In this document: piece by piece, positions 1-64,000 of the stretch
How positions within the stretch are numbered: position 1 is the stretch's first letter
Layout of the letters: every line of letters starts with the position of its first letter
Virus record (IMG/VR): IMGVR_UViG_3300044972_002389
Coordinates: 1 to 64,000 of that record
Length of the DNA stretch: 64,000 bases
Direction: 5' to 3' (one strand)
Notes under the pieces: generated by a model
What the model was told of the DNA's origin: nothing
The model's database searches: none
Seen by the model: only the letters and a program-made list of their open reading frames with translations
Position numbers and translations under genes: made by a program

Positions 1-1144
<1,144 letters not shown>

Positions 1145-1228
1145 TTATCTCTACAACCGTGCCAATAGTGGGATATTTAGGTGCAAGATGGTATTTTGAC
1201 TTTTGGTATCTAGTCCTGGAAAAATTCA

Positions 1229-1582
1229 TTATGTGTTGGCGCTTTCCACAATACTTAGGACTACATCTAAATTATTGGCCCCAGCAGCATCTGTGAAAAC
1301 TCTCACTCTGTGTCCTTCTTCAAGCACGAGGCGGCCAGTCAAAACACTCAAAGCGTCCTCAATGGGAATTTTGGCATTACGGACCAAGAAAGTAACTGTA
1401 ATATCTTTCACATGAGCAAAACTTACTTTTGCAGTAACATTACCCACATTGGAAATTTGGGCCAAAAGAACAATTGCTGTTACACCTACAGGACATGTAT
1501 AGATTTCCTCAAAAGAAGCAGGACCTACGGCTGTGATTCTTCTTGTAATAGTTCTAAAAGTATTCAGCGGCAAAACAGCCAT
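1229..1582 (-). CDS. Small virion structural protein (putative)
   Basis: ORF 1229..1594; likely start MAVLPLNTF at 1582 after GGAGG; TATAAATA at 1617-1624 (minus); beta-rich, similar in style to 28253..28612. Confidence 0.7.
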   Translation of the reverse strand: MAVLPLNTFRTITRRITAVGPASFEEIYTCPVGVTAIVLLAQISNVGNVTAKVSFAHVKDITVTFLVRNAKIPIEDALSVLTGRLVLEEGHRVRVFTDAAGANNLDVVLSIVESANT

Positions 1583-1616
1583 AGGAACCTCCACAAAATA
1601 ACGCTATACGACTGGG

Positions 1617-1624
1617 TATTTATA
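1617..1624 (-). promoter_or_regulatory. T4-like late promoter TATAAATA
   Basis: Exact TATAAATA on the minus strand in the intergenic gap upstream of 1582. Confidence 0.7.
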
Positions 1625-1644
1625 GGTATGTCAACTACCTTGTC

Positions 1645-4600
1645 TTAACCACTAGACTCAATACTCAAAATAAATGGTGTTACAAGGCCAAACAAGCTTT
1701 TGGCAAACACACGTCCACTAAGTGTGCCAGTATTCTGATTGATAACTAATCCTTCGCCAATACGGAAGTCACCTTTGTGATCGGTGCTAGTGTAGTAAAT
1801 TCTCCCACCGCGTCTCATTACAACTTCGTTTTCCTGTATAGGTACACCACCTAACTGAGGCAAGCAGGTGTTGATATCTGTTCCTGCGCCCACATATTCA
1901 AAAGTGTGACTGGATGCAGATGCAACACTTACTTGATAAAAGTTTACAGTTTCATCATCCAAAGGTGCATAGTCTGTAACTTCTTCAAGTGTGACAGTTG
2001 TTTCGTTTTCCACAGTATCGCTGAGCAGTGACCCACCGGCTCCTACTAAATCAGCTGCTACTGCATCCACAATAAATCCAGTGTCACGTGTACACAAGCT
2101 CAGTTGATCAGCTGTTAAGAACCCTGGACCAAAAGTATTCAACACATATTGCGTTACTTCTGCTTGAATAAATTGCTTGTTCAATCGTAACAATTGACTG
2201 GAATTATTCCAGCGTAGATTTTTGGGACCATAGAGGGGGTTTATTGTGCTGATCAATACATCAAAAGAGGCTTCCAAGTTTTGTGAGCTATAACTGCCAT
2301 AATTTAATGCTGGGTTGACTACTTGTGGCACAACCCCCTGGATAGGTATAATTGCACTATTGGTGATAACGTCCATAACCAACGTGCGTAGTTGGGTCAA
2401 AGCAGCGATGGTTTGACTTTCTTGCCCACCAATCAAGCTGGTTACACCGTTCCAGTAATTTCTACCACTACGCAAGGCCTCAATTACTCCACCTTTTGTT
2501 GCATCAAGTGTCATGCCATCTACAATCAATCCCACATCTCGTTCACACAGTGTCAGTTGTGCGGGTGATAAAAATCCAGGATAGGTAATACTTACCCATG
2601 CACCAATTTCAGCTTGGAGGAATGCTCTGTTGGCCTGTAGGAGCAGTCCTGCATGGGTATATCTTATATTGGCTACACTTAAGCCATCGTTAATAAATGT
2701 GGTTATATGGTCGAAAAATGCTGTTACGCCATTCAAAGTAGCTGCTCCACCACTCAAACTTCCATTTGTAACTTGTGCTACAGAAACTTGCAGCGGAACA
2801 ACAGCAGTGTTTTGAACTATGTTTTGACTTAGACTCTTGGCGAAATTTATGGCCTGAATAGTTTGTGTTGATTGACCAGGTATCAAACTGGTTACACCAT
2901 CCCAATAGCGTTGGCCACTTCTGAAACTAAGGCTTGCTGCCAATGGTGCTGGTATTACAGGGCCCCCATTTATTACCAACGGCGTGGCACTACTTATAGT
3001 GTAGTATTTTGGATACAATTTAGCCTCAGCAATAGCAGGAGTACCCCCAGCCCCAATGATATCACCACTGACGCTGTCAATAACTTGGCCAATGAGTTTG
3101 GCAAAATTAGCTTTCTCATCTGTAGTCATAGACACCAAAGTATTTGCATATGCTGTTACTTCAGCTTGTAAGAATGCATAATTGGCTTTCAAAAGAGCAC
3201 TTGCACTATTATATCCTGTAAATGGCAGGCCGTTGGAGATCAAGTTGGTGATAACATTCACTGCTGCTGTTAAGTTAGAGGCAGCATACACTCCATTTGT
3301 AAGCACTGGATTGACACTTGCGGTCACTGCTGTTTGGAAAGGTGCACCTGGGTACGCACCTGGTGGAGTTGATATATTGTTGATAAGATTCAACCCCCAT
3401 GCCAAGATATAATTGATCGCATCAATAGTTTCCGCAGCTTGTCCTGGAAGCTTACTGACTATCCCATTCCAGTAAGATTGTCCTGCTCGTATACTTCTTA
3501 CAAAGCCGCCAGTTGAACAGTCAATTGAGAGAGCATCAACAATGTATCCAACATCTCTGCTGCATAGTGCTTGTAGTCTAGCTGCCTCTGTGGGATTACC
3601 ACCAGCTAATGCGTTGAAGAATCCTGGATACTGCCAATTCACATAAGCCAATACCTCTGCTTGTAAGAAGGCTTTGTTCAGGAGCAGCAAGCTACTGGCA
3701 TTGTCGTAAGGACTCAGGCTTGTCCCGTAATTTATTATTTGACTTGTATTTGTAAAGAACGCAGTCACCCCAGTTGTGGCATCCAATCCGTTGGGCAAAG
3801 CTGGATCAACAACAGGCAGCTCAGTAGCTTGATAAGGACTGCCAACATATCCGGCAGGTGGGGTTGGGTTGTTATCAATCAGATTATATGCCCAGTCTCT
3901 AGCATATGTGATAGCTAGCAATGTATTTGCTGTGTCAATAGGACTGACTGCTGCCTTAGCAGTCAAAAAGCTGAAGCTTTCAGCATCACCACCTTGGAAT
4001 CTTACTCGAGGACCAGCACTGTAACTGTTACCGCCGCTTGCTAGATCAATAGCTGCAAGGCCCATACTGAGATCAAGTAAGCATCCTGTGCCACTTCCAC
4101 TGAGAACATACTGAGTTTCAACGCCATTTAGTGTAGGCATCTTTGAATATTTGCCAGCTGTGTCAATAACAACTCTTGTTACAATACCAGACGTAAATCC
4201 ATTTGATGCGACAGCAACTACTCGGACACGAGTTCTCGCCGTGCCTTCTCCTCCAACCACCTCGAGCAGGTCATTTATTTGATAGCCTTGCCCACCATTG
4301 AAATAGGTGTTGTTTGAGGTTGTAAAGACACTGTTTACGCTAGCACCAACAGCTTGATACCAAATTTGGCCAGCTTTGGCACCAGCGCCCCCGCCTCCTG
4401 AGAAGCGCACAGTGGGGTCAATTACAAAGTTTGATCCTGGATTTGTAATCCGTATATTTGTGACAACACCAGCTGTTACCTCAGTAATAGCTGTTGCACC
4501 AGTGTCGCCATTACCTGATCCTCCACCACCCTCAATAGTGACAATGGGTTGAGCTATATAACCACCGCCCTGACTTATGAGTGTGACTTCACGAATTGTG

Positions 4601-7600
4601 CCAGTTGTGTTGTCATACTCTGCACGACCTTTGGCTGTGATGCCACCGCCACCACTTATAGTAACAGTGGGGCTTGTGTAACCTGTGCCACTGCTGGCGA
4701 GATTTATACTGTTTACGCCAAAATTGATACTGCAACTGAATCCAGTTCCTATGCCGCTGCTAGTGGTAGCCGCACCAGAAACTATAGGGAGGTCTGTGTA
4801 TTCGCCTTCATCAATCACAAAAACTGATGTTACTGCACCTCCCAAACCTACAGCAGCTACTTGAAGCAACACTGGCGTATTCACTTGCAGATTTGGGAAA
4901 GTTCCTCCACTAATTGTTATGGTGTCGTTAAGTGCATAACCGCGACCACCATTCAAAATAGCCACTCCGCTAGCTATATCGCTTCTGCAACTGTAAATCA
5001 CCGCACCAATAATTGCTCCAGTACCACTGGGATCGTAAATTGTTGCGTATGCGCCGCCTGTATAACCAGATCCTTTTTCTATATTATTCAACGCGGTAAT
5101 AGCTCCACTTGTTACTACTGCTTGAAATTCAGCACGCTGTCTTGCGTAACCAATTGGTGGATCCAACAGCACTAGGGGTGTACTAGTATATCCCTGTCCT
5201 TGATCAATTACTTGTATTTCGCTCACATAGCTGAACTCAGGACCAACAGTAGCCACAAGGCCCACAAATGGACGTTGGATAATATTCTTGATGTCAATAG
5301 TATCAACACGGAATCGTCCCGTGCCAGCTTTGATTCTGCCGCCATAGAGATAGGGACTTATGCCATCAGCCAAAATACCAATATCTCCGAAGCTGGTATT
5401 GCTGTTGCTTATGCTGCATGTTGCACCATTTTCTACCCATGTGCCAATTGTAGTACAGATAGTGAAGATTGACACCAACTGTGCGTAACCTTGGTTTGTA
5501 ATGTAGATGCCAGGACCGCCTTGGTTATATTGAGTGAAGCCATCCAAAACCATACTCTTCAAACCTTTGGCAAGGTTTCCATCCACTTTCATCCCACCGC
5601 CAGTTTCGTTAAAACATGTGCAGTTTTGAACATAAGGACTTGTGCTGATTACTCCTGCTCCCCCAGGCACACCAGGAGGAAGATCGGGATCGCCTGCCAA
5701 AGGAGGATAGGTGATAGCAAATCCTGGCGCCTTACCACCTCTGAAACTCACGCCTGCAATGTAACAGGCATTGTTGACCCAAAAGAAGTCTTTTGTAGGA
5801 TTATTGTAAAAGAGATTTACTCTACGCAAGTTATCGCCAATAACTGACACTCGCTCAGGCAAATAGATGGGGTTGTTTTCGTAATAGTTGCCGCTTCGGA
5901 CAAAAATTGTTGTAAATGGTTTTGCGATTGCAGCAGCAGCTTTGACGGTTCTTTTTGCCCGGTCTTCAGCCAAACCATCATTGTTGTCATCACCATCTTT
6001 TGTTACCCAAATTACGTTAGTAACAGCAGGTGCAGTACCTTTGCTAACGCCAGTTACTACCAAATCACCAACACTTACTCTGGCGCCTGTCATTACAGGT
6101 GTTACACGAGCCGTATTACCAGACGGGCTTGGTTGCACAATTGCTTTGGGTGTATTTGTGTATCCACTACCACTGCTGTTGACTATGGCAGCAATCAGAC
6201 CGTAGCTGAGATTTACCCTAGCGCCAGTTCCTGTTCCACCAACTACAGGGTTGTTCAGCAATGTGGGTAGGAAACTATAGTATCCAGGATCAGTAATAAT
6301 AAGAGTGTTGATCTCACTCACCATATTGAATTGAACGCCGTAACCGCTGCCGCCAGTGGCTTTGTTATTGGTCAAAGGTGGCAGGGTGTAGTAAGGTCCT
6401 TGATTTTGGAGTTGGCAAGTGCTCTCAGTAACACTGTATTTGGCTGCTGTTTGATATTCAGTAAGTAGGCCACGGCCACTGCCACCAACAGCGGGGTTAG
6501 CCACAATATTGGGCAGTTCTCTATAAGACCCTGAGTTGTTGATTGTTATGTCTGTTACACGTCCGCCCAAAATAACAGAAATAACTGAGCCATTACTAGG
6601 AGGGTTCACAAAGGTAAGCCTGGTCACACTAGCGGGCTGACTTACTGTGTAGTTTGTACCCAGTGTTTGTTTCACGTTGTCAAGAGTCACATACAAATCA
6701 AAATAGTCAGCTGGTATAATTGCACGGCTGAGATCAAAGTTTGTTTCAACCCCGTCACCTGAGAAACTATTGTAAAATACACCAATTACATCGCCAGCTT
6801 GCAGAGAAAAGGCTGGCAAGAATGTGATATCTGTTTGCAGGCCGTTGGGCGCAAAGCTGTATACAGCCCCTAGGATAATCGTGCCATTTAACGTAACAGT
6901 AACGCCACTATAATCCAATGGATCAATAGTGAATGGAACTGTATAGGTTTTGATTGCTGGATTTGTAACAAAATTGTTTGTATCATATTTCCCCGATATT
7001 TGAATGGGGTCAGCTGAGATAATAGATGTGGCAGGTGTGCCTGAACCACCAAAAACAGTGATTTCCTCACCTGTGATGTATCCCACACCTTGTGCAATTA
7101 TTTGTGGTTCAATCAATTTGACTCTAGTGATAATAATAGTAGCTGATGCTGGTCCATCACCACCACTGACAGTGAGAATATCATTGGGCTTATACCCACG
7201 TCCTTCATTGTTGGCATCAACAAGTATGCTCTTGATTCTAGCTGTTTCCACTTGTAACAAAGTGGGTGCAGAGAATACTCCGCCTTGAACTGTCAAGGCG
7301 TCGCCTGGCGTATATCCAGCGCCACGATCCCAGGGCACAACGATAGGTACAGCGCCCATAACAGCTTCTGCAACAGCTTGCACGCCACCAGGTGGTGGTG
7401 GATCAATTGTAATAGCTGGAACAAGTGTGTATCCGCTTCCAGGATTGTTGATATTCAAGCTAGTAACTTGCCCTTTGGCATTCAAATTCAAAATACCTGT
7501 AGCCAAGCTGTTGGTGATTACATCATTATCAATTAAAACTTGGTCTACAGCCAGCTTACTGGCGTTGAGTTTAGATCCGTCCCATTTGAGATCTGCTGAT

Positions 7601-9138
7601 CCAGCAAATGTTCCCCCATTATTGAATTGAACAGCTTGTGTGGGTCCACCAGGTGTGCCCCCTGGTCCGGCTGGGCCGGTGGGACCTCCTAAGGGGCCGG
7701 TTGGGCCGGTTGCACCAACAGGACCAGCAGGGCCGCCTGACGGTGCAGGAATGGGTTGTGGACCTGTCTCCAAAATGTTGATGATAAGATCAATACGTGC
7801 AACAATGTCATTTGTCCAAAGTCCACCATCAGTGTAGGCGATGTCAAATACTTGGGGCACCAAACTGTAAACAGGTGCAACTGAGGTGTTTGTAACCACA
7901 TCGTTCATCAGGGTTTTTAGATGGTTCAAGGCCGCAACAGTAACCTCTACCTGTCCAGGTATTACTGTTTTCCCAGACTCATAATATTTGTTGCCAGCTA
8001 GGTAGCTATTGAGATTGATGCCACTCAAAACATCGCTCATAACACACGCGGCAATCAGTTGCACATCACGAGCACATTTGTTTTGATCGTAAAAGTAAGG
8101 GGCTGGAAATTGGTTGTTGATCCAGCCAACTACTTCTTGACTCAAGAATTCAAGGTTCAAATATACCAGTGTTTGTGCGCTGAAATTTCCCAACGAGGTG
8201 GGAACAAAGTTGGCATATTCAGTGCTGGGTCCAGTTAGGATAATATTATTGATAATCGCAATATTGCTGGCAATAGGAGCATAGGCTACTACGCCGCCAC
8301 TGAAGCTGGGTATAATTACTTGACTGGGTGGTACAACAGCTGGATAATCTGGTACAATAGCGATATTAGCAACGATTTTTTGAACCAAACTCAATGCATA
8401 AGTTAACGCATCAACAGTCAATTGTTTCTGCGCAGGTGTATTATAAATTAAAACACTTGTAACACCGTTCCAGTAAGCGTTGCCAGCTGCAACACTGTTA
8501 TAAGTAGAGCCCAGCAATGTGTCATTCATTACAGCAAACAGGATAGTAGTCAAGTCTCTGCTGCATTTTTCCAGTTGAGAGGGGGTTAAAGAATAACCCA
8601 GGGGATAATTGCCTTGTACCCAAGAATTAACTTGCGCCCGAATAAATGGCAAATTGTAGATAACCAAGGCAACTGCGTTCAATAAACCTTGATTTTGTGT
8701 AATTTGACCAGGGCTACCATCTGACAAGAGGTACCAAGCTGTGCCGTTGTAATATTCCAACTTGTTATAATCAGTATTGAATCTGATCATACCTGTAGAG
8801 GGAGCAAGTGGGTTACTTGCTGGCCGTTGCGCCGTCAAGCCCACTGGAACCCTGATAGCTCCAGTCCCAGGGAATTGGATGCTGTTTTCTAAATCGCTGT
8901 TTTGGAATCTTGTTACAACCAAGGTGCCGTTGGGATCGCTTGTTAAAACAACCTTGTTGCTTTGAACAGGTCCAGATAACCTCACTGTGGTATTTTGTAG
9001 GTTGGAGATTTCAGCAGCCGCAACAGCAAGTTGAACTCTCATTGCCTCAAAATTGTCTCTGAAACCCTGACTTTCATTGTCAGAACCGGCCACAGGATAG
9101 TTGGTGTTGATACTGTCTGGTCTAATGTTGCTGGTCAT
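1645..9138 (-). CDS. Giant virion structural/fibre protein (~2497 aa) with pectin-lyase-like beta-helix region, GxGYT repeats and CxRD helical repeats
   Basis: Long ORF; likely start MTSNIRPD at 9138; motif VTKDGDDNNDG..AKRTVKAA..IFVRSGNYYE..GDNLR typical of pectin-lyase-fold tail proteins; many (N/D)xGxGYTxxP repeats; short collagen stretch. Confidence 0.8.
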   Translation of the reverse strand: MTSNIRPDSINTNYPVAGSDNESQGFRDNFEAMRVQLAVAAAEISNLQNTTVRLSGPVQSNKVVLTSDPNGTLVVTRFQNSDLENSIQFPGTGAIRVPVGLTAQRPASNPLAPSTGMIRFNTDYNKLEYYNGTAWYLLSDGSPGQITQNQGLLNAVALVIYNLPFIRAQVNSWVQGNYPLGYSLTPSQLEKCSRDLTTILFAVMNDTLLGSTYNSVAAGNAYWNGVTSVLIYNTPAQKQLTVDALTYALSLVQKIVANIAIVPDYPAVVPPSQVIIPSFSGGVVAYAPIASNIAIINNIILTGPSTEYANFVPTSLGNFSAQTLVYLNLEFLSQEVVGWINNQFPAPYFYDQNKCARDVQLIAACVMSDVLSGINLNSYLAGNKYYESGKTVIPGQVEVTVAALNHLKTLMNDVVTNTSVAPVYSLVPQVFDIAYTDGGLWTNDIVARIDLIINILETGPQPIPAPSGGPAGPVGATGPTGPLGGPTGPAGPGGTPGGPTQAVQFNNGGTFAGSADLKWDGSKLNASKLAVDQVLIDNDVITNSLATGILNLNAKGQVTSLNINNPGSGYTLVPAITIDPPPPGGVQAVAEAVMGAVPIVVPWDRGAGYTPGDALTVQGGVFSAPTLLQVETARIKSILVDANNEGRGYKPNDILTVSGGDGPASATIIITRVKLIEPQIIAQGVGYITGEEITVFGGSGTPATSIISADPIQISGKYDTNNFVTNPAIKTYTVPFTIDPLDYSGVTVTLNGTIILGAVYSFAPNGLQTDITFLPAFSLQAGDVIGVFYNSFSGDGVETNFDLSRAIIPADYFDLYVTLDNVKQTLGTNYTVSQPASVTRLTFVNPPSNGSVISVILGGRVTDITINNSGSYRELPNIVANPAVGGSGRGLLTEYQTAAKYSVTESTCQLQNQGPYYTLPPLTNNKATGGSGYGVQFNMVSEINTLIITDPGYYSFLPTLLNNPVVGGTGTGARVNLSYGLIAAIVNSSGSGYTNTPKAIVQPSPSGNTARVTPVMTGARVSVGDLVVTGVSKGTAPAVTNVIWVTKDGDDNNDGLAEDRAKRTVKAAAAIAKPFTTIFVRSGNYYENNPIYLPERVSVIGDNLRRVNLFYNNPTKDFFWVNNACYIAGVSFRGGKAPGFAITYPPLAGDPDLPPGVPGGAGVISTSPYVQNCTCFNETGGGMKVDGNLAKGLKSMVLDGFTQYNQGGPGIYITNQGYAQLVSIFTICTTIGTWVENGATCSISNSNTSFGDIGILADGISPYLYGGRIKAGTGRFRVDTIDIKNIIQRPFVGLVATVGPEFSYVSEIQVIDQGQGYTSTPLVLLDPPIGYARQRAEFQAVVTSGAITALNNIEKGSGYTGGAYATIYDPSGTGAIIGAVIYSCRSDIASGVAILNGGRGYALNDTITISGGTFPNLQVNTPVLLQVAAVGLGGAVTSVFVIDEGEYTDLPIVSGAATTSSGIGTGFSCSINFGVNSINLASSGTGYTSPTVTISGGGGITAKGRAEYDNTTGTIREVTLISQGGGYIAQPIVTIEGGGGSGNGDTGATAITEVTAGVVTNIRITNPGSNFVIDPTVRFSGGGGAGAKAGQIWYQAVGASVNSVFTTSNNTYFNGGQGYQINDLLEVVGGEGTARTRVRVVAVASNGFTSGIVTRVVIDTAGKYSKMPTLNGVETQYVLSGSGTGCLLDLSMGLAAIDLASGGNSYSAGPRVRFQGGDAESFSFLTAKAAVSPIDTANTLLAITYARDWAYNLIDNNPTPPAGYVGSPYQATELPVVDPALPNGLDATTGVTAFFTNTSQIINYGTSLSPYDNASSLLLLNKAFLQAEVLAYVNWQYPGFFNALAGGNPTEAARLQALCSRDVGYIVDALSIDCSTGGFVRSIRAGQSYWNGIVSKLPGQAAETIDAINYILAWGLNLINNISTPPGAYPGAPFQTAVTASVNPVLTNGVYAASNLTAAVNVITNLISNGLPFTGYNSASALLKANYAFLQAEVTAYANTLVSMTTDEKANFAKLIGQVIDSVSGDIIGAGGTPAIAEAKLYPKYYTISSATPLVINGGPVIPAPLAASLSFRSGQRYWDGVTSLIPGQSTQTIQAINFAKSLSQNIVQNTAVVPLQVSVAQVTNGSLSGGAATLNGVTAFFDHITTFINDGLSVANIRYTHAGLLLQANRAFLQAEIGAWVSITYPGFLSPAQLTLCERDVGLIVDGMTLDATKGGVIEALRSGRNYWNGVTSLIGGQESQTIAALTQLRTLVMDVITNSAIIPIQGVVPQVVNPALNYGSYSSQNLEASFDVLISTINPLYGPKNLRWNNSSQLLRLNKQFIQAEVTQYVLNTFGPGFLTADQLSLCTRDTGFIVDAVAADLVGAGGSLLSDTVENETTVTLEEVTDYAPLDDETVNFYQVSVASASSHTFEYVGAGTDINTCLPQLGGVPIQENEVVMRRGGRIYYTSTDHKGDFRIGEGLVINQNTGTLSGRVFAKSLFGLVTPFILSIESSG

Positions 9139-9165
9139 GGATATCCACACTAATCGCGTTTTTTC

Positions 9166-9236
9166 ATATTTATGGGTTGGCACAATTTGTGTTTTTGATC
9201 CATGATTTAACAGTCATCAAGCGTCACGCTTAAATA
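9166..9236. promoter_or_regulatory. Divergent pair of late-type TAAATA motifs
   Basis: CATAAATA on minus (9166-9173) and TTAAATA on plus (9230-9236) between divergent genes. Confidence 0.55.
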
Positions 9237-9239
9237 CTC

Positions 9240-10028
9240 ATGGTGCCCAACTCTCTACTGGAGGAACGCCACTTGCAAAGAAGATTGAAACGCTCTAACA
9301 GAGCCAATCCTCGAGAAGATCGCAACATTTTTGACAACAAAAATGTTCGAAACAACATCATCGAACTTGAGCAATTTACTAAACATCTCAAACAAAAAGT
9401 TGAGTTGATTCCCAAAAACCTCAGTCAAGAAACTTATATTGAAAAGCTGGAAGACCCAAACATAAACATTGTGTTTGCCATTGGTCCAGCAGGTACTGGT
9501 AAATCATATCTTGGCACACTATATGCCATCCAATGCTTGAAAAATGGCAGTGTTAGCAAGATTGTGATTACCCGACCAAATATCAGTTTAGATGACAAAG
9601 ACATTGGCTTTTTGCCTGGTGACATTTTTGCCAAAATGGCTCCTTGGACTAGGCCAATCTTGGAGATTTTTGAAGAGTTTTATTCAACCAAACAAATTGC
9701 TACAATGCTGGAAAACAATGTGATAGAGCTGCTTCCTATGGCTTTCATAAGAGGCAGAACATTGAAAAACAGCATTATTCTCCTCGATGAGGCACAGAAC
9801 ACTACAAAACTCAGTATGGTTTCTGCGCTGACCCGAATTGGTGAGAACAGCAAGATGATTGTGACTGGAGATACGAAACAAAGTGATAGGGGAACATCAA
9901 ATGGTCTCACAGATTTCTTACAACGATACAAACCAAACAAACGAGTGGCTGTTGTTGAATTTCAACAACAAGATGTTGAACGCCACCCAGTAATCAATAC
10001 CATACTGGACTGGTACGGAGAAAACTAA
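9240..10028 (+). CDS. phoH: PhoH-family ATPase
   Basis: GPAGTGKS Walker A, ITRP, GFLPG, FIRGRTL, LDEAQN, GDTKQSD motifs; true start may be TTG 9273 after GGAGG. Confidence 0.95.
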   Translation: MVPNSLLEERHLQRRLKRSNRANPREDRNIFDNKNVRNNIIELEQFTKHLKQKVELIPKNLSQETYIEKLEDPNINIVFAIGPAGTGKSYLGTLYAIQCLKNGSVSKIVITRPNISLDDKDIGFLPGDIFAKMAPWTRPILEIFEEFYSTKQIATMLENNVIELLPMAFIRGRTLKNSIILLDEAQNTTKLSMVSALTRIGENSKMIVTGDTKQSDRGTSNGLTDFLQRYKPNKRVAVVEFQQQDVERHPVINTILDWYGEN

Positions 10029-10078
10029 ACAACCTTTTGTGAACCATAAATACTGGAAAATTGGGCACTTCTAGTATT

Positions 10079-10606
10079 ATGGTTCACAAAATTCTCGAAA
10101 ATTTTTCAGATCAAGCTGAAGAAGTAATCAAAAAGCTTACAGCCAAACAAGACTTATTGGATGTTATGCTGGATATTGAGGATTACTTTGATAACAACAA
10201 TCTCTATGTATTTGACAATTGGTTCAAAGGTGAGCTTGTAAATGGCCCATTGGTAAAAAAATACTGGATTGAAGTGACCTTCAAATACCCATACCATCAC
10301 ATGCCTGATCCTGAAGGTGGGTTGAGACTTACTCAACATGGCACCAAAATACAATATGAAAAAACTTTTCAAACGGTGCCTGTGCCTATCCATAGTCCTG
10401 ATGACTATGAACCTGGTACCAAGAAGCCGCGAATGAAAAAAGAAAAGGTTTGGCTTATTCACATGAAAATACCACGCCGCTTTGTTGAAACTCTTGATCC
10501 TGAAATGCTAGACATTTACGATGAAGAGGTAGAGGACACCGACATGGACAATGCTGAAGACCAGATGGCGCAAGGTCAGGCACCTGGGTTGGAGATGAAT
10601 ACATGA
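10079..10606 (+). CDS. Hypothetical phage protein
   Basis: ORF; ATG at 10079; CATAAATA at 10045-10052 upstream; acidic C-terminus. Confidence 0.7.
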   Translation: MVHKILENFSDQAEEVIKKLTAKQDLLDVMLDIEDYFDNNNLYVFDNWFKGELVNGPLVKKYWIEVTFKYPYHHMPDPEGGLRLTQHGTKIQYEKTFQTVPVPIHSPDDYEPGTKKPRMKKEKVWLIHMKIPRRFVETLDPEMLDIYDEEVEDTDMDNAEDQMAQGQAPGLEMNT

Positions 10607-11316
10607 ACCTGAAGGAAGGACTGCGCAAAGGTGACTTGGACGGGTTGATACTTCCGCTTGTTACTGTGGATGAATATGAGTCCAAAATTGGCGATGATGA
10701 AGCTGTTGTTGTGGGATTTTATGCATTGGAAGCGGATGCTGCGCACGATTTAAGTAATTTTATTGAGAGAGCGCCTTACATGGTGTTGGATACTGATGTA
10801 AGTCCAGCCCCAACAAAGGACGGTTACTACGTATGCTTTGCTGAACTCAATCGCACACTGGACTTTCCTAACGCTTTGATTTCCTTGTTAAATGATATAA
10901 CAAAACTATGTAATATTGATGATTGGCAATTTACTACTGTGAACTTACCCAAGGACAAAATTGTGCCCTTGACTGAGAAAAATTTGAAAAAAACTGTAAA
11001 CTGCAATGTACGTGAAACCAAAAACACTGACGAACAAAATGTCAAAAGGTTCTTCAAACATAGCAGCTTGAAAGAAGTATCGTGGGCAGATGGGCAACTA
11101 ACTCTCTCTGAACGTGCATACAGAAAAACGTTTCAGGTAGACACCTTGACAAATGTTGTGCCCCAAGGCCCGGTGGATTTGAGTGAATCAGGCAGTAGCG
11201 AATGCAGAGTTCTAGAAAAAGCATTAGCGGGGCCCTACAGCGTCCACAAGCTGGGAGAGCAGTTGGTTGTGGAAAATTGGAACCTCCAAAAATTTTTAGT
11301 GTTAACACCCCTCTAA
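10603..11316 (+). CDS. Hypothetical phage protein
   Basis: 237-aa ORF overlapping the previous stop (ATGA). Confidence 0.7.
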   Translation: MNLKEGLRKGDLDGLILPLVTVDEYESKIGDDEAVVVGFYALEADAAHDLSNFIERAPYMVLDTDVSPAPTKDGYYVCFAELNRTLDFPNALISLLNDITKLCNIDDWQFTTVNLPKDKIVPLTEKNLKKTVNCNVRETKNTDEQNVKRFFKHSSLKEVSWADGQLTLSERAYRKTFQVDTLTNVVPQGPVDLSESGSSECRVLEKALAGPYSVHKLGEQLVVENWNLQKFLVLTPL

Positions 11317-11339
11317 GTGTTGTTACTAGCGTCACCTCC

Positions 11340-11820
11340 CCTATAATCTACGAACTATTATAGGTTTTGATATCGTGGTAATGTGTCCACGGGCGGAAGG
11401 GATGGTGACCCATCAGGAACGCAAACAACTCGGCGCCCCTATACGCCGGACCGGGAAGCACCGCTGTTTGTCTTGACACATGCTCTCCAGTGCGAACCCG
11501 GAATACACAACCAAGTGACAAAGTAGGTTGAAAAATTATCTTTGCGATGTGATGCATCGCATAAAAAGGATCGCTCTGAGGTGGTCATTCTCATCGATCA
11601 GGACGCAATTCAAGGTAGCTGATGCCCTTGGTTGTGTTTGCCGCTGCTGAACCCTGTGTTCGAGGTAGTGAATGCATACTGGTACCGAGCAACCGCCAGT
11701 TTTTGGTTTTCCCAAACATTCATCCAAATCATGCTCTCTATACGGCGCCATACCAGGCACTTGAGACAATTTACCTCCCCAATTAGCCGTTGGGGAGAGT
11801 ATGATCTCTTCCAACACCAC
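11340..11820 (+). ncRNA. Candidate large structured non-coding RNA (unclassified)
   Basis: Long gap with no credible CDS and many nested stems (see findings); strand assumed from flanking genes. Confidence 0.55.
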
Positions 11821-11849
11821 CCAGAACATGAATATATGAAAATCTTCTA

Positions 11850-11878
11850 TTGCATCATAAAATATCAGATGCTATGTT
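11850..11878 (+). promoter_or_regulatory. Sigma70-like promoter TTGCAT-17-TATGTT
   Basis: Spacing and position upstream of 11907. Confidence 0.4.
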
Positions 11879-11906
11879 GATCTCAGATAAAAAGGATCGG
11901 CAAAAA

Positions 11907-12062
11907 ATGTGGTTTATTCTGCTTATGGCTGTGATAGCCGCAGTGTATGGCCTAGGAATGGTAGCTAATATCATAGGCTACTTTTTCCTATTCATTGGGC
12001 TTGGAATTGCCGCTCTAGTGGCACTGATCGTTATCGGTGCCGTTCTCGCAGATGGGAACTGA
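11907..12062 (+). CDS. Small membrane protein (2 TM)
   Basis: ATG 11907 after AAGGA; almost entirely hydrophobic. Confidence 0.6.
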   Translation: MWFILLMAVIAAVYGLGMVANIIGYFFLFIGLGIAALVALIVIGAVLADGN

Positions 12063-12064
12063 AG

Positions 12065-12424
12065 ATGACAGTGTGGGACAAAATTGCCGCTAGGGCTTAT
12101 GATAATCAGGACCCGTGTCCTGTTCACCCGCTACGCCCTACTCTGGGTCCCAATCCCAGTGCAGGAGAGGCTCAGGCATATGCTGATGCGCTCACGCATT
12201 ATGAGAAGGTAGCTCTACCCGAACACGAGGTGGCTTATAAGCTATACATAGCTCAATGTGCCGAGTTGGCTGCACCTTTCCAAGATGATCTCGAAGAGTA
12301 TTATGGCATGAAGGGTCATCCCAAAGCAGAGCTGCTCTACTGGAAGAGCTATGAGCGTGGTCACTACGCGGGCTTCAGTCAGATTGCCAGCGCCTACAGT
12401 GACCTTGTGGAACTTGTGAAGTGA
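12065..12424 (+). CDS. Hypothetical protein
   Basis: 119-aa ORF tightly packed with neighbours. Confidence 0.7.
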   Translation: MTVWDKIAARAYDNQDPCPVHPLRPTLGPNPSAGEAQAYADALTHYEKVALPEHEVAYKLYIAQCAELAAPFQDDLEEYYGMKGHPKAELLYWKSYERGHYAGFSQIASAYSDLVELVK

Positions 12425-12437
12425 GAGAAAGCTGCTG

Positions 12438-12611
12438 TTGCCCCAGCCTGTCACTGTGCAGAGTAACCGACAACAGTTGGATGCTCAAATAGAGTGGTGC
12501 CAGCAGAATCTGCCACGCTATACCTGGCGATGTTATGTCACTCATTTTTGGTTTGACAGTCAAGAAACTGCTACCCATTTTGCCTTGATATGGAGCACAA
12601 ACGATGGTTGA
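12438..12611 (+). CDS. Small Trp-rich protein (WC...FWF...F-x-L-x-W family), not in ORF track
   Basis: Manual translation ..LDAQIEWCQQNLPRYTWRCYVTHFWFDSQETATHFALIWSTNDG*; fills the gap and matches the pattern of genes at 61152-62371; TTG start uncertain. Confidence 0.65.
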   Translation: MPQPVTVQSNRQQLDAQIEWCQQNLPRYTWRCYVTHFWFDSQETATHFALIWSTNDG

Positions 12612-13233
12612 CGTTCGACTGCTGCGTGATGCTGCTATTGCAGAGAGCAACAACGGCTTCAACGTGCATGATGAGCTAAAAACTCTCACAGTTGAAGAGC
12701 TCAAGAATGTAACCCAAGCTAGCCTCAAAAATTTTGAAGTTCTGTGCCTCAACGTGCTGGGCGACTTGAACATTAGCACCATTATCAGAAGCAGTCACCT
12801 TTTTGGGGCTCGTAAGGTGCATGTGTTTGGTCGCCGACGCACTGACAACAGAGGCCTAGTGGGAGCTCAAAATTACACCCAAGTGGACCGGGTACAAGGA
12901 CTCCTAGAGGATGGGGTTACTATCGATCCTGATGCCTTTTGGCGTTATGTGGACCAGGAGAGGCTCTATCCTGTTTTTGTTGAGCAGGGAGGCACCAATG
13001 TTTATGAGTTTGATTGGAATGAGAGCCTACTAGATGCCAACAGCCTTGGTCGAACCATGTGCTTGATCATGGGCACTGAGAACAGCGGCATTCCACAAAG
13101 CATTCTCAAGGATGTTGACATGGTAGACCAAGCTGTGAGCATTCCTCAAACCGGCGTCATCCGAAGCCATAATGTAAGCATGGCTTTTGCTGTTGTGTGC
13201 GGTCAGATGGTTAGCGCACTTAAATGGTATTGA
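12604..13233 (+). CDS. SpoU/TrmH-family RNA 2'-O-methyltransferase
   Basis: N-I-S-T-I-I-R-S motif 1, LIMGTENSGI motif 2, VSIPQTGVIRSHNVSMA motif 3 (SPOUT). Confidence 0.88.
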   Translation: MVDVRLLRDAAIAESNNGFNVHDELKTLTVEELKNVTQASLKNFEVLCLNVLGDLNISTIIRSSHLFGARKVHVFGRRRTDNRGLVGAQNYTQVDRVQGLLEDGVTIDPDAFWRYVDQERLYPVFVEQGGTNVYEFDWNESLLDANSLGRTMCLIMGTENSGIPQSILKDVDMVDQAVSIPQTGVIRSHNVSMAFAVVCGQMVSALKWY

Positions 13234-13258
13234 CGTAGCGAAGATATTTCGCTATAAA
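13230..13258 (+). promoter_or_regulatory. Sigma70-like promoter TTGACG-17-TATAAA
   Basis: Near-consensus boxes; spacer is itself an inverted repeat TAGCGAA..TTCGCTA. Confidence 0.6.
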
Positions 13259-13342
13259 TGAATTGAGCGTTGTGCTCGATCTTGTGAAAGTGGTTTTCAC
13301 AAGTTAACTCCAAAAAATGCTGCGGCATAGGAGAAGACTAAA

Positions 13343-13537
13343 ATGGCTCGTAATTTTGATATCGCTCAGCGTGCTTTTGATAACCGTTTTGTTGTCTGGG
13401 CAGAAATTGATCACCCCGAAGCAGACCGTGATTGGTACCTGAAGAACGGACTTGCAGTACCCCAGCAGTGGGTGGCTGTAGCTGTTACTCATACCAAGGA
13501 GGCTGCTATCCGCGCCACCAAACAGGTTAAGATTTAA
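13343..13537 (+). CDS. Hypothetical protein
   Basis: 64-aa ORF with GGAG RBS downstream of a promoter. Confidence 0.65.
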   Translation: MARNFDIAQRAFDNRFVVWAEIDHPEADRDWYLKNGLAVPQQWVAVAVTHTKEAAIRATKQVKI

Positions 13538-13567
13538 CCTCAAAAACAAAAAACTTGGATACTACCT

Positions 13568-13599
13568 GAGCTGGGAATTATTTTCCCAGCTCTTTTTTT
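13568..13599 (+). terminator. Intrinsic terminator
   Basis: GAGCTGGGAA-ttatt-TTCCCAGCTC 10-bp stem followed by a T run, at a convergent gene junction. Confidence 0.75.
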
Positions 13600-13964
13600 C
13601 TGATGGCTTGATCAAACAGCTCTAGTATCTGTTGTTTTGTTTGAGGTTCAATTTGCTGGCAACGGGTGATTTCCGCATCAGGAAAATACTGCAAGATTTC
13701 AGTCACAGCTTGATTTTCTGACTCGGCAACAATAAACGAAGCCAACTCCACATCTTGAATATAATTTTGGTTGATTTCATCTAGCAGTGATTGGTTCTTG
13801 GTTTGAAACGCATCAGCTACCAATTCCTCAGTTACAGTCAATGAGCTCTTGCAGGATGTTCTTTTTTTATACATGTGGCCCTGTTGTAAGGGATACCAGA
13901 CCCAAGGAGTAGTAACTTCCTCTTCTTGCCATGTTCGCCAACTTATGTAGTGGATGCTGTTCAT
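13578..13964 (-). CDS. Hypothetical protein
   Basis: ORF 13578..14027; likely ATG at 13964. Confidence 0.6.
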   Translation of the reverse strand: MNSIHYISWRTWQEEEVTTPWVWYPLQQGHMYKKRTSCKSSLTVTEELVADAFQTKNQSLLDEINQNYIQDVELASFIVAESENQAVTEILQYFPDAEITRCQQIEPQTKQQILELFDQAIRKKELGK

Positions 13965-14118
13965 AATAGGTTGAAGCCTTAAATCATCTTCTGAGATGAG
14001 TCTACTGGACTCCCTGGAGCTATGCAAAAATAACTGTCAATGCTTTCATATTACACTTAATGGTGTTGAGGAAAAAGGCTATCAGGATGGTACATAACGA
14101 CTTGCCTAAATACCTTAT

Positions 14119-14367
14119 ATGAGCAAAGAAGATTACATCACAGTCAACGGCACAGTTATTGAAGTTTGTCCCAACAGTCTGTTCAGAGTACAATTGGAAA
14201 ACGGACTTACAATACTAGCTCACTTGGCTGGCAAATTGAGAATCAACAACATCAATGTCCATCATCTTGATCATGTGACCGTAGAGCTAAGCGCATATGA
14301 TTTGACGAAAGGACGCATTGTCTACCGACAAAAGCGCCCTCCTCGGAATTCCAACGCTACTCATTGA
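14119..14367 (+). CDS. infA: Translation initiation factor IF-1
   Basis: [41 protein letters not shown]...[20 protein letters not shown], the classic IF-1 pattern. Confidence 0.95.
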
Positions 14368-15535
14368 CCTCAGTTGAGTCCAGTGTAGCCTCATTATCGT
14401 TCAGGACTACTGCCACATCATTGTCTGTATTTTGAAGGTTGGGCACTAAGACAACAGTTTCTGTTGATTTTTCCACATTGCTGTCAAACCAATCTTGGAT
14501 AATCTTAAGGTTGTTTTTTAGTCTGCCATCATTTGAATTGTGTTCAACCGCCTTGGAAGCGTAATCTAAGCTTTCTGTTCTTAACCCCAAATTCCAAGCA
14601 CTTATGCTGGCAAGATCATGTGGTAACCAACTCCATGAGTCTTCGTTACAAGTGTAGTCCATTGGATGTTGAGTGATCTCTAGGGCTTTTACAGCATGTT
14701 TGTAGCATTCACCCCAATTGGCTTTTGTATAATAATATCGAGCTAGCTCAACCAATGGCTCTCTATGATTTGGAGTTTCCATAGTAGCCATCTTCAACCA
14801 GAACTCTTTGTTTTCATCATCCACTGATGCCAAGTTTTGCATTGCAAATCCTCGCTCTACATTCCAGCAAGGCATTGTCAAGAACTCTTTGTAAGTTTTG
14901 ATGCAATCTTCCTTCATACCTCGATACATATATTCTCTGCCCAGATAAGCTCGCATGCGTGCATCGTGAGGATATTCTCTCACTGCTTCCTGAAGCAATG
15001 GTAGATCGCCGTTTTTGTTTTTGAATTCAGGGTAGTGGAGGATACGCAGCTCGGGGCAACTGGTTTGAACTTCAGGCACACGGCTGCATAACCCTTCGTG
15101 AGTCGCACCTACCCATCGAAAACCTCGTCGCGCATGGATGCGATCTCCATTCCAGATGCGGCCAGGCACACCAGGTGACAACCAATTCCAAATATATGTA
15201 TATCTAAGTCTAGTGGTTTCTGGTGTCCATGACTTTTCCAACAGTTCTCGCCAGCCGTTATCAAGACGTTCATCCATATGAAGACAAATGCATACATCAC
15301 AATCAGCTGGTAACAAACTCATTGCGATATTATATGCATCATCAAAACGCCAAGGACTGATCAATGTATCATATACAGAAACTTTATTCTCTTGTAAAAT
15401 TTGTTTTGTATCATCTGTGCTGCCTGTATCTATTACTACTCGGTAATCAGCATCTGCACATGACAGGGCCCAAGCAGCAGCATTTTTGTTCTCGTTCAAT
15501 GCCGGAGCATAGACGCCTATTTTCAATTTTGTCAT
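14357..15535 (-). CDS. Glycosyltransferase family 2 with TPR repeats
   Basis: [26 protein letters not shown], then TPR-like helices. Confidence 0.85.
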
Positions 15536-16596
15536 CCTTTGTTCTCCAGGACAGATTTCACAAACTCATAATTGGATTTGATGCGGCCATCTTCTGGCTC
15601 AAGACGTGCAGCTTCTTCAAACATTCTGAGGCTTTCGTCCTTTAGGCCGAGGTTCCAAGCACCTAATCCGCATAGATCATACATTCTTCCTCCCCAAGCG
15701 TGCGAATAATCAAGATAGCTGTTGCTCTTGTGAGCACATTTCAAACCTTCTTTAGCAGCCGCATAGAGATTGGGCCAATCAGCATTGTTGTAGTAATATT
15801 CGGCTAGATTTAACCAAACTTCTCGTCGTGTGGGACTTTCAACAGAACTTAGTCTCAGCCACTTCAATTCTTCATGGGGTAGACATTTGGCTAACCACTT
15901 CATAGCCTCGCTCCGTTCATCAGCCCAACCACTTTCAGGCATGGCAAGATACTTTTGGAAATGTTCAGCAGCATTTTCAGGCTGATTATACCAAGCATAC
16001 TCTCTTGCCAACCAATAGCACAATTGACTGTCACGTGGCATCTCTTTGTAGCTTGTTTCCAGCAAGGGTAGATATTGGCCACGACTTTTGCTAGGATCTT
16101 GTTTGTGCCACATAACAACACTGGGGGCTACGACGGTTTTTTCATCACCAATGGGAAAAATAGTTTCATGCACTGCACGCTTCCATCGATAACCAAATCT
16201 ACTATGCAGCTTGTCTGCAAGGAATTGACTAAGTGGTTGGTCATTGGCATCAAAGTTGTGAACATAATGATAGCGCAGTCTTGTTGTGCCAGGTAACCAA
16301 TGTTTTTCCAGCTCTTCTCGCCAACCGGGGGCCATCATCTCATCCATGTCCATAGAGATACAGACATCAACATCTTCTGGAACCAATGCTAGTGCCATGT
16401 TGCGTGCATCATCAAACCTCCAAGGTTTGATTTTAATAACACTTACTTGTACACCACGTTCTCGCAATGCCTCCACAGTGCCATCTGTGCTGCCAGTGTC
16501 AGCTACGACTAGATAGTCAGCTTCTTTGACACTGTCACACCAACGCTCTACAAAATGTCTTTCGTTAAGGGAGATAGTATATACAGCTAGTTTCAT
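15532..16596 (-). CDS. Glycosyltransferase family 2 with TPR repeats (paralogue)
   Basis: YTISLNE, DTGSTDGT, PWRFDDARN, DMDE (DxD), VHE, then TPR-like helices. Confidence 0.88.
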   Translation of the reverse strand: MKLAVYTISLNERHFVERWCDSVKEADYLVVADTGSTDGTVEALRERGVQVSVIKIKPWRFDDARNMALALVPEDVDVCISMDMDEMMAPGWREELEKHWLPGTTRLRYHYVHNFDANDQPLSQFLADKLHSRFGYRWKRAVHETIFPIGDEKTVVAPSVVMWHKQDPSKSRGQYLPLLETSYKEMPRDSQLCYWLAREYAWYNQPENAAEHFQKYLAMPESGWADERSEAMKWLAKCLPHEELKWLRLSSVESPTRREVWLNLAEYYYNNADWPNLYAAAKEGLKCAHKSNSYLDYSHAWGGRMYDLCGLGAWNLGLKDESLRMFEEAARLEPEDGRIKSNYEFVKSVLENKG

Positions 16597-17336
16597 GTAA
16601 TCACCTTTGGCAAAGAATCAGGATCAGAAATATATGGAGTATACCACCATCCTGTATATCTACGTTGTACCACATTTAACGGCAAATCTGCAAAACAGAC
16701 TTCAATATTATGGTGTTTTAAATGGGTATCAAACGCTTTGTGAGGATGAAAGTCTTTGTCTGAGAAGCAGGAAAATCTTTTGCCTGCTTGATTTGCTGTG
16801 CTGCTGTTGCCTATAAACCAAAAATCGCAAGGACTGCCACACCCAAATTTACGTTGAACCAGAAGTTGGTTGTAATCAAAACACCACTGAGGCAAGGAGT
16901 TTTGATAGATGACATCAGCTCGGCTTACAATGACAAAATCGTATTTTTGAGAAAAACAGCTTGCCATCTCAACAACTCTTTCTTGTGCCCATAAATTGGC
17001 CCACATTGCTAGAGGATAATCTTCAACAGAGCCAATATTTGATTTCAACTGTGCAAGTGAGTTTGAAAAACACTGGGAATCCAAGCTAAATGTCTCAGAT
17101 TGTAAAGGACATAAGCTTGATAACATTGAAAAATCCTGGTGTGTTGGAAAACCACCAGGATTTTTATGTGTGTATCGTGGATGGTTTGAATCTGCAGGAT
17201 ACATTCCCAAGGACGATGCATCGTAAACACAGGCAAACAGGTCTATGTTCAAACAGCTAAACAAATGAGTTCGCAAGCTAGCTGCAACATTGTTGAAATG
17301 TCGATAAGGGCCATACAGGCACAGTGCTAGTTTCAT
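16593..17336 (-). CDS. Putative glycosyltransferase-like/glycan-modifying protein
   Basis: MKLALCLYGPYR..YDFVIVSRADV..DFWFIG pattern, shared with 18510..19178. Confidence 0.55.
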   Translation of the reverse strand: MKLALCLYGPYRHFNNVAASLRTHLFSCLNIDLFACVYDASSLGMYPADSNHPRYTHKNPGGFPTHQDFSMLSSLCPLQSETFSLDSQCFSNSLAQLKSNIGSVEDYPLAMWANLWAQERVVEMASCFSQKYDFVIVSRADVIYQNSLPQWCFDYNQLLVQRKFGCGSPCDFWFIGNSSTANQAGKRFSCFSDKDFHPHKAFDTHLKHHNIEVCFADLPLNVVQRRYTGWWYTPYISDPDSLPKVIT

Positions 17337-18043
17337 TATACTACCTTGATCCAAGGAGTGTATTTTTGAATATCATGTTGCTCATAAGTGAACTGACTGT
17401 TTCGAGTAGTGTGATAGTAGATTTTTTTATGAGTTAGCAGTTCGCCAACGCTGTGAATGAAGTTGAAAACACTGCTATCAATGAGGTGTATCTCTTGTGC
17501 ATTTTCAATTACACGTATCCAGGAAAGAAGATTTGATGTAACATTATGTGAGACTTTTACAATACGTACATCGTGAGCACTTTCATCTACCCATTTCAAA
17601 GGCACCCTTCCACCAATGCTGGGCTCGTCATGGACTAATCTATACGGGGTAGAGTCTCCCACAACCATATCATACACTGCGTCAACATCAGGAATACATT
17701 GTGGTAATTTGAATTGGGAGAATCGGTATTCATAAGGTAAGCCAAATTGCTCATAGTACCACCTGTACCACCGTGCACTTGTGGGTCGATGCATATACAC
17801 ATCAGCTTCGATTATAGGTATGCCAAAACAATCTAAGCTGTTTTCAACAGTCTCACTAATACCGTCTATTTTTAGTAGTTTTACTTTGGGATTGTCTTGA
17901 TATAAACAGGAAACTGTGGGCCAGTTGTGAGGTTTCACAGGCACAAATACCTGATCGTATATTTCTGAGAAATAGTTGACTAAGCCATTACAAATGAAAT
18001 AATCACCCAATCCCAGTTGGTGTGCTACTATTACTTCTTTCAT
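17336..18043 (-). CDS. Putative glycosyltransferase (GT-B-like)
   Basis: HQLGLGDYFICNGLV N-terminus, IENAQEIHLIDSS; glyco-cluster context. Confidence 0.55.
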   Translation of the reverse strand: MKEVIVAHQLGLGDYFICNGLVNYFSEIYDQVFVPVKPHNWPTVSCLYQDNPKVKLLKIDGISETVENSLDCFGIPIIEADVYMHRPTSARWYRWYYEQFGLPYEYRFSQFKLPQCIPDVDAVYDMVVGDSTPYRLVHDEPSIGGRVPLKWVDESAHDVRIVKVSHNVTSNLLSWIRVIENAQEIHLIDSSVFNFIHSVGELLTHKKIYYHTTRNSQFTYEQHDIQKYTPWIKVV

Positions 18044-18513
18044 TGTGCACCTACAGGATGCAACAGGCTTATCCAGTCAGAGCATATTCCAAACGCATCC
18101 CAGCTCAAGCATTCAGCTAATTTATCAAGTGGGGTGTGCCATTCAGGCATTACTGCTATACTATTTGAGAACAATGGTTTGTTTGGTGATGTCCACCAGT
18201 AATTTTGGCTTGTTAATACACGCTCATCATTTTCATGCCAAAAATAGTTCAACATTGGGTGCAAGTGGTGTAACTGGCTCAACTCTTGGCAAGCTTTTGC
18301 ATTCTTAGCGTGAATCCATAAGTTTTGCTGTGTTAGGAAATCAGTTGTTACTCTAATTGATGGAGCATCATGCCCCAACATCCAGCCGTCTGTGTACCAA
18401 ACATCAATTTCCACGTCAATTCCCAACTCCAAACAAGTGTGGATTGATTGGGGAGTGTTTTCAGCTTTGGGATCAGGACCATACAAAAGTCCTCGATGTG
18501 CAATCAATCTCAT
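18040..18513 (-). CDS. Glycerophosphodiester phosphodiesterase-like protein
   Basis: IAHRG, ENT, VEIDVW, LGHD, GICSD motifs. Confidence 0.8.
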   Translation of the reverse strand: MRLIAHRGLLYGPDPKAENTPQSIHTCLELGIDVEIDVWYTDGWMLGHDAPSIRVTTDFLTQQNLWIHAKNAKACQELSQLHHLHPMLNYFWHENDERVLTSQNYWWTSPNKPLFSNSIAVMPEWHTPLDKLAECLSWDAFGICSDWISLLHPVGAQ

Positions 18514-19178
18514 GGTATAATTCCTGTTGGTCTTACTATTCCGTTATGCCAGTTGTGTTCTTTGACTGGTATGTTGTGTAACAAAAGATGGCTTTTCAAA
18601 AACAACTCGCCACAAAAATCCACCTTGTAGTCTTGATAGAGTGTAGGAAGCCAATCCACTAGTTGTGCGTAAGTTTTCATAGTTGTACTGCTGCCATATG
18701 CAAATTGGTCACTTATGCCCAGATACTCTTGGTCCAAGAACTGGAATCGATGCCCAGATAATCCCGGTGTATGGGCTACATTTACTGCGTTGTTCAATTC
18801 CAGCTCCACAGTTTGAAGGAACCAATCAAATCTTGCACGGATAATCACGTCATACTCAAACCCAAAATTAGTTTGATAGTCAAGCGCCAAGCCAATGGCT
18901 TTTTGAATTCCAGTATATTGTGCAAGTTGATTTTGTGGTATAGTACGGTATGCCCAAATGCGGTCTGTGTACAGGCTTACATCATATTTTTTAGGTTGTT
19001 CCCAGGACAGGATTTTGGGTTGATATAAGCTCCAAAAATTATTGGGGTCAAAATCTAGATTTTGCCAAGTGTGAATGAATACGTCAGGTTGATATACGTC
19101 TAATAGACATCGTTTCCAGTAACGATGCGTTTCCCTTACAAATCTTGGTAAACCTGAAAAACAAAGTGCCACACGCAC
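18510..19178 (-). CDS. Putative glycosyltransferase-like protein
   Basis: RVALCFSGLPR..VFIHTW..YDVIIRARFD..SDQFAYG. Confidence 0.6.
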   Translation of the reverse strand: MRVALCFSGLPRFVRETHRYWKRCLLDVYQPDVFIHTWQNLDFDPNNFWSLYQPKILSWEQPKKYDVSLYTDRIWAYRTIPQNQLAQYTGIQKAIGLALDYQTNFGFEYDVIIRARFDWFLQTVELELNNAVNVAHTPGLSGHRFQFLDQEYLGISDQFAYGSSTTMKTYAQLVDWLPTLYQDYKVDFCGELFLKSHLLLHNIPVKEHNWHNGIVRPTGIIP

Positions 19179-19508
19179 CTAGTCACCCAAGGTCAAGAGT
19201 TGTTTGTCATTCATACTGGGAACCTTGACACAAATAATACTTGTGTCCTCAAGAAACTCAGGATTGGTGATTTCCCAAGGATACAGAATAAAAATATCTC
19301 CAGAGCTGAGCTCAGTGTCTTGAATTCTCATTCTCCCGCTGGTAATGAGATTGATCTCAGTAACTTTTGTGTGAAAGTGCGGATCAGGAGGATCACTGGA
19401 TTTGTGTGTGCGAAAACCAACTTCAAAGTCTTTTGTGGGCCAAGCAGTGGGCTCAAAATCGCCCACAAACCATCCTCGTAGCATATTGTTGTGTTTCAAC
19501 AACTTCAT
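19179..19508 (-). CDS. Cupin-fold protein
   Basis: GWFVGDFEP, HFHTKVTEIN, GDIFILYPWE. Confidence 0.75.
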   Translation of the reverse strand: MKLLKHNNMLRGWFVGDFEPTAWPTKDFEVGFRTHKSSDPPDPHFHTKVTEINLITSGRMRIQDTELSSGDIFILYPWEITNPEFLEDTSIICVKVPSMNDKQLLTLGD

Positions 19509-20605
19509 AGACCAAATGACTCCCAGTTCACAATTCCAAACCCTTGATCAGTTAATACATTTACAGCCAGTGCTCTATTACTGTCAGCTTCACTAAGCTT
19601 GTCATTTACAATTACTCTTGTACCACTTGTAACACCCATCAACAGTTGATCATACGCTATACCAATACTCTCAAGCTGTGCAACTGTGGCAGCTCTAGTA
19701 CTTTCTTTTCTGGCTGTAACAAGTATAATAGTGTGCCCTTGGCTATCCCATTGGTTGAACTTTTCTCGTACACCGTGTAGTATTTTTGGCTCAACTCGCA
19801 ATGCCTCACTTATGGAATGCTGATGTTGAATAAGGGTGCCGTCAATGTCGCAAAAAATTGTTTTGGGCTTGCTGCTGTAAAACTCCTTCACCTTACCCAA
19901 ATACCGTGCCACATCTTCTGGAGTGCCCAACGGAATATAAATGTTTGGAGCAACAAAATATGGGAAAATGCTTGAGCCTTGTTGAATGAGATAGTTGTAA
20001 GTTTCGCTTATGTAACACTCAGGCCGGCCGTGAAATGTAAATTCTGACAGGAGTTTTTCTGCACTTTCTACAAAATCACAGCCGCGTTTCCAATAGTGAA
20101 AACCAATTAGTGCATCATCTGAGATGGGATTTTTCTCCACAACCTGTACTACTCGACTGTTTTTGATCTCAGCAAAGCTGTTCTTGGGATCCCTTTCTTT
20201 GTGAAGCACAACTGCCCCATCAACTCCGGTATCGCTTGTAAATTTTAAAAACTCTCGAGGATCCCAATTGATGATTTGATCGCAATTATAAATCACTAGC
20301 GGCTCATTGTTGTTGATAAACTCTCGAGCACACAATGCTGTTTGGCTGGCACCATTTGTGACACGATCTATTTCAATTATCTCACATTCAGGGCGTAGTT
20401 GCTTCAATAGACTGTTCAGCTGGTGTGAATATGCTGGGTTCTCATATTTGCGTGTTACAAAAATAAATTTTCCATCAACATCAAAGCTTTTGATGCTATG
20501 CTCAATCAGTGTGCGAGAGTTAACCTCAATAAGCGGTTTAGGCTCTTGTATCCCAATGTTGGAAAATCTAGAGCCCAACCCTGCCATTGGTATGAGAATA
20601 TTCAT
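19505..20605 (-). CDS. Sugar nucleotidyltransferase fused to HAD-like phosphatase
   Basis: IPMAGLGSRF..PKPLI N-terminal domain; C-terminal FCDIDGTL, VTAR, VNDK. Confidence 0.85.
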   Translation of the reverse strand: MNILIPMAGLGSRFSNIGIQEPKPLIEVNSRTLIEHSIKSFDVDGKFIFVTRKYENPAYSHQLNSLLKQLRPECEIIEIDRVTNGASQTALCAREFINNNEPLVIYNCDQIINWDPREFLKFTSDTGVDGAVVLHKERDPKNSFAEIKNSRVVQVVEKNPISDDALIGFHYWKRGCDFVESAEKLLSEFTFHGRPECYISETYNYLIQQGSSIFPYFVAPNIYIPLGTPEDVARYLGKVKEFYSSKPKTIFCDIDGTLIQHQHSISEALRVEPKILHGVREKFNQWDSQGHTIILVTARKESTRAATVAQLESIGIAYDQLLMGVTSGTRVIVNDKLSEADSNRALAVNVLTDQGFGIVNWESFGL

Positions 20606-20646
20606 GACTGATCCTTATCTACAAAATAAATTGTAGTGGATGTCAG

Positions 20647-21318
20647 CTATCTATCAAATATTCGGCCCAGTTGATCTGCCGTTTGTTTCACAATGTCTTC
20701 GTTATTACGTACTTGAGCAGCAGGAGTGGGCTCTGTATAGTCAACACCAACAAAGCCCAAAAGGTCACCATTATTTGAGAAAAATGCACAACGGGTTATG
20801 TGCAATGCTGCTCTGGATTCATAATACCAATAGAGTGCACTATCTGGTCGAGCATTGATATTGGTCAAACTCACGCATTTTCTCTTGAGAAATTCAGTAC
20901 TCATGTTGGTGATCAAACTGCTGGGCAGCCTTTGCCCAAAGTTCATGATCCTATTGGTACCAGGTTTAATTACTTCGTGAGTATTTGTGTGGAAAATAAA
21001 TGGCACATTATTGGGGCTAGGAATACCATTGTGAAATCGGAAAATATATGCACGGTTGGAATTGGTAGTTGTAAGTATTTGATTTAGTGATTGATTGGCT
21101 GCTGTATCCACTGCAACGCTGACTTGTAATTCTCTTGCAAAGTTGTTCATGCTGTTACTGCGTTGCCAAAGATCAATCACAGGTTGAAAATGAAAAGCAA
21201 CAATGTAGCTGGTGCTTATCATGCACAGCAGGCAGAAAATCACAAACAAATGCCACAGCATCTTCAAGGGATGAACCGTTCGAAAATATGATATTAGGAC
21301 GCGAGCAATATCAGACAT
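20647..21318 (-). CDS. Single-TM protein with GAF-like C-terminal domain (possibly T4 gpt-like holin)
   Basis: N-terminal hydrophobic segment; RAYIFRFHNG..LLGFVGVDY GAF-like strands. Confidence 0.45.
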   Translation of the reverse strand: MSDIARVLISYFRTVHPLKMLWHLFVIFCLLCMISTSYIVAFHFQPVIDLWQRSNSMNNFARELQVSVAVDTAANQSLNQILTTTNSNRAYIFRFHNGIPSPNNVPFIFHTNTHEVIKPGTNRIMNFGQRLPSSLITNMSTEFLKRKCVSLTNINARPDSALYWYYESRAALHITRCAFFSNNGDLLGFVGVDYTEPTPAAQVRNNEDIVKQTADQLGRIFDR

Positions 21319-21383
21319 GTAATTTTCCCATCAACATATTTACAAAGTTTTGTGTGTTCAATAAGTTGCTAGTTTTTCCTGCA

Positions 21384-21412
21384 TTGACAAGGCAGCAATA
21401 TAAAAATATAAT
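21384..21412 (+). promoter_or_regulatory. Consensus sigma70 promoter TTGACA-17-TATAAT
   Basis: Perfect match; -10 ends 6 nt before the dnaJ ATG. Confidence 0.85.
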
Positions 21413-21418
21413 ATACAT

Positions 21419-22276
21419 ATGAAAGATTATTATAGTATCCTTGCCGTGCAAGAAAATGCAACTCAAGATGAGTTGAAAAAGGCTTATCGCACACTTGCAA
21501 TGCAGTATCATCCAGACCGTAACAAAAGCAGTGAATCTGAGAGTAAATTCAAAGAGATCAATGAGGCTTATGATACTCTAGGTAACGAAGACAAGCGTCA
21601 AGCTTACGATCAGCAACGCAAGTTTGGTGGAAGTCAGCCAGGTGGATTCCATTTTGAATTCCGTGGAGGAGGATCACCCTTTGGTGATATTTTTGAACAA
21701 ATCTTCCGAGGTCAAGGATTTGACCACTTTAGCCAACGACCAAGTCGTAATCCTGACACGCAAGTTCAGTTGAATATAACCTTGGAAGAAGCGTTCACAG
21801 GAAAAAGTGTACCAATTCAATTTACTGATAGTGCTGGCCAAAACATCAATTTAGTTGTGAACATACCTGCAGGTATTGATAGTGGGTATAGGTTACGATA
21901 TGCTGGCAACGGTAGCCGAACACATGCCAATTTAGCACCTGGAGATTTGTATATTACTGTGTTTGTTACGCCGCACTCTGTGTTCGAGAGGAGTGGGCCT
22001 CATTTGTTGACTACACTGAAGGCCAACATTTGGGAAACATTAGTGGGGGTTGACAAGCTTGTTAGTGTGATTGAAGGCGGTGCAGTTTCCATGAAAGTCC
22101 CGCCTTTGTCCAAAGATCAAACTCTACTTAACGTCAAAGGCAAGGGCATGCCGCTCAGTAGTAATAGTTCTTCACGTGGTGACCTCATGGTCAGACTCCA
22201 TGTAGAGCTGCCACAAAAGCTGGATCAAGATCAGCTTGATGCCATTTCAAAATGGGCACACCCCCAAACATCTTAA
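21419..22276 (+). CDS. dnaJ: DnaJ/CbpA-type co-chaperone (class B, no Zn finger)
   Basis: DYYSIL, YHPDRN (HPD), G/F-rich linker, C-terminal GDLYI/GDLMV. Confidence 0.92.
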   Translation: MKDYYSILAVQENATQDELKKAYRTLAMQYHPDRNKSSESESKFKEINEAYDTLGNEDKRQAYDQQRKFGGSQPGGFHFEFRGGGSPFGDIFEQIFRGQGFDHFSQRPSRNPDTQVQLNITLEEAFTGKSVPIQFTDSAGQNINLVVNIPAGIDSGYRLRYAGNGSRTHANLAPGDLYITVFVTPHSVFERSGPHLLTTLKANIWETLVGVDKLVSVIEGGAVSMKVPPLSKDQTLLNVKGKGMPLSSNSSSRGDLMVRLHVELPQKLDQDQLDAISKWAHPQTS

Positions 22277-22298
22277 ATCTTTCACCAGGACAGCACAT

Positions 22299-24605
22299 AT
22301 GAAAGAGCCCTTTAATTCAAAAAATGATTTTGAGCAAGTAATAAATCGAAGTTACTCTATTGCAATAAAACATCATCACGAATATGTGGTGGTAGAGCAT
22401 GTGCTGATAGCACTATTGGAATTTCAAGACATTGACACCATGTTAACAGCCTTGGGTTGTTCTCCAAAAAAGCTCAAAGCTGATGTAGTCAGTTATCTCA
22501 AAGATTCCAAATATCATAGTATTGTGCCTGACGGAGTGTATCAACCCAAATACACCTCCACACTGATGAGTGTAATCAAGCAAGCCAAAGCGCAAAGCTT
22601 GTTCATGGGCAAAACTGTTATGAACAGTGTGGACATGTTGCTGGCACTTTACAATGCAGAACAAAGTTGGGCTGTGTATTTTTTACAAAAACACAACATC
22701 AACAAAAGCAATATCACCTCGTATCTTACACAAAATAGTCAAGAAACGGATGAGATGGGCATGAGTGAAGACGATGCAAGAATGGTGTTGTTTCAATTTG
22801 CCACCAATTTAAATCAACGTGCCAAACAGGGCAAGATCACTGCACTTATTGGTAGAGACACTGATGTTGATCAACTAGTTGAAACGCTGGCCCGAAAACT
22901 CAAGAACAATGTTATACTTGTGGGCCATCCAGGGGTAGGCAAAACACAACTTGTGGAAGGACTTGCCAAGAGAATAGTGGAACAAACCGTGCCAAAAGTT
23001 CTTTTGAATCAAGAAATCTGGAGCTTGGATATCAATAGCATTGTTGCTGGGACCAAATATCGTGGCGACTTTGAAGACAGAATGAAAAACATTATTACGG
23101 CGTTAAAAAGTTTGCCCAATGTTATTATTTTCATTGATGAAATTCATATGATTATGGGTGCTGGCGGCAACAGCAGCAATGCAATGGATGCAGCCAATAT
23201 TCTCAAGCCAGCGTTGGGTCGGGGAGAAATTCGCACTATTGGTTCCACAACATATGACGAATATCGGAAGTATTTTGAAAAGGATCGAGCACTACTTCGG
23301 CGTTTTGAGAAACAAGATGTAGTTGAGCCCAGTGTAAGTGATGCTAAAAAAGTAATTCAAGGATTGATCAAAACTTTTGAAAAGTTTCACAATGTAACTT
23401 ATGCACCAGGATGTGCAGAGGCAGCAGTTGATCTCAGTGTAAAATATATTTTCAACAAGTATCTGCCAGATAAGGCAATTGATTTGATTGATGCAGCTGG
23501 TGCAACAGTGAAAATCAAAGGAAAAACCAAAAAGGTTGTTCAAGTAGAGAATATTGAACAACAAGTTTGTAGGATTGCCAAAGTCAGCCTTGAAAACTTG
23601 GAAACATCTGAGAGTAATAAATTATCTACTCTAGATAATGATCTCAAAAAAGTAATTTACGGCCAAGACACAGCAGTAGACACTCTTGTTGATGCAGTGT
23701 ATTTGGCTTATAGTGGACTACGAGAACAAAACAAAACACTGGGAAGCTTCTTGTTCACAGGGCCAAGTGGTGTGGGCAAGACTGAACTGGCCAAGATGTT
23801 AGCAGACAAACTGGGTTATAGTTTTGTTCGCTTTGACATGAGCGAGTTTCAAGAAAAACATTCTGTTGCTAGATTTATTGGCAGTCCCCCTGGATATGTG
23901 GGTTACAGCGACGGCAGTGCTGGCAGTGGTGCTCTTATCAACGCACTAGAGCAAACACCCAGTTGTGTGCTGCTGTGTGACGAAGTGGAAAAAGCTCATC
24001 CTGATGTATTGAATGTTTTTCTGCAAGCGATGGATCAAGGCAGCATCACAAGCCAAAATCAAAAAACAGTGAGTTTGAAAAATGCAATCTTGATTTTTAC
24101 CAGTAATCTTGGTGCTGTGGAAATGGAAAAGCATAGTATTGGCTTTGGTGCTACCAAAAACAGTGATGCAGACAAAGAAGCTGTAAAACAATTTTTCCGT
24201 CCAGAGTTCAGGAATCGATTGGATGCAGTAGTGCCATTTGGTGCGTTGAACAAAGAAACCATGCAGAAAGTTGTTATCAAATTCATTCAACAACTGAATC
24301 AAGCTTCACAAAGCAAAAATGTGTGTGTAGTAGTTGATCCTGATGCGCAAGAATGGTTGGTGAAGAATGGTTTTGACCCTTCGATGGGAGCTAGGCCTTT
24401 GAGTCGGGTAATTGACAACCATATCAAAAAGCCCATGAGCCGCCAGATGTTATTTGGAAAGTTGAAGTCAGGAGGAAGAGTGTTAGTTACACTTGATGCA
24501 GCAGCACATAAGCTGAAATTGGAATTTTTAGGCACAGTATGTAGTCTCCCCACAGGCCCAAATGAGGCCTTTAATGAAAACAACTCAGAGGTGTCTGCGC
24601 AATGA
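22299..24605 (+). CDS. clpA: ATP-dependent Clp protease ATP-binding subunit ClpA
   Basis: Clp N-domain, GHPGVGKT, IFIDEIH, GPSGVGKT, RFDMSEF, IGF loop, RPEFRNRLD; no ClpB middle domain. Confidence 0.92.
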   Translation: MKEPFNSKNDFEQVINRSYSIAIKHHHEYVVVEHVLIALLEFQDIDTMLTALGCSPKKLKADVVSYLKDSKYHSIVPDGVYQPKYTSTLMSVIKQAKAQSLFMGKTVMNSVDMLLALYNAEQSWAVYFLQKHNINKSNITSYLTQNSQETDEMGMSEDDARMVLFQFATNLNQRAKQGKITALIGRDTDVDQLVETLARKLKNNVILVGHPGVGKTQLVEGLAKRIVEQTVPKVLLNQEIWSLDINSIVAGTKYRGDFEDRMKNIITALKSLPNVIIFIDEIHMIMGAGGNSSNAMDAANILKPALGRGEIRTIGSTTYDEYRKYFEKDRALLRRFEKQDVVEPSVSDAKKVIQGLIKTFEKFHNVTYAPGCAEAAVDLSVKYIFNKYLPDKAIDLIDAAGATVKIKGKTKKVVQVENIEQQVCRIAKVSLENLETSESNKLSTLDNDLKKVIYGQDTAVDTLVDAVYLAYSGLREQNKTLGSFLFTGPSGVGKTELAKMLADKLGYSFVRFDMSEFQEKHSVARFIGSPPGYVGYSDGSAGSGALINALEQTPSCVLLCDEVEKAHPDVLNVFLQAMDQGSITSQNQKTVSLKNAILIFTSNLGAVEMEKHSIGFGATKNSDADKEAVKQFFRPEFRNRLDAVVPFGALNKETMQKVVIKFIQQLNQASQSKNVCVVVDPDAQEWLVKNGFDPSMGARPLSRVIDNHIKKPMSRQMLFGKLKSGGRVLVTLDAAAHKLKLEFLGTVCSLPTGPNEAFNENNSEVSAQ

Positions 24606-24919
24606 ACAAAACATCAGCTATTCAAAGCTTGTGCCAAAAAGGATTGATAAGCAAAGGCACAGTCATAGGGGTTGCTGAGTCAGCATCCTCTAGAGTCTAT
24701 CATAGATTTGTAGTTGCACATGCTATACTTGCGCCCTGTGTAAAAATTACAGGAGTGCATACACAAAACAACAGCAGTCTTGACTTGGATATCAACAAGA
24801 TTGTGGAAGTGGATGGCATGGGGCTAGATCGCTATCTGCAACATGCAGATCTTGACGCCAATGGCCTACAAATCAATCGTGGAAAAAAGCGTGGCAGAAG
24901 GCCAAAAAACAGAGGATAA
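24602..24919 (+). CDS. Hypothetical protein with basic C-terminus (GKKRGRRPK)
   Basis: 105-aa ORF overlapping the clpA stop. Confidence 0.65.
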   Translation: MNKTSAIQSLCQKGLISKGTVIGVAESASSRVYHRFVVAHAILAPCVKITGVHTQNNSSLDLDINKIVEVDGMGLDRYLQHADLDANGLQINRGKKRGRRPKNRG

Positions 24920-24943
24920 ATACTCTAATCAAGGACCTTATAA

Positions 24944-25120
24944 ATGGCACAAATAGCCTGTCAAACTATTTCAATTTCCATCAGCAAACTTATCAAGGAT
25001 GATGAACAACTGGCTAGTGTGCTCTCTTCTGAGCAGCTTTTGGCATTGTTTGAAAGCTTGCCCAGTGTTGTAGAGCAGCTACTTGAAGACAGTAAACTGG
25101 TTATTGAAGTCTCTATTTGA
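24944..25120 (+). CDS. Small hypothetical protein (58 aa), not in ORF track
   Basis: MAQIACQTISISISKLIKDD...KLVIEVSI*; AAGGA RBS; ATAAATA at 24916-24922. Confidence 0.7.
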   Translation: MAQIACQTISISISKLIKDDEQLASVLSSEQLLALFESLPSVVEQLLEDSKLVIEVSI

Positions 25121-25159
25121 CCTTTCCATAAATATCGACAAATCAATTGTTGAGAAATT

Positions 25160-25867
25160 ATGGAAAGTCTTGTCTTATTACCAACTACTAGCGGTAAGGT
25201 CAATGTAACTGGCGAAAAGCAAAAAGGCGCAGGCTACACCAATTTTCTTGGCGGTAGTCATACAGTAGCCCTAACGTTAACAAATTTTACAGGCCGGATT
25301 TTAATTCAAGCCTCGTTGGCAGATAATCCAGTTGAACAAGACTGGTTTCCTGTTTATCTACAGTCAGACCTGCCTTATGTACAATTCCCTAGAGATTTGT
25401 TCAATCCCAGTGGCCTATTTGGTGGGGACACCGGCAGCTTTGCATATACATTTGTAGGCAATTATGTTTGGGTAAGAGCTGTTGTAAGCAGAGATTATTT
25501 GACTCCAGCACCTATTGACGACAGCACGGTTGGCAGTGTTTCTGAAATACTTTTGAACTTTGGTGCCCTGAGTCCTGGATTTATCCCCAAAGGCCCCATA
25601 CAAGGTCCCACCGGTCCTGCTGGCCCTCCTGGGTCTGCCCCAGTCACCAGCTTCCAAATGCCGTTTTCATCTCAAAATATTGTGACCGATGTGTTGACCG
25701 TTGTTCATGGCCTTGCACAGAGACTTGTGTTTGTTCAAGTATATGACACCAACTACCAACTGGTAAATCCCACAACAATAACCTTAATTGATGAGATGAC
25801 TTGCCAATTGAATTTATCTGGGCAAGTGCCTATTTCTGGAGTTTGGTATGTTTTGGTGTCTAAATGA
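25160..25867 (+). CDS. Virion structural protein (putative) with short collagen linker
   Basis: CATAAATA at 25127-25134; two beta-rich domains joined by GPIQGPTGPAGPPG. Confidence 0.65.
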   Translation: MESLVLLPTTSGKVNVTGEKQKGAGYTNFLGGSHTVALTLTNFTGRILIQASLADNPVEQDWFPVYLQSDLPYVQFPRDLFNPSGLFGGDTGSFAYTFVGNYVWVRAVVSRDYLTPAPIDDSTVGSVSEILLNFGALSPGFIPKGPIQGPTGPAGPPGSAPVTSFQMPFSSQNIVTDVLTVVHGLAQRLVFVQVYDTNYQLVNPTTITLIDEMTCQLNLSGQVPISGVWYVLVSK

Positions 25868-25888
25868 CAAACATATGTGGTGTAAAAT

Positions 25889-26218
25889 ATGAGAGCTAAA
25901 GAATTTATTCGAGAATTTACTGTAAATGTGCCTGTTACAATCAACATCCCCTTGGGCGATGTGTTGAAAGCGCAAGCTGACAGTGATGTGATAAATCCTG
26001 GAGTGCGTTATGGTGAAGAGGGCGATGCCAAGTGGAGTCCACCACTCCAACAACACCTTGACACTGTAAAAGACAGCGTGGGGCCCACAACTGAAGATCC
26101 CACTGTGATAAACCCAGAGGATGATTTTCATACACCTCAACAGTCCAATATCTCAAAAATTACAGCAAAAAAAGATTTCATACCAACTGTAAGTATCAAA
26201 CCCTCTATTTTGGGTTGA
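25889..26218 (+). CDS. Hypothetical protein
   Basis: MRAKEFIRE N-terminus; 109-aa ORF. Confidence 0.65.
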   Translation: MRAKEFIREFTVNVPVTINIPLGDVLKAQADSDVINPGVRYGEEGDAKWSPPLQQHLDTVKDSVGPTTEDPTVINPEDDFHTPQQSNISKITAKKDFIPTVSIKPSILG

Positions 26219-26225
26219 AGCTCTT

Positions 26226-28238
26226 GTGACTCAAATTCGTAAAATTTGGACCAGCAAGTTCACAAATGATATAAATGAGTATGTTGGTCGCGATGGGGAG
26301 ATATTCTACGCAAGCGGGGAAGTTGAGTTACGTTTTTCTGACGGCGTAACTCCTGGTGGGTTACCATTTACCCCTGGCGGTGGAGGGGGTACTGGCACAA
26401 CTGGCGCACAAGGACCCACTGGGCCAACAGGGGCAAGAGGCATTAGTGGTTATTCTGGGGTAAGCACCCTTGGCTCAACTGGACCAACTGGGCCCAACAG
26501 TGCTAGTGGTTATTCTGGGATATCAGGTTACTCAGGCGAGTCTGGAACAAGCGGCTACTCTGGCAGCGGAGTATCAGGCTACTCTGGTCAAGGTGGTTAT
26601 TCAGGAACTTCAGGAAAATCTGGAGAATCTGGGTATTCTGGTGCCAGTGGGTATTCTGGTGCCAGTGGGTATTCTGGTGCCAGTGGGTATTCAAGTGAGT
26701 CTGGCCGGTCAGGTTACTCTGGTGAAAGTGGTTATTCTGGCAGTGGAGTATCAGGCTACTCTGGAGAGAGTGGGTACTCTGGAGAGAGTGGGTACTCTGG
26801 AGAGAGTGGGTACTCTGGAGAGAGTGGTTATTCAGGTTATTCAGGTTACTCTGGTTATTCAGGTTACTCTGGTTATTCAGGTTATTCTGGAGAGAGTGGT
26901 TATTCAGGTTATTCTGGAGAGAGTGGTTATTCTGGGATATCAGGTGAGTCAGGCTATTCTGGAGAGTCAGGTGTCTCTGGATATTCTGCCTATTCAGGAT
27001 ACTCTGGAGAGAGTGGTTATTCAGGGGCATCAGGTGAGTCTGGCTATTCAGGAGAGAGCGGATATTCTGGAGGCAGCGGAACTAGTGGAACTAGTGGTGT
27101 AAGTGGATGGAGCGGCACAAGTGGAACTAGTGGATGGAGCGGCACAAGTGGAACTAGTGGATGGAGCGGCACAAGTGGAACCAGTGGATGGAGCGGCACA
27201 AGTGGAACTAGTGGAACAAGTGGCACAAGCGGCTGGAGTGGCACAAGTGGAACTAGTGGATGGAGCGGAACAAGCGGCTTTAGTGGTGTCAGCGGAACTA
27301 GTGGGTTCAGCGGAACTAGCGGAGCAAGCGGCTTTAGTGGTGTCAGCGGAGCAAGCGGCTTTAGTGGTGTCAGCGGATTCAGTGGAGCAACTGGCTTAAT
27401 AGGACCTACTGGTAGTGGCGCAACTGGTGCAACTGGCACCCCAGGTGTAACAGGTGTAACAGGACCAACAGGTCCTGTTGGTCCTGCGTCTACATTAGCA
27501 GCTAGTTCTTACATTTTAACTGCTATCTTAACAAGTGATCAAACAGTTGCTAGCGCAAGTACGTTAGTTTTACCCTTAGCTGATTATTATGATCCACAAA
27601 ACTGGTGGAACGCCAGCACATATACATTCAAACCAACTGTTGCAGGTTATTATAATTTAAGTTTCGGTGTTTGGGTCAGTGCAGCGTCTGTGGCAACTAA
27701 TCAATATAACGGCCAGATACTTAAAAACTCTGGAACTATATTAATTGCCCAAGTTCAAACTGTAACGTCTACGGGAATTTCACTTGGTGGCAGCAAAGTT
27801 GTTTACTTCAATGGATCTACTGACTCTGCTCAAGTTACTGCCTTTAACGGTACCGGAAGTAATGTTACAGTGCAATATGGCACTGCTGACGGTCCAGGAA
27901 CTTGGCTTTCAGCACATTTAATTGCATATGGCGCTGATGGAGTAACAGGACCTACAGGCGCTAGCGGAACTAGTGGCGTAAGTGGATGGAGTGGCACAAG
28001 TGGCTGGAGTGGCACCTCTGGGTTCAGTGGATTCAGTGGCACAAGTGGATTCAGTGGCACAAGTGGATTCAGTGGAACAAGCGGCTTTAGTGGTGTCAGC
28101 GGAACTAGTGGCACAAGCGGCTTCAGCGGAGCAAGCGGCTGTAGTGGTGTCAGCGGCTTTAGCGGAACTAGTGGATTCAGTGGCGGAGCAGGTGTTACTA
28201 CAGGCAAAGCTATTGCGATGGCAATTGTTTTTGGATAA
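26226..28238 (+). CDS. Fibre protein with Gly-x-Ser triplet repeats and C1q/TNF-like beta domain
   Basis: Long SGY/SGE/SGT/SGW/SGF triplets; central ..TYTFKPTVAGYYNLSFGV..VVYFNGSTD.. domain; C-terminal TTGKAIAMAIVFG. Confidence 0.8.
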   Translation: MTQIRKIWTSKFTNDINEYVGRDGEIFYASGEVELRFSDGVTPGGLPFTPGGGGGTGTTGAQGPTGPTGARGISGYSGVSTLGSTGPTGPNSASGYSGISGYSGESGTSGYSGSGVSGYSGQGGYSGTSGKSGESGYSGASGYSGASGYSGASGYSSESGRSGYSGESGYSGSGVSGYSGESGYSGESGYSGESGYSGESGYSGYSGYSGYSGYSGYSGYSGESGYSGYSGESGYSGISGESGYSGESGVSGYSAYSGYSGESGYSGASGESGYSGESGYSGGSGTSGTSGVSGWSGTSGTSGWSGTSGTSGWSGTSGTSGWSGTSGTSGTSGTSGWSGTSGTSGWSGTSGFSGVSGTSGFSGTSGASGFSGVSGASGFSGVSGFSGATGLIGPTGSGATGATGTPGVTGVTGPTGPVGPASTLAASSYILTAILTSDQTVASASTLVLPLADYYDPQNWWNASTYTFKPTVAGYYNLSFGVWVSAASVATNQYNGQILKNSGTILIAQVQTVTSTGISLGGSKVVYFNGSTDSAQVTAFNGTGSNVTVQYGTADGPGTWLSAHLIAYGADGVTGPTGASGTSGVSGWSGTSGWSGTSGFSGFSGTSGFSGTSGFSGTSGFSGVSGTSGTSGFSGASGCSGVSGFSGTSGFSGGAGVTTGKAIAMAIVFG

Positions 28239-28252
28239 GGATTTAAAAAGTT

Positions 28253-28612
28253 ATGTCAGCCCCTAATATAGTAAATGTCACAACAATTATTGGTAAAACT
28301 GCGGTACAAGCAGTTGGTACAAGTGCTACAGCAATAGTTACCAATTCAGCAGCAAGTAACAAAGTCTTTAAAATCAACAGTCTAGTAATTTCAAATGTTG
28401 ACGGGACCAACAATGCAGACATTACTGTGGATTTGTTCAGAAGTTCTGTAGCGTATAGACTAGCGAATACCATTTCCGTACCAGCAGACGCATCGCTAGT
28501 TGTTATCAGCAAAGATACTTCAATTTATCTTGAAGAAGGCGACAGCATACGTTTGACTGCTAGTGCTGTAAGTGATCTGGAAGCTGTGTGTAGCTATGAG
28601 GAAATCAGTTAG
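28253..28612 (+). CDS. Small virion structural protein (putative)
   Basis: MSAPNIVNVTTI..IYLEEGDSIRLTAS..VCSYEEIS; AAGGA RBS. Confidence 0.75.
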   Translation: MSAPNIVNVTTIIGKTAVQAVGTSATAIVTNSAASNKVFKINSLVISNVDGTNNADITVDLFRSSVAYRLANTISVPADASLVVISKDTSIYLEEGDSIRLTASAVSDLEAVCSYEEIS

Positions 28613-29643
28613 TGAATACTAACTTTGATAACGGCGGTGTTATTGGGATTGAAAATAATCCTACATCAACTACGGCCAAAGGAGTCTGGAGCTCAGAAGC
28701 ACAAGCTGATGCAAAATACGGGAATACCTGGCCTGGGCAAGCACTCTACGGATTTACGTCAGCTACATTTACACCTGGCACTGCTAGCGGCAGTTCAGGA
28801 CCAACACTGGCACAGGCACAGGGTGGGATGACCGGCACGCCTACACCGTCAGGATGGAACACCAACACAGCATATTTCAGCGTAACATCCGGGATACAGC
28901 TATGGACGGTTCCTTTGACAGCGTCATACCGGATAACAGCAATAGGTGCTAGGGGAGGCAGCGGTGCTACCGGTGTTGGTGCCGGTGCACGCATGATAGG
29001 CACCTTCTCCCTTACCCAGGGCGAAAAACTCAAGATATTGGTAGGACAACAGGGTGTCACCGGTAATAATGCGTGCGGTGGTAGCAAGGGCGGCGGCGGC
29101 GGCAGCAGCTTCGTGACTAAACAGGACAACACCATACTGATCATAGCTGGCGGAGGCGGCGGAGGTTCGGCAGGCACATGGGCCAACAAGGATGCCAGCA
29201 TACTCACCTCTGGCAATGCCGGGGGAGATACCGGAGGAGGTGGAGGCACACTTGGTTCTGGCGGTGGTGCCACCAATGGATGTGTTTCAGTTGGTGGTGG
29301 CGGTGGTGGCTATAGCGGCAACGGCGCAGCTGGCGGCGGCGGTGAAGGCGCTTCAAGCGGCGGTAACAGTTTTCTCAATGGCGGCACGGGGGGGACCGGA
29401 GGTGTGCAATACGGTGGCACGGCGGCTAACGGCGGGTTTGGCGGTGGAGGCGGTGCCAGCAGCTACCTAGGTGGTGGTGGTGGTGGCTACAGTGGCGGCG
29501 GTGCTGGCGGTGTGGGGGCGTGTACCTGTCCTGCCTTGGGACCAGGAGGTGGCGGTGGCAGCATCAACAACGGCAGCAACCAATCCAACACAGCCGGGGT
29601 AAACACCACCGGAAATGGCAGCGTACTCATTGAAAAACTCTAG
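28612..29643 (+). CDS. Glycine-rich domain protein (tail/fibre associated)
   Basis: GIQLWTVP..YRITAIGARGG..LKILVGQQG..IIAGGGGG, poly-Gly tracts. Confidence 0.75.
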   Translation: MNTNFDNGGVIGIENNPTSTTAKGVWSSEAQADAKYGNTWPGQALYGFTSATFTPGTASGSSGPTLAQAQGGMTGTPTPSGWNTNTAYFSVTSGIQLWTVPLTASYRITAIGARGGSGATGVGAGARMIGTFSLTQGEKLKILVGQQGVTGNNACGGSKGGGGGSSFVTKQDNTILIIAGGGGGGSAGTWANKDASILTSGNAGGDTGGGGGTLGSGGGATNGCVSVGGGGGGYSGNGAAGGGGEGASSGGNSFLNGGTGGTGGVQYGGTAANGGFGGGGGASSYLGGGGGGYSGGGAGGVGACTCPALGPGGGGGSINNGSNQSNTAGVNTTGNGSVLIEKL

Positions 29644-29662
29644 CAGATAAAAGACCGTATAA

Positions 29663-30538
29663 ATGGGCAAAGGCAATATCATAGGCAAACCAAATGATCC
29701 AACTACTTCAGTAGCTTCAGGAGTATGGTCTTTGAGAGAAAATTTTTTGGCAGTAAAGCATAATCGTTGGCCACCCGTAATTCTTTCCCTTGGACAACAG
29801 GCATATACCACTCCCGGTACATACACATGGACATGCCCTGCGGGAGTAAATAGCGTGAGTGTAGTATGCGTTGGGGGAGGGGGCGGAAAAGGTGCCACAG
29901 CGACCACATATCTAGGTGGCGGTGGCGGTGGTTTGGGTTATAAAAATAACATCAGTGTTACGCCAGGCACATTATATACTGTGGTTGTTGGTGCAGGTGG
30001 CGGTGCTGGTGCAAATGGTGCTGCTAGCTATTTCATATCCGCTTTAACCGTACAAGGTGGAGGTGGAACTTATGCAGGTGCAGGTGGAACTTATGTTGGA
30101 GACGGCGGAGGTAATGGTGGTGCTTCAAATACTGGCGCGTATTCTGGTGGTGGTGGCGCAGGTGGCTACACAGGTAATGGTGGTGCTGCGGGCGTTACAA
30201 GTGGCGCATCAGGACCTGGCAACGCTGGTTCCGGCGGTGGCGGCGGTGGAGGTAGCTCTTATTATGCAACAGCTGGGGGCGGCGTAGGAATACTGGGACA
30301 AGGAGCAAATGGAACAGCAGGGGGTAATGGGGGAGCGAGTAGCAGTGCAGGCGGCGGCGGCGGCAGTGGTGGCGAAAATGGCAAGGGTTACACAGGTACA
30401 GGTGTGGGTGCATTGTATGGCGGCGGTGGGCTTCAGAGTGACGGCGGCGGTAGCGTTAGTGGCGGGAATGGGGCCGTTCGCATAATATGGCCAGGAACCA
30501 CTAGACTGTTCCCGACAACCCAGACTGGGAATCTATAA
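29663..30538 (+). CDS. Glycine-rich domain protein (tail/fibre associated)
   Basis: TPGTYTWTCPAGVNSVSVVCVGGGG..GNGAVRIIW; N-terminus similar to the previous gene (ASGVWS/AKGVWS). Confidence 0.75.
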   Translation: MGKGNIIGKPNDPTTSVASGVWSLRENFLAVKHNRWPPVILSLGQQAYTTPGTYTWTCPAGVNSVSVVCVGGGGGKGATATTYLGGGGGGLGYKNNISVTPGTLYTVVVGAGGGAGANGAASYFISALTVQGGGGTYAGAGGTYVGDGGGNGGASNTGAYSGGGGAGGYTGNGGAAGVTSGASGPGNAGSGGGGGGGSSYYATAGGGVGILGQGANGTAGGNGGASSSAGGGGGSGGENGKGYTGTGVGALYGGGGLQSDGGGSVSGGNGAVRIIWPGTTRLFPTTQTGNL

Positions 30539-30539
30539 G

Positions 30540-30713
30540 ATGTTGTTGACAAACCTCAAGCTGCTGGATGACCCTTCAAAATACCATGAACGGAAGGATT
30601 CATGCCAATCATGTTCGAGATTTACTATAATGAAGACTTGCCAGGAATGCGGATGCATCATGCTAGCGAAATGGAAGTTCCATTTCGCCAAATGCCCATT
30701 GGGCAAGTGGTAG
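30540..30713 (+). CDS. Small Cys-rich protein (57 aa; CxxC..CxxCGC..CPLGKW), not in ORF track
   Basis: Manual translation MLLTNLKLLDDPSKYHERKDSCQSCSRFTIMKTCQECGCIMLAKWKFHFAKCPLGKW*. Confidence 0.75.
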   Translation: MLLTNLKLLDDPSKYHERKDSCQSCSRFTIMKTCQECGCIMLAKWKFHFAKCPLGKW

Positions 30714-30893
30714 ATTACAAGATGATATTTGTCAAGACAATCACTACTGTCGCAGTCAATTACTATTGCAATCATTCACTATTGCAAAATAGTGCTTATA
30801 GTATCTCACTTGATAACAACAACAAAAACTCTATCTCGGAGGTCTCATCAATACTACTATGCCAAGATTCTCAGGAACTTAAGGAGACATAAT

Positions 30894-31397
30894 ATGCTGT
30901 ATTCCTATAAAAACCAATGGCCTCAGTCGTTGCCATTCAGGATAAGACTATTAGATGGTAGAACACGAACTGATCCTAGCACTTTCACTCCAGAAGAAAT
31001 TGATGATGCTGGATATGTGCCTGTAAGTGATCCTCCTCAACTACAGGACAATGAGAAATTGTTGTGGAATGATATCACAGGTGCGTGGATAGTGACCGAA
31101 TATACCCTGGAAGAACTTGAAATGCTGAAGCAGACAAAATGGAAAGATGTGCGACAACAGAGAGATATACTTATTCAGTCGGTTGCATGGAGAGTTGAAC
31201 GCTGTAATCGATACTTAAGATTGGGTCTCACTCCAATTGATGATATCCTCACTCTCGAACGCTATATTCAAGAACTAGCTGATATACCTCAAACACAACA
31301 AGATCCTTTCAATATTATTTGGCCTAGTTTACACATTGTTCCTGTGGAATCAGTGAATCCTTATCCTCCGGGATTCCTTCCGGAGATGAACGTGTAG
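30894..31397 (+). CDS. Tail fibre assembly chaperone-like protein
   Basis: ATG after AAGGAG; C-terminal WKDVRQQRDILI..YIQELADIPQTQQDPFNIIWP. Confidence 0.75.
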   Translation: MLYSYKNQWPQSLPFRIRLLDGRTRTDPSTFTPEEIDDAGYVPVSDPPQLQDNEKLLWNDITGAWIVTEYTLEELEMLKQTKWKDVRQQRDILIQSVAWRVERCNRYLRLGLTPIDDILTLERYIQELADIPQTQQDPFNIIWPSLHIVPVESVNPYPPGFLPEMNV

Positions 31398-31416
31398 TTT
31401 CAATCTCTAAATTGTA

Positions 31417-31860
31417 GTGCTATCAAAAAGTTTGTATAATTTTGTTGTGACTCTACAATTCAAATACTCTATTATCATACCAACCTACAACCACTGCAAT
31501 GACTTGTTAGAACCTTGCACTACAAGCCTTTGCTCTCATAACAAAATGACTGACGTTGAATTGATAGTCAGCGCCAATGGTTGCACAGACAACAAATGTG
31601 ACTATCTACAAGATCTACAACAGCAATTTGTCAGTGTTGGCATGGCTGATCACTGTCAAATTGTATGGAGTGATCAACCCTTGGGATAAAGTGGTGCCAA
31701 CAATCTAGCTATCAAGCTAGCCAAAGGTCAACGCATAATTTTGCTCAACAATGATGTTGTGTTTCTGCCTCAAGAGAGAAATTTTTGAATTTGAGCTCTC
31801 AATCAACCATTTGAAATCAACCCCCGAGCAGGAATAAGCTGTGTATTCAAAAGCTGGAGC
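31417..31860 (+). pseudogene. Degraded GT2 glycosyltransferase 5' fragment
   Basis: YSIIIPTYNH..VSANGCTD..LG*SGANNLAIKLAKGQRIILLNNDVV; in-frame stops at 31687, 31786 and 31792. Confidence 0.8.
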
Positions 31861-32391
31861 GGAACAAGTGGATGGAGCGGATTTAGCGGTGCGGGCACAA
31901 GTGGATTTTCTGGCACTAGTGGATGGAGCGGAACAGCCGGCAGCTCAACCTCAATTACTGCTACAAATACCACAACAAATTCAACATTTTATCCGGTTTT
32001 TGTGGACACTGCTGGCTCTAGCACTACTCCTAGGATACGCAGCACTGCAACAGCATTCACCTATAATCCTGGCACTGGTGAAGTGGCTGCTGTTGACTTC
32101 AACAGCATCAGTGATGCTGCGTTCAAAACAAACATCTCAACAATTACCGACAGTTGGGCTATTCTCAAGGAACTCAATCCCGTTAGTTTTGACTGGAAGC
32201 ATGCCAGCAAACACAGTTTTGGTTTATTGGCTCAAGAAGTAGAGCAAGTTATACCATCTCTTGTGAGTACAACCGCGTCAGGGAAAACTGTGGCATATAT
32301 TCAGTTGATACCGCTGTTGTTGAAGGCATTGCAAGAGCAGGCCGAAAGTATTGAAGTATTGAAAAAACACTTGGGACTAAATCAAAGTTAA
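31852..32391 (+). pseudogene. 3' remnant of a Gly-x-Ser tail fibre gene with peptidase S74-like chaperone domain
   Basis: SWSGTSGWSGFSG..NSTFYPVFV..FNSISDAAFKTNI..LNPVSFDWK..GLLAQEVE..; same frame as the GT2 fragment; could still be read from GTG 32002. Confidence 0.7.
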
Positions 32392-32409
32392 GTAATGTTC
32401 TCACGTCTC

Positions 32410-32417
32410 TATAAATA
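32410..32417 (+). promoter_or_regulatory. T4-like late promoter TATAAATA heading the RCC1 block
   Basis: Exact motif, intergenic, followed by AAGGAG and an ATG. Confidence 0.75.
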
Positions 32418-32450
32418 AGTGCAACCGAGTACTCTAAAAGGAGCGCGAAG

Positions 32451-32708
32451 ATGGCCATAAAAATATCAGGCGTTACAGTCATCGCCGATAACCAAAATTT
32501 GACTATTACTGGGTATGCCAATTTCAGCGGCACATCTGCACTAAAATTGCCTGTGGGCACAGATGGTGAAAGACCAACAGCAGCAACAGGACAAATCCGT
32601 TACAATACTACGCAAGCCAGTTTTGAAGGCTACGACGGCACAGTTTGGGGCAGTTTTGGTGGCCAAGACAACACTGCTCGAACACTAGCTTTGTTGGCAC
32701 TGACTTAA
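32451..32708 (+). CDS. Small virion/fibre adaptor protein
   Basis: LKLPVGTDGERP..GQIRYNT..FEGYDGTVW module, also present near the N-terminus of the 1645..9138 protein. Confidence 0.75.
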   Translation: MAIKISGVTVIADNQNLTITGYANFSGTSALKLPVGTDGERPTAATGQIRYNTTQASFEGYDGTVWGSFGGQDNTARTLALLALT

Positions 32709-32712
32709 TCAC

Positions 32713-34062
32713 ATGTCTGTGGCTGCTGGCAAACTCATCACACAAGCCAACGCATGCATTGTCTTGGCCAATCAAGATGTTCTGCAAACTGCTCAGTTGG
32801 CAGGTATTCAAGCGGCTTTGAATGGGATCTATTGTGTAGCAAATTGTGCAGCATTGCCAACAGCATGTGACAATACAGGCAGGTTTATTTGGATAACGGA
32901 CATTGGCGACTATCGCTACAGTGATGGCACCCAATGGACCAATGACTTCAATACAAATTGGACAGGCGCATGTGTGTTTGGGTGGGGTTGGAACCTCTGT
33001 GGAGGTTTGGGCAATAATACAACAACTTCCCAGAGTTCACCTGTTCGAGAAATAAGCTCAAGCTGCAATTGGGTTACTGTCACTAGCAATACAACATCAG
33101 CAGGAATAAAATCAGACCTTTCACTATGGACTTGGGGTTACAACAATTGTGGTGCACTGGGCAATAATGCAACAGCTAACCAAAGTAGTCCAGTTCGTGA
33201 AATAAGTAGTTCTTCAACCTGGACAAGTGTAGGGTCATTTGCGTTCCATCTTTTGGCTTTAAAATGTGATAGCACACTGTGGGCATGGGGCGACAACTTT
33301 TGCGGTAATTTGGGCGATGGCACCAAAACAACCCGCAGTTCTCCAATCCGCGAGGTATCATCAAGTACAAATTGGTGTTCAATCAGCAGTGGAGGGCTGC
33401 GACACTCTGCTGCTGTCAAGTCTGATGGCAGTCTGTGGACCTGGGGAGTCAACACATGTGGAGTACTGGGAACCAACAACACAACTAACTTCAGTTCACC
33501 AGTGCGAGAAATAACAAGCGGAACCTCCTGGTGCAGAATACAAAACGGTTACAACCTAGCAGTTGCGTTGAAAAAAGACAATACACTTTGGAGCTGGGGC
33601 TCAGGTGGATATGGCGTTCTCGGTAACAACTCTACCTCAAATGCCAGCAGCCCAGTTCGAGAAGTTTCCAGCTCTACAAATTGGTGCACATTTGGGCCTG
33701 GCAAGTATCATTCAAATGCTATAAAAACCGATGGCACTCTGTGGGCATGGGGTTTAAATACATGTGGAGAGCTGGGAAATAATACTGCAACCAGCCGGAG
33801 CAGTCCTATACAAGAAATTTCATCATCAACAACTTGGTGTCAAGTATCTGGTGGATGCGCGCATACCGCGGCGTTAAAAACAGATGGCACATTGTGGACC
33901 TGGGGAAATGCATCATGTGGCGCGTTGGGGAACAACACAGTTACATCAGTTTCCAGTCCTGTGAGAGAGATAACATCAGCCACGTCGTGGAGTTGTGTAA
34001 CTAGCAGTACAAGGCAAACAATGGCCATTCAAGGTAAAATTTCAGGATTTGTAGCACTATGA
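32713..34062 (+). CDS. RCC1/BLIP-II repeat beta-propeller protein 1
   Basis: 7 repeats LWxWGxNxCGxLGxN..SSPVREI..W. Confidence 0.9.
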   Translation: MSVAAGKLITQANACIVLANQDVLQTAQLAGIQAALNGIYCVANCAALPTACDNTGRFIWITDIGDYRYSDGTQWTNDFNTNWTGACVFGWGWNLCGGLGNNTTTSQSSPVREISSSCNWVTVTSNTTSAGIKSDLSLWTWGYNNCGALGNNATANQSSPVREISSSSTWTSVGSFAFHLLALKCDSTLWAWGDNFCGNLGDGTKTTRSSPIREVSSSTNWCSISSGGLRHSAAVKSDGSLWTWGVNTCGVLGTNNTTNFSSPVREITSGTSWCRIQNGYNLAVALKKDNTLWSWGSGGYGVLGNNSTSNASSPVREVSSSTNWCTFGPGKYHSNAIKTDGTLWAWGLNTCGELGNNTATSRSSPIQEISSSTTWCQVSGGCAHTAALKTDGTLWTWGNASCGALGNNTVTSVSSPVREITSATSWSCVTSSTRQTMAIQGKISGFVAL

Positions 34063-35378
34063 ACTTAAATCAAATTGAATTTGCCCTTAGCCAAAAAATC
34101 GCAGCAGGCAACGACAATCTAGATTTGCTCACATATACACGGGCTATTCAACAACTGAGAACAGGCGCTATGTTTGTTGTAGCCTGTTCTCAATTATTAC
34201 CTACTGCATCAGCCAGCAATGGTAAATTGTATTTGGTTGAAGACGCTCAAAGAGTAGTTTTCAGTAATTCTGTATTTTGGATTCCTATTGTATCACAGTC
34301 TAACACAGGTTGGGCGTGGGGGTCAAACAGTTGTGGACAATTGGGCACAAGTAATACAACCAATCAATCAAGTCCTGTCAGAGAGATTACAAGCTCCTGC
34401 AACTGGCTGCAACTCAGAGCTGGTTCGGTAAATTCAATGGGGTTAAAACAGGATAGTTCCTTATGGCTTTGGGGCAATAACGTATGTGGTCAGTTGGGAG
34501 ACAACACTGTTACCAGTAAGTCAAGTCCTGTAAGAGAAATCACCAGCAGCACAACTTGGTGTCAAATAGGTACGTCTTTTTACACAATGTCTGGTGTTAA
34601 AAGTGATGGCAGTTTGTGGGCATGGGGAAAGAACACATATGGCCAAGTGGGTGATAACACTATAGTTAACAAATCTAGCCCAGTGCGTGAAATCAGCAGC
34701 AGTGCCACTTGGTGCCAAACCTCACCTGGATATTCGCATACTGCTGCACTAAAAACAGATGGAACCCTTTGGGGTTGGGGAAATAATGGGACTGGGCAAC
34801 TGGGCACATGCAATCTGTCTAATAGGTCTAGTCCTGTGCGAGAAATTTCCAGTTCAACCAATTGGTGTCAAGTTTCTGCCGGCCTCTACGGTACCCTAGC
34901 ACTCAAAACAAGTGGTACTTTATGGGGATGGGGGTCAAACGAGTGTGGCAAATTTGGCAATAATAGCACTAGCAATGTATCAAGTCCCGTTCAAGAGATA
35001 AGTAGCTCCACCACTTGGTGTCAAACTTCCGCTGGGTTTGCTCACTCTATTGCCTTAAAAACAACTAACACACTATGGGCATGGGGTTGCAACGCTTGTG
35101 GTGCTTTAGGAGACAACTCTACTGTATCCAGGAGCTCACCAATTCAGGAAGCAACAAGTGCAACCAATTGGTGCCAAGTCACTGCCGGCTTTGGCAGAAG
35201 TGGCGCTTTAACAACCGCAAGCACTTTATGGATGTGGGGTAATAACAATTGTGGCCAACTTGGTAACAACTCTACAATCAGAAGTTTATTGCCTATACGT
35301 GAAATATCCAGTTCAAGCTCCTGGAGTGAAGTTAGCATAGGACAGGGCCTGTTTACTGTAGCCCGGCAAACAATTTAA
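34059..35378 (+). CDS. RCC1 repeat protein 2
   Basis: 7 RCC1-like repeats. Confidence 0.9.
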   Translation: MNLNQIEFALSQKIAAGNDNLDLLTYTRAIQQLRTGAMFVVACSQLLPTASASNGKLYLVEDAQRVVFSNSVFWIPIVSQSNTGWAWGSNSCGQLGTSNTTNQSSPVREITSSCNWLQLRAGSVNSMGLKQDSSLWLWGNNVCGQLGDNTVTSKSSPVREITSSTTWCQIGTSFYTMSGVKSDGSLWAWGKNTYGQVGDNTIVNKSSPVREISSSATWCQTSPGYSHTAALKTDGTLWGWGNNGTGQLGTCNLSNRSSPVREISSSTNWCQVSAGLYGTLALKTSGTLWGWGSNECGKFGNNSTSNVSSPVQEISSSTTWCQTSAGFAHSIALKTTNTLWAWGCNACGALGDNSTVSRSSPIQEATSATNWCQVTAGFGRSGALTTASTLWMWGNNNCGQLGNNSTIRSLLPIREISSSSSWSEVSIGQGLFTVARQTI

Positions 35379-35395
35379 GATAAAAGGAATAAAAT

Positions 35396-36046
35396 ATGTA
35401 TGTGTTAGTACATAACGAAAGAGTGTTGGTAGGTCCAATGAGTTGGAATAGGCCAATGTTTGAAGGCGGTCTGGACCGCCTTAAGATTTCAGCATTGCTG
35501 CCGCGCAATGACCCTGAAACCGTTCCTATTGTGATAGACGATGCCACCTATTTGACCACAGCACAGCTGGTGATACCCGATCATAACTCTCGAACACAAA
35601 CCTATTATGGTCCGTTCTGGGATTTCACTAATCCTGCAATTGCCGTTGGTACATTTGAGATCAAATACAAGCAAATTTGGGAGATACAAGCTCAGTTGCG
35701 AGACGAGGCACAAGCCAATCGCTACACTGCTGAAGTGGGTGGCACACACACTGTGATACAAGGTAAAAAAGTTACTATTGACACTAGCAGAGAAGGTAGG
35801 AACATTTTTGTGCAAAAATACTCTCTTATGGCAACTGATGAAACAGTGAATTGGAAGTTTCCGGAAACTTGGCTCACTCTCACAAAAGATGAATTAGGCC
35901 AATGCGTCGCTGCTGGTGCAGCGCATATTCAAGCCACATTTGACTGGGAAAAACTCAAAGATGATGAAATCACTGCCTCAACCACTATAGAGGAGTTGGA
36001 AGTGTTAGTGGTAGGCAACGTGCCCAATCTAGTGAGTGGTGGTTAA
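35396..36046 (+). CDS. DUF4376-like tail-associated protein
   Basis: RYTAEVGG..IDTSREGR..VNWKF..HIQATFDWE pattern; AAGGA RBS. Confidence 0.6.
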   Translation: MYVLVHNERVLVGPMSWNRPMFEGGLDRLKISALLPRNDPETVPIVIDDATYLTTAQLVIPDHNSRTQTYYGPFWDFTNPAIAVGTFEIKYKQIWEIQAQLRDEAQANRYTAEVGGTHTVIQGKKVTIDTSREGRNIFVQKYSLMATDETVNWKFPETWLTLTKDELGQCVAAGAAHIQATFDWEKLKDDEITASTTIEELEVLVVGNVPNLVSGG

Positions 36047-36057
36047 GGAAGCGCAAG

Positions 36058-37431
36058 ATGGCCAATAACCTCTGCTGTGCAACACTTCTCAACTCTGTGG
36101 TGAGCGAAATATGCTCAAGTGGCACACTCACATGCAGTATGGATGTGGTGTTAGCAGCAGCATCACAAGACGCTGTTGACAGTAATCGGAGTAGTTTCAT
36201 CAGCATAGATACCTTATTTGGTTGCAGTTGTTCAACTGGGTTACCAAATGGGCATGTTGTTTTTTTGTGCGATGCACTTGTGCCCGTAGTGAGCCTCAAT
36301 GGCTGTTGGATTGGTTTTGATGGCAGGAATTTCACTCCTACAGTGGGAGGAGCTCTTTGGAGTTGGGGCGGCAACAACAACGGTCGATTGGGAGACAACA
36401 CTATTACCAATCGCTCAAGCCCAGTAAGAGAAATCACCAGCAGCACCACTTGGTGTCAAACTTCAGCTGGCTTTTATCATACCAGTGCATTAAAAACAGA
36501 TGGCACACTTTGGAGTTGGGGCAGAGGCAACTACGGTCGATTGGGAGACAACACTGCTACAAGTAAGTCAAGTCCTGTAAGAGAAATCACCAGCAGCACC
36601 ACTTGGTGTCAAACTACGTCTGATAACAGAAGTACACATGCAATAAAAACAGATGGTTCACTTTGGAGTTGGGGCAGCAATGCCTCTGGTCAGTTGGGAG
36701 ACAACACTATTACCAATCGCTCAAGCCCAGTAAGAGAAATCACCAGCAGCACCACTTGGTGTCAAACAGCATCCAGTAATTATACTGCCAGTGCAGTAAA
36801 AACAGATGGCACACTTTGGAGTTGGGGCTCCGGCGGCTATGGTCGATTGGGAGACAACACTGCTACAAGTAAGTCAAGTCCTGTAAGAGAAATCACCAGC
36901 AGCACCACTTGGTGTCAAACTTCAGCTGGTGGTATAAGCACTAGTGCTATAAAAAAAGACGGCACACTTTGGAGTTGGGGAGGAGGTTTGCAGTTGGGAG
37001 ACAACACAACAACAAACCGGTCAAGTCCAGTGAGAGAAGCCAGCAGCAGCACTACTTGGTGTCAAACATCAGTTGGATATCGGCACGCGTCTGCAATAAA
37101 AACAGATGGCGCTCTTTGGAGTTGGGGCTCTAACGGGTGTGGTCAGTTGGGAGACAACACAACAACTGGTCGCTCAAGTCCAGTGAGAGAAATCACCAGC
37201 AGCACCACTTGGTGTCAAACTTCGGCTGGTTGTGTCAATAACAGTGCATTAAAAACAGATGGTACACTTTGGACTTGGGGAGGCAATTTGTGTGGTCAGT
37301 TGGGAGACAACACTATTACCAATCGATCAAGTCCAGTGAGAGAAATCACCAGCAGCACCACTTGGTGTCAAACTTCGGCTGGTAAAGTGGATACTAGTGC
37401 TATTAAAACTATATTAGTTGTTCCGCAATAA
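36058..37431 (+). CDS. RCC1 repeat protein 3
   Basis: 7 near-identical repeats. Confidence 0.9.
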   Translation: MANNLCCATLLNSVVSEICSSGTLTCSMDVVLAAASQDAVDSNRSSFISIDTLFGCSCSTGLPNGHVVFLCDALVPVVSLNGCWIGFDGRNFTPTVGGALWSWGGNNNGRLGDNTITNRSSPVREITSSTTWCQTSAGFYHTSALKTDGTLWSWGRGNYGRLGDNTATSKSSPVREITSSTTWCQTTSDNRSTHAIKTDGSLWSWGSNASGQLGDNTITNRSSPVREITSSTTWCQTASSNYTASAVKTDGTLWSWGSGGYGRLGDNTATSKSSPVREITSSTTWCQTSAGGISTSAIKKDGTLWSWGGGLQLGDNTTTNRSSPVREASSSTTWCQTSVGYRHASAIKTDGALWSWGSNGCGQLGDNTTTGRSSPVREITSSTTWCQTSAGCVNNSALKTDGTLWTWGGNLCGQLGDNTITNRSSPVREITSSTTWCQTSAGKVDTSAIKTILVVPQ

Positions 37432-37432
37432 C

Positions 37433-38794
37433 ATGACCACATCAGCAAAAACACTACAAACACAAATTACTTCACGTTTGGCAGCAGGTGGGCTTACTCC
37501 ATTAAGCTGTTGTCAGTTGCAGGGTGCACAATGTATTCTCGACACTCAAGCAGTGGTTTCTTTTTCCAATCTCGCTGCTTTGCCCACTGCGACCTTGAAT
37601 CAAGGAAGGATGGTGTATCTACAAGACACTTGCCAGTATCGCGTCAGTGATGGCATTTGTTGGACAACAGACTTTCGAAGCATCGTGCAGCGTGTTGAAC
37701 CCAGCGTTTTTTCTTGGGGAGCCAATGGGTTTGGTCAGTTGGGAGACAACACTGTTACTTGTCGGTCAAGTCCGGTGAGAGAAATCAGCAACAGCGGCAA
37801 TTGGTGTCAAACTTCGGCTGGTGGTGGTCACACCAGTGCAATAAAAACAGATGGCTCGCTTTGGAGTTGGGGCTATAACACGGGTGGTTCGTTAGGAGAC
37901 AACACAACAACAAGTCGCTCAAGTCCCGTAAGAGAAATCAGCAGCAGCAGTAATTGGTGCCAAACTGCGGCTGGTAGTAATAGTCCCACTAGTGCAATAA
38001 AAACTGATGGCACACTTTGGGTGTGGGGACTCAATCTCTGTGGGCAGTTGGGCGATAACACAACAACAAGTCGCTCAAGTCCGGTAAGAGAAATCAGCAG
38101 CAGCAGCAATTGGTGCCAAATTGCCTTTGGTGCGAGCATAGCTAGTGCAGTTAAAACAGATGGTTCACTATGGACTTGGGGATGTGGTATTTGGGGTCAG
38201 TTAGGAGACAACTCCACCAATACGCGGTCAAGTCCAGTGAGAGAAATCACCAGTTCCACCAATTGGTGCCAAACTTCCCCTGGAAGTCAAGTATCCAGTG
38301 CAGTGAAAACAGACTCCACATTGTGGGTTTGGGGACGCAATTTCTGCGGTACATTGGGAGACGGAACCTCAACCAATAGATCAAGTCCAGTGAGAGAAGC
38401 CCTCTCTAGTACTTCTTGGTGTCAAACTGCCTCAGGTTCCAATGCCGGCACCGCAGTAAAAACAGATGGCACACTTTGGACCTGGGGGTACGGCAGTTGT
38501 GGTGTGTTGGGAAACAACACCACCGCATGTACTGGAGTACCAGGGCGAGAAATCACCAGCAGCAATAATTGGTGTCGAACCTCAACTTCCAGAAATCAGA
38601 CAGTCAGTGCATTGAAAACCGATGGTTCACTTTGGAATTGGGGCCGGAACCAGTATGGTCAGTTGGGAGACAACACAACAACTGGTCGCTCAAGTCCAGT
38701 AAGAGAAATCAGCAGTTTTACTACTTGGTTTCAAACTTCGGCATCTGCCCATATTAGTGCCTTAAAAATCCTAACCTGCAAAGGATTCCTTTGA
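37433..38794 (+). CDS. RCC1 repeat protein 4
   Basis: 7 repeats; ATG at 37433. Confidence 0.9.
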   Translation: MTTSAKTLQTQITSRLAAGGLTPLSCCQLQGAQCILDTQAVVSFSNLAALPTATLNQGRMVYLQDTCQYRVSDGICWTTDFRSIVQRVEPSVFSWGANGFGQLGDNTVTCRSSPVREISNSGNWCQTSAGGGHTSAIKTDGSLWSWGYNTGGSLGDNTTTSRSSPVREISSSSNWCQTAAGSNSPTSAIKTDGTLWVWGLNLCGQLGDNTTTSRSSPVREISSSSNWCQIAFGASIASAVKTDGSLWTWGCGIWGQLGDNSTNTRSSPVREITSSTNWCQTSPGSQVSSAVKTDSTLWVWGRNFCGTLGDGTSTNRSSPVREALSSTSWCQTASGSNAGTAVKTDGTLWTWGYGSCGVLGNNTTACTGVPGREITSSNNWCRTSTSRNQTVSALKTDGSLWNWGRNQYGQLGDNTTTGRSSPVREISSFTTWFQTSASAHISALKILTCKGFL

Positions 38795-40134
38795 TGTCTA
38801 CCATCAATGTAGCTAATCTAGTGTTCACAATGCAGCAAAAAATATCCAGCACTACTAATGAGCAGGATTTGTTTTACTACAGCAAGGTATTGCAGCAGTT
38901 GAGAAGCGGCAAGGTGTATGTGGTGAACGCAGTGACTGATTTACCAACAGCCGCCGCAAATGTGGGTGAATTGTATTATGTTGTGTTGAATACCTCACTG
39001 TATGTGGCCACAGTTACGGGATGGGGTGTTATAGGTACTACTCCCCTAAACCAAATTTGGAGTTGGGGCTTTAACGGGTGTGGTCGGTTAGGAGACAACA
39101 CTGTCACTAGTCGCTCAAGTCCAGTGAGAGAAATCACCAGTTCCACCACTTGGTGTCAAACTTCAGCCGCCGCTGCCAACGGTGGTAGGACTAGTGCAAT
39201 AAAAACAGATAGCACACTGTGGACTTGGGGCTACAATGTCTCTGGTCAGTTGGGAGATAACACTGTTACAAGTCGCTCAAGTCCTGTAAGGGAAATCACA
39301 AGCTCAACCACTTGGTGTCAAACTTCAGCTGGTAATGCCCACACAAGCGCATTGAAAACAGATAGCACACTTTGGAGTTGGGGAAATGCATCCTGTGGTA
39401 CGCTGGGAAACAACACTGTCACTAGTCGCTCAAGCCCAGTGAGAGAAATCACCAGCTCAACTACTTGGTGTCAAACTTCGTCAGGCGGGTTTAACAGCGG
39501 CAGCCATACCAGTGCATTAAAAACAGATGGCACACTTTGGACTTGGGGCTGGAACGGTTGGGGTCAGTTGGGAGACAACACTGTTACGGCTAAGTCAAGT
39601 CCAGTGAGAGAAAGTAGCAGTTCAACCACTTGGTGTCAAACTTCAGCAGGCCCTACGAATACTGCTGCAATAAAAACAAATGGCACACTTTGGACTTGGG
39701 GAGAAAACGGGTCGGGCCAGCTGGGAAACAACACCATCACTAATAGTTCAAATCCAAACATAGAAATTACCAACAGCACCAATTGGTGTCGAACTTCAGC
39801 TGGTATCCATACCGCTGCAATAAAAACAGATGGCTCCCTGTGGACTTGGGGATACAATGGCTCTGGTCAGTTGGGAGACACCACTGTTACCAATCGCTCA
39901 AGTCCTGTAAGGGAAATCACCAGTTCCACCACTTGGTGTCAAACTTCTGTCGGGTGGATACATACCAGTGCATTAAAAATATATGGCACACTTTGGACTT
40001 GGGGCGGCAATGGCTCTGGTCAGTTGGGAGACACCACTGTTACCAATCGCTCAAGTCCTGTAAGGGAAATCACCAGTTCCACCACTTGGCGTCAAACATC
40101 AGCTGGTGGTTTTCACACCAGTGCCTTGAAGTAA
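38794..40134 (+). CDS. RCC1 repeat protein 5
   Basis: 7 repeats; TGATG coupling with the previous gene. Confidence 0.9.
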   Translation: MSTINVANLVFTMQQKISSTTNEQDLFYYSKVLQQLRSGKVYVVNAVTDLPTAAANVGELYYVVLNTSLYVATVTGWGVIGTTPLNQIWSWGFNGCGRLGDNTVTSRSSPVREITSSTTWCQTSAAAANGGRTSAIKTDSTLWTWGYNVSGQLGDNTVTSRSSPVREITSSTTWCQTSAGNAHTSALKTDSTLWSWGNASCGTLGNNTVTSRSSPVREITSSTTWCQTSSGGFNSGSHTSALKTDGTLWTWGWNGWGQLGDNTVTAKSSPVRESSSSTTWCQTSAGPTNTAAIKTNGTLWTWGENGSGQLGNNTITNSSNPNIEITNSTNWCRTSAGIHTAAIKTDGSLWTWGYNGSGQLGDTTVTNRSSPVREITSSTTWCQTSVGWIHTSALKIYGTLWTWGGNGSGQLGDTTVTNRSSPVREITSSTTWRQTSAGGFHTSALK

Positions 40135-40147
40135 ATGGAGACAGAAC

Positions 40148-41497
40148 ATGCCAACACCCTCTGAAATCCAAACTAGTATTGACTCATTAATAACTGCTTG
40201 CGACAGTGTTTGTTTTCCTTTGTTAGCAGCCCAAACCAGTGCTGCTGGAGTTGGCATTAGTTTTGTTGTTAACACAGTATCAGACTTACCTGACCTAGCT
40301 ACAAAGTGCATAGGTTTTGGTCAAACAGTTTTTGTCAAAAGTATTTGTGTACCTGTAATATCCACTTGTACTTCATGGGTGGGATTGGATGGTAGGGTTT
40401 TACGTCGAGATTGGCCTCTTAGACAGATGTGGACTTGGGGTCGTAATATATGCGGTCCGTTAGGAGACAACACTGTTACAAGTCGCTCAAGTCCAGTGAG
40501 AGAAATCACCAGTTCTGTCACTTGGTGTCAAACTTCGGCAGGCAGCGCCTTCACTAGTGCAATAAAAACAGATAGCACACTGTGGACTTGGGGATACAAT
40601 GTCCAGGGTCAGTTGGGAGTCAACACTGTTACAAGTCGCTCAAGTCCTGTAAGGGAAATCACCAGTTCAACTACTTGGTGTCAAACTTCAGCTGGTAATT
40701 CTCACAACAGTGCATTAAAAACAGATGGTACACTTTGGACTTGGGGATATAACGGGTGTGGCAGATTGGGAGATAACACTGTTACAAGTCGCTCAAGTCC
40801 AGTGAGAGAAATCACCAGTTCAACCACTTGGTGTCAAACATCAAGTGGTAGTTTTCACACCAGTGCATTAAAAACAGATGGTACACTTTGGAGTTGGGGA
40901 AATAACTATTGCGGTATGTTAGGAGACACCACTGTTACCAATCGCTCAAGTCCTGTAAGGGAAATCACCAGTTCCACCACTTGGCGTCAAACATCAGCTG
41001 GTAAAGGTATTACCATCAGTGCAGTAAAGACAGATGGCACACTTTGGAGTTGGGGGTGTAATAGGTGTGGGCAGTTGGGAGATAACACTGTTACCAATCG
41101 CTCAAGTCCGGTGAGAGAAATAAGCAGCAGCACCACTTGGTGTCAAACTTCGGCAAGCGCCTGGACTAGTGCAATAAAAACAGATGGCACACTTTGGAGT
41201 TGGGGATTTAACCAGTGTGGGCAGTTAGGAATCAACAACACAGGTCTACTATCAAGTCCAGGGAGAGAAATCACCAATTCCACCACTTGGTGTCAAACTT
41301 CAGCTGGTAGTAATCACAACACTGCAATAAAGACAGATGGCACACTTTGGACTTGGGGATTTAACGATTGCGGTGTGTTAGGAGATAACACTGTTACCAA
41401 TCGCTCAAGTCCGGTGAGAGAAATAAGCAGCAGCACCGCGTGGTGTCAAACTTCGGCCGGTTCCATGACGGCTGCAATTCTCCAGTGCTATAACTAG
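40148..41497 (+). CDS. RCC1 repeat protein 6
   Basis: 7 repeats; GGAG RBS. Confidence 0.9.
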   Translation: MPTPSEIQTSIDSLITACDSVCFPLLAAQTSAAGVGISFVVNTVSDLPDLATKCIGFGQTVFVKSICVPVISTCTSWVGLDGRVLRRDWPLRQMWTWGRNICGPLGDNTVTSRSSPVREITSSVTWCQTSAGSAFTSAIKTDSTLWTWGYNVQGQLGVNTVTSRSSPVREITSSTTWCQTSAGNSHNSALKTDGTLWTWGYNGCGRLGDNTVTSRSSPVREITSSTTWCQTSSGSFHTSALKTDGTLWSWGNNYCGMLGDTTVTNRSSPVREITSSTTWRQTSAGKGITISAVKTDGTLWSWGCNRCGQLGDNTVTNRSSPVREISSSTTWCQTSASAWTSAIKTDGTLWSWGFNQCGQLGINNTGLLSSPGREITNSTTWCQTSAGSNHNTAIKTDGTLWTWGFNDCGVLGDNTVTNRSSPVREISSSTAWCQTSAGSMTAAILQCYN

Positions 41498-41529
41498 CAC
41501 ACAGTCAAATCGCCAACTAAGCTTACTGG

Positions 41530-42360
41530 ATGACCCTTACTCTATTCACCATCACAAACATCCAGCACGAACTCACTAGTTTCTCACTTCAAAAAACCCT
41601 TGCCTCTACACCGATCACCACCACAATTGTGGTGTCAGATCAACCATTAACTCTTGCACAACCCCATACACAATATCCAATTCCAGAAAACTTTGGCATG
41701 CTGGAATACTGTGATTTCTGCCTCAAGAGCATGCACAGCTACATCAACACTGATTTTGTGTTGATAGCACACTATGATGGCATAGCCACAAACCCCAAAG
41801 CCTGGACTGATGAATATTTTGAATATGATTACGTGGGCAGCCTCTCGCATCCTGAATTTCCGCCAATGAAAGGCAGCCTGCAAGCCAGTGGCCACTACCA
41901 AGAATTTAAAAACGCAGATTGGTTCACCTGTGGCGGAGGATTAAGCTTGCGAAGCCGTCGCCTCCTCAAAATCCTAGCTGAAGATCCCCAGATCAAAACC
42001 CGGAACTACACCCCCAATCACAACACGCCCTTCATCAGTGAGGATGCTGTGATTACACTGCTCAACCAGAATTACCTTGAAACTGCCTACAACATTCGAT
42101 TCGCTCCAGCACATATCAGCTTAAAATTCTGTGCAGAAGTGCTCACTGGTTACACCTCAGCATTGGGATTTCATGGTTGGTACAACGCACCTTTGTATCT
42201 CAGCGAACAAGAATGCCTCTTCTACTTTGAACATTTGGAAAAAATTGACTACAACAAAAACACCATGCAAGGGCAATTATTGAAATTTCACACCATGATG
42301 AAGGGATATTTACATTTACGTGATTATTTGATTTCTCAGGACAAATGGCTATTATACTAA
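41530..42360 (+). CDS. DUF5672-like (GT-A-like) protein
   Basis: INTDFVLIAHYDG..WTDEYFEYDYVG..GGGLSLRSRRLL..SED..GFHG. Confidence 0.7.
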   Translation: MTLTLFTITNIQHELTSFSLQKTLASTPITTTIVVSDQPLTLAQPHTQYPIPENFGMLEYCDFCLKSMHSYINTDFVLIAHYDGIATNPKAWTDEYFEYDYVGSLSHPEFPPMKGSLQASGHYQEFKNADWFTCGGGLSLRSRRLLKILAEDPQIKTRNYTPNHNTPFISEDAVITLLNQNYLETAYNIRFAPAHISLKFCAEVLTGYTSALGFHGWYNAPLYLSEQECLFYFEHLEKIDYNKNTMQGQLLKFHTMMKGYLHLRDYLISQDKWLLY

Positions 42361-42363
42361 GTT

Positions 42364-43968
42364 ATGAACATATTGGGAATGAATTTTTCTCACGACGGTG
42401 CTGTGGCAGTTGTGAAAAATGGCAGATTAACAGCAGCTTTGGGAACAGAACGTGTTACTAGAGAAAAAAAGGCTTTTGGTGTAACCAACAAAACAATTGA
42501 GGCTATACTTCAGGAAGCTTCACTTAAACCTGAGGACATCAGTTGCATAGCATTGGCTGACTACAAGGCCAACCACAGCAACGGTGTCTTGGCACTATAT
42601 GACAGTGATGGCAACACTGTGGAGAGAACTGCCTACTCACTCTACAACAACGACGTGCGAACGCTTACAGGTGTTTTCCTCGGCAGCCACAAAATACCAG
42701 TGTATGTGCTGCCACATCATTTGGCGCATGCCAGCAGTGCCTACTACACTAGCAATTTTGATAAGGCCATTTGTTTCAGCTTAGACAGCAGTTTTGGCGA
42801 ACTTGGCGACAACAACATGGTGTTTTTTGGTGAAGGCACTAAGCTTCAAGCTCAAATGTGCCCAACACTCATCTCAGGTATTGGGTATGCCATCTTCACC
42901 GAGCTGTTGGGTTTCTCCCCAGCCTACAGCAAGGCAGGCACCACCATGGGACTCAGCAGTTATGGTAAATCACTCACTGGCCCTATTTTTGATGAGATTT
43001 TGAAAAAACAATGGTTCAGTGTTCAAGAACACGCTGAGTTGGAATACAGGAAGTTCTGGAGCAATGTGTGGGAAAAACTCATTGCCAAGCACCCACATGA
43101 GCTCACACACAAGGAAAGCAGTGATTTGGCTGCTACTATTCAAGAGCTACTGGAGAAGAGTGTTCTGGAAACACTAGCTACACTGCACCAAATTTATCCG
43201 CAACGACAGTTATGCCTCAGTGGTGGCAGCATGCTGAACTGCATCTTGAACAGCCGGATAGCTGAAAGCAAGCTTTGGGAGGGCATTCATCACTTTCCTG
43301 CATGTGGCGATGACGGCAATGCGGTGGGCGCCGCTCTTTGGGTAGCGCACCATTTGTTTGACTTACCAAGGCAAAATTATCAACCGCAGAATTTATGTTA
43401 TTTGGGACCTTCTCAAAACACTACCTCCATTGTGGACTACACTAGAGTTTGTGAGCTACTGGCTCAAGGAGCTATAGTGGCCTGGCACTGGGGCAGAAGC
43501 GAATATGGGCCTCGAGCACTGGGCCACAGAAGTCTTTTGGCTGATGCACAAAGCTATCACATGCGTGAGAAAATAAATTTCGCAGTGAAAAACAGAGAAT
43601 GGTTTCGACCTATTGCGCCTGTGGTGTTGCAGGAACACGCCCACGATTGGTTCTCCTTGCCAATACCCTCGAGCCCCTACATGCTTTACACTGCACAAGT
43701 GCTGAAGCCGCAACTGATTCCAGCAGTGTGTCATGTGGACAACAGTGCACGCCCGCAAACTGTTACAGCTGAACAAAATCCCCAGTTGCACCAACTGCTC
43801 ACTTGTTACCATCAATTGACAGGCGTTCCTGTGCTGTGCAACACCAGCTTGAATGGCGCTGGAGAGCCCATTATGGAAACTCCTGAACAGAGTTTGAGAT
43901 TTTTTGAAACCAATGACAGCGTTGCCGCACTGATGTTGAATGGACAGCTTTTGGAGAAATCACAATGA
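42364..43968 (+). CDS. Carbamoyltransferase (NodU/CmcH family)
   Basis: SHDGAVA, ERVTREK, HHLAHA, MGLSSYG, LSGGSMLN, EYGPRALGHRS, KNREWFRPIAP, HVDNSARPQTV, NTSLN. Confidence 0.93.
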   Translation: MNILGMNFSHDGAVAVVKNGRLTAALGTERVTREKKAFGVTNKTIEAILQEASLKPEDISCIALADYKANHSNGVLALYDSDGNTVERTAYSLYNNDVRTLTGVFLGSHKIPVYVLPHHLAHASSAYYTSNFDKAICFSLDSSFGELGDNNMVFFGEGTKLQAQMCPTLISGIGYAIFTELLGFSPAYSKAGTTMGLSSYGKSLTGPIFDEILKKQWFSVQEHAELEYRKFWSNVWEKLIAKHPHELTHKESSDLAATIQELLEKSVLETLATLHQIYPQRQLCLSGGSMLNCILNSRIAESKLWEGIHHFPACGDDGNAVGAALWVAHHLFDLPRQNYQPQNLCYLGPSQNTTSIVDYTRVCELLAQGAIVAWHWGRSEYGPRALGHRSLLADAQSYHMREKINFAVKNREWFRPIAPVVLQEHAHDWFSLPIPSSPYMLYTAQVLKPQLIPAVCHVDNSARPQTVTAEQNPQLHQLLTCYHQLTGVPVLCNTSLNGAGEPIMETPEQSLRFFETNDSVAALMLNGQLLEKSQ

Positions 43969-44507
43969 AAATCTATATTGGCGCAGGTGAAGACAGGATT
44001 GATGGATATGTGCACTGTGACTACGATCCCAACTGCAATCCTGATTTTTGTTTTGACCTTGAAAAAGACATTTTCCCATTTCCCACCAACAGTGTAGATG
44101 TGTTGAGAGCCACTCATGTGTTAGAGCACTTGGGCGAGGGGTATTTTCACTGTCTGCAGGAAATTTATCGAGTGTGCAAACCTGGGGCAAGAGTACATAT
44201 TCATGTACCTCATCACCGCAGTGATGACTTCTTCAGCGACCCCACGCACAAACGCCCAGTCACTGTAGATGGCTTGCGCTTGTTTGGCTGCAAATACAAC
44301 CAATTGGCACGCAAGCAAGGTGCACATGCCAGTAGGCTTGCCGAACGCTACAATGTGGATTTTGAGGTGGTGGACTACAGCTTGCGACCCATGGAAAAAT
44401 ACAAAGATCAATTTGTGGGGCAACCTAAAGAACAGGTAGAGCAGTATCTTGAACAGCACTGTAACATAATCGACGAAGTCTACATTCAGTTAGTGGTAGT
44501 AAAGTAA
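43965..44507 (+). CDS. Class I SAM-dependent methyltransferase
   Basis: IYIGAG, HVLEHL, EIYRVCKPGA, DPTH. Confidence 0.82.
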   Translation: MKIYIGAGEDRIDGYVHCDYDPNCNPDFCFDLEKDIFPFPTNSVDVLRATHVLEHLGEGYFHCLQEIYRVCKPGARVHIHVPHHRSDDFFSDPTHKRPVTVDGLRLFGCKYNQLARKQGAHASRLAERYNVDFEVVDYSLRPMEKYKDQFVGQPKEQVEQYLEQHCNIIDEVYIQLVVVK

Positions 44508-44510
44508 CCC

Positions 44511-45866
44511 ATGAGCTCAACATTTGAGCATGTGAAAACCACAGCACTGGAGTTGGCCAAACAGGAAAATCATCCACTGGCATTTCAACTCTTGGACCAT
44601 TATTGGCCCAGAGCGCAAACACTGCTAGAGCTGGAAACTTTGGGCACAGTGAGCCTAAAGATTGGTCATACAGACTTGGCTGTCAAGTGTGCTGAAACTG
44701 TTGCAGGTATGTGCACTACACCTGAAGAATCTTATGTAGCAAGAGTGAACTTAGGCAAAGCCTATTATCGTGCAAATCAGCCAGAAAAAGCATTATTTTA
44801 CAATAAGATAAATTTGGAAATGCGCCCAAATGACTTTGACGCTATAGTGAGTTATGCTGCCAGTTTGAAGTTAAATGGTGAGCGTGGCGAGAGCGAAAGA
44901 GTAATAAATGATTTGAAGTGTCAGCCTTGGGTCACAGCTGACCAGTGCGAGAATCTGCGCATAACTGACACTCATCCACTGCTCCGAGCTGGACAAACTG
45001 CTGAAGGAATTCGGTGGTTCCTACACACGGACAGAGATCGCACAACTGTTTTTGACATCAAAGGAATGAGAATTTGGAATGGAGTGAAGGTGCCAGGCCA
45101 AACTCTCTATGTGAATGCCTGCGGAGGAGCTGGTGACGAGCTCATCAACATCAGGTTCTTCAACCATCTCAAAAACTTGGGTATGCAACCAAAACTTTTC
45201 AGCATATTAGACCGCCCTGGATTAGCCCAAGTGTTCCGCCGACATGGATTTGAAGTGTTGGTGAATGAGGAGGAGATTGATGTTCATCAGCCCTGGACTT
45301 ATCTCATGAACTTGCCTATTGATTTGGGTGTTGGCGAACAAGACCTTTGGAAAGGGCCTTATCTCACAGCGTCTGGCCAACCTCATACCAAACTGCCTGC
45401 GTCAAAAAAACTACGTGTTGGGGTAAAATGTCAAGGCAACCCTTATTTTGAGCAGGACATTTATCGCTGTATTCCTTTGGAGCAGATGCTGAGTGTGATA
45501 CCCTCGGATGTTGAAATCTACAATTTTGATCTACAGCACACGCACGAGAGATGCCATAATCTTCGAGCCAGGATCAACTCCTGGGACGACACACTGGACT
45601 ATCTCAGTCAAATGGATATTGTGCTCAGCAGTTGTACTAGTATAATACATGCAGCCGCCAGTATGGGAGTGCCTGGGATTGTGTGTGTGCCTATTTTGGA
45701 ATATTATGTTTGGACCAGCACACATACTGACGAGAGCACGCCATGGTATTCAAAAAGCTTACGTGTACTGAAGCAACAGACTCCAGGGTGTTGGTCTACA
45801 CCATTGCAGAGAGCAGGTGAAATTATTAAAACAACTCTACGAGAAAAACAACAAAATGACAACTGA
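44511..45866 (+). CDS. TPR protein with C-terminal GT9-like glycosyltransferase domain
   Basis: TPR helices, then GAGDELINIRF, SWDDTLDYLSQMDIVLSSCTSIIHAAASMG, PWY. Confidence 0.8.
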   Translation: MSSTFEHVKTTALELAKQENHPLAFQLLDHYWPRAQTLLELETLGTVSLKIGHTDLAVKCAETVAGMCTTPEESYVARVNLGKAYYRANQPEKALFYNKINLEMRPNDFDAIVSYAASLKLNGERGESERVINDLKCQPWVTADQCENLRITDTHPLLRAGQTAEGIRWFLHTDRDRTTVFDIKGMRIWNGVKVPGQTLYVNACGGAGDELINIRFFNHLKNLGMQPKLFSILDRPGLAQVFRRHGFEVLVNEEEIDVHQPWTYLMNLPIDLGVGEQDLWKGPYLTASGQPHTKLPASKKLRVGVKCQGNPYFEQDIYRCIPLEQMLSVIPSDVEIYNFDLQHTHERCHNLRARINSWDDTLDYLSQMDIVLSSCTSIIHAAASMGVPGIVCVPILEYYVWTSTHTDESTPWYSKSLRVLKQQTPGCWSTPLQRAGEIIKTTLREKQQNDN

Positions 45867-46635
45867 AAAACACTATCACATGATAAGCGGGCTACCACGG
45901 AGCGGAAGCACCTTGCTAAGCAGCATTTTGCGGCAGAATCCAGTGATGCATGCCAGCATTACTGATCCACTGGCCACTATGGTTCGAGGAGTGATTGAAA
46001 CTAGTGTAGACAGTCCTGGTATGCGAACAGAAGTACCAGTGAGTCGCAGAAAAAATCTTGTGCGAGCATTGTTTGACGGCTACTACCAAGATGTAGACAA
46101 AAGTATTTGTTGGAACACCAACCGAGCCTGGACCCGACTCTTGCCACAAATCCAGGAGGTTTATCCCAGCTCACGAGTGTTGGTTTGTGTGCGTGACCTC
46201 AAATGGGTTTTGGACAGTTTTGAAACTGCACATCGACGACACCCTTTTGACAAAAACACCATTTTTGGTGGGATTGGCGACAGTGTGTATGATCGGATGA
46301 ACTTGTTGATGGAGAAGAATGGCATAGTGGAATTTGCCTATACTGGAGTGAAACAAGCTATTACTAGTGCAGAAAAACATATGTTGATGTTGATCGAATA
46401 CGAACAGTTGTGTCGAAATCCCCAAGGCGTGCTCCAGGCAGTGTATAATTTCATCGGAGAACCCTACTACCCTCATGATTTTGACGCGGTAGAGGCCAGT
46501 TGGGACGAGTATGATGCAGAGATTGGTATGCAATTACATAAAATACACAGCAGAGTAGAATGGCGGCCTAGAGAAACTATTTTGCCTCCAGATATCTTAA
46601 GCCAATACTCCAATATGGAAGTTTGGAGATATTGA
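45856..46635 (+). CDS. Sulfotransferase
   Basis: GLPRSGSTLL PAPS-binding loop, VRD..VLDS, IEYEQLCRNP. Confidence 0.88.
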   Translation: MTTEKHYHMISGLPRSGSTLLSSILRQNPVMHASITDPLATMVRGVIETSVDSPGMRTEVPVSRRKNLVRALFDGYYQDVDKSICWNTNRAWTRLLPQIQEVYPSSRVLVCVRDLKWVLDSFETAHRRHPFDKNTIFGGIGDSVYDRMNLLMEKNGIVEFAYTGVKQAITSAEKHMLMLIEYEQLCRNPQGVLQAVYNFIGEPYYPHDFDAVEASWDEYDAEIGMQLHKIHSRVEWRPRETILPPDILSQYSNMEVWRY

Positions 46636-46637
46636 GC

Positions 46638-47453
46638 ATGAGTATTCAAAATACCAATCCTCTTGAGTTGCATGTGATTTTGCGCACTTGTGATCGAGCC
46701 AATGTACACAATGATTGGCGGGTGCGCTATTGTGACATGGAAAAAATTGACTTGGTAAAGGGCTGTTTCAACAGCCTTGTGGCTGCCATCCTACACTGCA
46801 CTTGGTTTCACGTAAAACTCACTGTGTTGGACGACAGCAGCAGCCCGGCGTTAGTGGAATTTCTTAAGGAAAAGGGATCTCTCTTACCAAATTTTGAACT
46901 GGTTCAATTGGAAACGCAAGGCTATCAAAACTCAGGACATGAGGTGTTTTTGCGTGCCAAAAACAGCAGTAGTGACTTAGTGTATTGTGTGGAAGATGAC
47001 TACTTACATGCGCCATCCTCTCTACAAGAGATGGTGGACAGCTATTTCCTCTTCAAACAAAAATTGAACAATGATCAGATAGTATTATATCCATTCGACG
47101 CGCCTGAATGCTATGATCCACCTACCCCACCCTGTTGGCTAGTGCATGGCACAGCTCGCCACTGGAGAAGCGGCATCTACACAACTTTTGTGATGTTGAC
47201 TGTGCCAAGCTTGATAGAACAAAATTGGGGTTTGTTTGAGGCCTTGAGTTTGAACTACAGCGGCATGTATTTGCGCAAGGGCAAGGAAAATGAGTTTCGC
47301 TACACAGAAGACAACACTATCTGGAATATTTGGCGGAACGGACCAGCCATTAGATTCAATCCTATTCCCAGCTTGGCTCTGCACATGCAATTTGATGCGC
47401 AAATGGATCCATTCTTAGACTGGAAACAGTGGTGGCAAAATTATGCCCAATAG
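46638..47453 (+). CDS. GT-A-fold glycosyltransferase
   Basis: VLDDSSS, VYCVEDDYLH, PIPSLALH. Confidence 0.72.
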   Translation: MSIQNTNPLELHVILRTCDRANVHNDWRVRYCDMEKIDLVKGCFNSLVAAILHCTWFHVKLTVLDDSSSPALVEFLKEKGSLLPNFELVQLETQGYQNSGHEVFLRAKNSSSDLVYCVEDDYLHAPSSLQEMVDSYFLFKQKLNNDQIVLYPFDAPECYDPPTPPCWLVHGTARHWRSGIYTTFVMLTVPSLIEQNWGLFEALSLNYSGMYLRKGKENEFRYTEDNTIWNIWRNGPAIRFNPIPSLALHMQFDAQMDPFLDWKQWWQNYAQ

Positions 47454-47820
47454 AAGTTGCGGGAGTTGCACTGCCTGTTGTGAAGGCCATCTCTATGGCA
47501 ATGCCTATGGAAACATTCAAACTCGCGGCACCCCCTGCAGATTTTTGCACACCACAGGTTGCACCATTTACATCACTAAACCTGAATTCTGCACTCGGTT
47601 TCAATGCCTTTGGCTACAAGGGCTGTTGGACGACAGCATGCGTCCCAGTGAGTGCGGGCTCTTGGTCACTGTTGAAAGAATGGCAGACAAAACACAAAGG
47701 TTGCATGCGACAGAAGTTTGGCCGCAAGTGCCTCTCAGCAGCTATCAAAACTTGGCAAAATGGGCCAAAGACTTAGACACCACCTGGGAATTGCGAAAGT
47801 ACCATGAGCTACAATCCTGA
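47443..47820 (+). CDS. YkgJ-like Cys-cluster (putative Fe-S/Zn) protein
   Basis: CGSCTACC..PCRFL..GCTIY..PEFCTRFQCLWL. Confidence 0.78.
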   Translation: MPNRSCGSCTACCEGHLYGNAYGNIQTRGTPCRFLHTTGCTIYITKPEFCTRFQCLWLQGLLDDSMRPSECGLLVTVERMADKTQRLHATEVWPQVPLSSYQNLAKWAKDLDTTWELRKYHELQS

Positions 47821-48469
47821 TTTTTTCAAACCCGAAAGTTTTGAACATGCACAAAGCTTGATCTTAACTCCTGAAGGTGGCACCACTGCTGGCAGATGGG
47901 AAAAAGAAACCCAATGGGCACTCAATATGTTGACCACATTCTCCCCTGTTGATGAAAACAGTAGAGTGCTGGATTGGGGGTGTGGTGTGGGTCGATTAAG
48001 CCAGGCATTGATTCAAGCGCATAGCTGTAGTGTAGTGGGTGTGGATCTGCAACCAGAGATGCTGGAATTGGCAAATGATTATGTGAATCACAAAAACTTC
48101 TCTTCTGTGGCATTGAGTGATGCGCCTGGCTTGTTGAAATCAGGAACTTTCACTCATGTGATGTGTGTTTGGGTTTTGCAACATAGTCCTTATATAGAGC
48201 AGGAAATTCCCCTTCTGTGGCACCTTTTGCAGCCAGGGGGAACAATTTTTGTGGTGGAAAACATCACTAAAGCCATTCCCAATCAAACAAGTTTTTATGA
48301 TGATGGGGTTCCCACCACTACAGTTTTGGAGAAAACAGGATTTGAAACACAAGCACAAGGGCTCATCCCTTCCCACGTTACCACACCAAGAGTTCACAAA
48401 AACAGCTGGTGGCGATTGCTCACCAAACCCAACAAAAGGATCCTCAATGAACACGACATTCATCATTAA
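47804..48469 (+). CDS. Class I SAM-dependent methyltransferase
   Basis: VLDWGCGVGRL, GVDL, WVLQH, LLQPGG. Confidence 0.87.
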   Translation: MSYNPDFFKPESFEHAQSLILTPEGGTTAGRWEKETQWALNMLTTFSPVDENSRVLDWGCGVGRLSQALIQAHSCSVVGVDLQPEMLELANDYVNHKNFSSVALSDAPGLLKSGTFTHVMCVWVLQHSPYIEQEIPLLWHLLQPGGTIFVVENITKAIPNQTSFYDDGVPTTTVLEKTGFETQAQGLIPSHVTTPRVHKNSWWRLLTKPNKRILNEHDIHH

Positions 48470-49376
48470 CGGTGGCGCCGGCCGTGTGATTGCAGCCATA
48501 CCAGCACTGGAGAAATATGCACGATTGAACCCAACAGACGACTTCAAGGTGCTGATACATGGCTGGGAGTTGCTGTTCTGGAGCCACCCATTACTGCAAA
48601 ATCGCAGTTTTAGTATTAGCCAAAAAGGTGCGTTTGACTTGTTCATCCGAAACAATCGTGTGGTGTGTCCAGAGCCTTATTATATTCACGGCTACTACAA
48701 TCAGCGTTTGAGCTTAGCTGAGGCCTTTGATGAGGAAATCAACAAAACTGATGATCACTGTGATTTGGAACATCCACATCTCTACATCAGCAATCTGGAA
48801 AGAGACACTGTGAGACGACTTATCAAGGAAAAGCTAGCCGAAACCAACAAACGTCGACTTGTTGTAATCCAACCCTACGGCAGCGGCATTGGCATGATGA
48901 ATGGAAAACCCTATGACAGCAGCCATCGCAGCATGGATCCTGATGACTATCTCAGCCTGGTTCAAAAATTCAACAAAGACATTTTGGTAGTGTATTTTGG
49001 CTTGCGTGAGCTTAAGCACCCTGGAGACAAAACCAGTATTGATCTTGACACCATGAATCCAGATCTCAGAATGTATTTGAGTTTTATAGCAGAGTGTGAC
49101 TATTTTGTTGGGTGCGACAGCGTAGGGCAACACATGGCGCGCTCTATGGCGAAGCCTGGTTTGGTGATGATGGGCAGTACAGATGAAATCAATGTCAGCT
49201 ATCCCAACCATTTCAAAATCTACCGTAATGGGCAAAAGCCAGTATATAGCCCTATCAGACTTACTGGCACAGATTGTGAATTTGCGGACCGGATGAATGA
49301 TGGCATAATGCGGTTCAGCAACAAACAAATTGACGAAATCGCACAAATTGTAAATTTTGAAGTGTTTAAAAACTGA
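48447..49376 (+). CDS. GT9-like (heptosyltransferase-like) glycosyltransferase
   Basis: INGGAGRVIAA..VIQPYG..CDYFVGCDSVGQHMARS; ATG after AAGGA. Confidence 0.72.
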   Translation: MNTTFIINGGAGRVIAAIPALEKYARLNPTDDFKVLIHGWELLFWSHPLLQNRSFSISQKGAFDLFIRNNRVVCPEPYYIHGYYNQRLSLAEAFDEEINKTDDHCDLEHPHLYISNLERDTVRRLIKEKLAETNKRRLVVIQPYGSGIGMMNGKPYDSSHRSMDPDDYLSLVQKFNKDILVVYFGLRELKHPGDKTSIDLDTMNPDLRMYLSFIAECDYFVGCDSVGQHMARSMAKPGLVMMGSTDEINVSYPNHFKIYRNGQKPVYSPIRLTGTDCEFADRMNDGIMRFSNKQIDEIAQIVNFEVFKN

Positions 49377-50161
49377 TGACAGGGTCAAGTGGATTGACAG
49401 GTGTGAAGCACCATTTGCTGGTCAGCAGTGGCAAAGGCGGTGTAGGCAAAAGCACTGTAGCTGCAAACTTGGCAGCCAGCTTAGCTCATCAAGGCTTGCG
49501 TATAGGACTATTGGATGCTGATATTTCTGGTCCCAGTCAAGCAGTGATGTGGGCATTACCAGAAAACACCAGTGTAAAAGTCAGCACTGACCCCCAGCTG
49601 AGCTTGCCTTTTGTTCAATATGGTGTAAAAATAACCACGTTGGCCACGAGAATAAGTGAAAGTCAAGCTGTTAGTTGGCGAGGTCCAATGATGAGTATGG
49701 GTGTAATCAATTTGTTGTGCCACACTGATTGGGGAGAACTAGACTGTTTAGTAGTGGACATGCCTCCAGGCACTGGAGATGTTCACACCAGCATTTGTGA
49801 CAAATTACCCTCTGCAGGAGTAGTGACTGTGACAACCCCGCAACGGGTGGCTGTTGCTGATACAAGACGAGGCATGCAAATGTATCAAAACAGAGGATTA
49901 CGGTTGTTGGGCGTCGTGGAAAACATGAGCACACATGTTTGTGAGAATTGCGGACATACTAATCATGTTTTTGGTCACTCTGGTGCAGCCACGTTGTGCC
50001 AAGAATTTGATACCAAAATTTTGTGCAGTTTGCCCTTGAATGCTGAGTTGCGATGGCAAGGAGATGAAGGCGCTCCACTGGTGGTAGCTGACCCCTCACA
50101 TATTTTGAGTGCCTTGTTCCTAGATACAGCCAGTGAGATTTGGAGACTTTTGAATGACTAG
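49376..50161 (+). CDS. apbC: Mrp/ApbC/NBP35-family Fe-S cluster carrier ATPase
   Basis: SGKGGVGKST, DADISGPS, WRGPM, DMPPGTGD, VTTPQ, VENMS..CENC. Confidence 0.9.
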   Translation: MTGSSGLTGVKHHLLVSSGKGGVGKSTVAANLAASLAHQGLRIGLLDADISGPSQAVMWALPENTSVKVSTDPQLSLPFVQYGVKITTLATRISESQAVSWRGPMMSMGVINLLCHTDWGELDCLVVDMPPGTGDVHTSICDKLPSAGVVTVTTPQRVAVADTRRGMQMYQNRGLRLLGVVENMSTHVCENCGHTNHVFGHSGAATLCQEFDTKILCSLPLNAELRWQGDEGAPLVVADPSHILSALFLDTASEIWRLLND

Positions 50162-51083
50162 CACACCAATGGTGAGAGGCATGGTGAAATTGATCCATGC
50201 TGACAATTTTTTAAATCCACAGGATGCACAACGAGCCGCACAAGTGGTGCAGGGGCTGAGATTCACGCCCAACAGTTATGGAATGGAGTTGGAAAACTTC
50301 AACATGGTGCTGGATCGACTTGAGCCGGTAATGAGCAAGGTATTGGGCGAGCGTGTGGTTATTGATCACAAGCGCAGCGGAGTGTTTCGCCGTCCCTTGA
50401 ACAACGTGATTCATTTTGAAGAGTTTGACTCACCCAATGAGTGGGCCTTTGTCTGTGCACTGGAGAGAACAACTCTCAACCTCTATCATCATATTAACTC
50501 CTCTGGCGAAGTTGATGCAGAAACAGCACTTGACGGCTACAACTTCAACTACATGAATTTGTTTGAGTGGAATTTGCACACCAACATTTTGTTGGAACCC
50601 AGCCAAGGTGTGTTTTTCAGGCCGTGGGTATTTCACAGCCTTGATCAGGGTATGGTGCAGTATTATCGTCTGTGTACTGATCGCAAGTTTAGAGTGTTGG
50701 TGATGGGTGCACCTGGCAGCAATCGTGCAGAGATGTCTCGAAAGCTGCATGAGAAATTGCCAAGCAGTGCTTTGATGCGCAGTTGGGACGTGAGAGTGCG
50801 TGACAAAGACATTGATTTTAGCATTGATGGCAGAATGAGACAAAGCTATCGCATGCTAACTATGGCACGTAACGATCGAAGCAGTTGTGTGATTTTAGAT
50901 CATGCATGTCCTCTTGACGATCAACGGCAAGTCATCAATCCTGATGTGTTGGTGTGGATGCGCAGCGGTGATGAAGCTGAGCTTGAGCCACCACAATATT
51001 ATGATTTTGAGCTGCTCACAGCGGATGACGAGTCTGTGGACAAAATAATCAAAAAGATTGAAACCAAAAAAATCACACTCTAA
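50154..51083 (+). CDS. Fusion: 2OG-Fe(II) oxygenase-like N-domain plus adenylylsulfate-kinase-like C-domain
   Basis: IHFE..VFFRPWVFHS (DSBH-like); VLVMGAPGSNR (degenerate P-loop), DVR..DIDFSIDGRMRQ, CP..QR. Confidence 0.6.
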   Translation: MTSTPMVRGMVKLIHADNFLNPQDAQRAAQVVQGLRFTPNSYGMELENFNMVLDRLEPVMSKVLGERVVIDHKRSGVFRRPLNNVIHFEEFDSPNEWAFVCALERTTLNLYHHINSSGEVDAETALDGYNFNYMNLFEWNLHTNILLEPSQGVFFRPWVFHSLDQGMVQYYRLCTDRKFRVLVMGAPGSNRAEMSRKLHEKLPSSALMRSWDVRVRDKDIDFSIDGRMRQSYRMLTMARNDRSSCVILDHACPLDDQRQVINPDVLVWMRSGDEAELEPPQYYDFELLTADDESVDKIIKKIETKKITL

Positions 51084-51112
51084 ATAACCAAAAACCTCAA
51101 GGAGTAAATTAT

Positions 51113-51436
51113 ATGGATACAACCGTCGCTCTGGAAGAAGCTCTTGAAGAACCAGTAGTGGAGCCTGTTATTTGTTGGTGCCTGCATCTTATTGATGCCA
51201 CAGGTAGGCATTATGTGTTCAATATTGACCAGGAACCTATCACAATGTTGGTGAATCAAGACCAGTTTGTATGGAATGGGGGTGACAACAATTTGCACGG
51301 TAAATTTGTAGATCTCTATAACCGACTTATGGTTGAAAAACAAAGCATATGCGTGATGACTCTACGCAACAGTTTGATGTTGGGTAGTGACAAAATTGCA
51401 GGAGTTCAGTTGTGTATGGATGCATGCTATTTGTGA
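51113..51436 (+). CDS. Hypothetical protein
   Basis: CTAAATA at 51080-51086; AAGGAG RBS. Confidence 0.65.
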   Translation: MDTTVALEEALEEPVVEPVICWCLHLIDATGRHYVFNIDQEPITMLVNQDQFVWNGGDNNLHGKFVDLYNRLMVEKQSICVMTLRNSLMLGSDKIAGVQLCMDACYL

Positions 51437-51464
51437 CCTCAAACCAATTTGAATAAATAGCTGC

Positions 51465-52043
51465 ATGAGTAATTATATATCGTTGATTGTGCCACAAAAA
51501 CTGTCTAAATCTGTTGTATTGCAGTGGTTTACCTGTGTTGAAACACAACTACCTAGTGGTCTTATTGGAAAGACCACTTTATACAGTCACGATATCACAC
51601 GAGAAAGTAATTTTTATGCCAAAAAAACCCGTTCAGGCAAATTTTGTTATACAATTCCTTTGGTTCGCGACATAACTGATAGTGAATTGTACTTCCTGGT
51701 TCAAGAATGGAACAAAACTTTCCCCAAAGGCGACTTCCTCATTGACAGTAGCCAAAATACTGTTACAGCCTCTCCTGGAGCTACACGCATACAAGACACT
51801 GCTATTGACGAAATCTTAAATCTTTGGGCAAAACACCAGCACACTCGCTGGATGAAAGAAGCAGTTGACAAGGGATGGAAATTTGGTATCAAAATGAGCA
51901 CAGCCCAGAAAACACACCCACTTATACAACCTTGGGAACAATTGCCCTCTACAGCTAGAGAACAAAACATAGAGGCTGTAAAAGACTTATTGAGTATCCT
52001 AGACAATTTTGGTTACCAGATCAGTCAAAAAACTACCGCCTAA
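51465..52043 (+). CDS. RyR-domain protein
   Basis: AKHQHTRWMKEAVDKGWKFG..KTHPLIQPWEQLP..REQN. Confidence 0.8.
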   Translation: MSNYISLIVPQKLSKSVVLQWFTCVETQLPSGLIGKTTLYSHDITRESNFYAKKTRSGKFCYTIPLVRDITDSELYFLVQEWNKTFPKGDFLIDSSQNTVTASPGATRIQDTAIDEILNLWAKHQHTRWMKEAVDKGWKFGIKMSTAQKTHPLIQPWEQLPSTAREQNIEAVKDLLSILDNFGYQISQKTTA

Positions 52044-52151
52044 AAACTTGCACCCTTAAAATTATCACCGTTAAATAAACATGCTGGATACAGTGTTCAG
52101 CATGTTTGTATCTCCAGGCAGTTTAGACCTGGACGTGAAAGAAGGCAAGTA

Positions 52152-52904
52152 ATGCAACAAAATAATAACCCAGTCTGGGCAAATCCTTTTCCTGCACAAT
52201 CACTAGTGAATTGGACACCAGCCGCAGCTGGTCGCAATGGAACTCTTATTGCAGTGGTTCTTGATGAAAGTGGAAGCATGGGCCGTGTGCGCGATGCTAC
52301 AATTTCTGGATTGAATGAGTTTGTTGAAGGACAAAAGACTGCCGAAGGCGCTGGTGATGCCTATCTCACTATTGTTAAATTTGACGCCCCACAAATCACT
52401 ACATTGTTTGAAAATCAACATGTGAAGTCTGTTAAGGCACTTACATCAGCTGACTATCAGCCTGGTGGTGGCACCAACCTAATGGATGCTATTGGGCACA
52501 CTTTGGAAAAGATCAACAAGGTTCTTAACTCAGTGCCTCAGGCCGAACGGCCAGGTGTGCTGGTTGTGATTGTAACTGACGGCGAGGAAAACTCAAGCCG
52601 CAGCTACAACACAGCTCAAATCAAGGAAATGGTCAAGCTGAGTGAAGCCTCTGACTGGACTTTCACCTTCCTTGGTGCCAATGTAGATGCATTTGCAATG
52701 GGTCACACATTTGGTATGCAACAAAGTAACACAGTAACCTACTCAACCAACAGCATGGCAGACACCATGGATGTGCTAAGCAAGACCACTACTCGTGTTC
52801 GCATGGCCAAAAGTGCTGGAGTATCTACCGCTGATCTCTATGCAAGCGAGACTATGTATAGCGCAGTTGATCGCAACACGGTAATGGGCAACAAAAATGC
52901 GTAA
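52152..52904 (+). CDS. von Willebrand factor A domain protein
   Basis: LDESGSM MIDAS, GGTNLMDAIG, IVTDGEENSS, FLGAN. Confidence 0.9.
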   Translation: MQQNNNPVWANPFPAQSLVNWTPAAAGRNGTLIAVVLDESGSMGRVRDATISGLNEFVEGQKTAEGAGDAYLTIVKFDAPQITTLFENQHVKSVKALTSADYQPGGGTNLMDAIGHTLEKINKVLNSVPQAERPGVLVVIVTDGEENSSRSYNTAQIKEMVKLSEASDWTFTFLGANVDAFAMGHTFGMQQSNTVTYSTNSMADTMDVLSKTTTRVRMAKSAGVSTADLYASETMYSAVDRNTVMGNKNA

Positions 52905-53634
52905 CGGCTATGGGTTGGATTTTATTATTCGGCCCAAAGGTCGCTCTCCAGCTGATGAATACCCTCATCGTGGCCAAACCTGGATTGAGGGTCGAGCGGG
53001 CAGTAACTATGTTATTGAACTTCAAAACCACACCTTAAGCCCAGTGATGGCTGTAGTGTCTGTTGACGGCATCTGCGTAATTGATGGCAAGCCCGCCAGT
53101 TATGAAAGCAATGGGTTTTTGATTCCAGCACAGGGAACCACAAGCGTTCCTGGCTGGATGTTGAATAGGGAACAGGCAGCTGAGTTTGTATTTGGCAGCA
53201 AGAAGCATAGTTATGCAGCAGAATCTGGTTCAGACACCAGCAATGTTGGGGTGATTGGTGTAGCTTGGTTTCTCCAAAAAGAGCCCAGCTACACTGGGCA
53301 ACCCTTTCCATTTTATGGAGCCGTTGACATTCATCAACTTGGCAAGAGTGTGCTGCGAGCCTCTGGGTCAATAGCTGCTAGTTCAATGAGTATAGGCAGT
53401 GTTGGTACTGGATTTGGTCAAGAAACGTCCTTCAATACCACTCATGTGAGATTTGAACGAAACAGCAATCAACCGCAGGTTGTTCAAACCATCTTTTATG
53501 ACAGTGCTGACAACCTTCAAAAAATGGGTATCCGTCTCAAGGAAAGAAACAGTTATCAGACTCGAGTCGCCTTCCCAGGTAGCGAGCCTGGCTTCTGCAA
53601 GCCTCCACCCAGTTGGGTACGAAAAACTCAATGA
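52897..53634 (+). CDS. Hypothetical protein coupled to the vWA gene
   Basis: 245-aa ORF; VVSVDG..IDGK..VPGW..NVGVIGVA..GTGFG. Confidence 0.7.
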   Translation: MRNGYGLDFIIRPKGRSPADEYPHRGQTWIEGRAGSNYVIELQNHTLSPVMAVVSVDGICVIDGKPASYESNGFLIPAQGTTSVPGWMLNREQAAEFVFGSKKHSYAAESGSDTSNVGVIGVAWFLQKEPSYTGQPFPFYGAVDIHQLGKSVLRASGSIAASSMSIGSVGTGFGQETSFNTTHVRFERNSNQPQVVQTIFYDSADNLQKMGIRLKERNSYQTRVAFPGSEPGFCKPPPSWVRKTQ

Positions 53635-53672
53635 CAAATTGACATTGCTGTTTCTGTGCACAAATATAATGC

Positions 53673-54518
53673 ATGGAAACAGCAATTTCAGTTTTTGGGG
53701 CCACAGGATTTGTGGGCAGTGCATTTGTTCAAAAAACCCAACACAAATGCATAGGTGTTCCTCGAAATTCCCGAACTCCTCCCACAAACAACATACTGTA
53801 TCTCATCTCTACAACTGACAATTATAATGTATTCAGTGACCTGCACAAGGACATCAATACAAATTTAAATGTATTGATGGAGACCCTACAACACTGCAAT
53901 CAACCAGATGTTGTTTTCAATTTTGTGTCATCTTGGTTTGTGTATGGAAGTCATACACAATTACCTGTTCCTGAAACTGCGCATTGTGATCCTCGGGGAT
54001 TTTACAGCATTACCAAGAGAACAGCAGAGCAGCTCTTGATGAGCTGGTGCAACACCTTTGGCGTCAAGTATCGTATCCTGCGTTTGTCTAACATTTATGG
54101 GCCAGGAGACGCTGGAGCAAGCACAAAGAAAAACGCTATCCAACACATGGTCTCACAATTGTATCATAACAAACCCATTGACTTGTATGAGAATGGTATG
54201 GTTTACAGAGACTTACTCTATATTGACGACGCAGTAAGAGCCATCAGCTTGGTGCTTGAAAAAGGTGAGCTCAACACTATCTACAACATTGGCTCAGGGC
54301 ATGCCACGCTATTGCGTGATGTGATTGACATATCTGCCCATCTAACAAATAGTAGATCTCAGATCAATGGCATACCAACACCTGAATTTCATCAAAAAAT
54401 ACAAAGTCGAGATTTTTGGCTTGATACGACCCTGCTTCAAAGTTTGGGGTTTGCGCCTCAAGTGTGTTTGACACAAGGCTTAACTGATCTTATCCGCAGC
54501 ATTTCCACACACTCTTAA
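53673..54518 (+). CDS. NAD-dependent epimerase/dehydratase
   Basis: GATGFVG, SSWFVYG, YSITK (YxxxK), RLSNIYGPG. Confidence 0.9.
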   Translation: METAISVFGATGFVGSAFVQKTQHKCIGVPRNSRTPPTNNILYLISTTDNYNVFSDLHKDINTNLNVLMETLQHCNQPDVVFNFVSSWFVYGSHTQLPVPETAHCDPRGFYSITKRTAEQLLMSWCNTFGVKYRILRLSNIYGPGDAGASTKKNAIQHMVSQLYHNKPIDLYENGMVYRDLLYIDDAVRAISLVLEKGELNTIYNIGSGHATLLRDVIDISAHLTNSRSQINGIPTPEFHQKIQSRDFWLDTTLLQSLGFAPQVCLTQGLTDLIRSISTHS

Positions 54519-54539
54519 CAAAAAGGCCTTGAGTTTTTC

Positions 54540-55844
54540 ATGAGCATTCGCGCCCACATACAAGATTTTCTTAACCAAGTTGGTAATGAAGAACCCAATT
54601 TGTTTCCTTACATGGCCAACTCAGGTGATTTTGAACCTGGTAAATCCACTGTTTATTATTCTGGTCCCTACTGGGATCAAGATGAAATTGCCGAAATGAT
54701 GCACAGCATATTGAAGGGCAAATGGTTGAGCAGTGGTGAAAAGGTTGCTCGCTTTGAAAAGGGTTTTGGCGAAAAGTTCAATCTACCCCATAATGTGATG
54801 GTAAACAGCGGGAGCTCGGCCAATCTCGCAATGATTGCAGCACTGAAAAAGAGTTTTGGGTGGAGTGACGACAGCGAGATTTTGGTTTGTGTGTGTGGCT
54901 TCCCCACTACTATTGCTCCCATTGTACAAAACAATCTCAAGCCAGTTTTTGTGGACATTGACTTCTCTGATCTCAACTGGGATTTGACACAACTGGAGTC
55001 AAAAATCACATCAAAAACGGTTGCGGTGTTCAGCAGTCCCGTGTTGGGCAATCCCTATGACTTTGATAGGATTCAAGAGATTGCAGCCCGGCACAAGCTC
55101 CAGCTCATCTCAGACAACTGTGACAGCCTAGGCAGCAAGTGGCGAGGACAGTATCTCACCGACTTCAGTGTGGCAGCATCTTGTAGCTTTTATCCAGCAC
55201 ACCATCTCTGCACCATGGAAGGCGGTATGGTGAGCAGCAAGAGTAAAGAGATCGTCACCCTGGCACGGAGCATCAGCTGGTGGGGTCGCGACTGCCATTG
55301 TGTGGGGGCACAAAATCTCATTCAGTGTGGCATGTGTGGCGAGAGGTTCAAAAAGTGGATCCAAGAGTATGACACGGTCATGGACCACAAATATTTGTTC
55401 AGCAACATGGGCTATAATCTCAAGCCACTAGACATGCAAGGTGGAGTTGGCTTAGTTCAGCTGAAAAAATGGGAAAAGATACACGCTCTTCGCCGTATCA
55501 ACAAAACTCGCATCCAAGATATTTTAGAAACTGTGCCGGGGGTGCGTGTGGTGAATGAGCGAAGAGAAGCCGAGACCAGTTGGTTCGGTGTGCCTGTGAT
55601 TTGTGAAAGCAAAGAACAGAAAGAGCACCTTGTGAGCTTCCTAGAGGGAAATAGGATTCAAACCAGAAATTATTTTGCTGGCAATATCCTAGTGCATCCT
55701 GGGTATCGCCATCTCGGTGACTATCGAGATTATTCCAATGCCAACTTGGTGCTCGACCGCGTGTTTTTCCTGGGTTGCAGTCCCACAATCACAGAGGGTA
55801 TGTGCGACTACATCGCTTCAGTGGTGCAGCGAGCCACAAGCTAA
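54540..55844 (+). CDS. DegT/DnrJ-family enzyme, RfbH/DdhC-like NDP-4-keto-6-deoxyglucose 3-dehydratase
   Basis: VNSGSSANL, DNCDSLGS, SFYPAHHLCTMEGG (His at the Schiff-base position), WGRDCHC..C cluster, GYNLKPLD. Confidence 0.85.
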   Translation: MSIRAHIQDFLNQVGNEEPNLFPYMANSGDFEPGKSTVYYSGPYWDQDEIAEMMHSILKGKWLSSGEKVARFEKGFGEKFNLPHNVMVNSGSSANLAMIAALKKSFGWSDDSEILVCVCGFPTTIAPIVQNNLKPVFVDIDFSDLNWDLTQLESKITSKTVAVFSSPVLGNPYDFDRIQEIAARHKLQLISDNCDSLGSKWRGQYLTDFSVAASCSFYPAHHLCTMEGGMVSSKSKEIVTLARSISWWGRDCHCVGAQNLIQCGMCGERFKKWIQEYDTVMDHKYLFSNMGYNLKPLDMQGGVGLVQLKKWEKIHALRRINKTRIQDILETVPGVRVVNERREAETSWFGVPVICESKEQKEHLVSFLEGNRIQTRNYFAGNILVHPGYRHLGDYRDYSNANLVLDRVFFLGCSPTITEGMCDYIASVVQRATS

Positions 55845-55852
55845 ATCTCCTG

Positions 55853-55880
55853 TTGACATTTTTCCTGAGTCAGCTATTAT
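55853..55880 (+). promoter_or_regulatory. Sigma70-like promoter TTGACA-16-TATTAT
   Basis: Intergenic; followed by AGGAGG RBS. Confidence 0.65.
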
Positions 55881-55903
55881 GAGCTCCATAACAGGAGGCA
55901 CAT

Positions 55904-56263
55904 ATGCTGACTCAGGAAGCTTTGGTTGAGAGTGGCTACAAGAGGTTTCCTAATCCTCTTCCTTCCCGACTTGATCCAGAGTTCAACCAATACGGGTATC
56001 AAAAGCGTGTGTCAGATGAAAAGGGCATTCGTTATTTCATCGATGTGATCCAGTACAACTGGAAGAATGTGCCTGGCTATCCGGGTGCGCAACTCACTTA
56101 TGAGCCGGAAGTGCATCTATACACCAGCGATTGTGCAGCGTTGATTCGGGTCATTGTGCTCAATGACGCGCATTGCGCTAGTGTTGAAGCCCTTGAAGCA
56201 TATGTGGATCAACTTTGGCGTCAAACAGGCGCCGGATATTACGAAAGGTTTGGCTATGAGTGA
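55904..56263 (+). CDS. Hypothetical protein
   Basis: Strong RBS; 119 aa. Confidence 0.72.
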   Translation: MLTQEALVESGYKRFPNPLPSRLDPEFNQYGYQKRVSDEKGIRYFIDVIQYNWKNVPGYPGAQLTYEPEVHLYTSDCAALIRVIVLNDAHCASVEALEAYVDQLWRQTGAGYYERFGYE

Positions 56264-56795
56264 TCTAGTTCACAGTGCAAAGATCTTCTCAATTGCTGCT
56301 CACTCTGCTGTGGGACAGCGACGCAAGTATTCAGATGCACCTTACTGGACACACTGCGAGCGTGTGGTGGCTACCTTGGACAAGTTCAGCCAGGCCCCTG
56401 TCTCGGATGAGATGCGTGCTGCCGCCTGGCTTCACGACGCAGTTGAGGACACCAATGTGGACCTTGAACTGATTCGTGACCTGTTTGGTAACAATGTGTA
56501 TCACCTCGTGGAGATGCTAACTGATGTTAGTCGGCCTGAAGATGGGAACCGGCGAGCACGCAAAGCTCTAGACCTGGAGCACACCAAGCTAGCTAGCACA
56601 GAGGCTCGGAACATCAAGCTTGCAGATCTTATTGATAATGCTGAGAGTATTGTTGACAATGACCCAGGTTTCGCTGTAGTATGGCTTCGAGAGAAGCGTG
56701 CTCTCCTAGAGGTGCTGGCGGATGCTGATCCAGGTCTATATGCTGAGGCACTTCGTGTATATAAGGAGTGTGATCGGAAACTGAACAAAAATTGA
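56256..56795 (+). CDS. Stand-alone HD hydrolase of the RelA/SpoT hydrolase (Mesh1/SAH-like) type
   Basis: AHSAVGQRRKY..PYWTH..AAWLHDAVEDT..LTD..IKLADLIDN. Confidence 0.85.
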   Translation: MSDLVHSAKIFSIAAHSAVGQRRKYSDAPYWTHCERVVATLDKFSQAPVSDEMRAAAWLHDAVEDTNVDLELIRDLFGNNVYHLVEMLTDVSRPEDGNRRARKALDLEHTKLASTEARNIKLADLIDNAESIVDNDPGFAVVWLREKRALLEVLADADPGLYAEALRVYKECDRKLNKN

Positions 56796-56828
56796 TAACT
56801 CTTTGAAACGTTTTTGACTGGCAGGGTG

Positions 56829-56857
56829 TTGACAGCACAAAAACTACGCGCTATATA
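56829..56857 (+). promoter_or_regulatory. Sigma70-like promoter TTGACA-17-TATATA
   Basis: Intergenic, upstream of AAGGAG and ATG 56893. Confidence 0.65.
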
Positions 56858-56892
56858 CAGATACACTACAAACACACAAAGGAGAGACTCAA

Positions 56893-57087
56893 ATGGTAAT
56901 TTATTCTGCTGAACCTCGTCGGGGCTTTGTGGCCAACATTGGTGATCGAGTTGTGTATGGCGAAGATGAAAACAACCTCCGCGGTGTGGGCTCAGTGACA
57001 GTGAACGAAAAGGGTCGACTGGTGGTAAATGAGCAGCCGCTGGAAACACTGCTTCGCAAATATGGCTACCTGCGCCTAGCAGCCTAA
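56893..57087 (+). CDS. Hypothetical protein
   Basis: 64 aa with its own promoter and RBS. Confidence 0.68.
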   Translation: MVIYSAEPRRGFVANIGDRVVYGEDENNLRGVGSVTVNEKGRLVVNEQPLETLLRKYGYLRLAA

Positions 57088-57114
57088 ATTTTGTGCGGGA
57101 GTCACAATTTGGTG

Positions 57115-57142
57115 TTGACTCCCGCACACACTGCTGTATAGT
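57115..57142 (+). promoter_or_regulatory. Sigma70-like promoter TTGACT-16-TATAGT overlapped by a 13-bp inverted repeat
   Basis: Upstream of the ligase gene. Confidence 0.6.
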
Positions 57143-57168
57143 GTGCTGACAAAGAGGGAAGAGAGCGT

Positions 57169-58518
57169 ATGCAAACCGCAGCTGACGTAATTGTTGCACT
57201 AGAAGCCACCAACAGTCGGCTGGACAAGGAAGCGATTGTTGAGCAGGCTTGGAAGCTGGGCATCACAGACTTTTTTAAAGGTGCAATGCTGGCGTTTGAT
57301 GCGCTCGTGACCTTTGGCATCAAGAAGGTTCCGCTTATTGATGATACTGAGCAGGGACCAGCTGCGGGCAGCTACACGTTTGCACACTTCAAAACTCTCG
57401 CAGATGCACTGAAGAATCGCAAGCTTACCGGGCATGATGCTCGTGACGCTGTGTTGGAAGCTGCTGAAAGCTGCAACACGCACGAGTGGAACAATTGGTA
57501 TAGGCGCGTGCTACTCAAGGACTTCAAGTGCGGCCTGAGTGAGACCACCATCAACAAGGTGCTAGGCAAGCTCGGCAAAGACGCCAAAGCTTACACTGTG
57601 CCAGTGTTCACTTGCCAGCTGGCCAAGGACAGTGACGATCACCCCAATGACATGCGGGGCAAGAAGCTGTGCGACTTCAAGCTGGATGGAGCAAGGTTGC
57701 TCACTGTGTTGAACAAGGCTACTGGCGAAGTAATCCAATACAGCCGGAATGGCCACATCAACAATAACTTCCCTCAACTAACTGAGGCGCTGGCTACACT
57801 CTTGCCCCAACTAACTGAAAGCGTTGTGCTGGATGGGGAGGTTGTGTCTGCCAGCTTTCAGGCTATGATGAAGCAGTTCAAGCGCAAGAAGAACGTTGAC
57901 ACTTCTGATGCACATCTTGCACTGTTTGACATTGTGCCCTTGAGTGCATTTCTCAAGGGCGAATACAAGGTCTCGCAGCGTGATCGTCACCTCGCACTGT
58001 GTGAGCTGGAACCGCTCCTGAAGTCTGCTACCAAGGACCAGGTCAGTGTTGTGCCCAAGGTGGAAATTGACCTAGACACAGAGGAGGGGCAGGCTCGCCT
58101 CAGCGAGTTCAACCGCGAGGCACTTGACAGTGGCGTAGAAGGAATCATGGTGAAGGATCCCGGGGCTCCTTACAAGTGCAAGCGAAGCTCAAATTGGTTG
58201 AAGACAAAACCATTTATTTTTGTAGACCTTGAGGTAACTGCTGTTGTTCCAGGTAAACCTGGCACCAAGTATGAACACACCATGGGTGCTGTGGAGTTTG
58301 GTGGCGAGGATCAAGGACGAGTGATCTCGGTTAGTGTAGGCAGCGGCTGGAGCGACGAGGATCGTGATGTGATCTGGAAGCACCGGAAAAAGGCAGTTGG
58401 GCGTATTGGTGAGATACGAGCAGATCTCATCTCCAAGAGTGAGAACGGTGACACGTATAGCCTGCGCTTTCCTCGCTTTGAGCGTTGGCGTGGCTGGGCC
58501 CCAGGCGAGAAGATCTAA
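57169..58518 (+). CDS. lig: ATP-dependent DNA ligase
   Basis: KLDGAR (motif I), VLDGEV, LFDIV, EGIMVK, WLKTK, SLRFPRF. Confidence 0.95.
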   Translation: MQTAADVIVALEATNSRLDKEAIVEQAWKLGITDFFKGAMLAFDALVTFGIKKVPLIDDTEQGPAAGSYTFAHFKTLADALKNRKLTGHDARDAVLEAAESCNTHEWNNWYRRVLLKDFKCGLSETTINKVLGKLGKDAKAYTVPVFTCQLAKDSDDHPNDMRGKKLCDFKLDGARLLTVLNKATGEVIQYSRNGHINNNFPQLTEALATLLPQLTESVVLDGEVVSASFQAMMKQFKRKKNVDTSDAHLALFDIVPLSAFLKGEYKVSQRDRHLALCELEPLLKSATKDQVSVVPKVEIDLDTEEGQARLSEFNREALDSGVEGIMVKDPGAPYKCKRSSNWLKTKPFIFVDLEVTAVVPGKPGTKYEHTMGAVEFGGEDQGRVISVSVGSGWSDEDRDVIWKHRKKAVGRIGEIRADLISKSENGDTYSLRFPRFERWRGWAPGEKI

Positions 58519-58778
58519 TGAAGTATGAGAAACTGCCCAAGAGCCCAGGCTGGATATTTTTCAGCACTGCAACAAATGCCAAGGAAAGGCGTGCTGAGCT
58601 CAAGCCCATTATGGTGCTATGCAAGAGTACCCTGGGACGCAGCCATGGACCCCACAATCAAGGCAGTCGGTGGTATTACTGCCATGCTCGCAGTCCCAAC
58701 GGCTGGCTCAACAATAGAGACAGTGTGGTGATCGTGGACCCTGGCGTGGCTGCCCAGGTTATTTTGACATTTTTCTGA
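58518..58778 (+). CDS. Small hypothetical protein (divergent member of the Trp-rich family?)
   Basis: TAATG coupling; LCKSTLG..RWYY..AAQVILTFF. Confidence 0.55.
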   Translation: MKYEKLPKSPGWIFFSTATNAKERRAELKPIMVLCKSTLGRSHGPHNQGSRWYYCHARSPNGWLNNRDSVVIVDPGVAAQVILTFF

Positions 58779-58794
58779 AAAAGGAAACCCAGAG

Positions 58795-59193
58795 ATGCTA
58801 CTAGCTACCCTGCCCAACTTCCTGCTGTATTTTGGCAGCAGCCTTGTGATGATTGTCATCAGCCTCTACATCTACATCCGGATCACGCCCTATGATGAGA
58901 TCCAACTCATCCGAGAAGGGAACACAGCCGCAGCACTGAGTTTTGCTGGCACCCTGCTGGGCATGACAGTAGCTATGGCCTCTGTGATCATCTACAGCAC
59001 TGGTTGGCTTGACAAGGTCATTTGGTGTGCTGTGGCACTGGCTATGCAACTCCTAATGTGGGAGATCATGAACTGGGTGTTTGGCAACCTACAGCGCAGT
59101 ATTGCAGTTGACCGCTGCATGGCTGATGCAATCATGTTGGGTACCAGCAGCCTGGCTGTTGGTATCCTACAGGCAGCCTGCTTCACCTACTAA
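58795..59193 (+). CDS. DUF350 (YjfL-like) membrane protein
   Basis: YIRITPYDEIQLIREGNTAAALSFAG..SLAVGILQAAC; 4 TM segments. Confidence 0.88.
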   Translation: MLLATLPNFLLYFGSSLVMIVISLYIYIRITPYDEIQLIREGNTAAALSFAGTLLGMTVAMASVIIYSTGWLDKVIWCAVALAMQLLMWEIMNWVFGNLQRSIAVDRCMADAIMLGTSSLAVGILQAACFTY

Positions 59194-59195
59194 GC

Positions 59196-59223
59196 TTGAC
59201 ACTTTCCTTAAACCTGCTATAGT
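59196..59223 (+). promoter_or_regulatory. Sigma70-like promoter TTGACA-16-TATAGT
   Basis: Intergenic; GGAG RBS follows. Confidence 0.65.
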
Positions 59224-59240
59224 CCTCGCAGGAGACACAC

Positions 59241-59957
59241 ATGCGACACAGTCAAAAAATTGCTCTAGTGCTGTTGGGCTCAGTAAGCGCCATCAGCCTC
59301 ACAGCTTGTGATGACAAGCCCAAGGATGGTGATCCCATCTACGAGAGTGCTGACCAATGCAAGAGCATGGGAGGCACAAATTGTGATGATCGCTGGTACA
59401 AGGCCATGAGCGATCATGTGTCTACAGCGCCGAAATACAATGACGAGCAAAGCTGTATTGCTCGTGGACACGAGCGTTGCACGTCGGTAACTGGACCGGG
59501 AAATTCGGGCAACATTTGGCTACCAGCCATGGTTGGCTTCATGGCAGGACGCATGACAGCAGATACTCGGCCGGTTTACTTTCAAGGCTACAACAGCCCT
59601 ACAAATGCCCGAGAGCGCGAAGATCGTCGAGTGATGGCTGGTGGTTACCACGGCGGCGGTGGGGCCACTACACCAGTTATGGTAGGAAACTACTACGGAG
59701 GCGGCTCGAGTTATGACAGCGGGCGCTTGGGCAGTGGCATGAACCAGGGCGCAGCCCGCGCTGGATGGAATGTAAAGCCCGCCTCTCCAGGTGCTCCGGC
59801 TGCAAGCAGTGCAGGCACAGTGGCCCGGACTATGCCCACCTCTGTAAGCCGCGCGAGTGTCCCCTCTAGTGGCTCAAGTGCTGTGAGCACCAGCAGTGCT
59901 AGCCGCGGTGGATTTGGTGGTAGTGGTGCTGGTATGGGCAGCTCGGGCGGCGGTTGA
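59241..59957 (+). CDS. DUF1190 (YgiB/YjfM-like) lipoprotein
   Basis: Lipobox LTAC; YESADQC..C..APKY..C..C..WLPAMVGFMAG; C-terminal SRGGFGG. Confidence 0.85.
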   Translation: MRHSQKIALVLLGSVSAISLTACDDKPKDGDPIYESADQCKSMGGTNCDDRWYKAMSDHVSTAPKYNDEQSCIARGHERCTSVTGPGNSGNIWLPAMVGFMAGRMTADTRPVYFQGYNSPTNAREREDRRVMAGGYHGGGGATTPVMVGNYYGGGSSYDSGRLGSGMNQGAARAGWNVKPASPGAPAASSAGTVARTMPTSVSRASVPSSGSSAVSTSSASRGGFGGSGAGMGSSGGG

Positions 59958-59981
59958 CAAACCCAAAAATTCTGCTACAGT
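59954..59981 (+). promoter_or_regulatory. Sigma70-like promoter TTGACA-16-TACAGT
   Basis: Upstream of AAGGAG and ATG 60004. Confidence 0.6.
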
Positions 59982-60003
59982 AAGGCTCAGAAGGAGACAT
60001 CAT

Positions 60004-61155
60004 ATGCGACGTCACACAATGCAGGCCCGTCCCAACTGGCGCGAGCGTGCCGAGGAAGTGGGCTTCACGTTTCACACAAGTGGCAACCCCAGCACTGGTG
60101 GAGATGGCACCTACTGGGACGAGACTGTGGCCTACGAGTTCACCAGTGCCGAGATTGATGAGCTGGAAGCTGCTACCGAAGAGGTGCATGCTCGCTGCCT
60201 CGATGCTGTGGACCGAGTGTTCAATGACCGTGAGCTGATGACGCGCATGGGCATCCCAGCTGACTATCACGACTACATCCAGTGGAGTTGGGCACGGAAC
60301 GACCCATCACTCTATGGGCGATTTGACTTCGCCTATGACGGCAAGGGTCCGCCCAAGATGCTGGAATACAACGCTGACACGCCCACTATGGTGATTGAGT
60401 CGGCTATGATGCAGTGGTTTTGGCTACAGGACGAGCGCCGTGGCGCAGATCAGTTCAACAGCCTACATGAGCGCCTCGTGGAGCGATTTACTGAGATTCG
60501 CGTGCTCATGCCACCGGGTGAGCCCTTTTACTTTGCTGGCTTTGGGGACAATGAGGAAGAGCGGCAGACTTGTGTGTATCTTCAGGACCTGGCCACACAG
60601 GCTGGCCTTGATGCACGCTTCATCAACCTAGGCGACATTGGCTGGCTCAACAATCAGTTTGTGGACCTGGAAGATCGCCCCATCAAGTATTGGTTCAAGC
60701 TGTATCCGTGGGAGTGGATGTTCTCGGATGAGTTTGGCCAGCACACAAGGAATGATGTCAGCGGCATCATTGAACCCATCTGGAAGTGCATACTGAGCAA
60801 CAAAGGCATTCTGCCTGTGCTCCACGAGATGTTCCCGGATCACCCCAACATTCTGCCTGCCTACTGGACCTCAACAGAAGCTGGTGGCAGCGACTACGTG
60901 GCTAAGCCCATGCTCAGCCGTGAGGGTGCCAACATCAGTATTGTGAGCAATGGACGCGAGGTAGCGAGCACTGCGGGCAAGTATCACGGGCACCGGATCT
61001 ACCAACAGCGGGCGCGACTGTTCCAGCAAGATGGCCATCATGCTGTGATTGGCAGTTGGGTGGTGGGAGACAAGCCAGCTGGGCTCATCATTCGAGACAG
61101 TGCCCGAGAGATTGTGCAGGACACCAGCCGCGTGGTGCCACATTGGTTTCTGTGA
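60004..61155 (+). CDS. Glutathionylspermidine synthase-family ATP-grasp ligase (YgiC/YjfC-like)
   Basis: YWDE, LYGRFDF, LEYNADTPT, QFNSLHE, FKLYPWEW, LSNKGIL, KPMLSREGAN, IGSW. Confidence 0.93.
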   Translation: MRRHTMQARPNWRERAEEVGFTFHTSGNPSTGGDGTYWDETVAYEFTSAEIDELEAATEEVHARCLDAVDRVFNDRELMTRMGIPADYHDYIQWSWARNDPSLYGRFDFAYDGKGPPKMLEYNADTPTMVIESAMMQWFWLQDERRGADQFNSLHERLVERFTEIRVLMPPGEPFYFAGFGDNEEERQTCVYLQDLATQAGLDARFINLGDIGWLNNQFVDLEDRPIKYWFKLYPWEWMFSDEFGQHTRNDVSGIIEPIWKCILSNKGILPVLHEMFPDHPNILPAYWTSTEAGGSDYVAKPMLSREGANISIVSNGREVASTAGKYHGHRIYQQRARLFQQDGHHAVIGSWVVGDKPAGLIIRDSAREIVQDTSRVVPHWFL

Positions 61156-61412
61156 GGGACTGGTTTGCACCAATTGGGACAGACATCAGCAAGTGGCGGA
61201 AACTGCCTCCGAACCAAAGAGTCTCTAGCAATAATCTATTGGCTGCTGGTTATCCGTATGTTCTGGTTCAAAATTCACAGAGTAATAAATGGAGTGAGAT
61301 TCACGCATGGTGCCAAAATGTTTTGGGACAAGACAACTACACCTGGACTGGTGATGTGTTTTGGTTCCTCACAGAAGATGATGCAGTAAAATTCTCACTT
61401 GTGTGGGGCTAA
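61152..61412 (+). CDS. Small Trp-rich protein, paralogue A
   Basis: GTG overlapping the previous stop; WSEIHAWCQNVLG..YTWTGDVFWFLTEDDAVKFSLVWG. Confidence 0.75.
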   Translation: MRDWFAPIGTDISKWRKLPPNQRVSSNNLLAAGYPYVLVQNSQSNKWSEIHAWCQNVLGQDNYTWTGDVFWFLTEDDAVKFSLVWG

Positions 61413-61492
61413 CATGGAAAAAAACATTGGTTTTCCTAGTTGACATTGATATTCGAGTTACCATATGGCCCTATCTTTCAGCAGAGACGCCC

Positions 61493-61729
61493 ATGTTTGA
61501 TATAACAAAATGGACTCGGCTTCCTAAAGACAGAATTGTGTACGGCAAAGATCTTCAGGACGCCGAGTATCCTTTTGTCTACACGTCAAAAGAACATTTT
61601 GGCAAGTGGCAGGAGATACATCAATGGTGCAACACTGTGATTGGCGCTGACAGATACACTTGGACCGGTGATGTGTTTTGGTTTCTCACGGAAGATGATG
61701 CTGTGAAATTCTCATTGGTATGGGGGTAG
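61493..61729 (+). CDS. Small Trp-rich protein, paralogue B
   Basis: WQEIHQWCNTVIG..YTWTGDVFWFLTEDDAVKFSLVWG. Confidence 0.78.
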   Translation: MFDITKWTRLPKDRIVYGKDLQDAEYPFVYTSKEHFGKWQEIHQWCNTVIGADRYTWTGDVFWFLTEDDAVKFSLVWG

Positions 61730-61730
61730 C

Positions 61731-62039
61731 ATGAAAATCCAAAGAAGTATTGATGGCTACGAGCGCAAAGACCTCTTGCAATATGTGTTTGCTTACTGTG
61801 TGAGTATTGAACAGGATATCCTCAACAGCGCCAAATTGCAAGAAATGCAGGCCTGGTGTGAAAAAGAGCTCTGTGAAGAAAGAGCAGGCAACATCATCCA
61901 GGAGGCAATGTGGGGCTGGTTGGACTACTTTGAAGGAGATTGGTGTTTCATTTACGATGATCTCCACGACAATGGCGACTGGGTGTTTTGGTTCGCCAAC
62001 AAAAGCGACATGACTAGGTTTCAACTCACATGGCTATAA
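61731..62039 (+). CDS. Small Trp-rich protein, paralogue C
   Basis: EMQAWCEKEL..W..FWFANKSDMTRFQLTWL. Confidence 0.72.
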   Translation: MKIQRSIDGYERKDLLQYVFAYCVSIEQDILNSAKLQEMQAWCEKELCEERAGNIIQEAMWGWLDYFEGDWCFIYDDLHDNGDWVFWFANKSDMTRFQLTWL

Positions 62040-62371
62040 ACGAGATTCGCTGGCAAGACATCTTTGTGGAGAAGGTGCATGAGTTTGAAAAAGTGCTGCC
62101 CATCTACAGGTGGTGCCTAGAAAGCTGGGGCAAAGAAGTGCCCGCCAATGCCTACACGTGGTTCAGGGTAGTGTTCTCAGCTGGTGAGCCCGGTGGTTGG
62201 ACCAACAGTTGGCGAGACAGTGGCTTCAGCTTGATACACATGAACAGCAAGGTAATTGAAGACATCAAAGAGGACGCGGGAAGCTATCCGGACCTACTGA
62301 AACGCTTCCCACTCTATGTTCTATTTTATAGCCAAGAGGCAGTAACTGAGTTTCGGTTGACCTGGCAATAA
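62030..62371 (+). CDS. Small Trp-rich protein, paralogue D
   Basis: IYRWCLESWG..TWF..LFYSQEAVTEFRLTWQ. Confidence 0.72.
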   Translation: MAINEIRWQDIFVEKVHEFEKVLPIYRWCLESWGKEVPANAYTWFRVVFSAGEPGGWTNSWRDSGFSLIHMNSKVIEDIKEDAGSYPDLLKRFPLYVLFYSQEAVTEFRLTWQ

Positions 62372-62425
62372 GTTTTGACGCAACAGCAAACTATGTTAAA
62401 AAAGTGTGTAACACAGGAGACTCTG

Positions 62426-63451
62426 GTGACTGACAAGCGAATTGGTTTTTGCTGTAAATTTGTATCTGAAACAGAGTTCAAAGACAAGAAGAGCGCAGCA
62501 GAGTGGCACAGCCTCTACAACACAAAAGGCACAACTGTAACCTCACTGGAAAAGCTCACACGTACACAAGCCATTGACAAGCTGTGTGGCATTGTGCGCT
62601 ACAACACTGAGGTACTTATGAGGCAGTTTCAGCTTGTAGGCAGTTGGCCACAAGAACTCCGAATGATGCGAATTGGCAGTGAGATTCTCCCTGCTCGCAC
62701 ACACGCCAATTGGAGCTCTGCCTATCAAGAATCTGTGATGATTGAAGCACTGCGCGGATTTGGGGAGGTAGGCAAACTAGCACGTGACTTCGACATTCGA
62801 CTCAGCACGCATCCTGGACAGTTCACTATGCTTGTGAGTCATGAGCCCGAGGTGGTGGAGCGTGCTATTGAAGACCTCGAGTACCACTCGGAGATTTTCC
62901 GGCTCATGGGCTTTGATGGAAGTGATCAGCGACAGGAGATCAACATCCATGGTGGTGCCCGTCGAGACGATTTCCTTGATTACTTTCAACACAGCTTTGC
63001 TCGGCTGAGCAGTGACACAAAGCAATGGCTGAGTGTGGAGAATGATGAGTACAGTTACGGTCTCGATCATCTCTTGCCCTTGAAAGACAAGGTGAAGATC
63101 TGTCTCGACATCAACCACTACTGGATTCATCAAGGAACGTATCTCAGTCCAGATGACCCAAGGCTGACCCAGGTGATTGAAAGTTGGCGTGGTGCACGTC
63201 CAGAAATTCATGTGGCTTGGCCGCACGAAGATGTACTTCCCTCCCACAGCAACACAACCAGGCCAGACATTGCGTTGCTCGAGTCAAGTGGTATCAAACG
63301 AAGCAAGCTGCGTGCCCACAGCAAGCGACCTTGGAACAAGGCGTTGAACAGCTACTGTCTTGAGTTTTGGGATAGGATGGATCTCATGTGCGAAGCCAAG
63401 GAAAAGAATTTAGCTGCTAGAGAATTATATGACTATTCTCAAACACTATAA
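62426..63451 (+). CDS. uvsE: UV DNA damage endonuclease
   Basis: RIGFCCK, MRIGSEILP, RLSTHPGQF, INIHGG, VENDE, LDINHYW, EAKEKN; GTG start after AGGAG. Confidence 0.9.
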   Translation: MTDKRIGFCCKFVSETEFKDKKSAAEWHSLYNTKGTTVTSLEKLTRTQAIDKLCGIVRYNTEVLMRQFQLVGSWPQELRMMRIGSEILPARTHANWSSAYQESVMIEALRGFGEVGKLARDFDIRLSTHPGQFTMLVSHEPEVVERAIEDLEYHSEIFRLMGFDGSDQRQEINIHGGARRDDFLDYFQHSFARLSSDTKQWLSVENDEYSYGLDHLLPLKDKVKICLDINHYWIHQGTYLSPDDPRLTQVIESWRGARPEIHVAWPHEDVLPSHSNTTRPDIALLESSGIKRSKLRAHSKRPWNKALNSYCLEFWDRMDLMCEAKEKNLAARELYDYSQTL

Positions 63452-63494
63452 ATAACCACTTAAACCATCTTTTATACCAAGGAGCACATATGAG

Positions 63495-63875
63495 ATGAAA
63501 AACCTACCAAGCTGGGGCAAACATTTGGTCGTCGATGCAGCAGGGTGCAATGAAGCCATCAACGACAAAGAGACTGTAACCAAATGGGTTGACCAACTGG
63601 TTAACGATATTGATATGATTGCATTTGGTCGACCAGAGATTCATTGGTTCGCAGACCACGATGTTACTAAAGCTGGTATCAGTGCTGTGCAACTTATTAC
63701 TACATCGGCTATTGTATGTCATTTTGTACCTCACACTTGGACACTTCACCTAGACGTGTTTTCTTGTAAGGACTTTGATTCCAATATTGTGCTCAAGCTG
63801 TTGCAGGAATATTTTGGGGTGAAAGCTTGGAATATCAAGGAGTTTGAACGCGAAGCTCCTGACCTCAATAGCTGA
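63495..63875 (+). CDS. speD: S-adenosylmethionine decarboxylase proenzyme-like protein
   Basis: WGKHLVVDAAGC, GISAVQLITTSAIVCHF, HLDVFSCKDF; TATAAATA at 63447-63454. Confidence 0.82.
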   Translation: MKNLPSWGKHLVVDAAGCNEAINDKETVTKWVDQLVNDIDMIAFGRPEIHWFADHDVTKAGISAVQLITTSAIVCHFVPHTWTLHLDVFSCKDFDSNIVLKLLQEYFGVKAWNIKEFEREAPDLNS

Positions 63876-63897
63876 ATTATATTATAAGGAAAAAGTA

Positions 63898-64000
63898 ATG
63901 CTTATAGGTTATGCAAGGACTAGCACACATGAACAATCCGCAAGTCTAGAATCTCAAATTGCAGCATTGCAACAGGCTGGGTGTGAAAAAATCTTCGCAG
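63898..64000 (+). CDS. Serine recombinase (resolvase/invertase type), 5' part
   Basis: Manual translation MLIGYARTSTHEQSASLESQIAALQQAGCEKIFA; GYARxS catalytic motif; AAGGA RBS; truncated by the window edge. Confidence 0.85.
   Translation, partial: MLIGYARTSTHEQSASLESQIAALQQAGCEKIFA

Follow-up and report, generated by a model that had tools for sequence, protein, structure and literature searches.

Glycan-tailoring genes beside an RCC1 propeller array in a huge freshwater phage: a recurrent, putative fibre-glycosylation module

The locus described here comes from a huge freshwater phage and occupies positions 41530-51083 of the window, the whole 64,000-nucleotide stretch of DNA that was analysed. 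Eleven open reading frames (ORFs; g1 to g11, Table 1) are tightly packed on the + strand, neighbours being at most 3 nt apart and overlapping by up to 50 nt. The block consists of translationally coupled, co-directional genes. All eleven are real genes, since the g1-g11 order is kept in other IMG/VR phage contigs at 40-85% protein identity. The start of g5 is likely to be ATG 45856.

Just upstream, separated by 32 nt, ends the last of six genes for RCC1-repeat proteins of the seven-bladed beta-propeller type. When these paralogues are aligned, the seven blades are conserved and the N-termini of ~90 aa are divergent. Pfam places DUF4376 and Phage_tail_APC chaperone domains near the RCC1 genes, and we propose that their products are the putative fibre, or acceptor, proteins; the paper on phage S-SRM01 does not discuss RCC1 proteins as virion components or glycoproteins. 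An earlier note on this DNA described the block as an eleven-gene operon downstream of an adhesin array. Eleven contiguous genes and the RCC1 array upstream are indeed present. The operon limits are arbitrary because + strand ORFs run on beyond the block (all long ORFs listed from ~21.4 kb to the end of the window, bar one of 232 aa) and no convincing promoter or terminator flanks it.

Table 1. Features of the window. Junction is the distance to the next gene of the block in nt (negative, overlap).
Feature	Coordinates	Strand	Junction	Basis
Second glycan cassette	14357-20605	-		Pfam, NCBIfam
RCC1 array, six genes	32713-41497	+		Pfam RCC1/WD40_RLD matches
RCC1 gene 1	32713-34062	+		
RCC1 gene 2	34059-35378	+		
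DUF4376 tail-fibre-chaperone-like gene, between RCC1 genes	35396-36046	+		
RCC1 gene 3	36058-37431	+		
RCC1 gene 4	37418-38794	+		
RCC1 gene 5	38791-40134	+		
RCC1 gene 6	40148-41497	+		
g1 DUF5672 protein	41530-42360	+	+3	Pfam PF18922 1.6e-9
g2 NodU/CmcH/TobZ-type O-carbamoyltransferase	42364-43968	+	-4	Pfam Carbam_trans_N 7.9e-44 (151 bits), Carbam_trans_C 8.5e-59 (198 bits); phrog_1601 4e-105
g3 short class-I SAM methyltransferase, 180 aa	43965-44507	+	+3	Methyltransf_11 8.2e-8; phrog_6636
g4 TPR + GT9-like GT-B glycosyltransferase	44511-45866	+	-50, or -11 if g5 starts at ATG 45856	AlphaFold model, fold search
g5 PAPS-type sulfotransferase	45817-46635	+	-13, or +2 if g6 starts at ATG 46638	Sulfotransfer_3 1.3e-13 and Sulfotransfer_1 6.6e-12, both above cut-off; phrog_27463 9.5e-45
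g6 family-2 (GT-A) glycosyltransferase	46623-47453	+	-11	Glycos_transf_2 9e-6 (26.2 bits, cut-off 23.3)
g7 CxxCxxCC (YkgJ/PF03692-like) protein	47443-47820	+	-17	Eight Cys; phrog_9155 3.5e-19
g8 class-I SAM methyltransferase	47804-48469	+	-23 (g9 from ATG 48447)	Methyltransf_11, _25, _12, _23 at 1e-10 to 1e-13
g9 GT9-like glycosyltransferase	48447-49376	+	-1	phrog_8954 1.9e-75
g10 Mrp/ApbC/NBP35-type Fe-S cluster carrier ATPase	49376-50161	+	-8	PF10609 4.2e-79 (266 bits); NCBIfam ApbC 253 bits, below cut-off 348, model positions 100-349 only
g11 2OG/Fe(II) oxygenase + APS-kinase-fold fusion	50154-51083	+		Structure model, fold search
SDR dehydratase/epimerase	53673-54518	+		Pfam Epimerase 5.8e-34
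RfbH-like PLP/PMP enzyme	54540-55844	+		DegT_DnrJ_EryC1 1.2e-70; NCBIfam RfbH 4e-106 (355 bits, below cut-off 423)
Sole exception to the + strand run, 232-aa ORF	56501-57199	-		

The block is, as the earlier note had it, a gene set for building and tailoring a glycan. Nine of its eleven assignments were confirmed (the carbamoyltransferase, two methyltransferases, the sulfotransferase, the GT2, two GT9-like enzymes, the CxxCxxCC protein and Mrp/ApbC); qualification is needed for DUF5672 as a glycosyltransferase and for the APS-kinase-like domain as a source of PAPS. Three of the four proposed GT-like proteins are supported. The fourth, g1, is linked to GT9 through fusions only: its structural neighbours in the Atlas are DUF5672 domains fused to GT9, TPR+SEC-C or Methyltransf_24, and it has no sequence match in the PDB. 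Both g1 and g8 are accessory genes found only in this lineage and locus L021. The accessory genes also include g10, which carries the motifs GKGGVGKS and CENC, and g2, whose homologues adjoin those of g9 in S-CAM1/S-CAM3, L003, L024 and L025. The GT2 gene g6 is conserved across all loci of the lineage at 50-70% identity. The short methyltransferase gene g3 belongs to the core and lies directly upstream of the TPR-GT9 gene in distant loci too, as homologues of 40-43% identity in L031 and L033 and as a Methyltransf_11 gene in L037.

The signature enzyme of the core is g4 (model pLDDT 93), which we propose to be a putative protein O-glycosyltransferase. A TPR domain (residues 1-177) precedes a GT-B domain (residues 190-450) with a GGxGD motif in which D209 is invariant. 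Its best VIA Z scores are to the GT9 structure 3tov (16.3), WaaF (15.9), TibC (15.4) and WaaC (14.6), against ~10 for other GT-B families; these scores do not tell TibC apart from WaaC/WaaF. Whole-chain Foldseek ranks SPY and OGT at the top. One g4 homologue bears PF01075, and another, P0066, is fused to PF03692. The latter family is matched weakly by seven of eight homologues of g7 (best E 0.0056), a core gene in distant loci with homologues in S-SRM01, AG-345-E08, L031 and L033. All eight Cys are invariant in the g7 family; g7 is likely an Fe or Fe-S binder and a probable partner of g4. The second GT9-like enzyme, g9, has Arg in place of the GT9 N-lobe Asp. By hhalign its C-lobe, DSVGQH motif included, aligns with the g4 family (probability 81%, E 1.2e-5), and its Atlas neighbours form a cluster named 'ADP-heptose:LPS heptosyltransferase family', 22% of whose members contain PF01075. 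At the g9 position in G001 the match to PF01075 is weak.

In a Kyte-Doolittle scan ten of the eleven proteins lack a membrane segment. The only window above 1.6, with a value of 1.91, falls in g4, within the confidently modelled GT-B core, and we take it to be a buried strand. Flippase, polymerase, ligase and transporter genes are absent from the block. The acceptor is thus expected to be cytoplasmic.

The sulfotransferase g5 contains PRSGST, a motif of the 5'-phosphosulfate-binding type. It is a core gene whose homologues adjoin RCC1 genes in S-SRM01, AG-345-E08, L035 and L036, while in L031, L033 and L037 they lie within the module, at a distance of two to three genes from the RCC1 array. 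The fusion of oxygenase and APS-kinase-like domains reported for g11 is real as far as folds go (model pLDDT 85). The oxygenase domain (~residues 8-176) carries HxE 87-89, H161 and R172, and by Foldseek and VIA has Z ~13 to the putative oxygenase 3dkq, PiuC and SnoN. The kinase-fold domain (residues 177-309) superposes in the same searches on 30 APS kinases (Z 15-18, rmsd 1.9-2.8, ~130 residues aligned). Its Walker A is degenerate, GAPGSNRA without Lys-Ser/Thr, and the DGD motif is not kept; L012/L013-type relatives have the oxygenase domain without the kinase fold. No ATP sulfurylase was found in 328 kb of near-identical genome. Because the g11 motifs are lost and the sulfurylase is absent, phage-borne PAPS supply, as first suggested, is not supported. 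Most likely the kinase-fold domain only binds an adenosine phosphosulfate-type nucleotide.

The downstream nucleotide-sugar genes at 53673-55844, syntenic in L021, likely feed the glycan system. In the second cassette a fusion of a sugar-1-phosphate nucleotidyltransferase with a HAD phosphatase is encoded together with a TPR protein, a GT2+TPR protein and two DUF7796 proteins. Of the related modules, L033 and L013 contain genes for making ADP-heptose (PfkB + CTP_transf_like), and S-CAM3 has such genes beside the g9/carbamoyltransferase pair; in 328 kb of near-identical genome no heptose-synthesis gene was found.

The new finding is that a core set recurs in each context examined: an RCC1 array, the Cys-cluster protein, the short methyltransferase, the TPR-GT9, the sulfotransferase and usually the 2OG oxygenase. 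The contexts were a ~430-kb jumbo-phage lineage, the T4-like cyanophages S-SRM01 and BUCT-ZZ01, a marine single-cell virus and six metagenomic contigs, and each has the set within a tail-fibre/neck region. Linkage to RCC1 genes holds in the phage's own lineage and sublineages and in the marine virus AG-345-E08. In S-SRM01 the genes for the TPR-GT9, the 2OG oxygenase, the Cys protein and the sulfotransferase are interspersed with RCC1 genes in a stretch that immediately follows the baseplate and long-tail-fibre genes; in BUCT-ZZ01 a tail-fibre gene is followed, in this order, by a small hypothetical gene, an RCC1 gene and the gene for a GT9-domain protein. All six sampled metagenomic contigs with g4 homologues (26-45% identity) have two to six RCC1 genes just upstream, and five have the sulfotransferase gene, L032 ending short of that position. 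In one, the module stands directly ahead of the T4 gp13/gp14/gp15, terminase and sheath genes. In the 'phages' collection g4 homologues occur in four records from three phages (S-SRM01 twice), and these three also give the RCC1 protein of the window its best matches. Synteny with RCC1 genes, proposed earlier as a check, therefore holds in every context examined.

The best explanation is that the block forms the enzyme half, and the RCC1 array just upstream the other half, of a conserved phage module. With a probability of roughly one half, RCC1 fibre proteins are glycosylated in the cytoplasm and the glycan is then tailored. The soluble g4 would act in the infected cell's cytoplasm, probably at a late stage of infection, its TPR domain binding newly made RCC1 fibre proteins, which it would O-glycosylate, probably with heptose. 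In this it would have g7 as a metal-binding partner, whose Fe or Fe-S might be loaded by g10, perhaps along with that of the RfbH-like sugar dehydrase. The GT2 g6, the GT9-like g9 and perhaps g1 would extend the glycan, to be capped by the methyltransferases g3 and g8, by g5 with PAPS made by the host, and by g2 from carbamoyl phosphate and ATP. The oxygenase domain of g11 could hydroxylate the protein acceptor or a sugar. Of the three targets named earlier (virion fibres, DNA and host surface), virion fibres are best supported, by context, folds and architectures; that the virion carries the glycan is what we infer.

A live, if rather unlikely, alternative is remodelling of the host envelope. 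The enzymes would act on LPS core, O-antigen, capsule or another surface glycan, and modification at the cytoplasmic face would mask the receptor against superinfection or prevent progeny from re-adsorbing to debris. Linkage to fibre genes could also result from enzymes that change the fibres' own receptor, enzyme and fibre then addressing the same glycan. GT9 is the LPS heptosyltransferase family, whose classical substrate is LPS core at the cytoplasmic face of the membrane, and g4 scores as high with WaaF and WaaC as with TibC; this substrate, like the lack of heptose-synthesis genes in the 328 kb, counts against fibres as the target. In Pseudomonas aeruginosa a NodU-type enzyme whose gene neighbours waaC/waaF O-carbamoylates the heptose of the LPS core, a parallel to the pairing of g9 with the carbamoyltransferase. 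Some of the nucleotide-sugar genes, such as the RfbH-like one, are typical of O-antigen pathways. Similar cyanophage clusters of glycosyltransferases and carbamoyltransferases have been read as modifying host capsule/O-antigen or as making secondary metabolites (PMC7824862). Envelope remodelling is nevertheless less supported than fibre glycosylation: an initiating transferase and an exporter are missing along with the flippase, polymerase and ligase, none of the eleven proteins has a convincing membrane segment, and the TPR-plus-GT-B architecture resembles that of protein glycosyltransferases. Moreover, in the tail-fibre/neck structural regions of T4-like phages the enzyme and RCC1 genes are intermingled, a placement expected of late, virion-directed functions and not of early host takeover.

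Synthesis during infection of a soluble, glycosylated, sulfated, carbamoylated and methylated compound, antibiotic-, toxin- or signal-like, is improbable. Small-molecule synthesis has been proposed for S-SSM6a-type cyanophage clusters (PMC7824862), the carbamoyltransferase, sulfotransferase, methyltransferases and 2OG oxygenase are typical natural-product tailoring enzymes, and the proteins all appear soluble. The scaffold-forming enzymes (PKS, NRPS, cyclase, amidinotransferase) are, however, absent from block and flanks, three to four glycosyltransferases and a TPR domain dominate the block, and it would go unexplained why the genes are always linked to those for RCC1 fibres. Least credible, and very improbable, is DNA hypermodification, in which the oxygenase would hydroxylate a base, the kinase-fold domain activate it and the transferases add a decorated sugar, so that phage DNA evades restriction. 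Phage 2OG (TET/JBP-type) oxygenases encoded beside glycosyltransferases do hypermodify DNA (a mention is found via PMC12619734). The top Foldseek match of g11 is an AlkB homologue, but it superposes poorly (TM 0.33/0.43, rmsd 7.6) and VIA places the oxygenase domain nearest 3dkq, PiuC and SnoN, not TET/JBP. Catalytic motifs are missing from the kinase-fold domain, the 328 kb of near-identical genome encode no thymidylate-synthase-like hydroxymethylase, and the block proteins include no DNA methyltransferase or DNA-binding domain. The module always travels among fibre genes, not replication genes; the DNA option is not supported.

If fibre glycosylation is correct, the phage decorates its fibres with sugars that bear sulfate, methyl and carbamoyl groups, and its receptor-binding fibres wear a variable, charged glycan coat. 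The likeness to Nod-factor decoration, offered earlier as a functional analogy, is apt as such: the NodU model gives 201 bits where its cut-off is 1000, the NoeE match is negligible, and NodH, NodS and NodQ orthologues were not found. Closer parallels are found in two groups of known enzymes. The protein O-glycosyltransferases OGT and SPY have the TPR + GT-B architecture in common with g4, and the heptosyltransferases, including the protein heptosyltransferase TibC, have a catalytic domain like that of g4. The proposed action of g4 is modelled on both, TibC/AAH heptosylating autotransporter adhesins and OGT/SPY modifying proteins. TibC requires a Cys4 iron finger (PMC4358343), whereas here the Cys protein is encoded by a separate gene, which in P0066 is fused to the g4 homologue.

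The window corresponds to bases 72137-136136 of a 148,227-base IMG/VR virus record, for which CheckV estimates a completeness of 62%. Contigs identical across the 21-kb stretches compared extend to 328,603 bases (estimated completeness 77%), which makes the virus a jumbo phage with a genome near 430 kb. Metagenomes, presumably from freshwater, are the source of its relatives. A megablast search of the block against isolated phages gave no DNA-level match. Elsewhere the window encodes PhoH, DnaJ, a ClpA-like ATPase, a collagen-like tail fibre, tail-fibre chaperone domains, an ATP-dependent DNA ligase and a glutathionylspermidine synthase.

Eleven plus-strand ORFs, g1 to g11, fill positions 41530-51083. 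Neighbouring genes are at most 3 nt apart and overlap by up to 50 nt, most junctions being overlaps of 1-23 nt; the start of g9 is most likely ATG 48447, and g5 and g6 possibly start at ATG 45856 and ATG 46638. The block begins 32 nt past the last of six RCC1-repeat genes. The eleven genes are regarded as real because the same order recurs, at 40-85% protein identity, on other viral contigs. From ~21.4 kb onward nearly all long ORFs lie on the plus strand, so the label "eleven-gene operon" groups the genes by function and does not denote a demonstrated transcription unit; a promoter and terminator scan found nothing convincing that brackets the block.

Coordinates of the block, its surroundings and related features on other contigs
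Feature	Contig	Position	Strand	Remarks
2,512-aa ORF	window	1645-9183	-	single ORF; no Pfam match at E <= 0.001
Sugar-1-phosphate nucleotidyltransferase + HAD phosphatase	window	19505-20605	-	fusion protein in a second glycan cassette
DnaJ, ClpA-like ATPase	window	21419-24605	+	full DnaJ (J + C-terminal domain), then 789-aa double-AAA ATPase
Collagen-repeat tail fibre, Gly_rich_2 protein	window	26226-30538	+	fibre protein 670 aa, then Gly_rich_2 domain protein; 26-30 kb GC-rich (48-52%), strongly GC-skewed
Tail-fibre assembly chaperone	window	30729-31397		
RCC1 array	window	32713-41497	+	six beta-propeller genes; proposed fibre/acceptor proteins
g1 (DUF5672)	window	41530-42360	+	
g2 (carbamoyltransferase)	window	42364-43968	+	
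g3 (short methyltransferase)	window	43965-44507	+	
g4 (TPR-GT9)	window	44511-45866	+	
g5 (predicted sulfotransferase)	window	45817-46635	+	
g6 (GT2)	window	46623-47453	+	
g7 (Cys protein)	window	47443-47820	+	
g8 (full-length methyltransferase)	window	47804-48469	+	
g9 (phrog_8954)	window	48447-49376	+	
g10 (Mrp)	window	49376-50161	+	
g11 (oxygenase fusion)	window	50154-51083	+	
RyR- and VWA-domain proteins	window	51465-52904	+	192 aa and 250 aa
"DegT aminotransferase"	window	54540-55844	+	closest to RfbH (4e-106, 355 bits, cut-off 423)
Glutathionylspermidine synthase homologue	window	59896-61155	+	phrog_6215, 1.3e-119; adjoins ATP-dependent DNA ligase and endonuclease
FkbM methyltransferase	L013 (related locus, Lake-type sublineage)	8594-9232		between sulfotransferase and GT2 genes
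Split HldE-like pair (CTP_transf_like, PfkB)	L013	12169-14081		not found in the 328 kb of G001
Weak GT9-type match	G001 (near-identical 328-kb contig)	~89674-89790	+	
Weak GT9-type match	G001	~103084-103209	-	

Several neighbours of the block merit comment. The 2,512-aa ORF could encode a giant virion or injected protein. The ClpA-like ATPase shares 44-47% identity with its counterparts in jumbo phages Atu_ph07 and Phosso, and with DnaJ it makes up a phage-borne chaperone/unfoldase pair. The second glycan cassette lies on the minus strand and also carries a GT2+TPR protein, a TPR protein and two DUF7796 proteins. The RyR- and VWA-domain genes, located between the block and the sugar genes, are both kept in the closest relative (L021). 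RfbH is the CDP-6-deoxy-4-hexulose 3-dehydrase of 3,6-dideoxyhexose synthesis; the RfbH-like enzyme suggests a dideoxy- or deoxy-sugar donor and a second possible client of the Mrp Fe-S carrier.

The association with RCC1 genes extends well beyond the window. Across the jumbo-phage lineage the order is RCC1, g3, g4, g5, (methyltransferase in some), g6, (g7), (g8), g9, (g10), g11, and within this lineage g1, g2 and g8 are restricted to the closest relative. Homologues of g4 were found, among 50,697 phage records, only in the freshwater T4-like cyanophage S-SRM01 (two records), the Synechococcus elongatus phage BUCT-ZZ01 and the marine single-cell virus AG-345-E08; the RCC1 protein of the window likewise finds its best matches in these three. 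In S-SRM01, baseplate and long-tail-fibre genes are followed by RCC1, a hypothetical, RCC1, a TPR protein (27% identity to g4, full length), a 2OG oxygenase, three hypotheticals, a g7 homologue, RCC1, a sulfotransferase, a glycosyltransferase and an epimerase. BUCT-ZZ01 has a tail fibre, a small hypothetical, RCC1 and a protein with the g4 catalytic domain; the same core is present in AG-345-E08. Six further g4 homologues, 26-45% identical to g4, were sampled from metagenomes, and every one lies directly 3' of two to six RCC1 genes. A sulfotransferase is found on five of the six contigs, the sixth (L032) ending before that position; g3 and g7 homologues were confirmed in two (L031 and L033), 2OG oxygenases and GT25 or GT2 genes occur often, and some contigs carry the tail-fibre markers Peptidase_S74, Gly_rich_2 and DUF4376. 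One of these loci, L037, runs straight on into T4 gp13, gp14, gp15, terminase and sheath genes. In S-SRM01, BUCT-ZZ01 and L037 the module sits inside tail-fibre/neck regions, with RCC1 and enzyme genes interleaved, more than adjacent. The synteny with RCC1 genes predicted in the earlier note thus holds in the jumbo lineage, in the three phages and on 6/6 contigs.

Genes for g9 and a carbamoyltransferase also recur as a pair: besides S-CAM1/S-CAM3, three more contigs have it, and in S-CAM3 it sits among tail-fibre genes and adjoins ADP-heptose synthesis genes. The ADP-heptose genes PfkB and CTP_transf_like occur in the related modules L033 and L013, and ADP-heptose as the g4 donor is hinted at only by such HldE-like genes; PF13580 (GmhA-type SIS) and PF00294 (PfkB) were not found in the 328 kb of G001 (estimated 77% complete).

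The core module is found in cultured Synechococcus phages, the host of BUCT-ZZ01 being S. elongatus PCC 7942, a genetically tractable model strain. No paper linking cyanophages with RCC1 was found in the literature searched; "RCC1" in a prasinovirus paper proved to be a culture-collection strain prefix. A DNA-condensing role for phage RCC1 proteins, guessed at by the authors of phAPEC6, is rejected here because the genes sit in a tail-fibre context.

The protein at the centre of the module, g4, has no Pfam match except a sub-threshold TPR; PF01075 does not match the window protein and is carried by the distant homologue P0080 only. In a model built from 38 homologues (pLDDT 93), residues 1-177 form a TPR superhelix and residues 190-450 a GT-B domain. 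With the whole chain, Foldseek places SPINDLY and OGT on top (E 1e-7, TM 0.3-0.37). With the catalytic domain, VIA gives Z 16.3 for 3tov (Veillonella GT9), 15.9 for 1psw (WaaF), 15.4 for the protein heptosyltransferase TibC and 14.2-14.6 for WaaC; the best matches from other GT-B families score ~10-11, and no GT41 entry is among the 50 matches listed. As modelled, the catalytic domain clearly groups with GT9, nearer to it than to GT41. D209, in a GGxGD motif, is invariant across the 38 homologues and is a candidate counterpart of WaaC Asp13/TibC Asp110. As for BAHT hallmarks, g4 has TPR at 1-177, lacks the Cys4 insertion and is accompanied by a Cys cluster encoded in a separate gene, g7; it is not a BAHT member and may work like one. 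In one metagenomic protein of 561 aa, P0066, a g4 homologue and a PF03692 CxxCxxCC domain occur in a single chain, a Rosetta-stone hint that g4 and g7 could act as one unit. A predicted complex between g4 and its neighbouring RCC1 protein received an uncontrolled score of 0.01, which counts neither for nor against an interaction.

The TPR-GT9 family comprises 5,607 cluster representatives at E <= 1e-30 and takes in proteins of 1.4-3.1 kaa, with up to ten tandem units, from cyanobacteria and SAR86. Examples of such cellular relatives are P0202 (on L042) and P0228 (on L041); a protein from an Oscillatoriales MAG reaches 3,114 aa, and the tandem TPR-GT9 units number up to ten. On a SAR86 contig, a 1,414-aa relative of this kind, with three matched stretches, neighbours a protein of 4,396 aa, a polysaccharide pyruvyl transferase and two fusions of TPR with a sulfotransferase, an arrangement that echoes the phage module. 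Two more weak GT9-type matches on G001 (Table) suggest that the phage may encode more GT9-like enzymes than the two of the block.

The other enzymes are assigned with varying confidence; searches of g1, g5, g9 and g11 against PDB chains by sequence gave no match, profiles and folds alone being informative. The predicted structure of g1, a DUF5672 protein, resembles only other DUF5672 proteins, many of which are fused to GT9, TPR+SEC-C or methyltransferase domains. These fusions link g1 to GT9 chemistry and its transferase role is putative; nothing related on DUF5672 appeared in the literature searched. By its profile matches, g2 is a predicted two-domain O-carbamoyltransferase of the NodU/CmcH/TobZ superfamily and not a NodU orthologue: the Kae1-like N-domain (PF02543) scores 150.9 bits (cut-off 24), the YrdC-like C-domain (PF16861) 198.4 bits (cut-off 27) and phrog_1601 matches over the full length at 4e-105, while the NodU equivalog NF041651 reaches 201.5 bits against a cut-off of 1000. 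Both g3 (short) and g8 (full-length) are class-I methyltransferases, and Pfam places g6 in GT2. With 52.2 bits (cut-off 27) and 45.8 bits (cut-off 22) to Pfam Sulfotransfer_1/3 and a PRSGST motif near the N-terminus, P-loop-like and of the 5'-phosphosulfate-binding type, g5 is predicted to be a PAPS-dependent sulfotransferase. The 125-aa g7 has eight invariant Cys, including a CxxCxxCC start (C6-x2-C9-x2-C12-C13); PF03692 matches 7/8 homologues, all under the cut-off (best E 0.0056), and the YcgN model matches g7 at E 0.004. For g9, hhalign against the C-lobe of the g4 family gives a probability of 81% (E 1.2e-5), with DSVGQH, a nucleotide-sugar motif of the D-S-G-x-x-H type, aligned to CTSxxH; its Atlas neighbour cluster is GT9-labelled with PF01075 in 22% of members, a weak PF01075 match is seen besides, and an invariant Arg13 stands where GT9 enzymes have the N-lobe Asp. 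Finally, g10 matches PF10609 at 265.9 bits and has a deviant Walker A (GKGGVGKS) and a CxxC motif (CENC), which identify it by sequence as a predicted Mrp/ApbC/NBP35 Fe-S carrier; its ApbC equivalog score of 253 bits falls below the cut-off of 348 because the N-terminal domain is missing.

The g11 model (pLDDT 85) joins a 2OG/Fe(II) oxygenase domain to an APS-kinase-fold domain. The N-domain matches ALKBH6, PtlH, HygX and SnoN in fold, with 3dkq (a putative oxygenase), PiuC and SnoN at Z ~13. Across 35 homologues, H87-x-E89, H161 and R172 vary little or not at all, and from residue spacing they are the putative iron triad (HxD/E...H) and 2OG-binding Arg. The oxygenase could in principle also act on collagen-like Pro/Lys residues. 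The C-domain resembles 30 APS kinases (Z 15-18, rmsd 1.9-2.8, ~130 residues aligned) and has a profile match to 2yvu at E 0.009. It shares the fold of CysC and of the fungal ATP sulfurylase allosteric domain; unlike CysC, it is ~40 residues shorter than the matched chains and fused to a 2OG oxygenase. The Walker A, GAPGSNRA, is without the Lys-Ser/Thr, most homologues having Arg or a variable residue there, and the LDGD of 2yvu and E. coli CysC falls on residues that vary across the g11 family. An Arg, a KD-x-x-FS stretch and a subsequent Arg pair are kept in alignment with CysC, where they presumably line the APS site. Two of the matches, 1i2d and 1m8p, are fungal ATP sulfurylases in which a non-catalytic PAPS-binding copy serves as the allosteric domain. 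In a PF01583 (APS kinase) search of the phage genome the Mrp P-loop was the sole match. It is concluded that the C-domain is a putative APS/PAPS-like nucleotide binder and probably not a kinase, which corrects a tempting annotation, the block's "APS kinase" being probably no kinase. In some lineage relatives g11 is the oxygenase domain alone. PF01747 (ATP sulfurylase) was not found in the 328 kb of G001 (record estimated 77% complete), and the g5 sulfotransferase must therefore use host PAPS. Of what the earlier note read from sequence, the gene list was largely right, the count of four glycosyltransferases is not supported as stated, and a PAPS supply is not supported, given the lost kinase motifs of g11 and the lack of an ATP sulfurylase in 328 kb.

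In a hydropathy scan with a threshold of 1.6, 10/11 proteins had no window above it. The sole exception, in g4 (1.91), lies inside the confidently modelled GT-B core, so all eleven proteins are read as soluble. The block contains no flippase, polymerase, ligase or exporter gene, and with soluble enzymes the acceptor would therefore be cytoplasmic. Glycosylation of the RCC1 fibre proteins is the best-supported reading, with a probability of about one half. It is favoured because RCC1 genes are interleaved with the enzymes in tail-fibre/neck regions and because of the TPR-plus-GT-B architecture of g4, its likeness to TibC and the P0066 fusion. The fusion lends support since TibC needs its Cys4 iron finger, which is required for both assembly and activity (PMC4358343).

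In the proposed mechanism, g4 would glycosylate RCC1 fibre proteins in the cytoplasm, and the remaining enzymes would extend and then cap the glycan. The Mrp/ApbC protein g10 would load the Cys protein g7, and perhaps also the RfbH-like sugar dehydrase. RfbH/E1 enzymes carry an Fe-S cluster. More tentatively, aquatic phages from T4-like cyanophages to ~430-kb jumbo phages might share a dedicated RCC1-fibre modification pathway. It would proceed from hydroxylation by the oxygenase to protein heptosylation by the TPR-GT9 enzyme, aided by the separate iron-Cys protein, and then through glycan extension to sulfation, methylation and carbamoylation.

Remodelling of the host envelope is rather unlikely and still carries real weight. 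GT9 is the LPS heptosyltransferase family, and the scores of g4 do not separate TibC from WaaC/WaaF. The similar cyanophage clusters have been so read by Iyer et al. (PMC7824862), and a glycan targeted by both fibres and enzymes could explain why their genes are linked. These points are to be set beside the interleaving of RCC1 and enzyme genes and the lack of flippase, polymerase, ligase and exporter genes in the block. Synthesis of a secondary metabolite would account for a run of tailoring enzymes; it lacks a scaffold enzyme and leaves the RCC1 link unexplained, and is very improbable. A saxitoxin/cylindrospermopsin-like toxin pathway, with its carbamoyl- and sulfotransferase and APS kinase, was likewise rejected for want of a scaffold enzyme. 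Hypermodification of DNA is the least credible: no gene supports it, the kinase-like domain of g11 is degenerate, and PF00303 (thymidylate synthase family), like PF00124 (psbA), was not found in the 328 kb of G001 (estimated 77% complete). Some probability beyond these four readings is reserved for unconsidered explanations. Among the three targets named in the earlier note, virion fibres thus fare best and DNA is left with no supporting gene.

The shared fibre-modification pathway, if real, would make these virions the first phage particles with a sulfated glycoprotein coat encoded by the virus itself, and would add a new diversifiable host-range layer atop the fibre protein sequence. Phage host range is usually inferred from receptor-binding protein sequences. 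If fibres carry a phage-made, charged and variable glycan, adsorption specificity would depend on a hidden enzymatic layer, which would also govern resistance to host proteases and lectin-like defences and the stickiness of particles in water. The carbamoyltransferase, second methyltransferase, Mrp and DUF5672 protein come and go among otherwise similar phages. The TPR-GT9 family is widespread, cellular giants included, and the acceptor question therefore reaches beyond phages. Precedents exist for phage glycan clusters, for cyanophage Nol-like carbamoyltransferases and for virion glycosylation, the last in both mycobacteriophages and giant viruses. In the literature searched there was no description of a module of RCC1, TPR-GT9, Cys-cluster protein, short methyltransferase, sulfotransferase and 2OG oxygenase, or of its spread from T4-like cyanophages to jumbo phages; papers that combine phage, carbamoyltransferase, sulfotransferase and glycosyltransferase were, by title and abstract, apparently on other subjects.

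The closest parallel is with the BAHT enzymes TibC and AAH, which act on TibA/AIDA-I. A soluble cytoplasmic enzyme with a GT9-like GT-B domain (VIA Z 15.4 for g4 with TibC) is encoded next to one or more repetitive adhesin-like acceptor genes, and the Cys-bound iron site of TibC (PMC4358343) is paralleled by the separate eight-Cys g7. In TibC, an N-terminal beta-barrel, a Cys4 iron finger and a beta-hairpin thumb build a dodecamer (PMC4358343), whereas g4 has an N-terminal TPR in place of the barrel and neither an in-chain iron finger nor the thumb. The proposed phage acceptor is a beta-propeller and not a beta-helix, heptose transfer is putative, and the system is viral with many tailoring enzymes after g4. 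GT41 enzymes (OGT, SPINDLY, XcOGT) are built like g4, with a TPR superhelix at the N-terminus and the GT-B catalytic domain after it. They differ in that the g4 domain is nearer GT9 (Z 14-16, versus ~10 for the best other GT-B families, with no GT41 entry among the 50 matches listed), whole-chain TM is low (0.3-0.37), and g4 is much shorter with no intervening domain seen.

In Nod-factor decoration (NodU, NodH, NodS, NodPQ) a glycan is likewise O-carbamoylated, sulfated and methylated; here, unlike there, no active APS kinase/ATP sulfurylase and no sign of a lipo-chitooligosaccharide backbone are seen. The parallel drawn in the earlier note survives as analogy; orthology was rejected (NodU model 201 bits, cut-off 1000; NodH, NodS and NodQ unmatched). 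Glycosylation of mycobacteriophage capsids and tails has been described (Freeman et al. 2023, as cited in PMC12619734). As in those phages and in giant viruses, where fibrils and capsids are glycosylated, viral GT genes adjoin structural genes and modification would occur in the cytoplasm without host secretory machinery. The present module, for which virion glycosylation is a prediction, differs in its families (GT9-like, DUF5672), in the added sulfotransferase, carbamoyltransferase and oxygenase, and in having a beta-propeller fibre protein as proposed acceptor. Cyanophage "LPS / capsular polysaccharide modification" and carbamoyltransferase clusters (P-SSM2, S-SSM7/S-SSM6a, S-CAM1/3), which Iyer et al. 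2021 (PMC7824862) read as acting on the host surface or making metabolites, also contain the g9 family and a Nol-like carbamoyltransferase, often adjacent, with 2OG oxygenases, methyltransferases, HAD phosphatases and nucleotide-sugar genes, and are hypervariable between related phages. They were not linked to RCC1, TPR-GT9 or the sulfotransferase. The core of the phage module, in contrast, is RCC1, TPR-GT9, the Cys protein, a methyltransferase and a sulfotransferase, to which the carbamoyltransferase is accessory.
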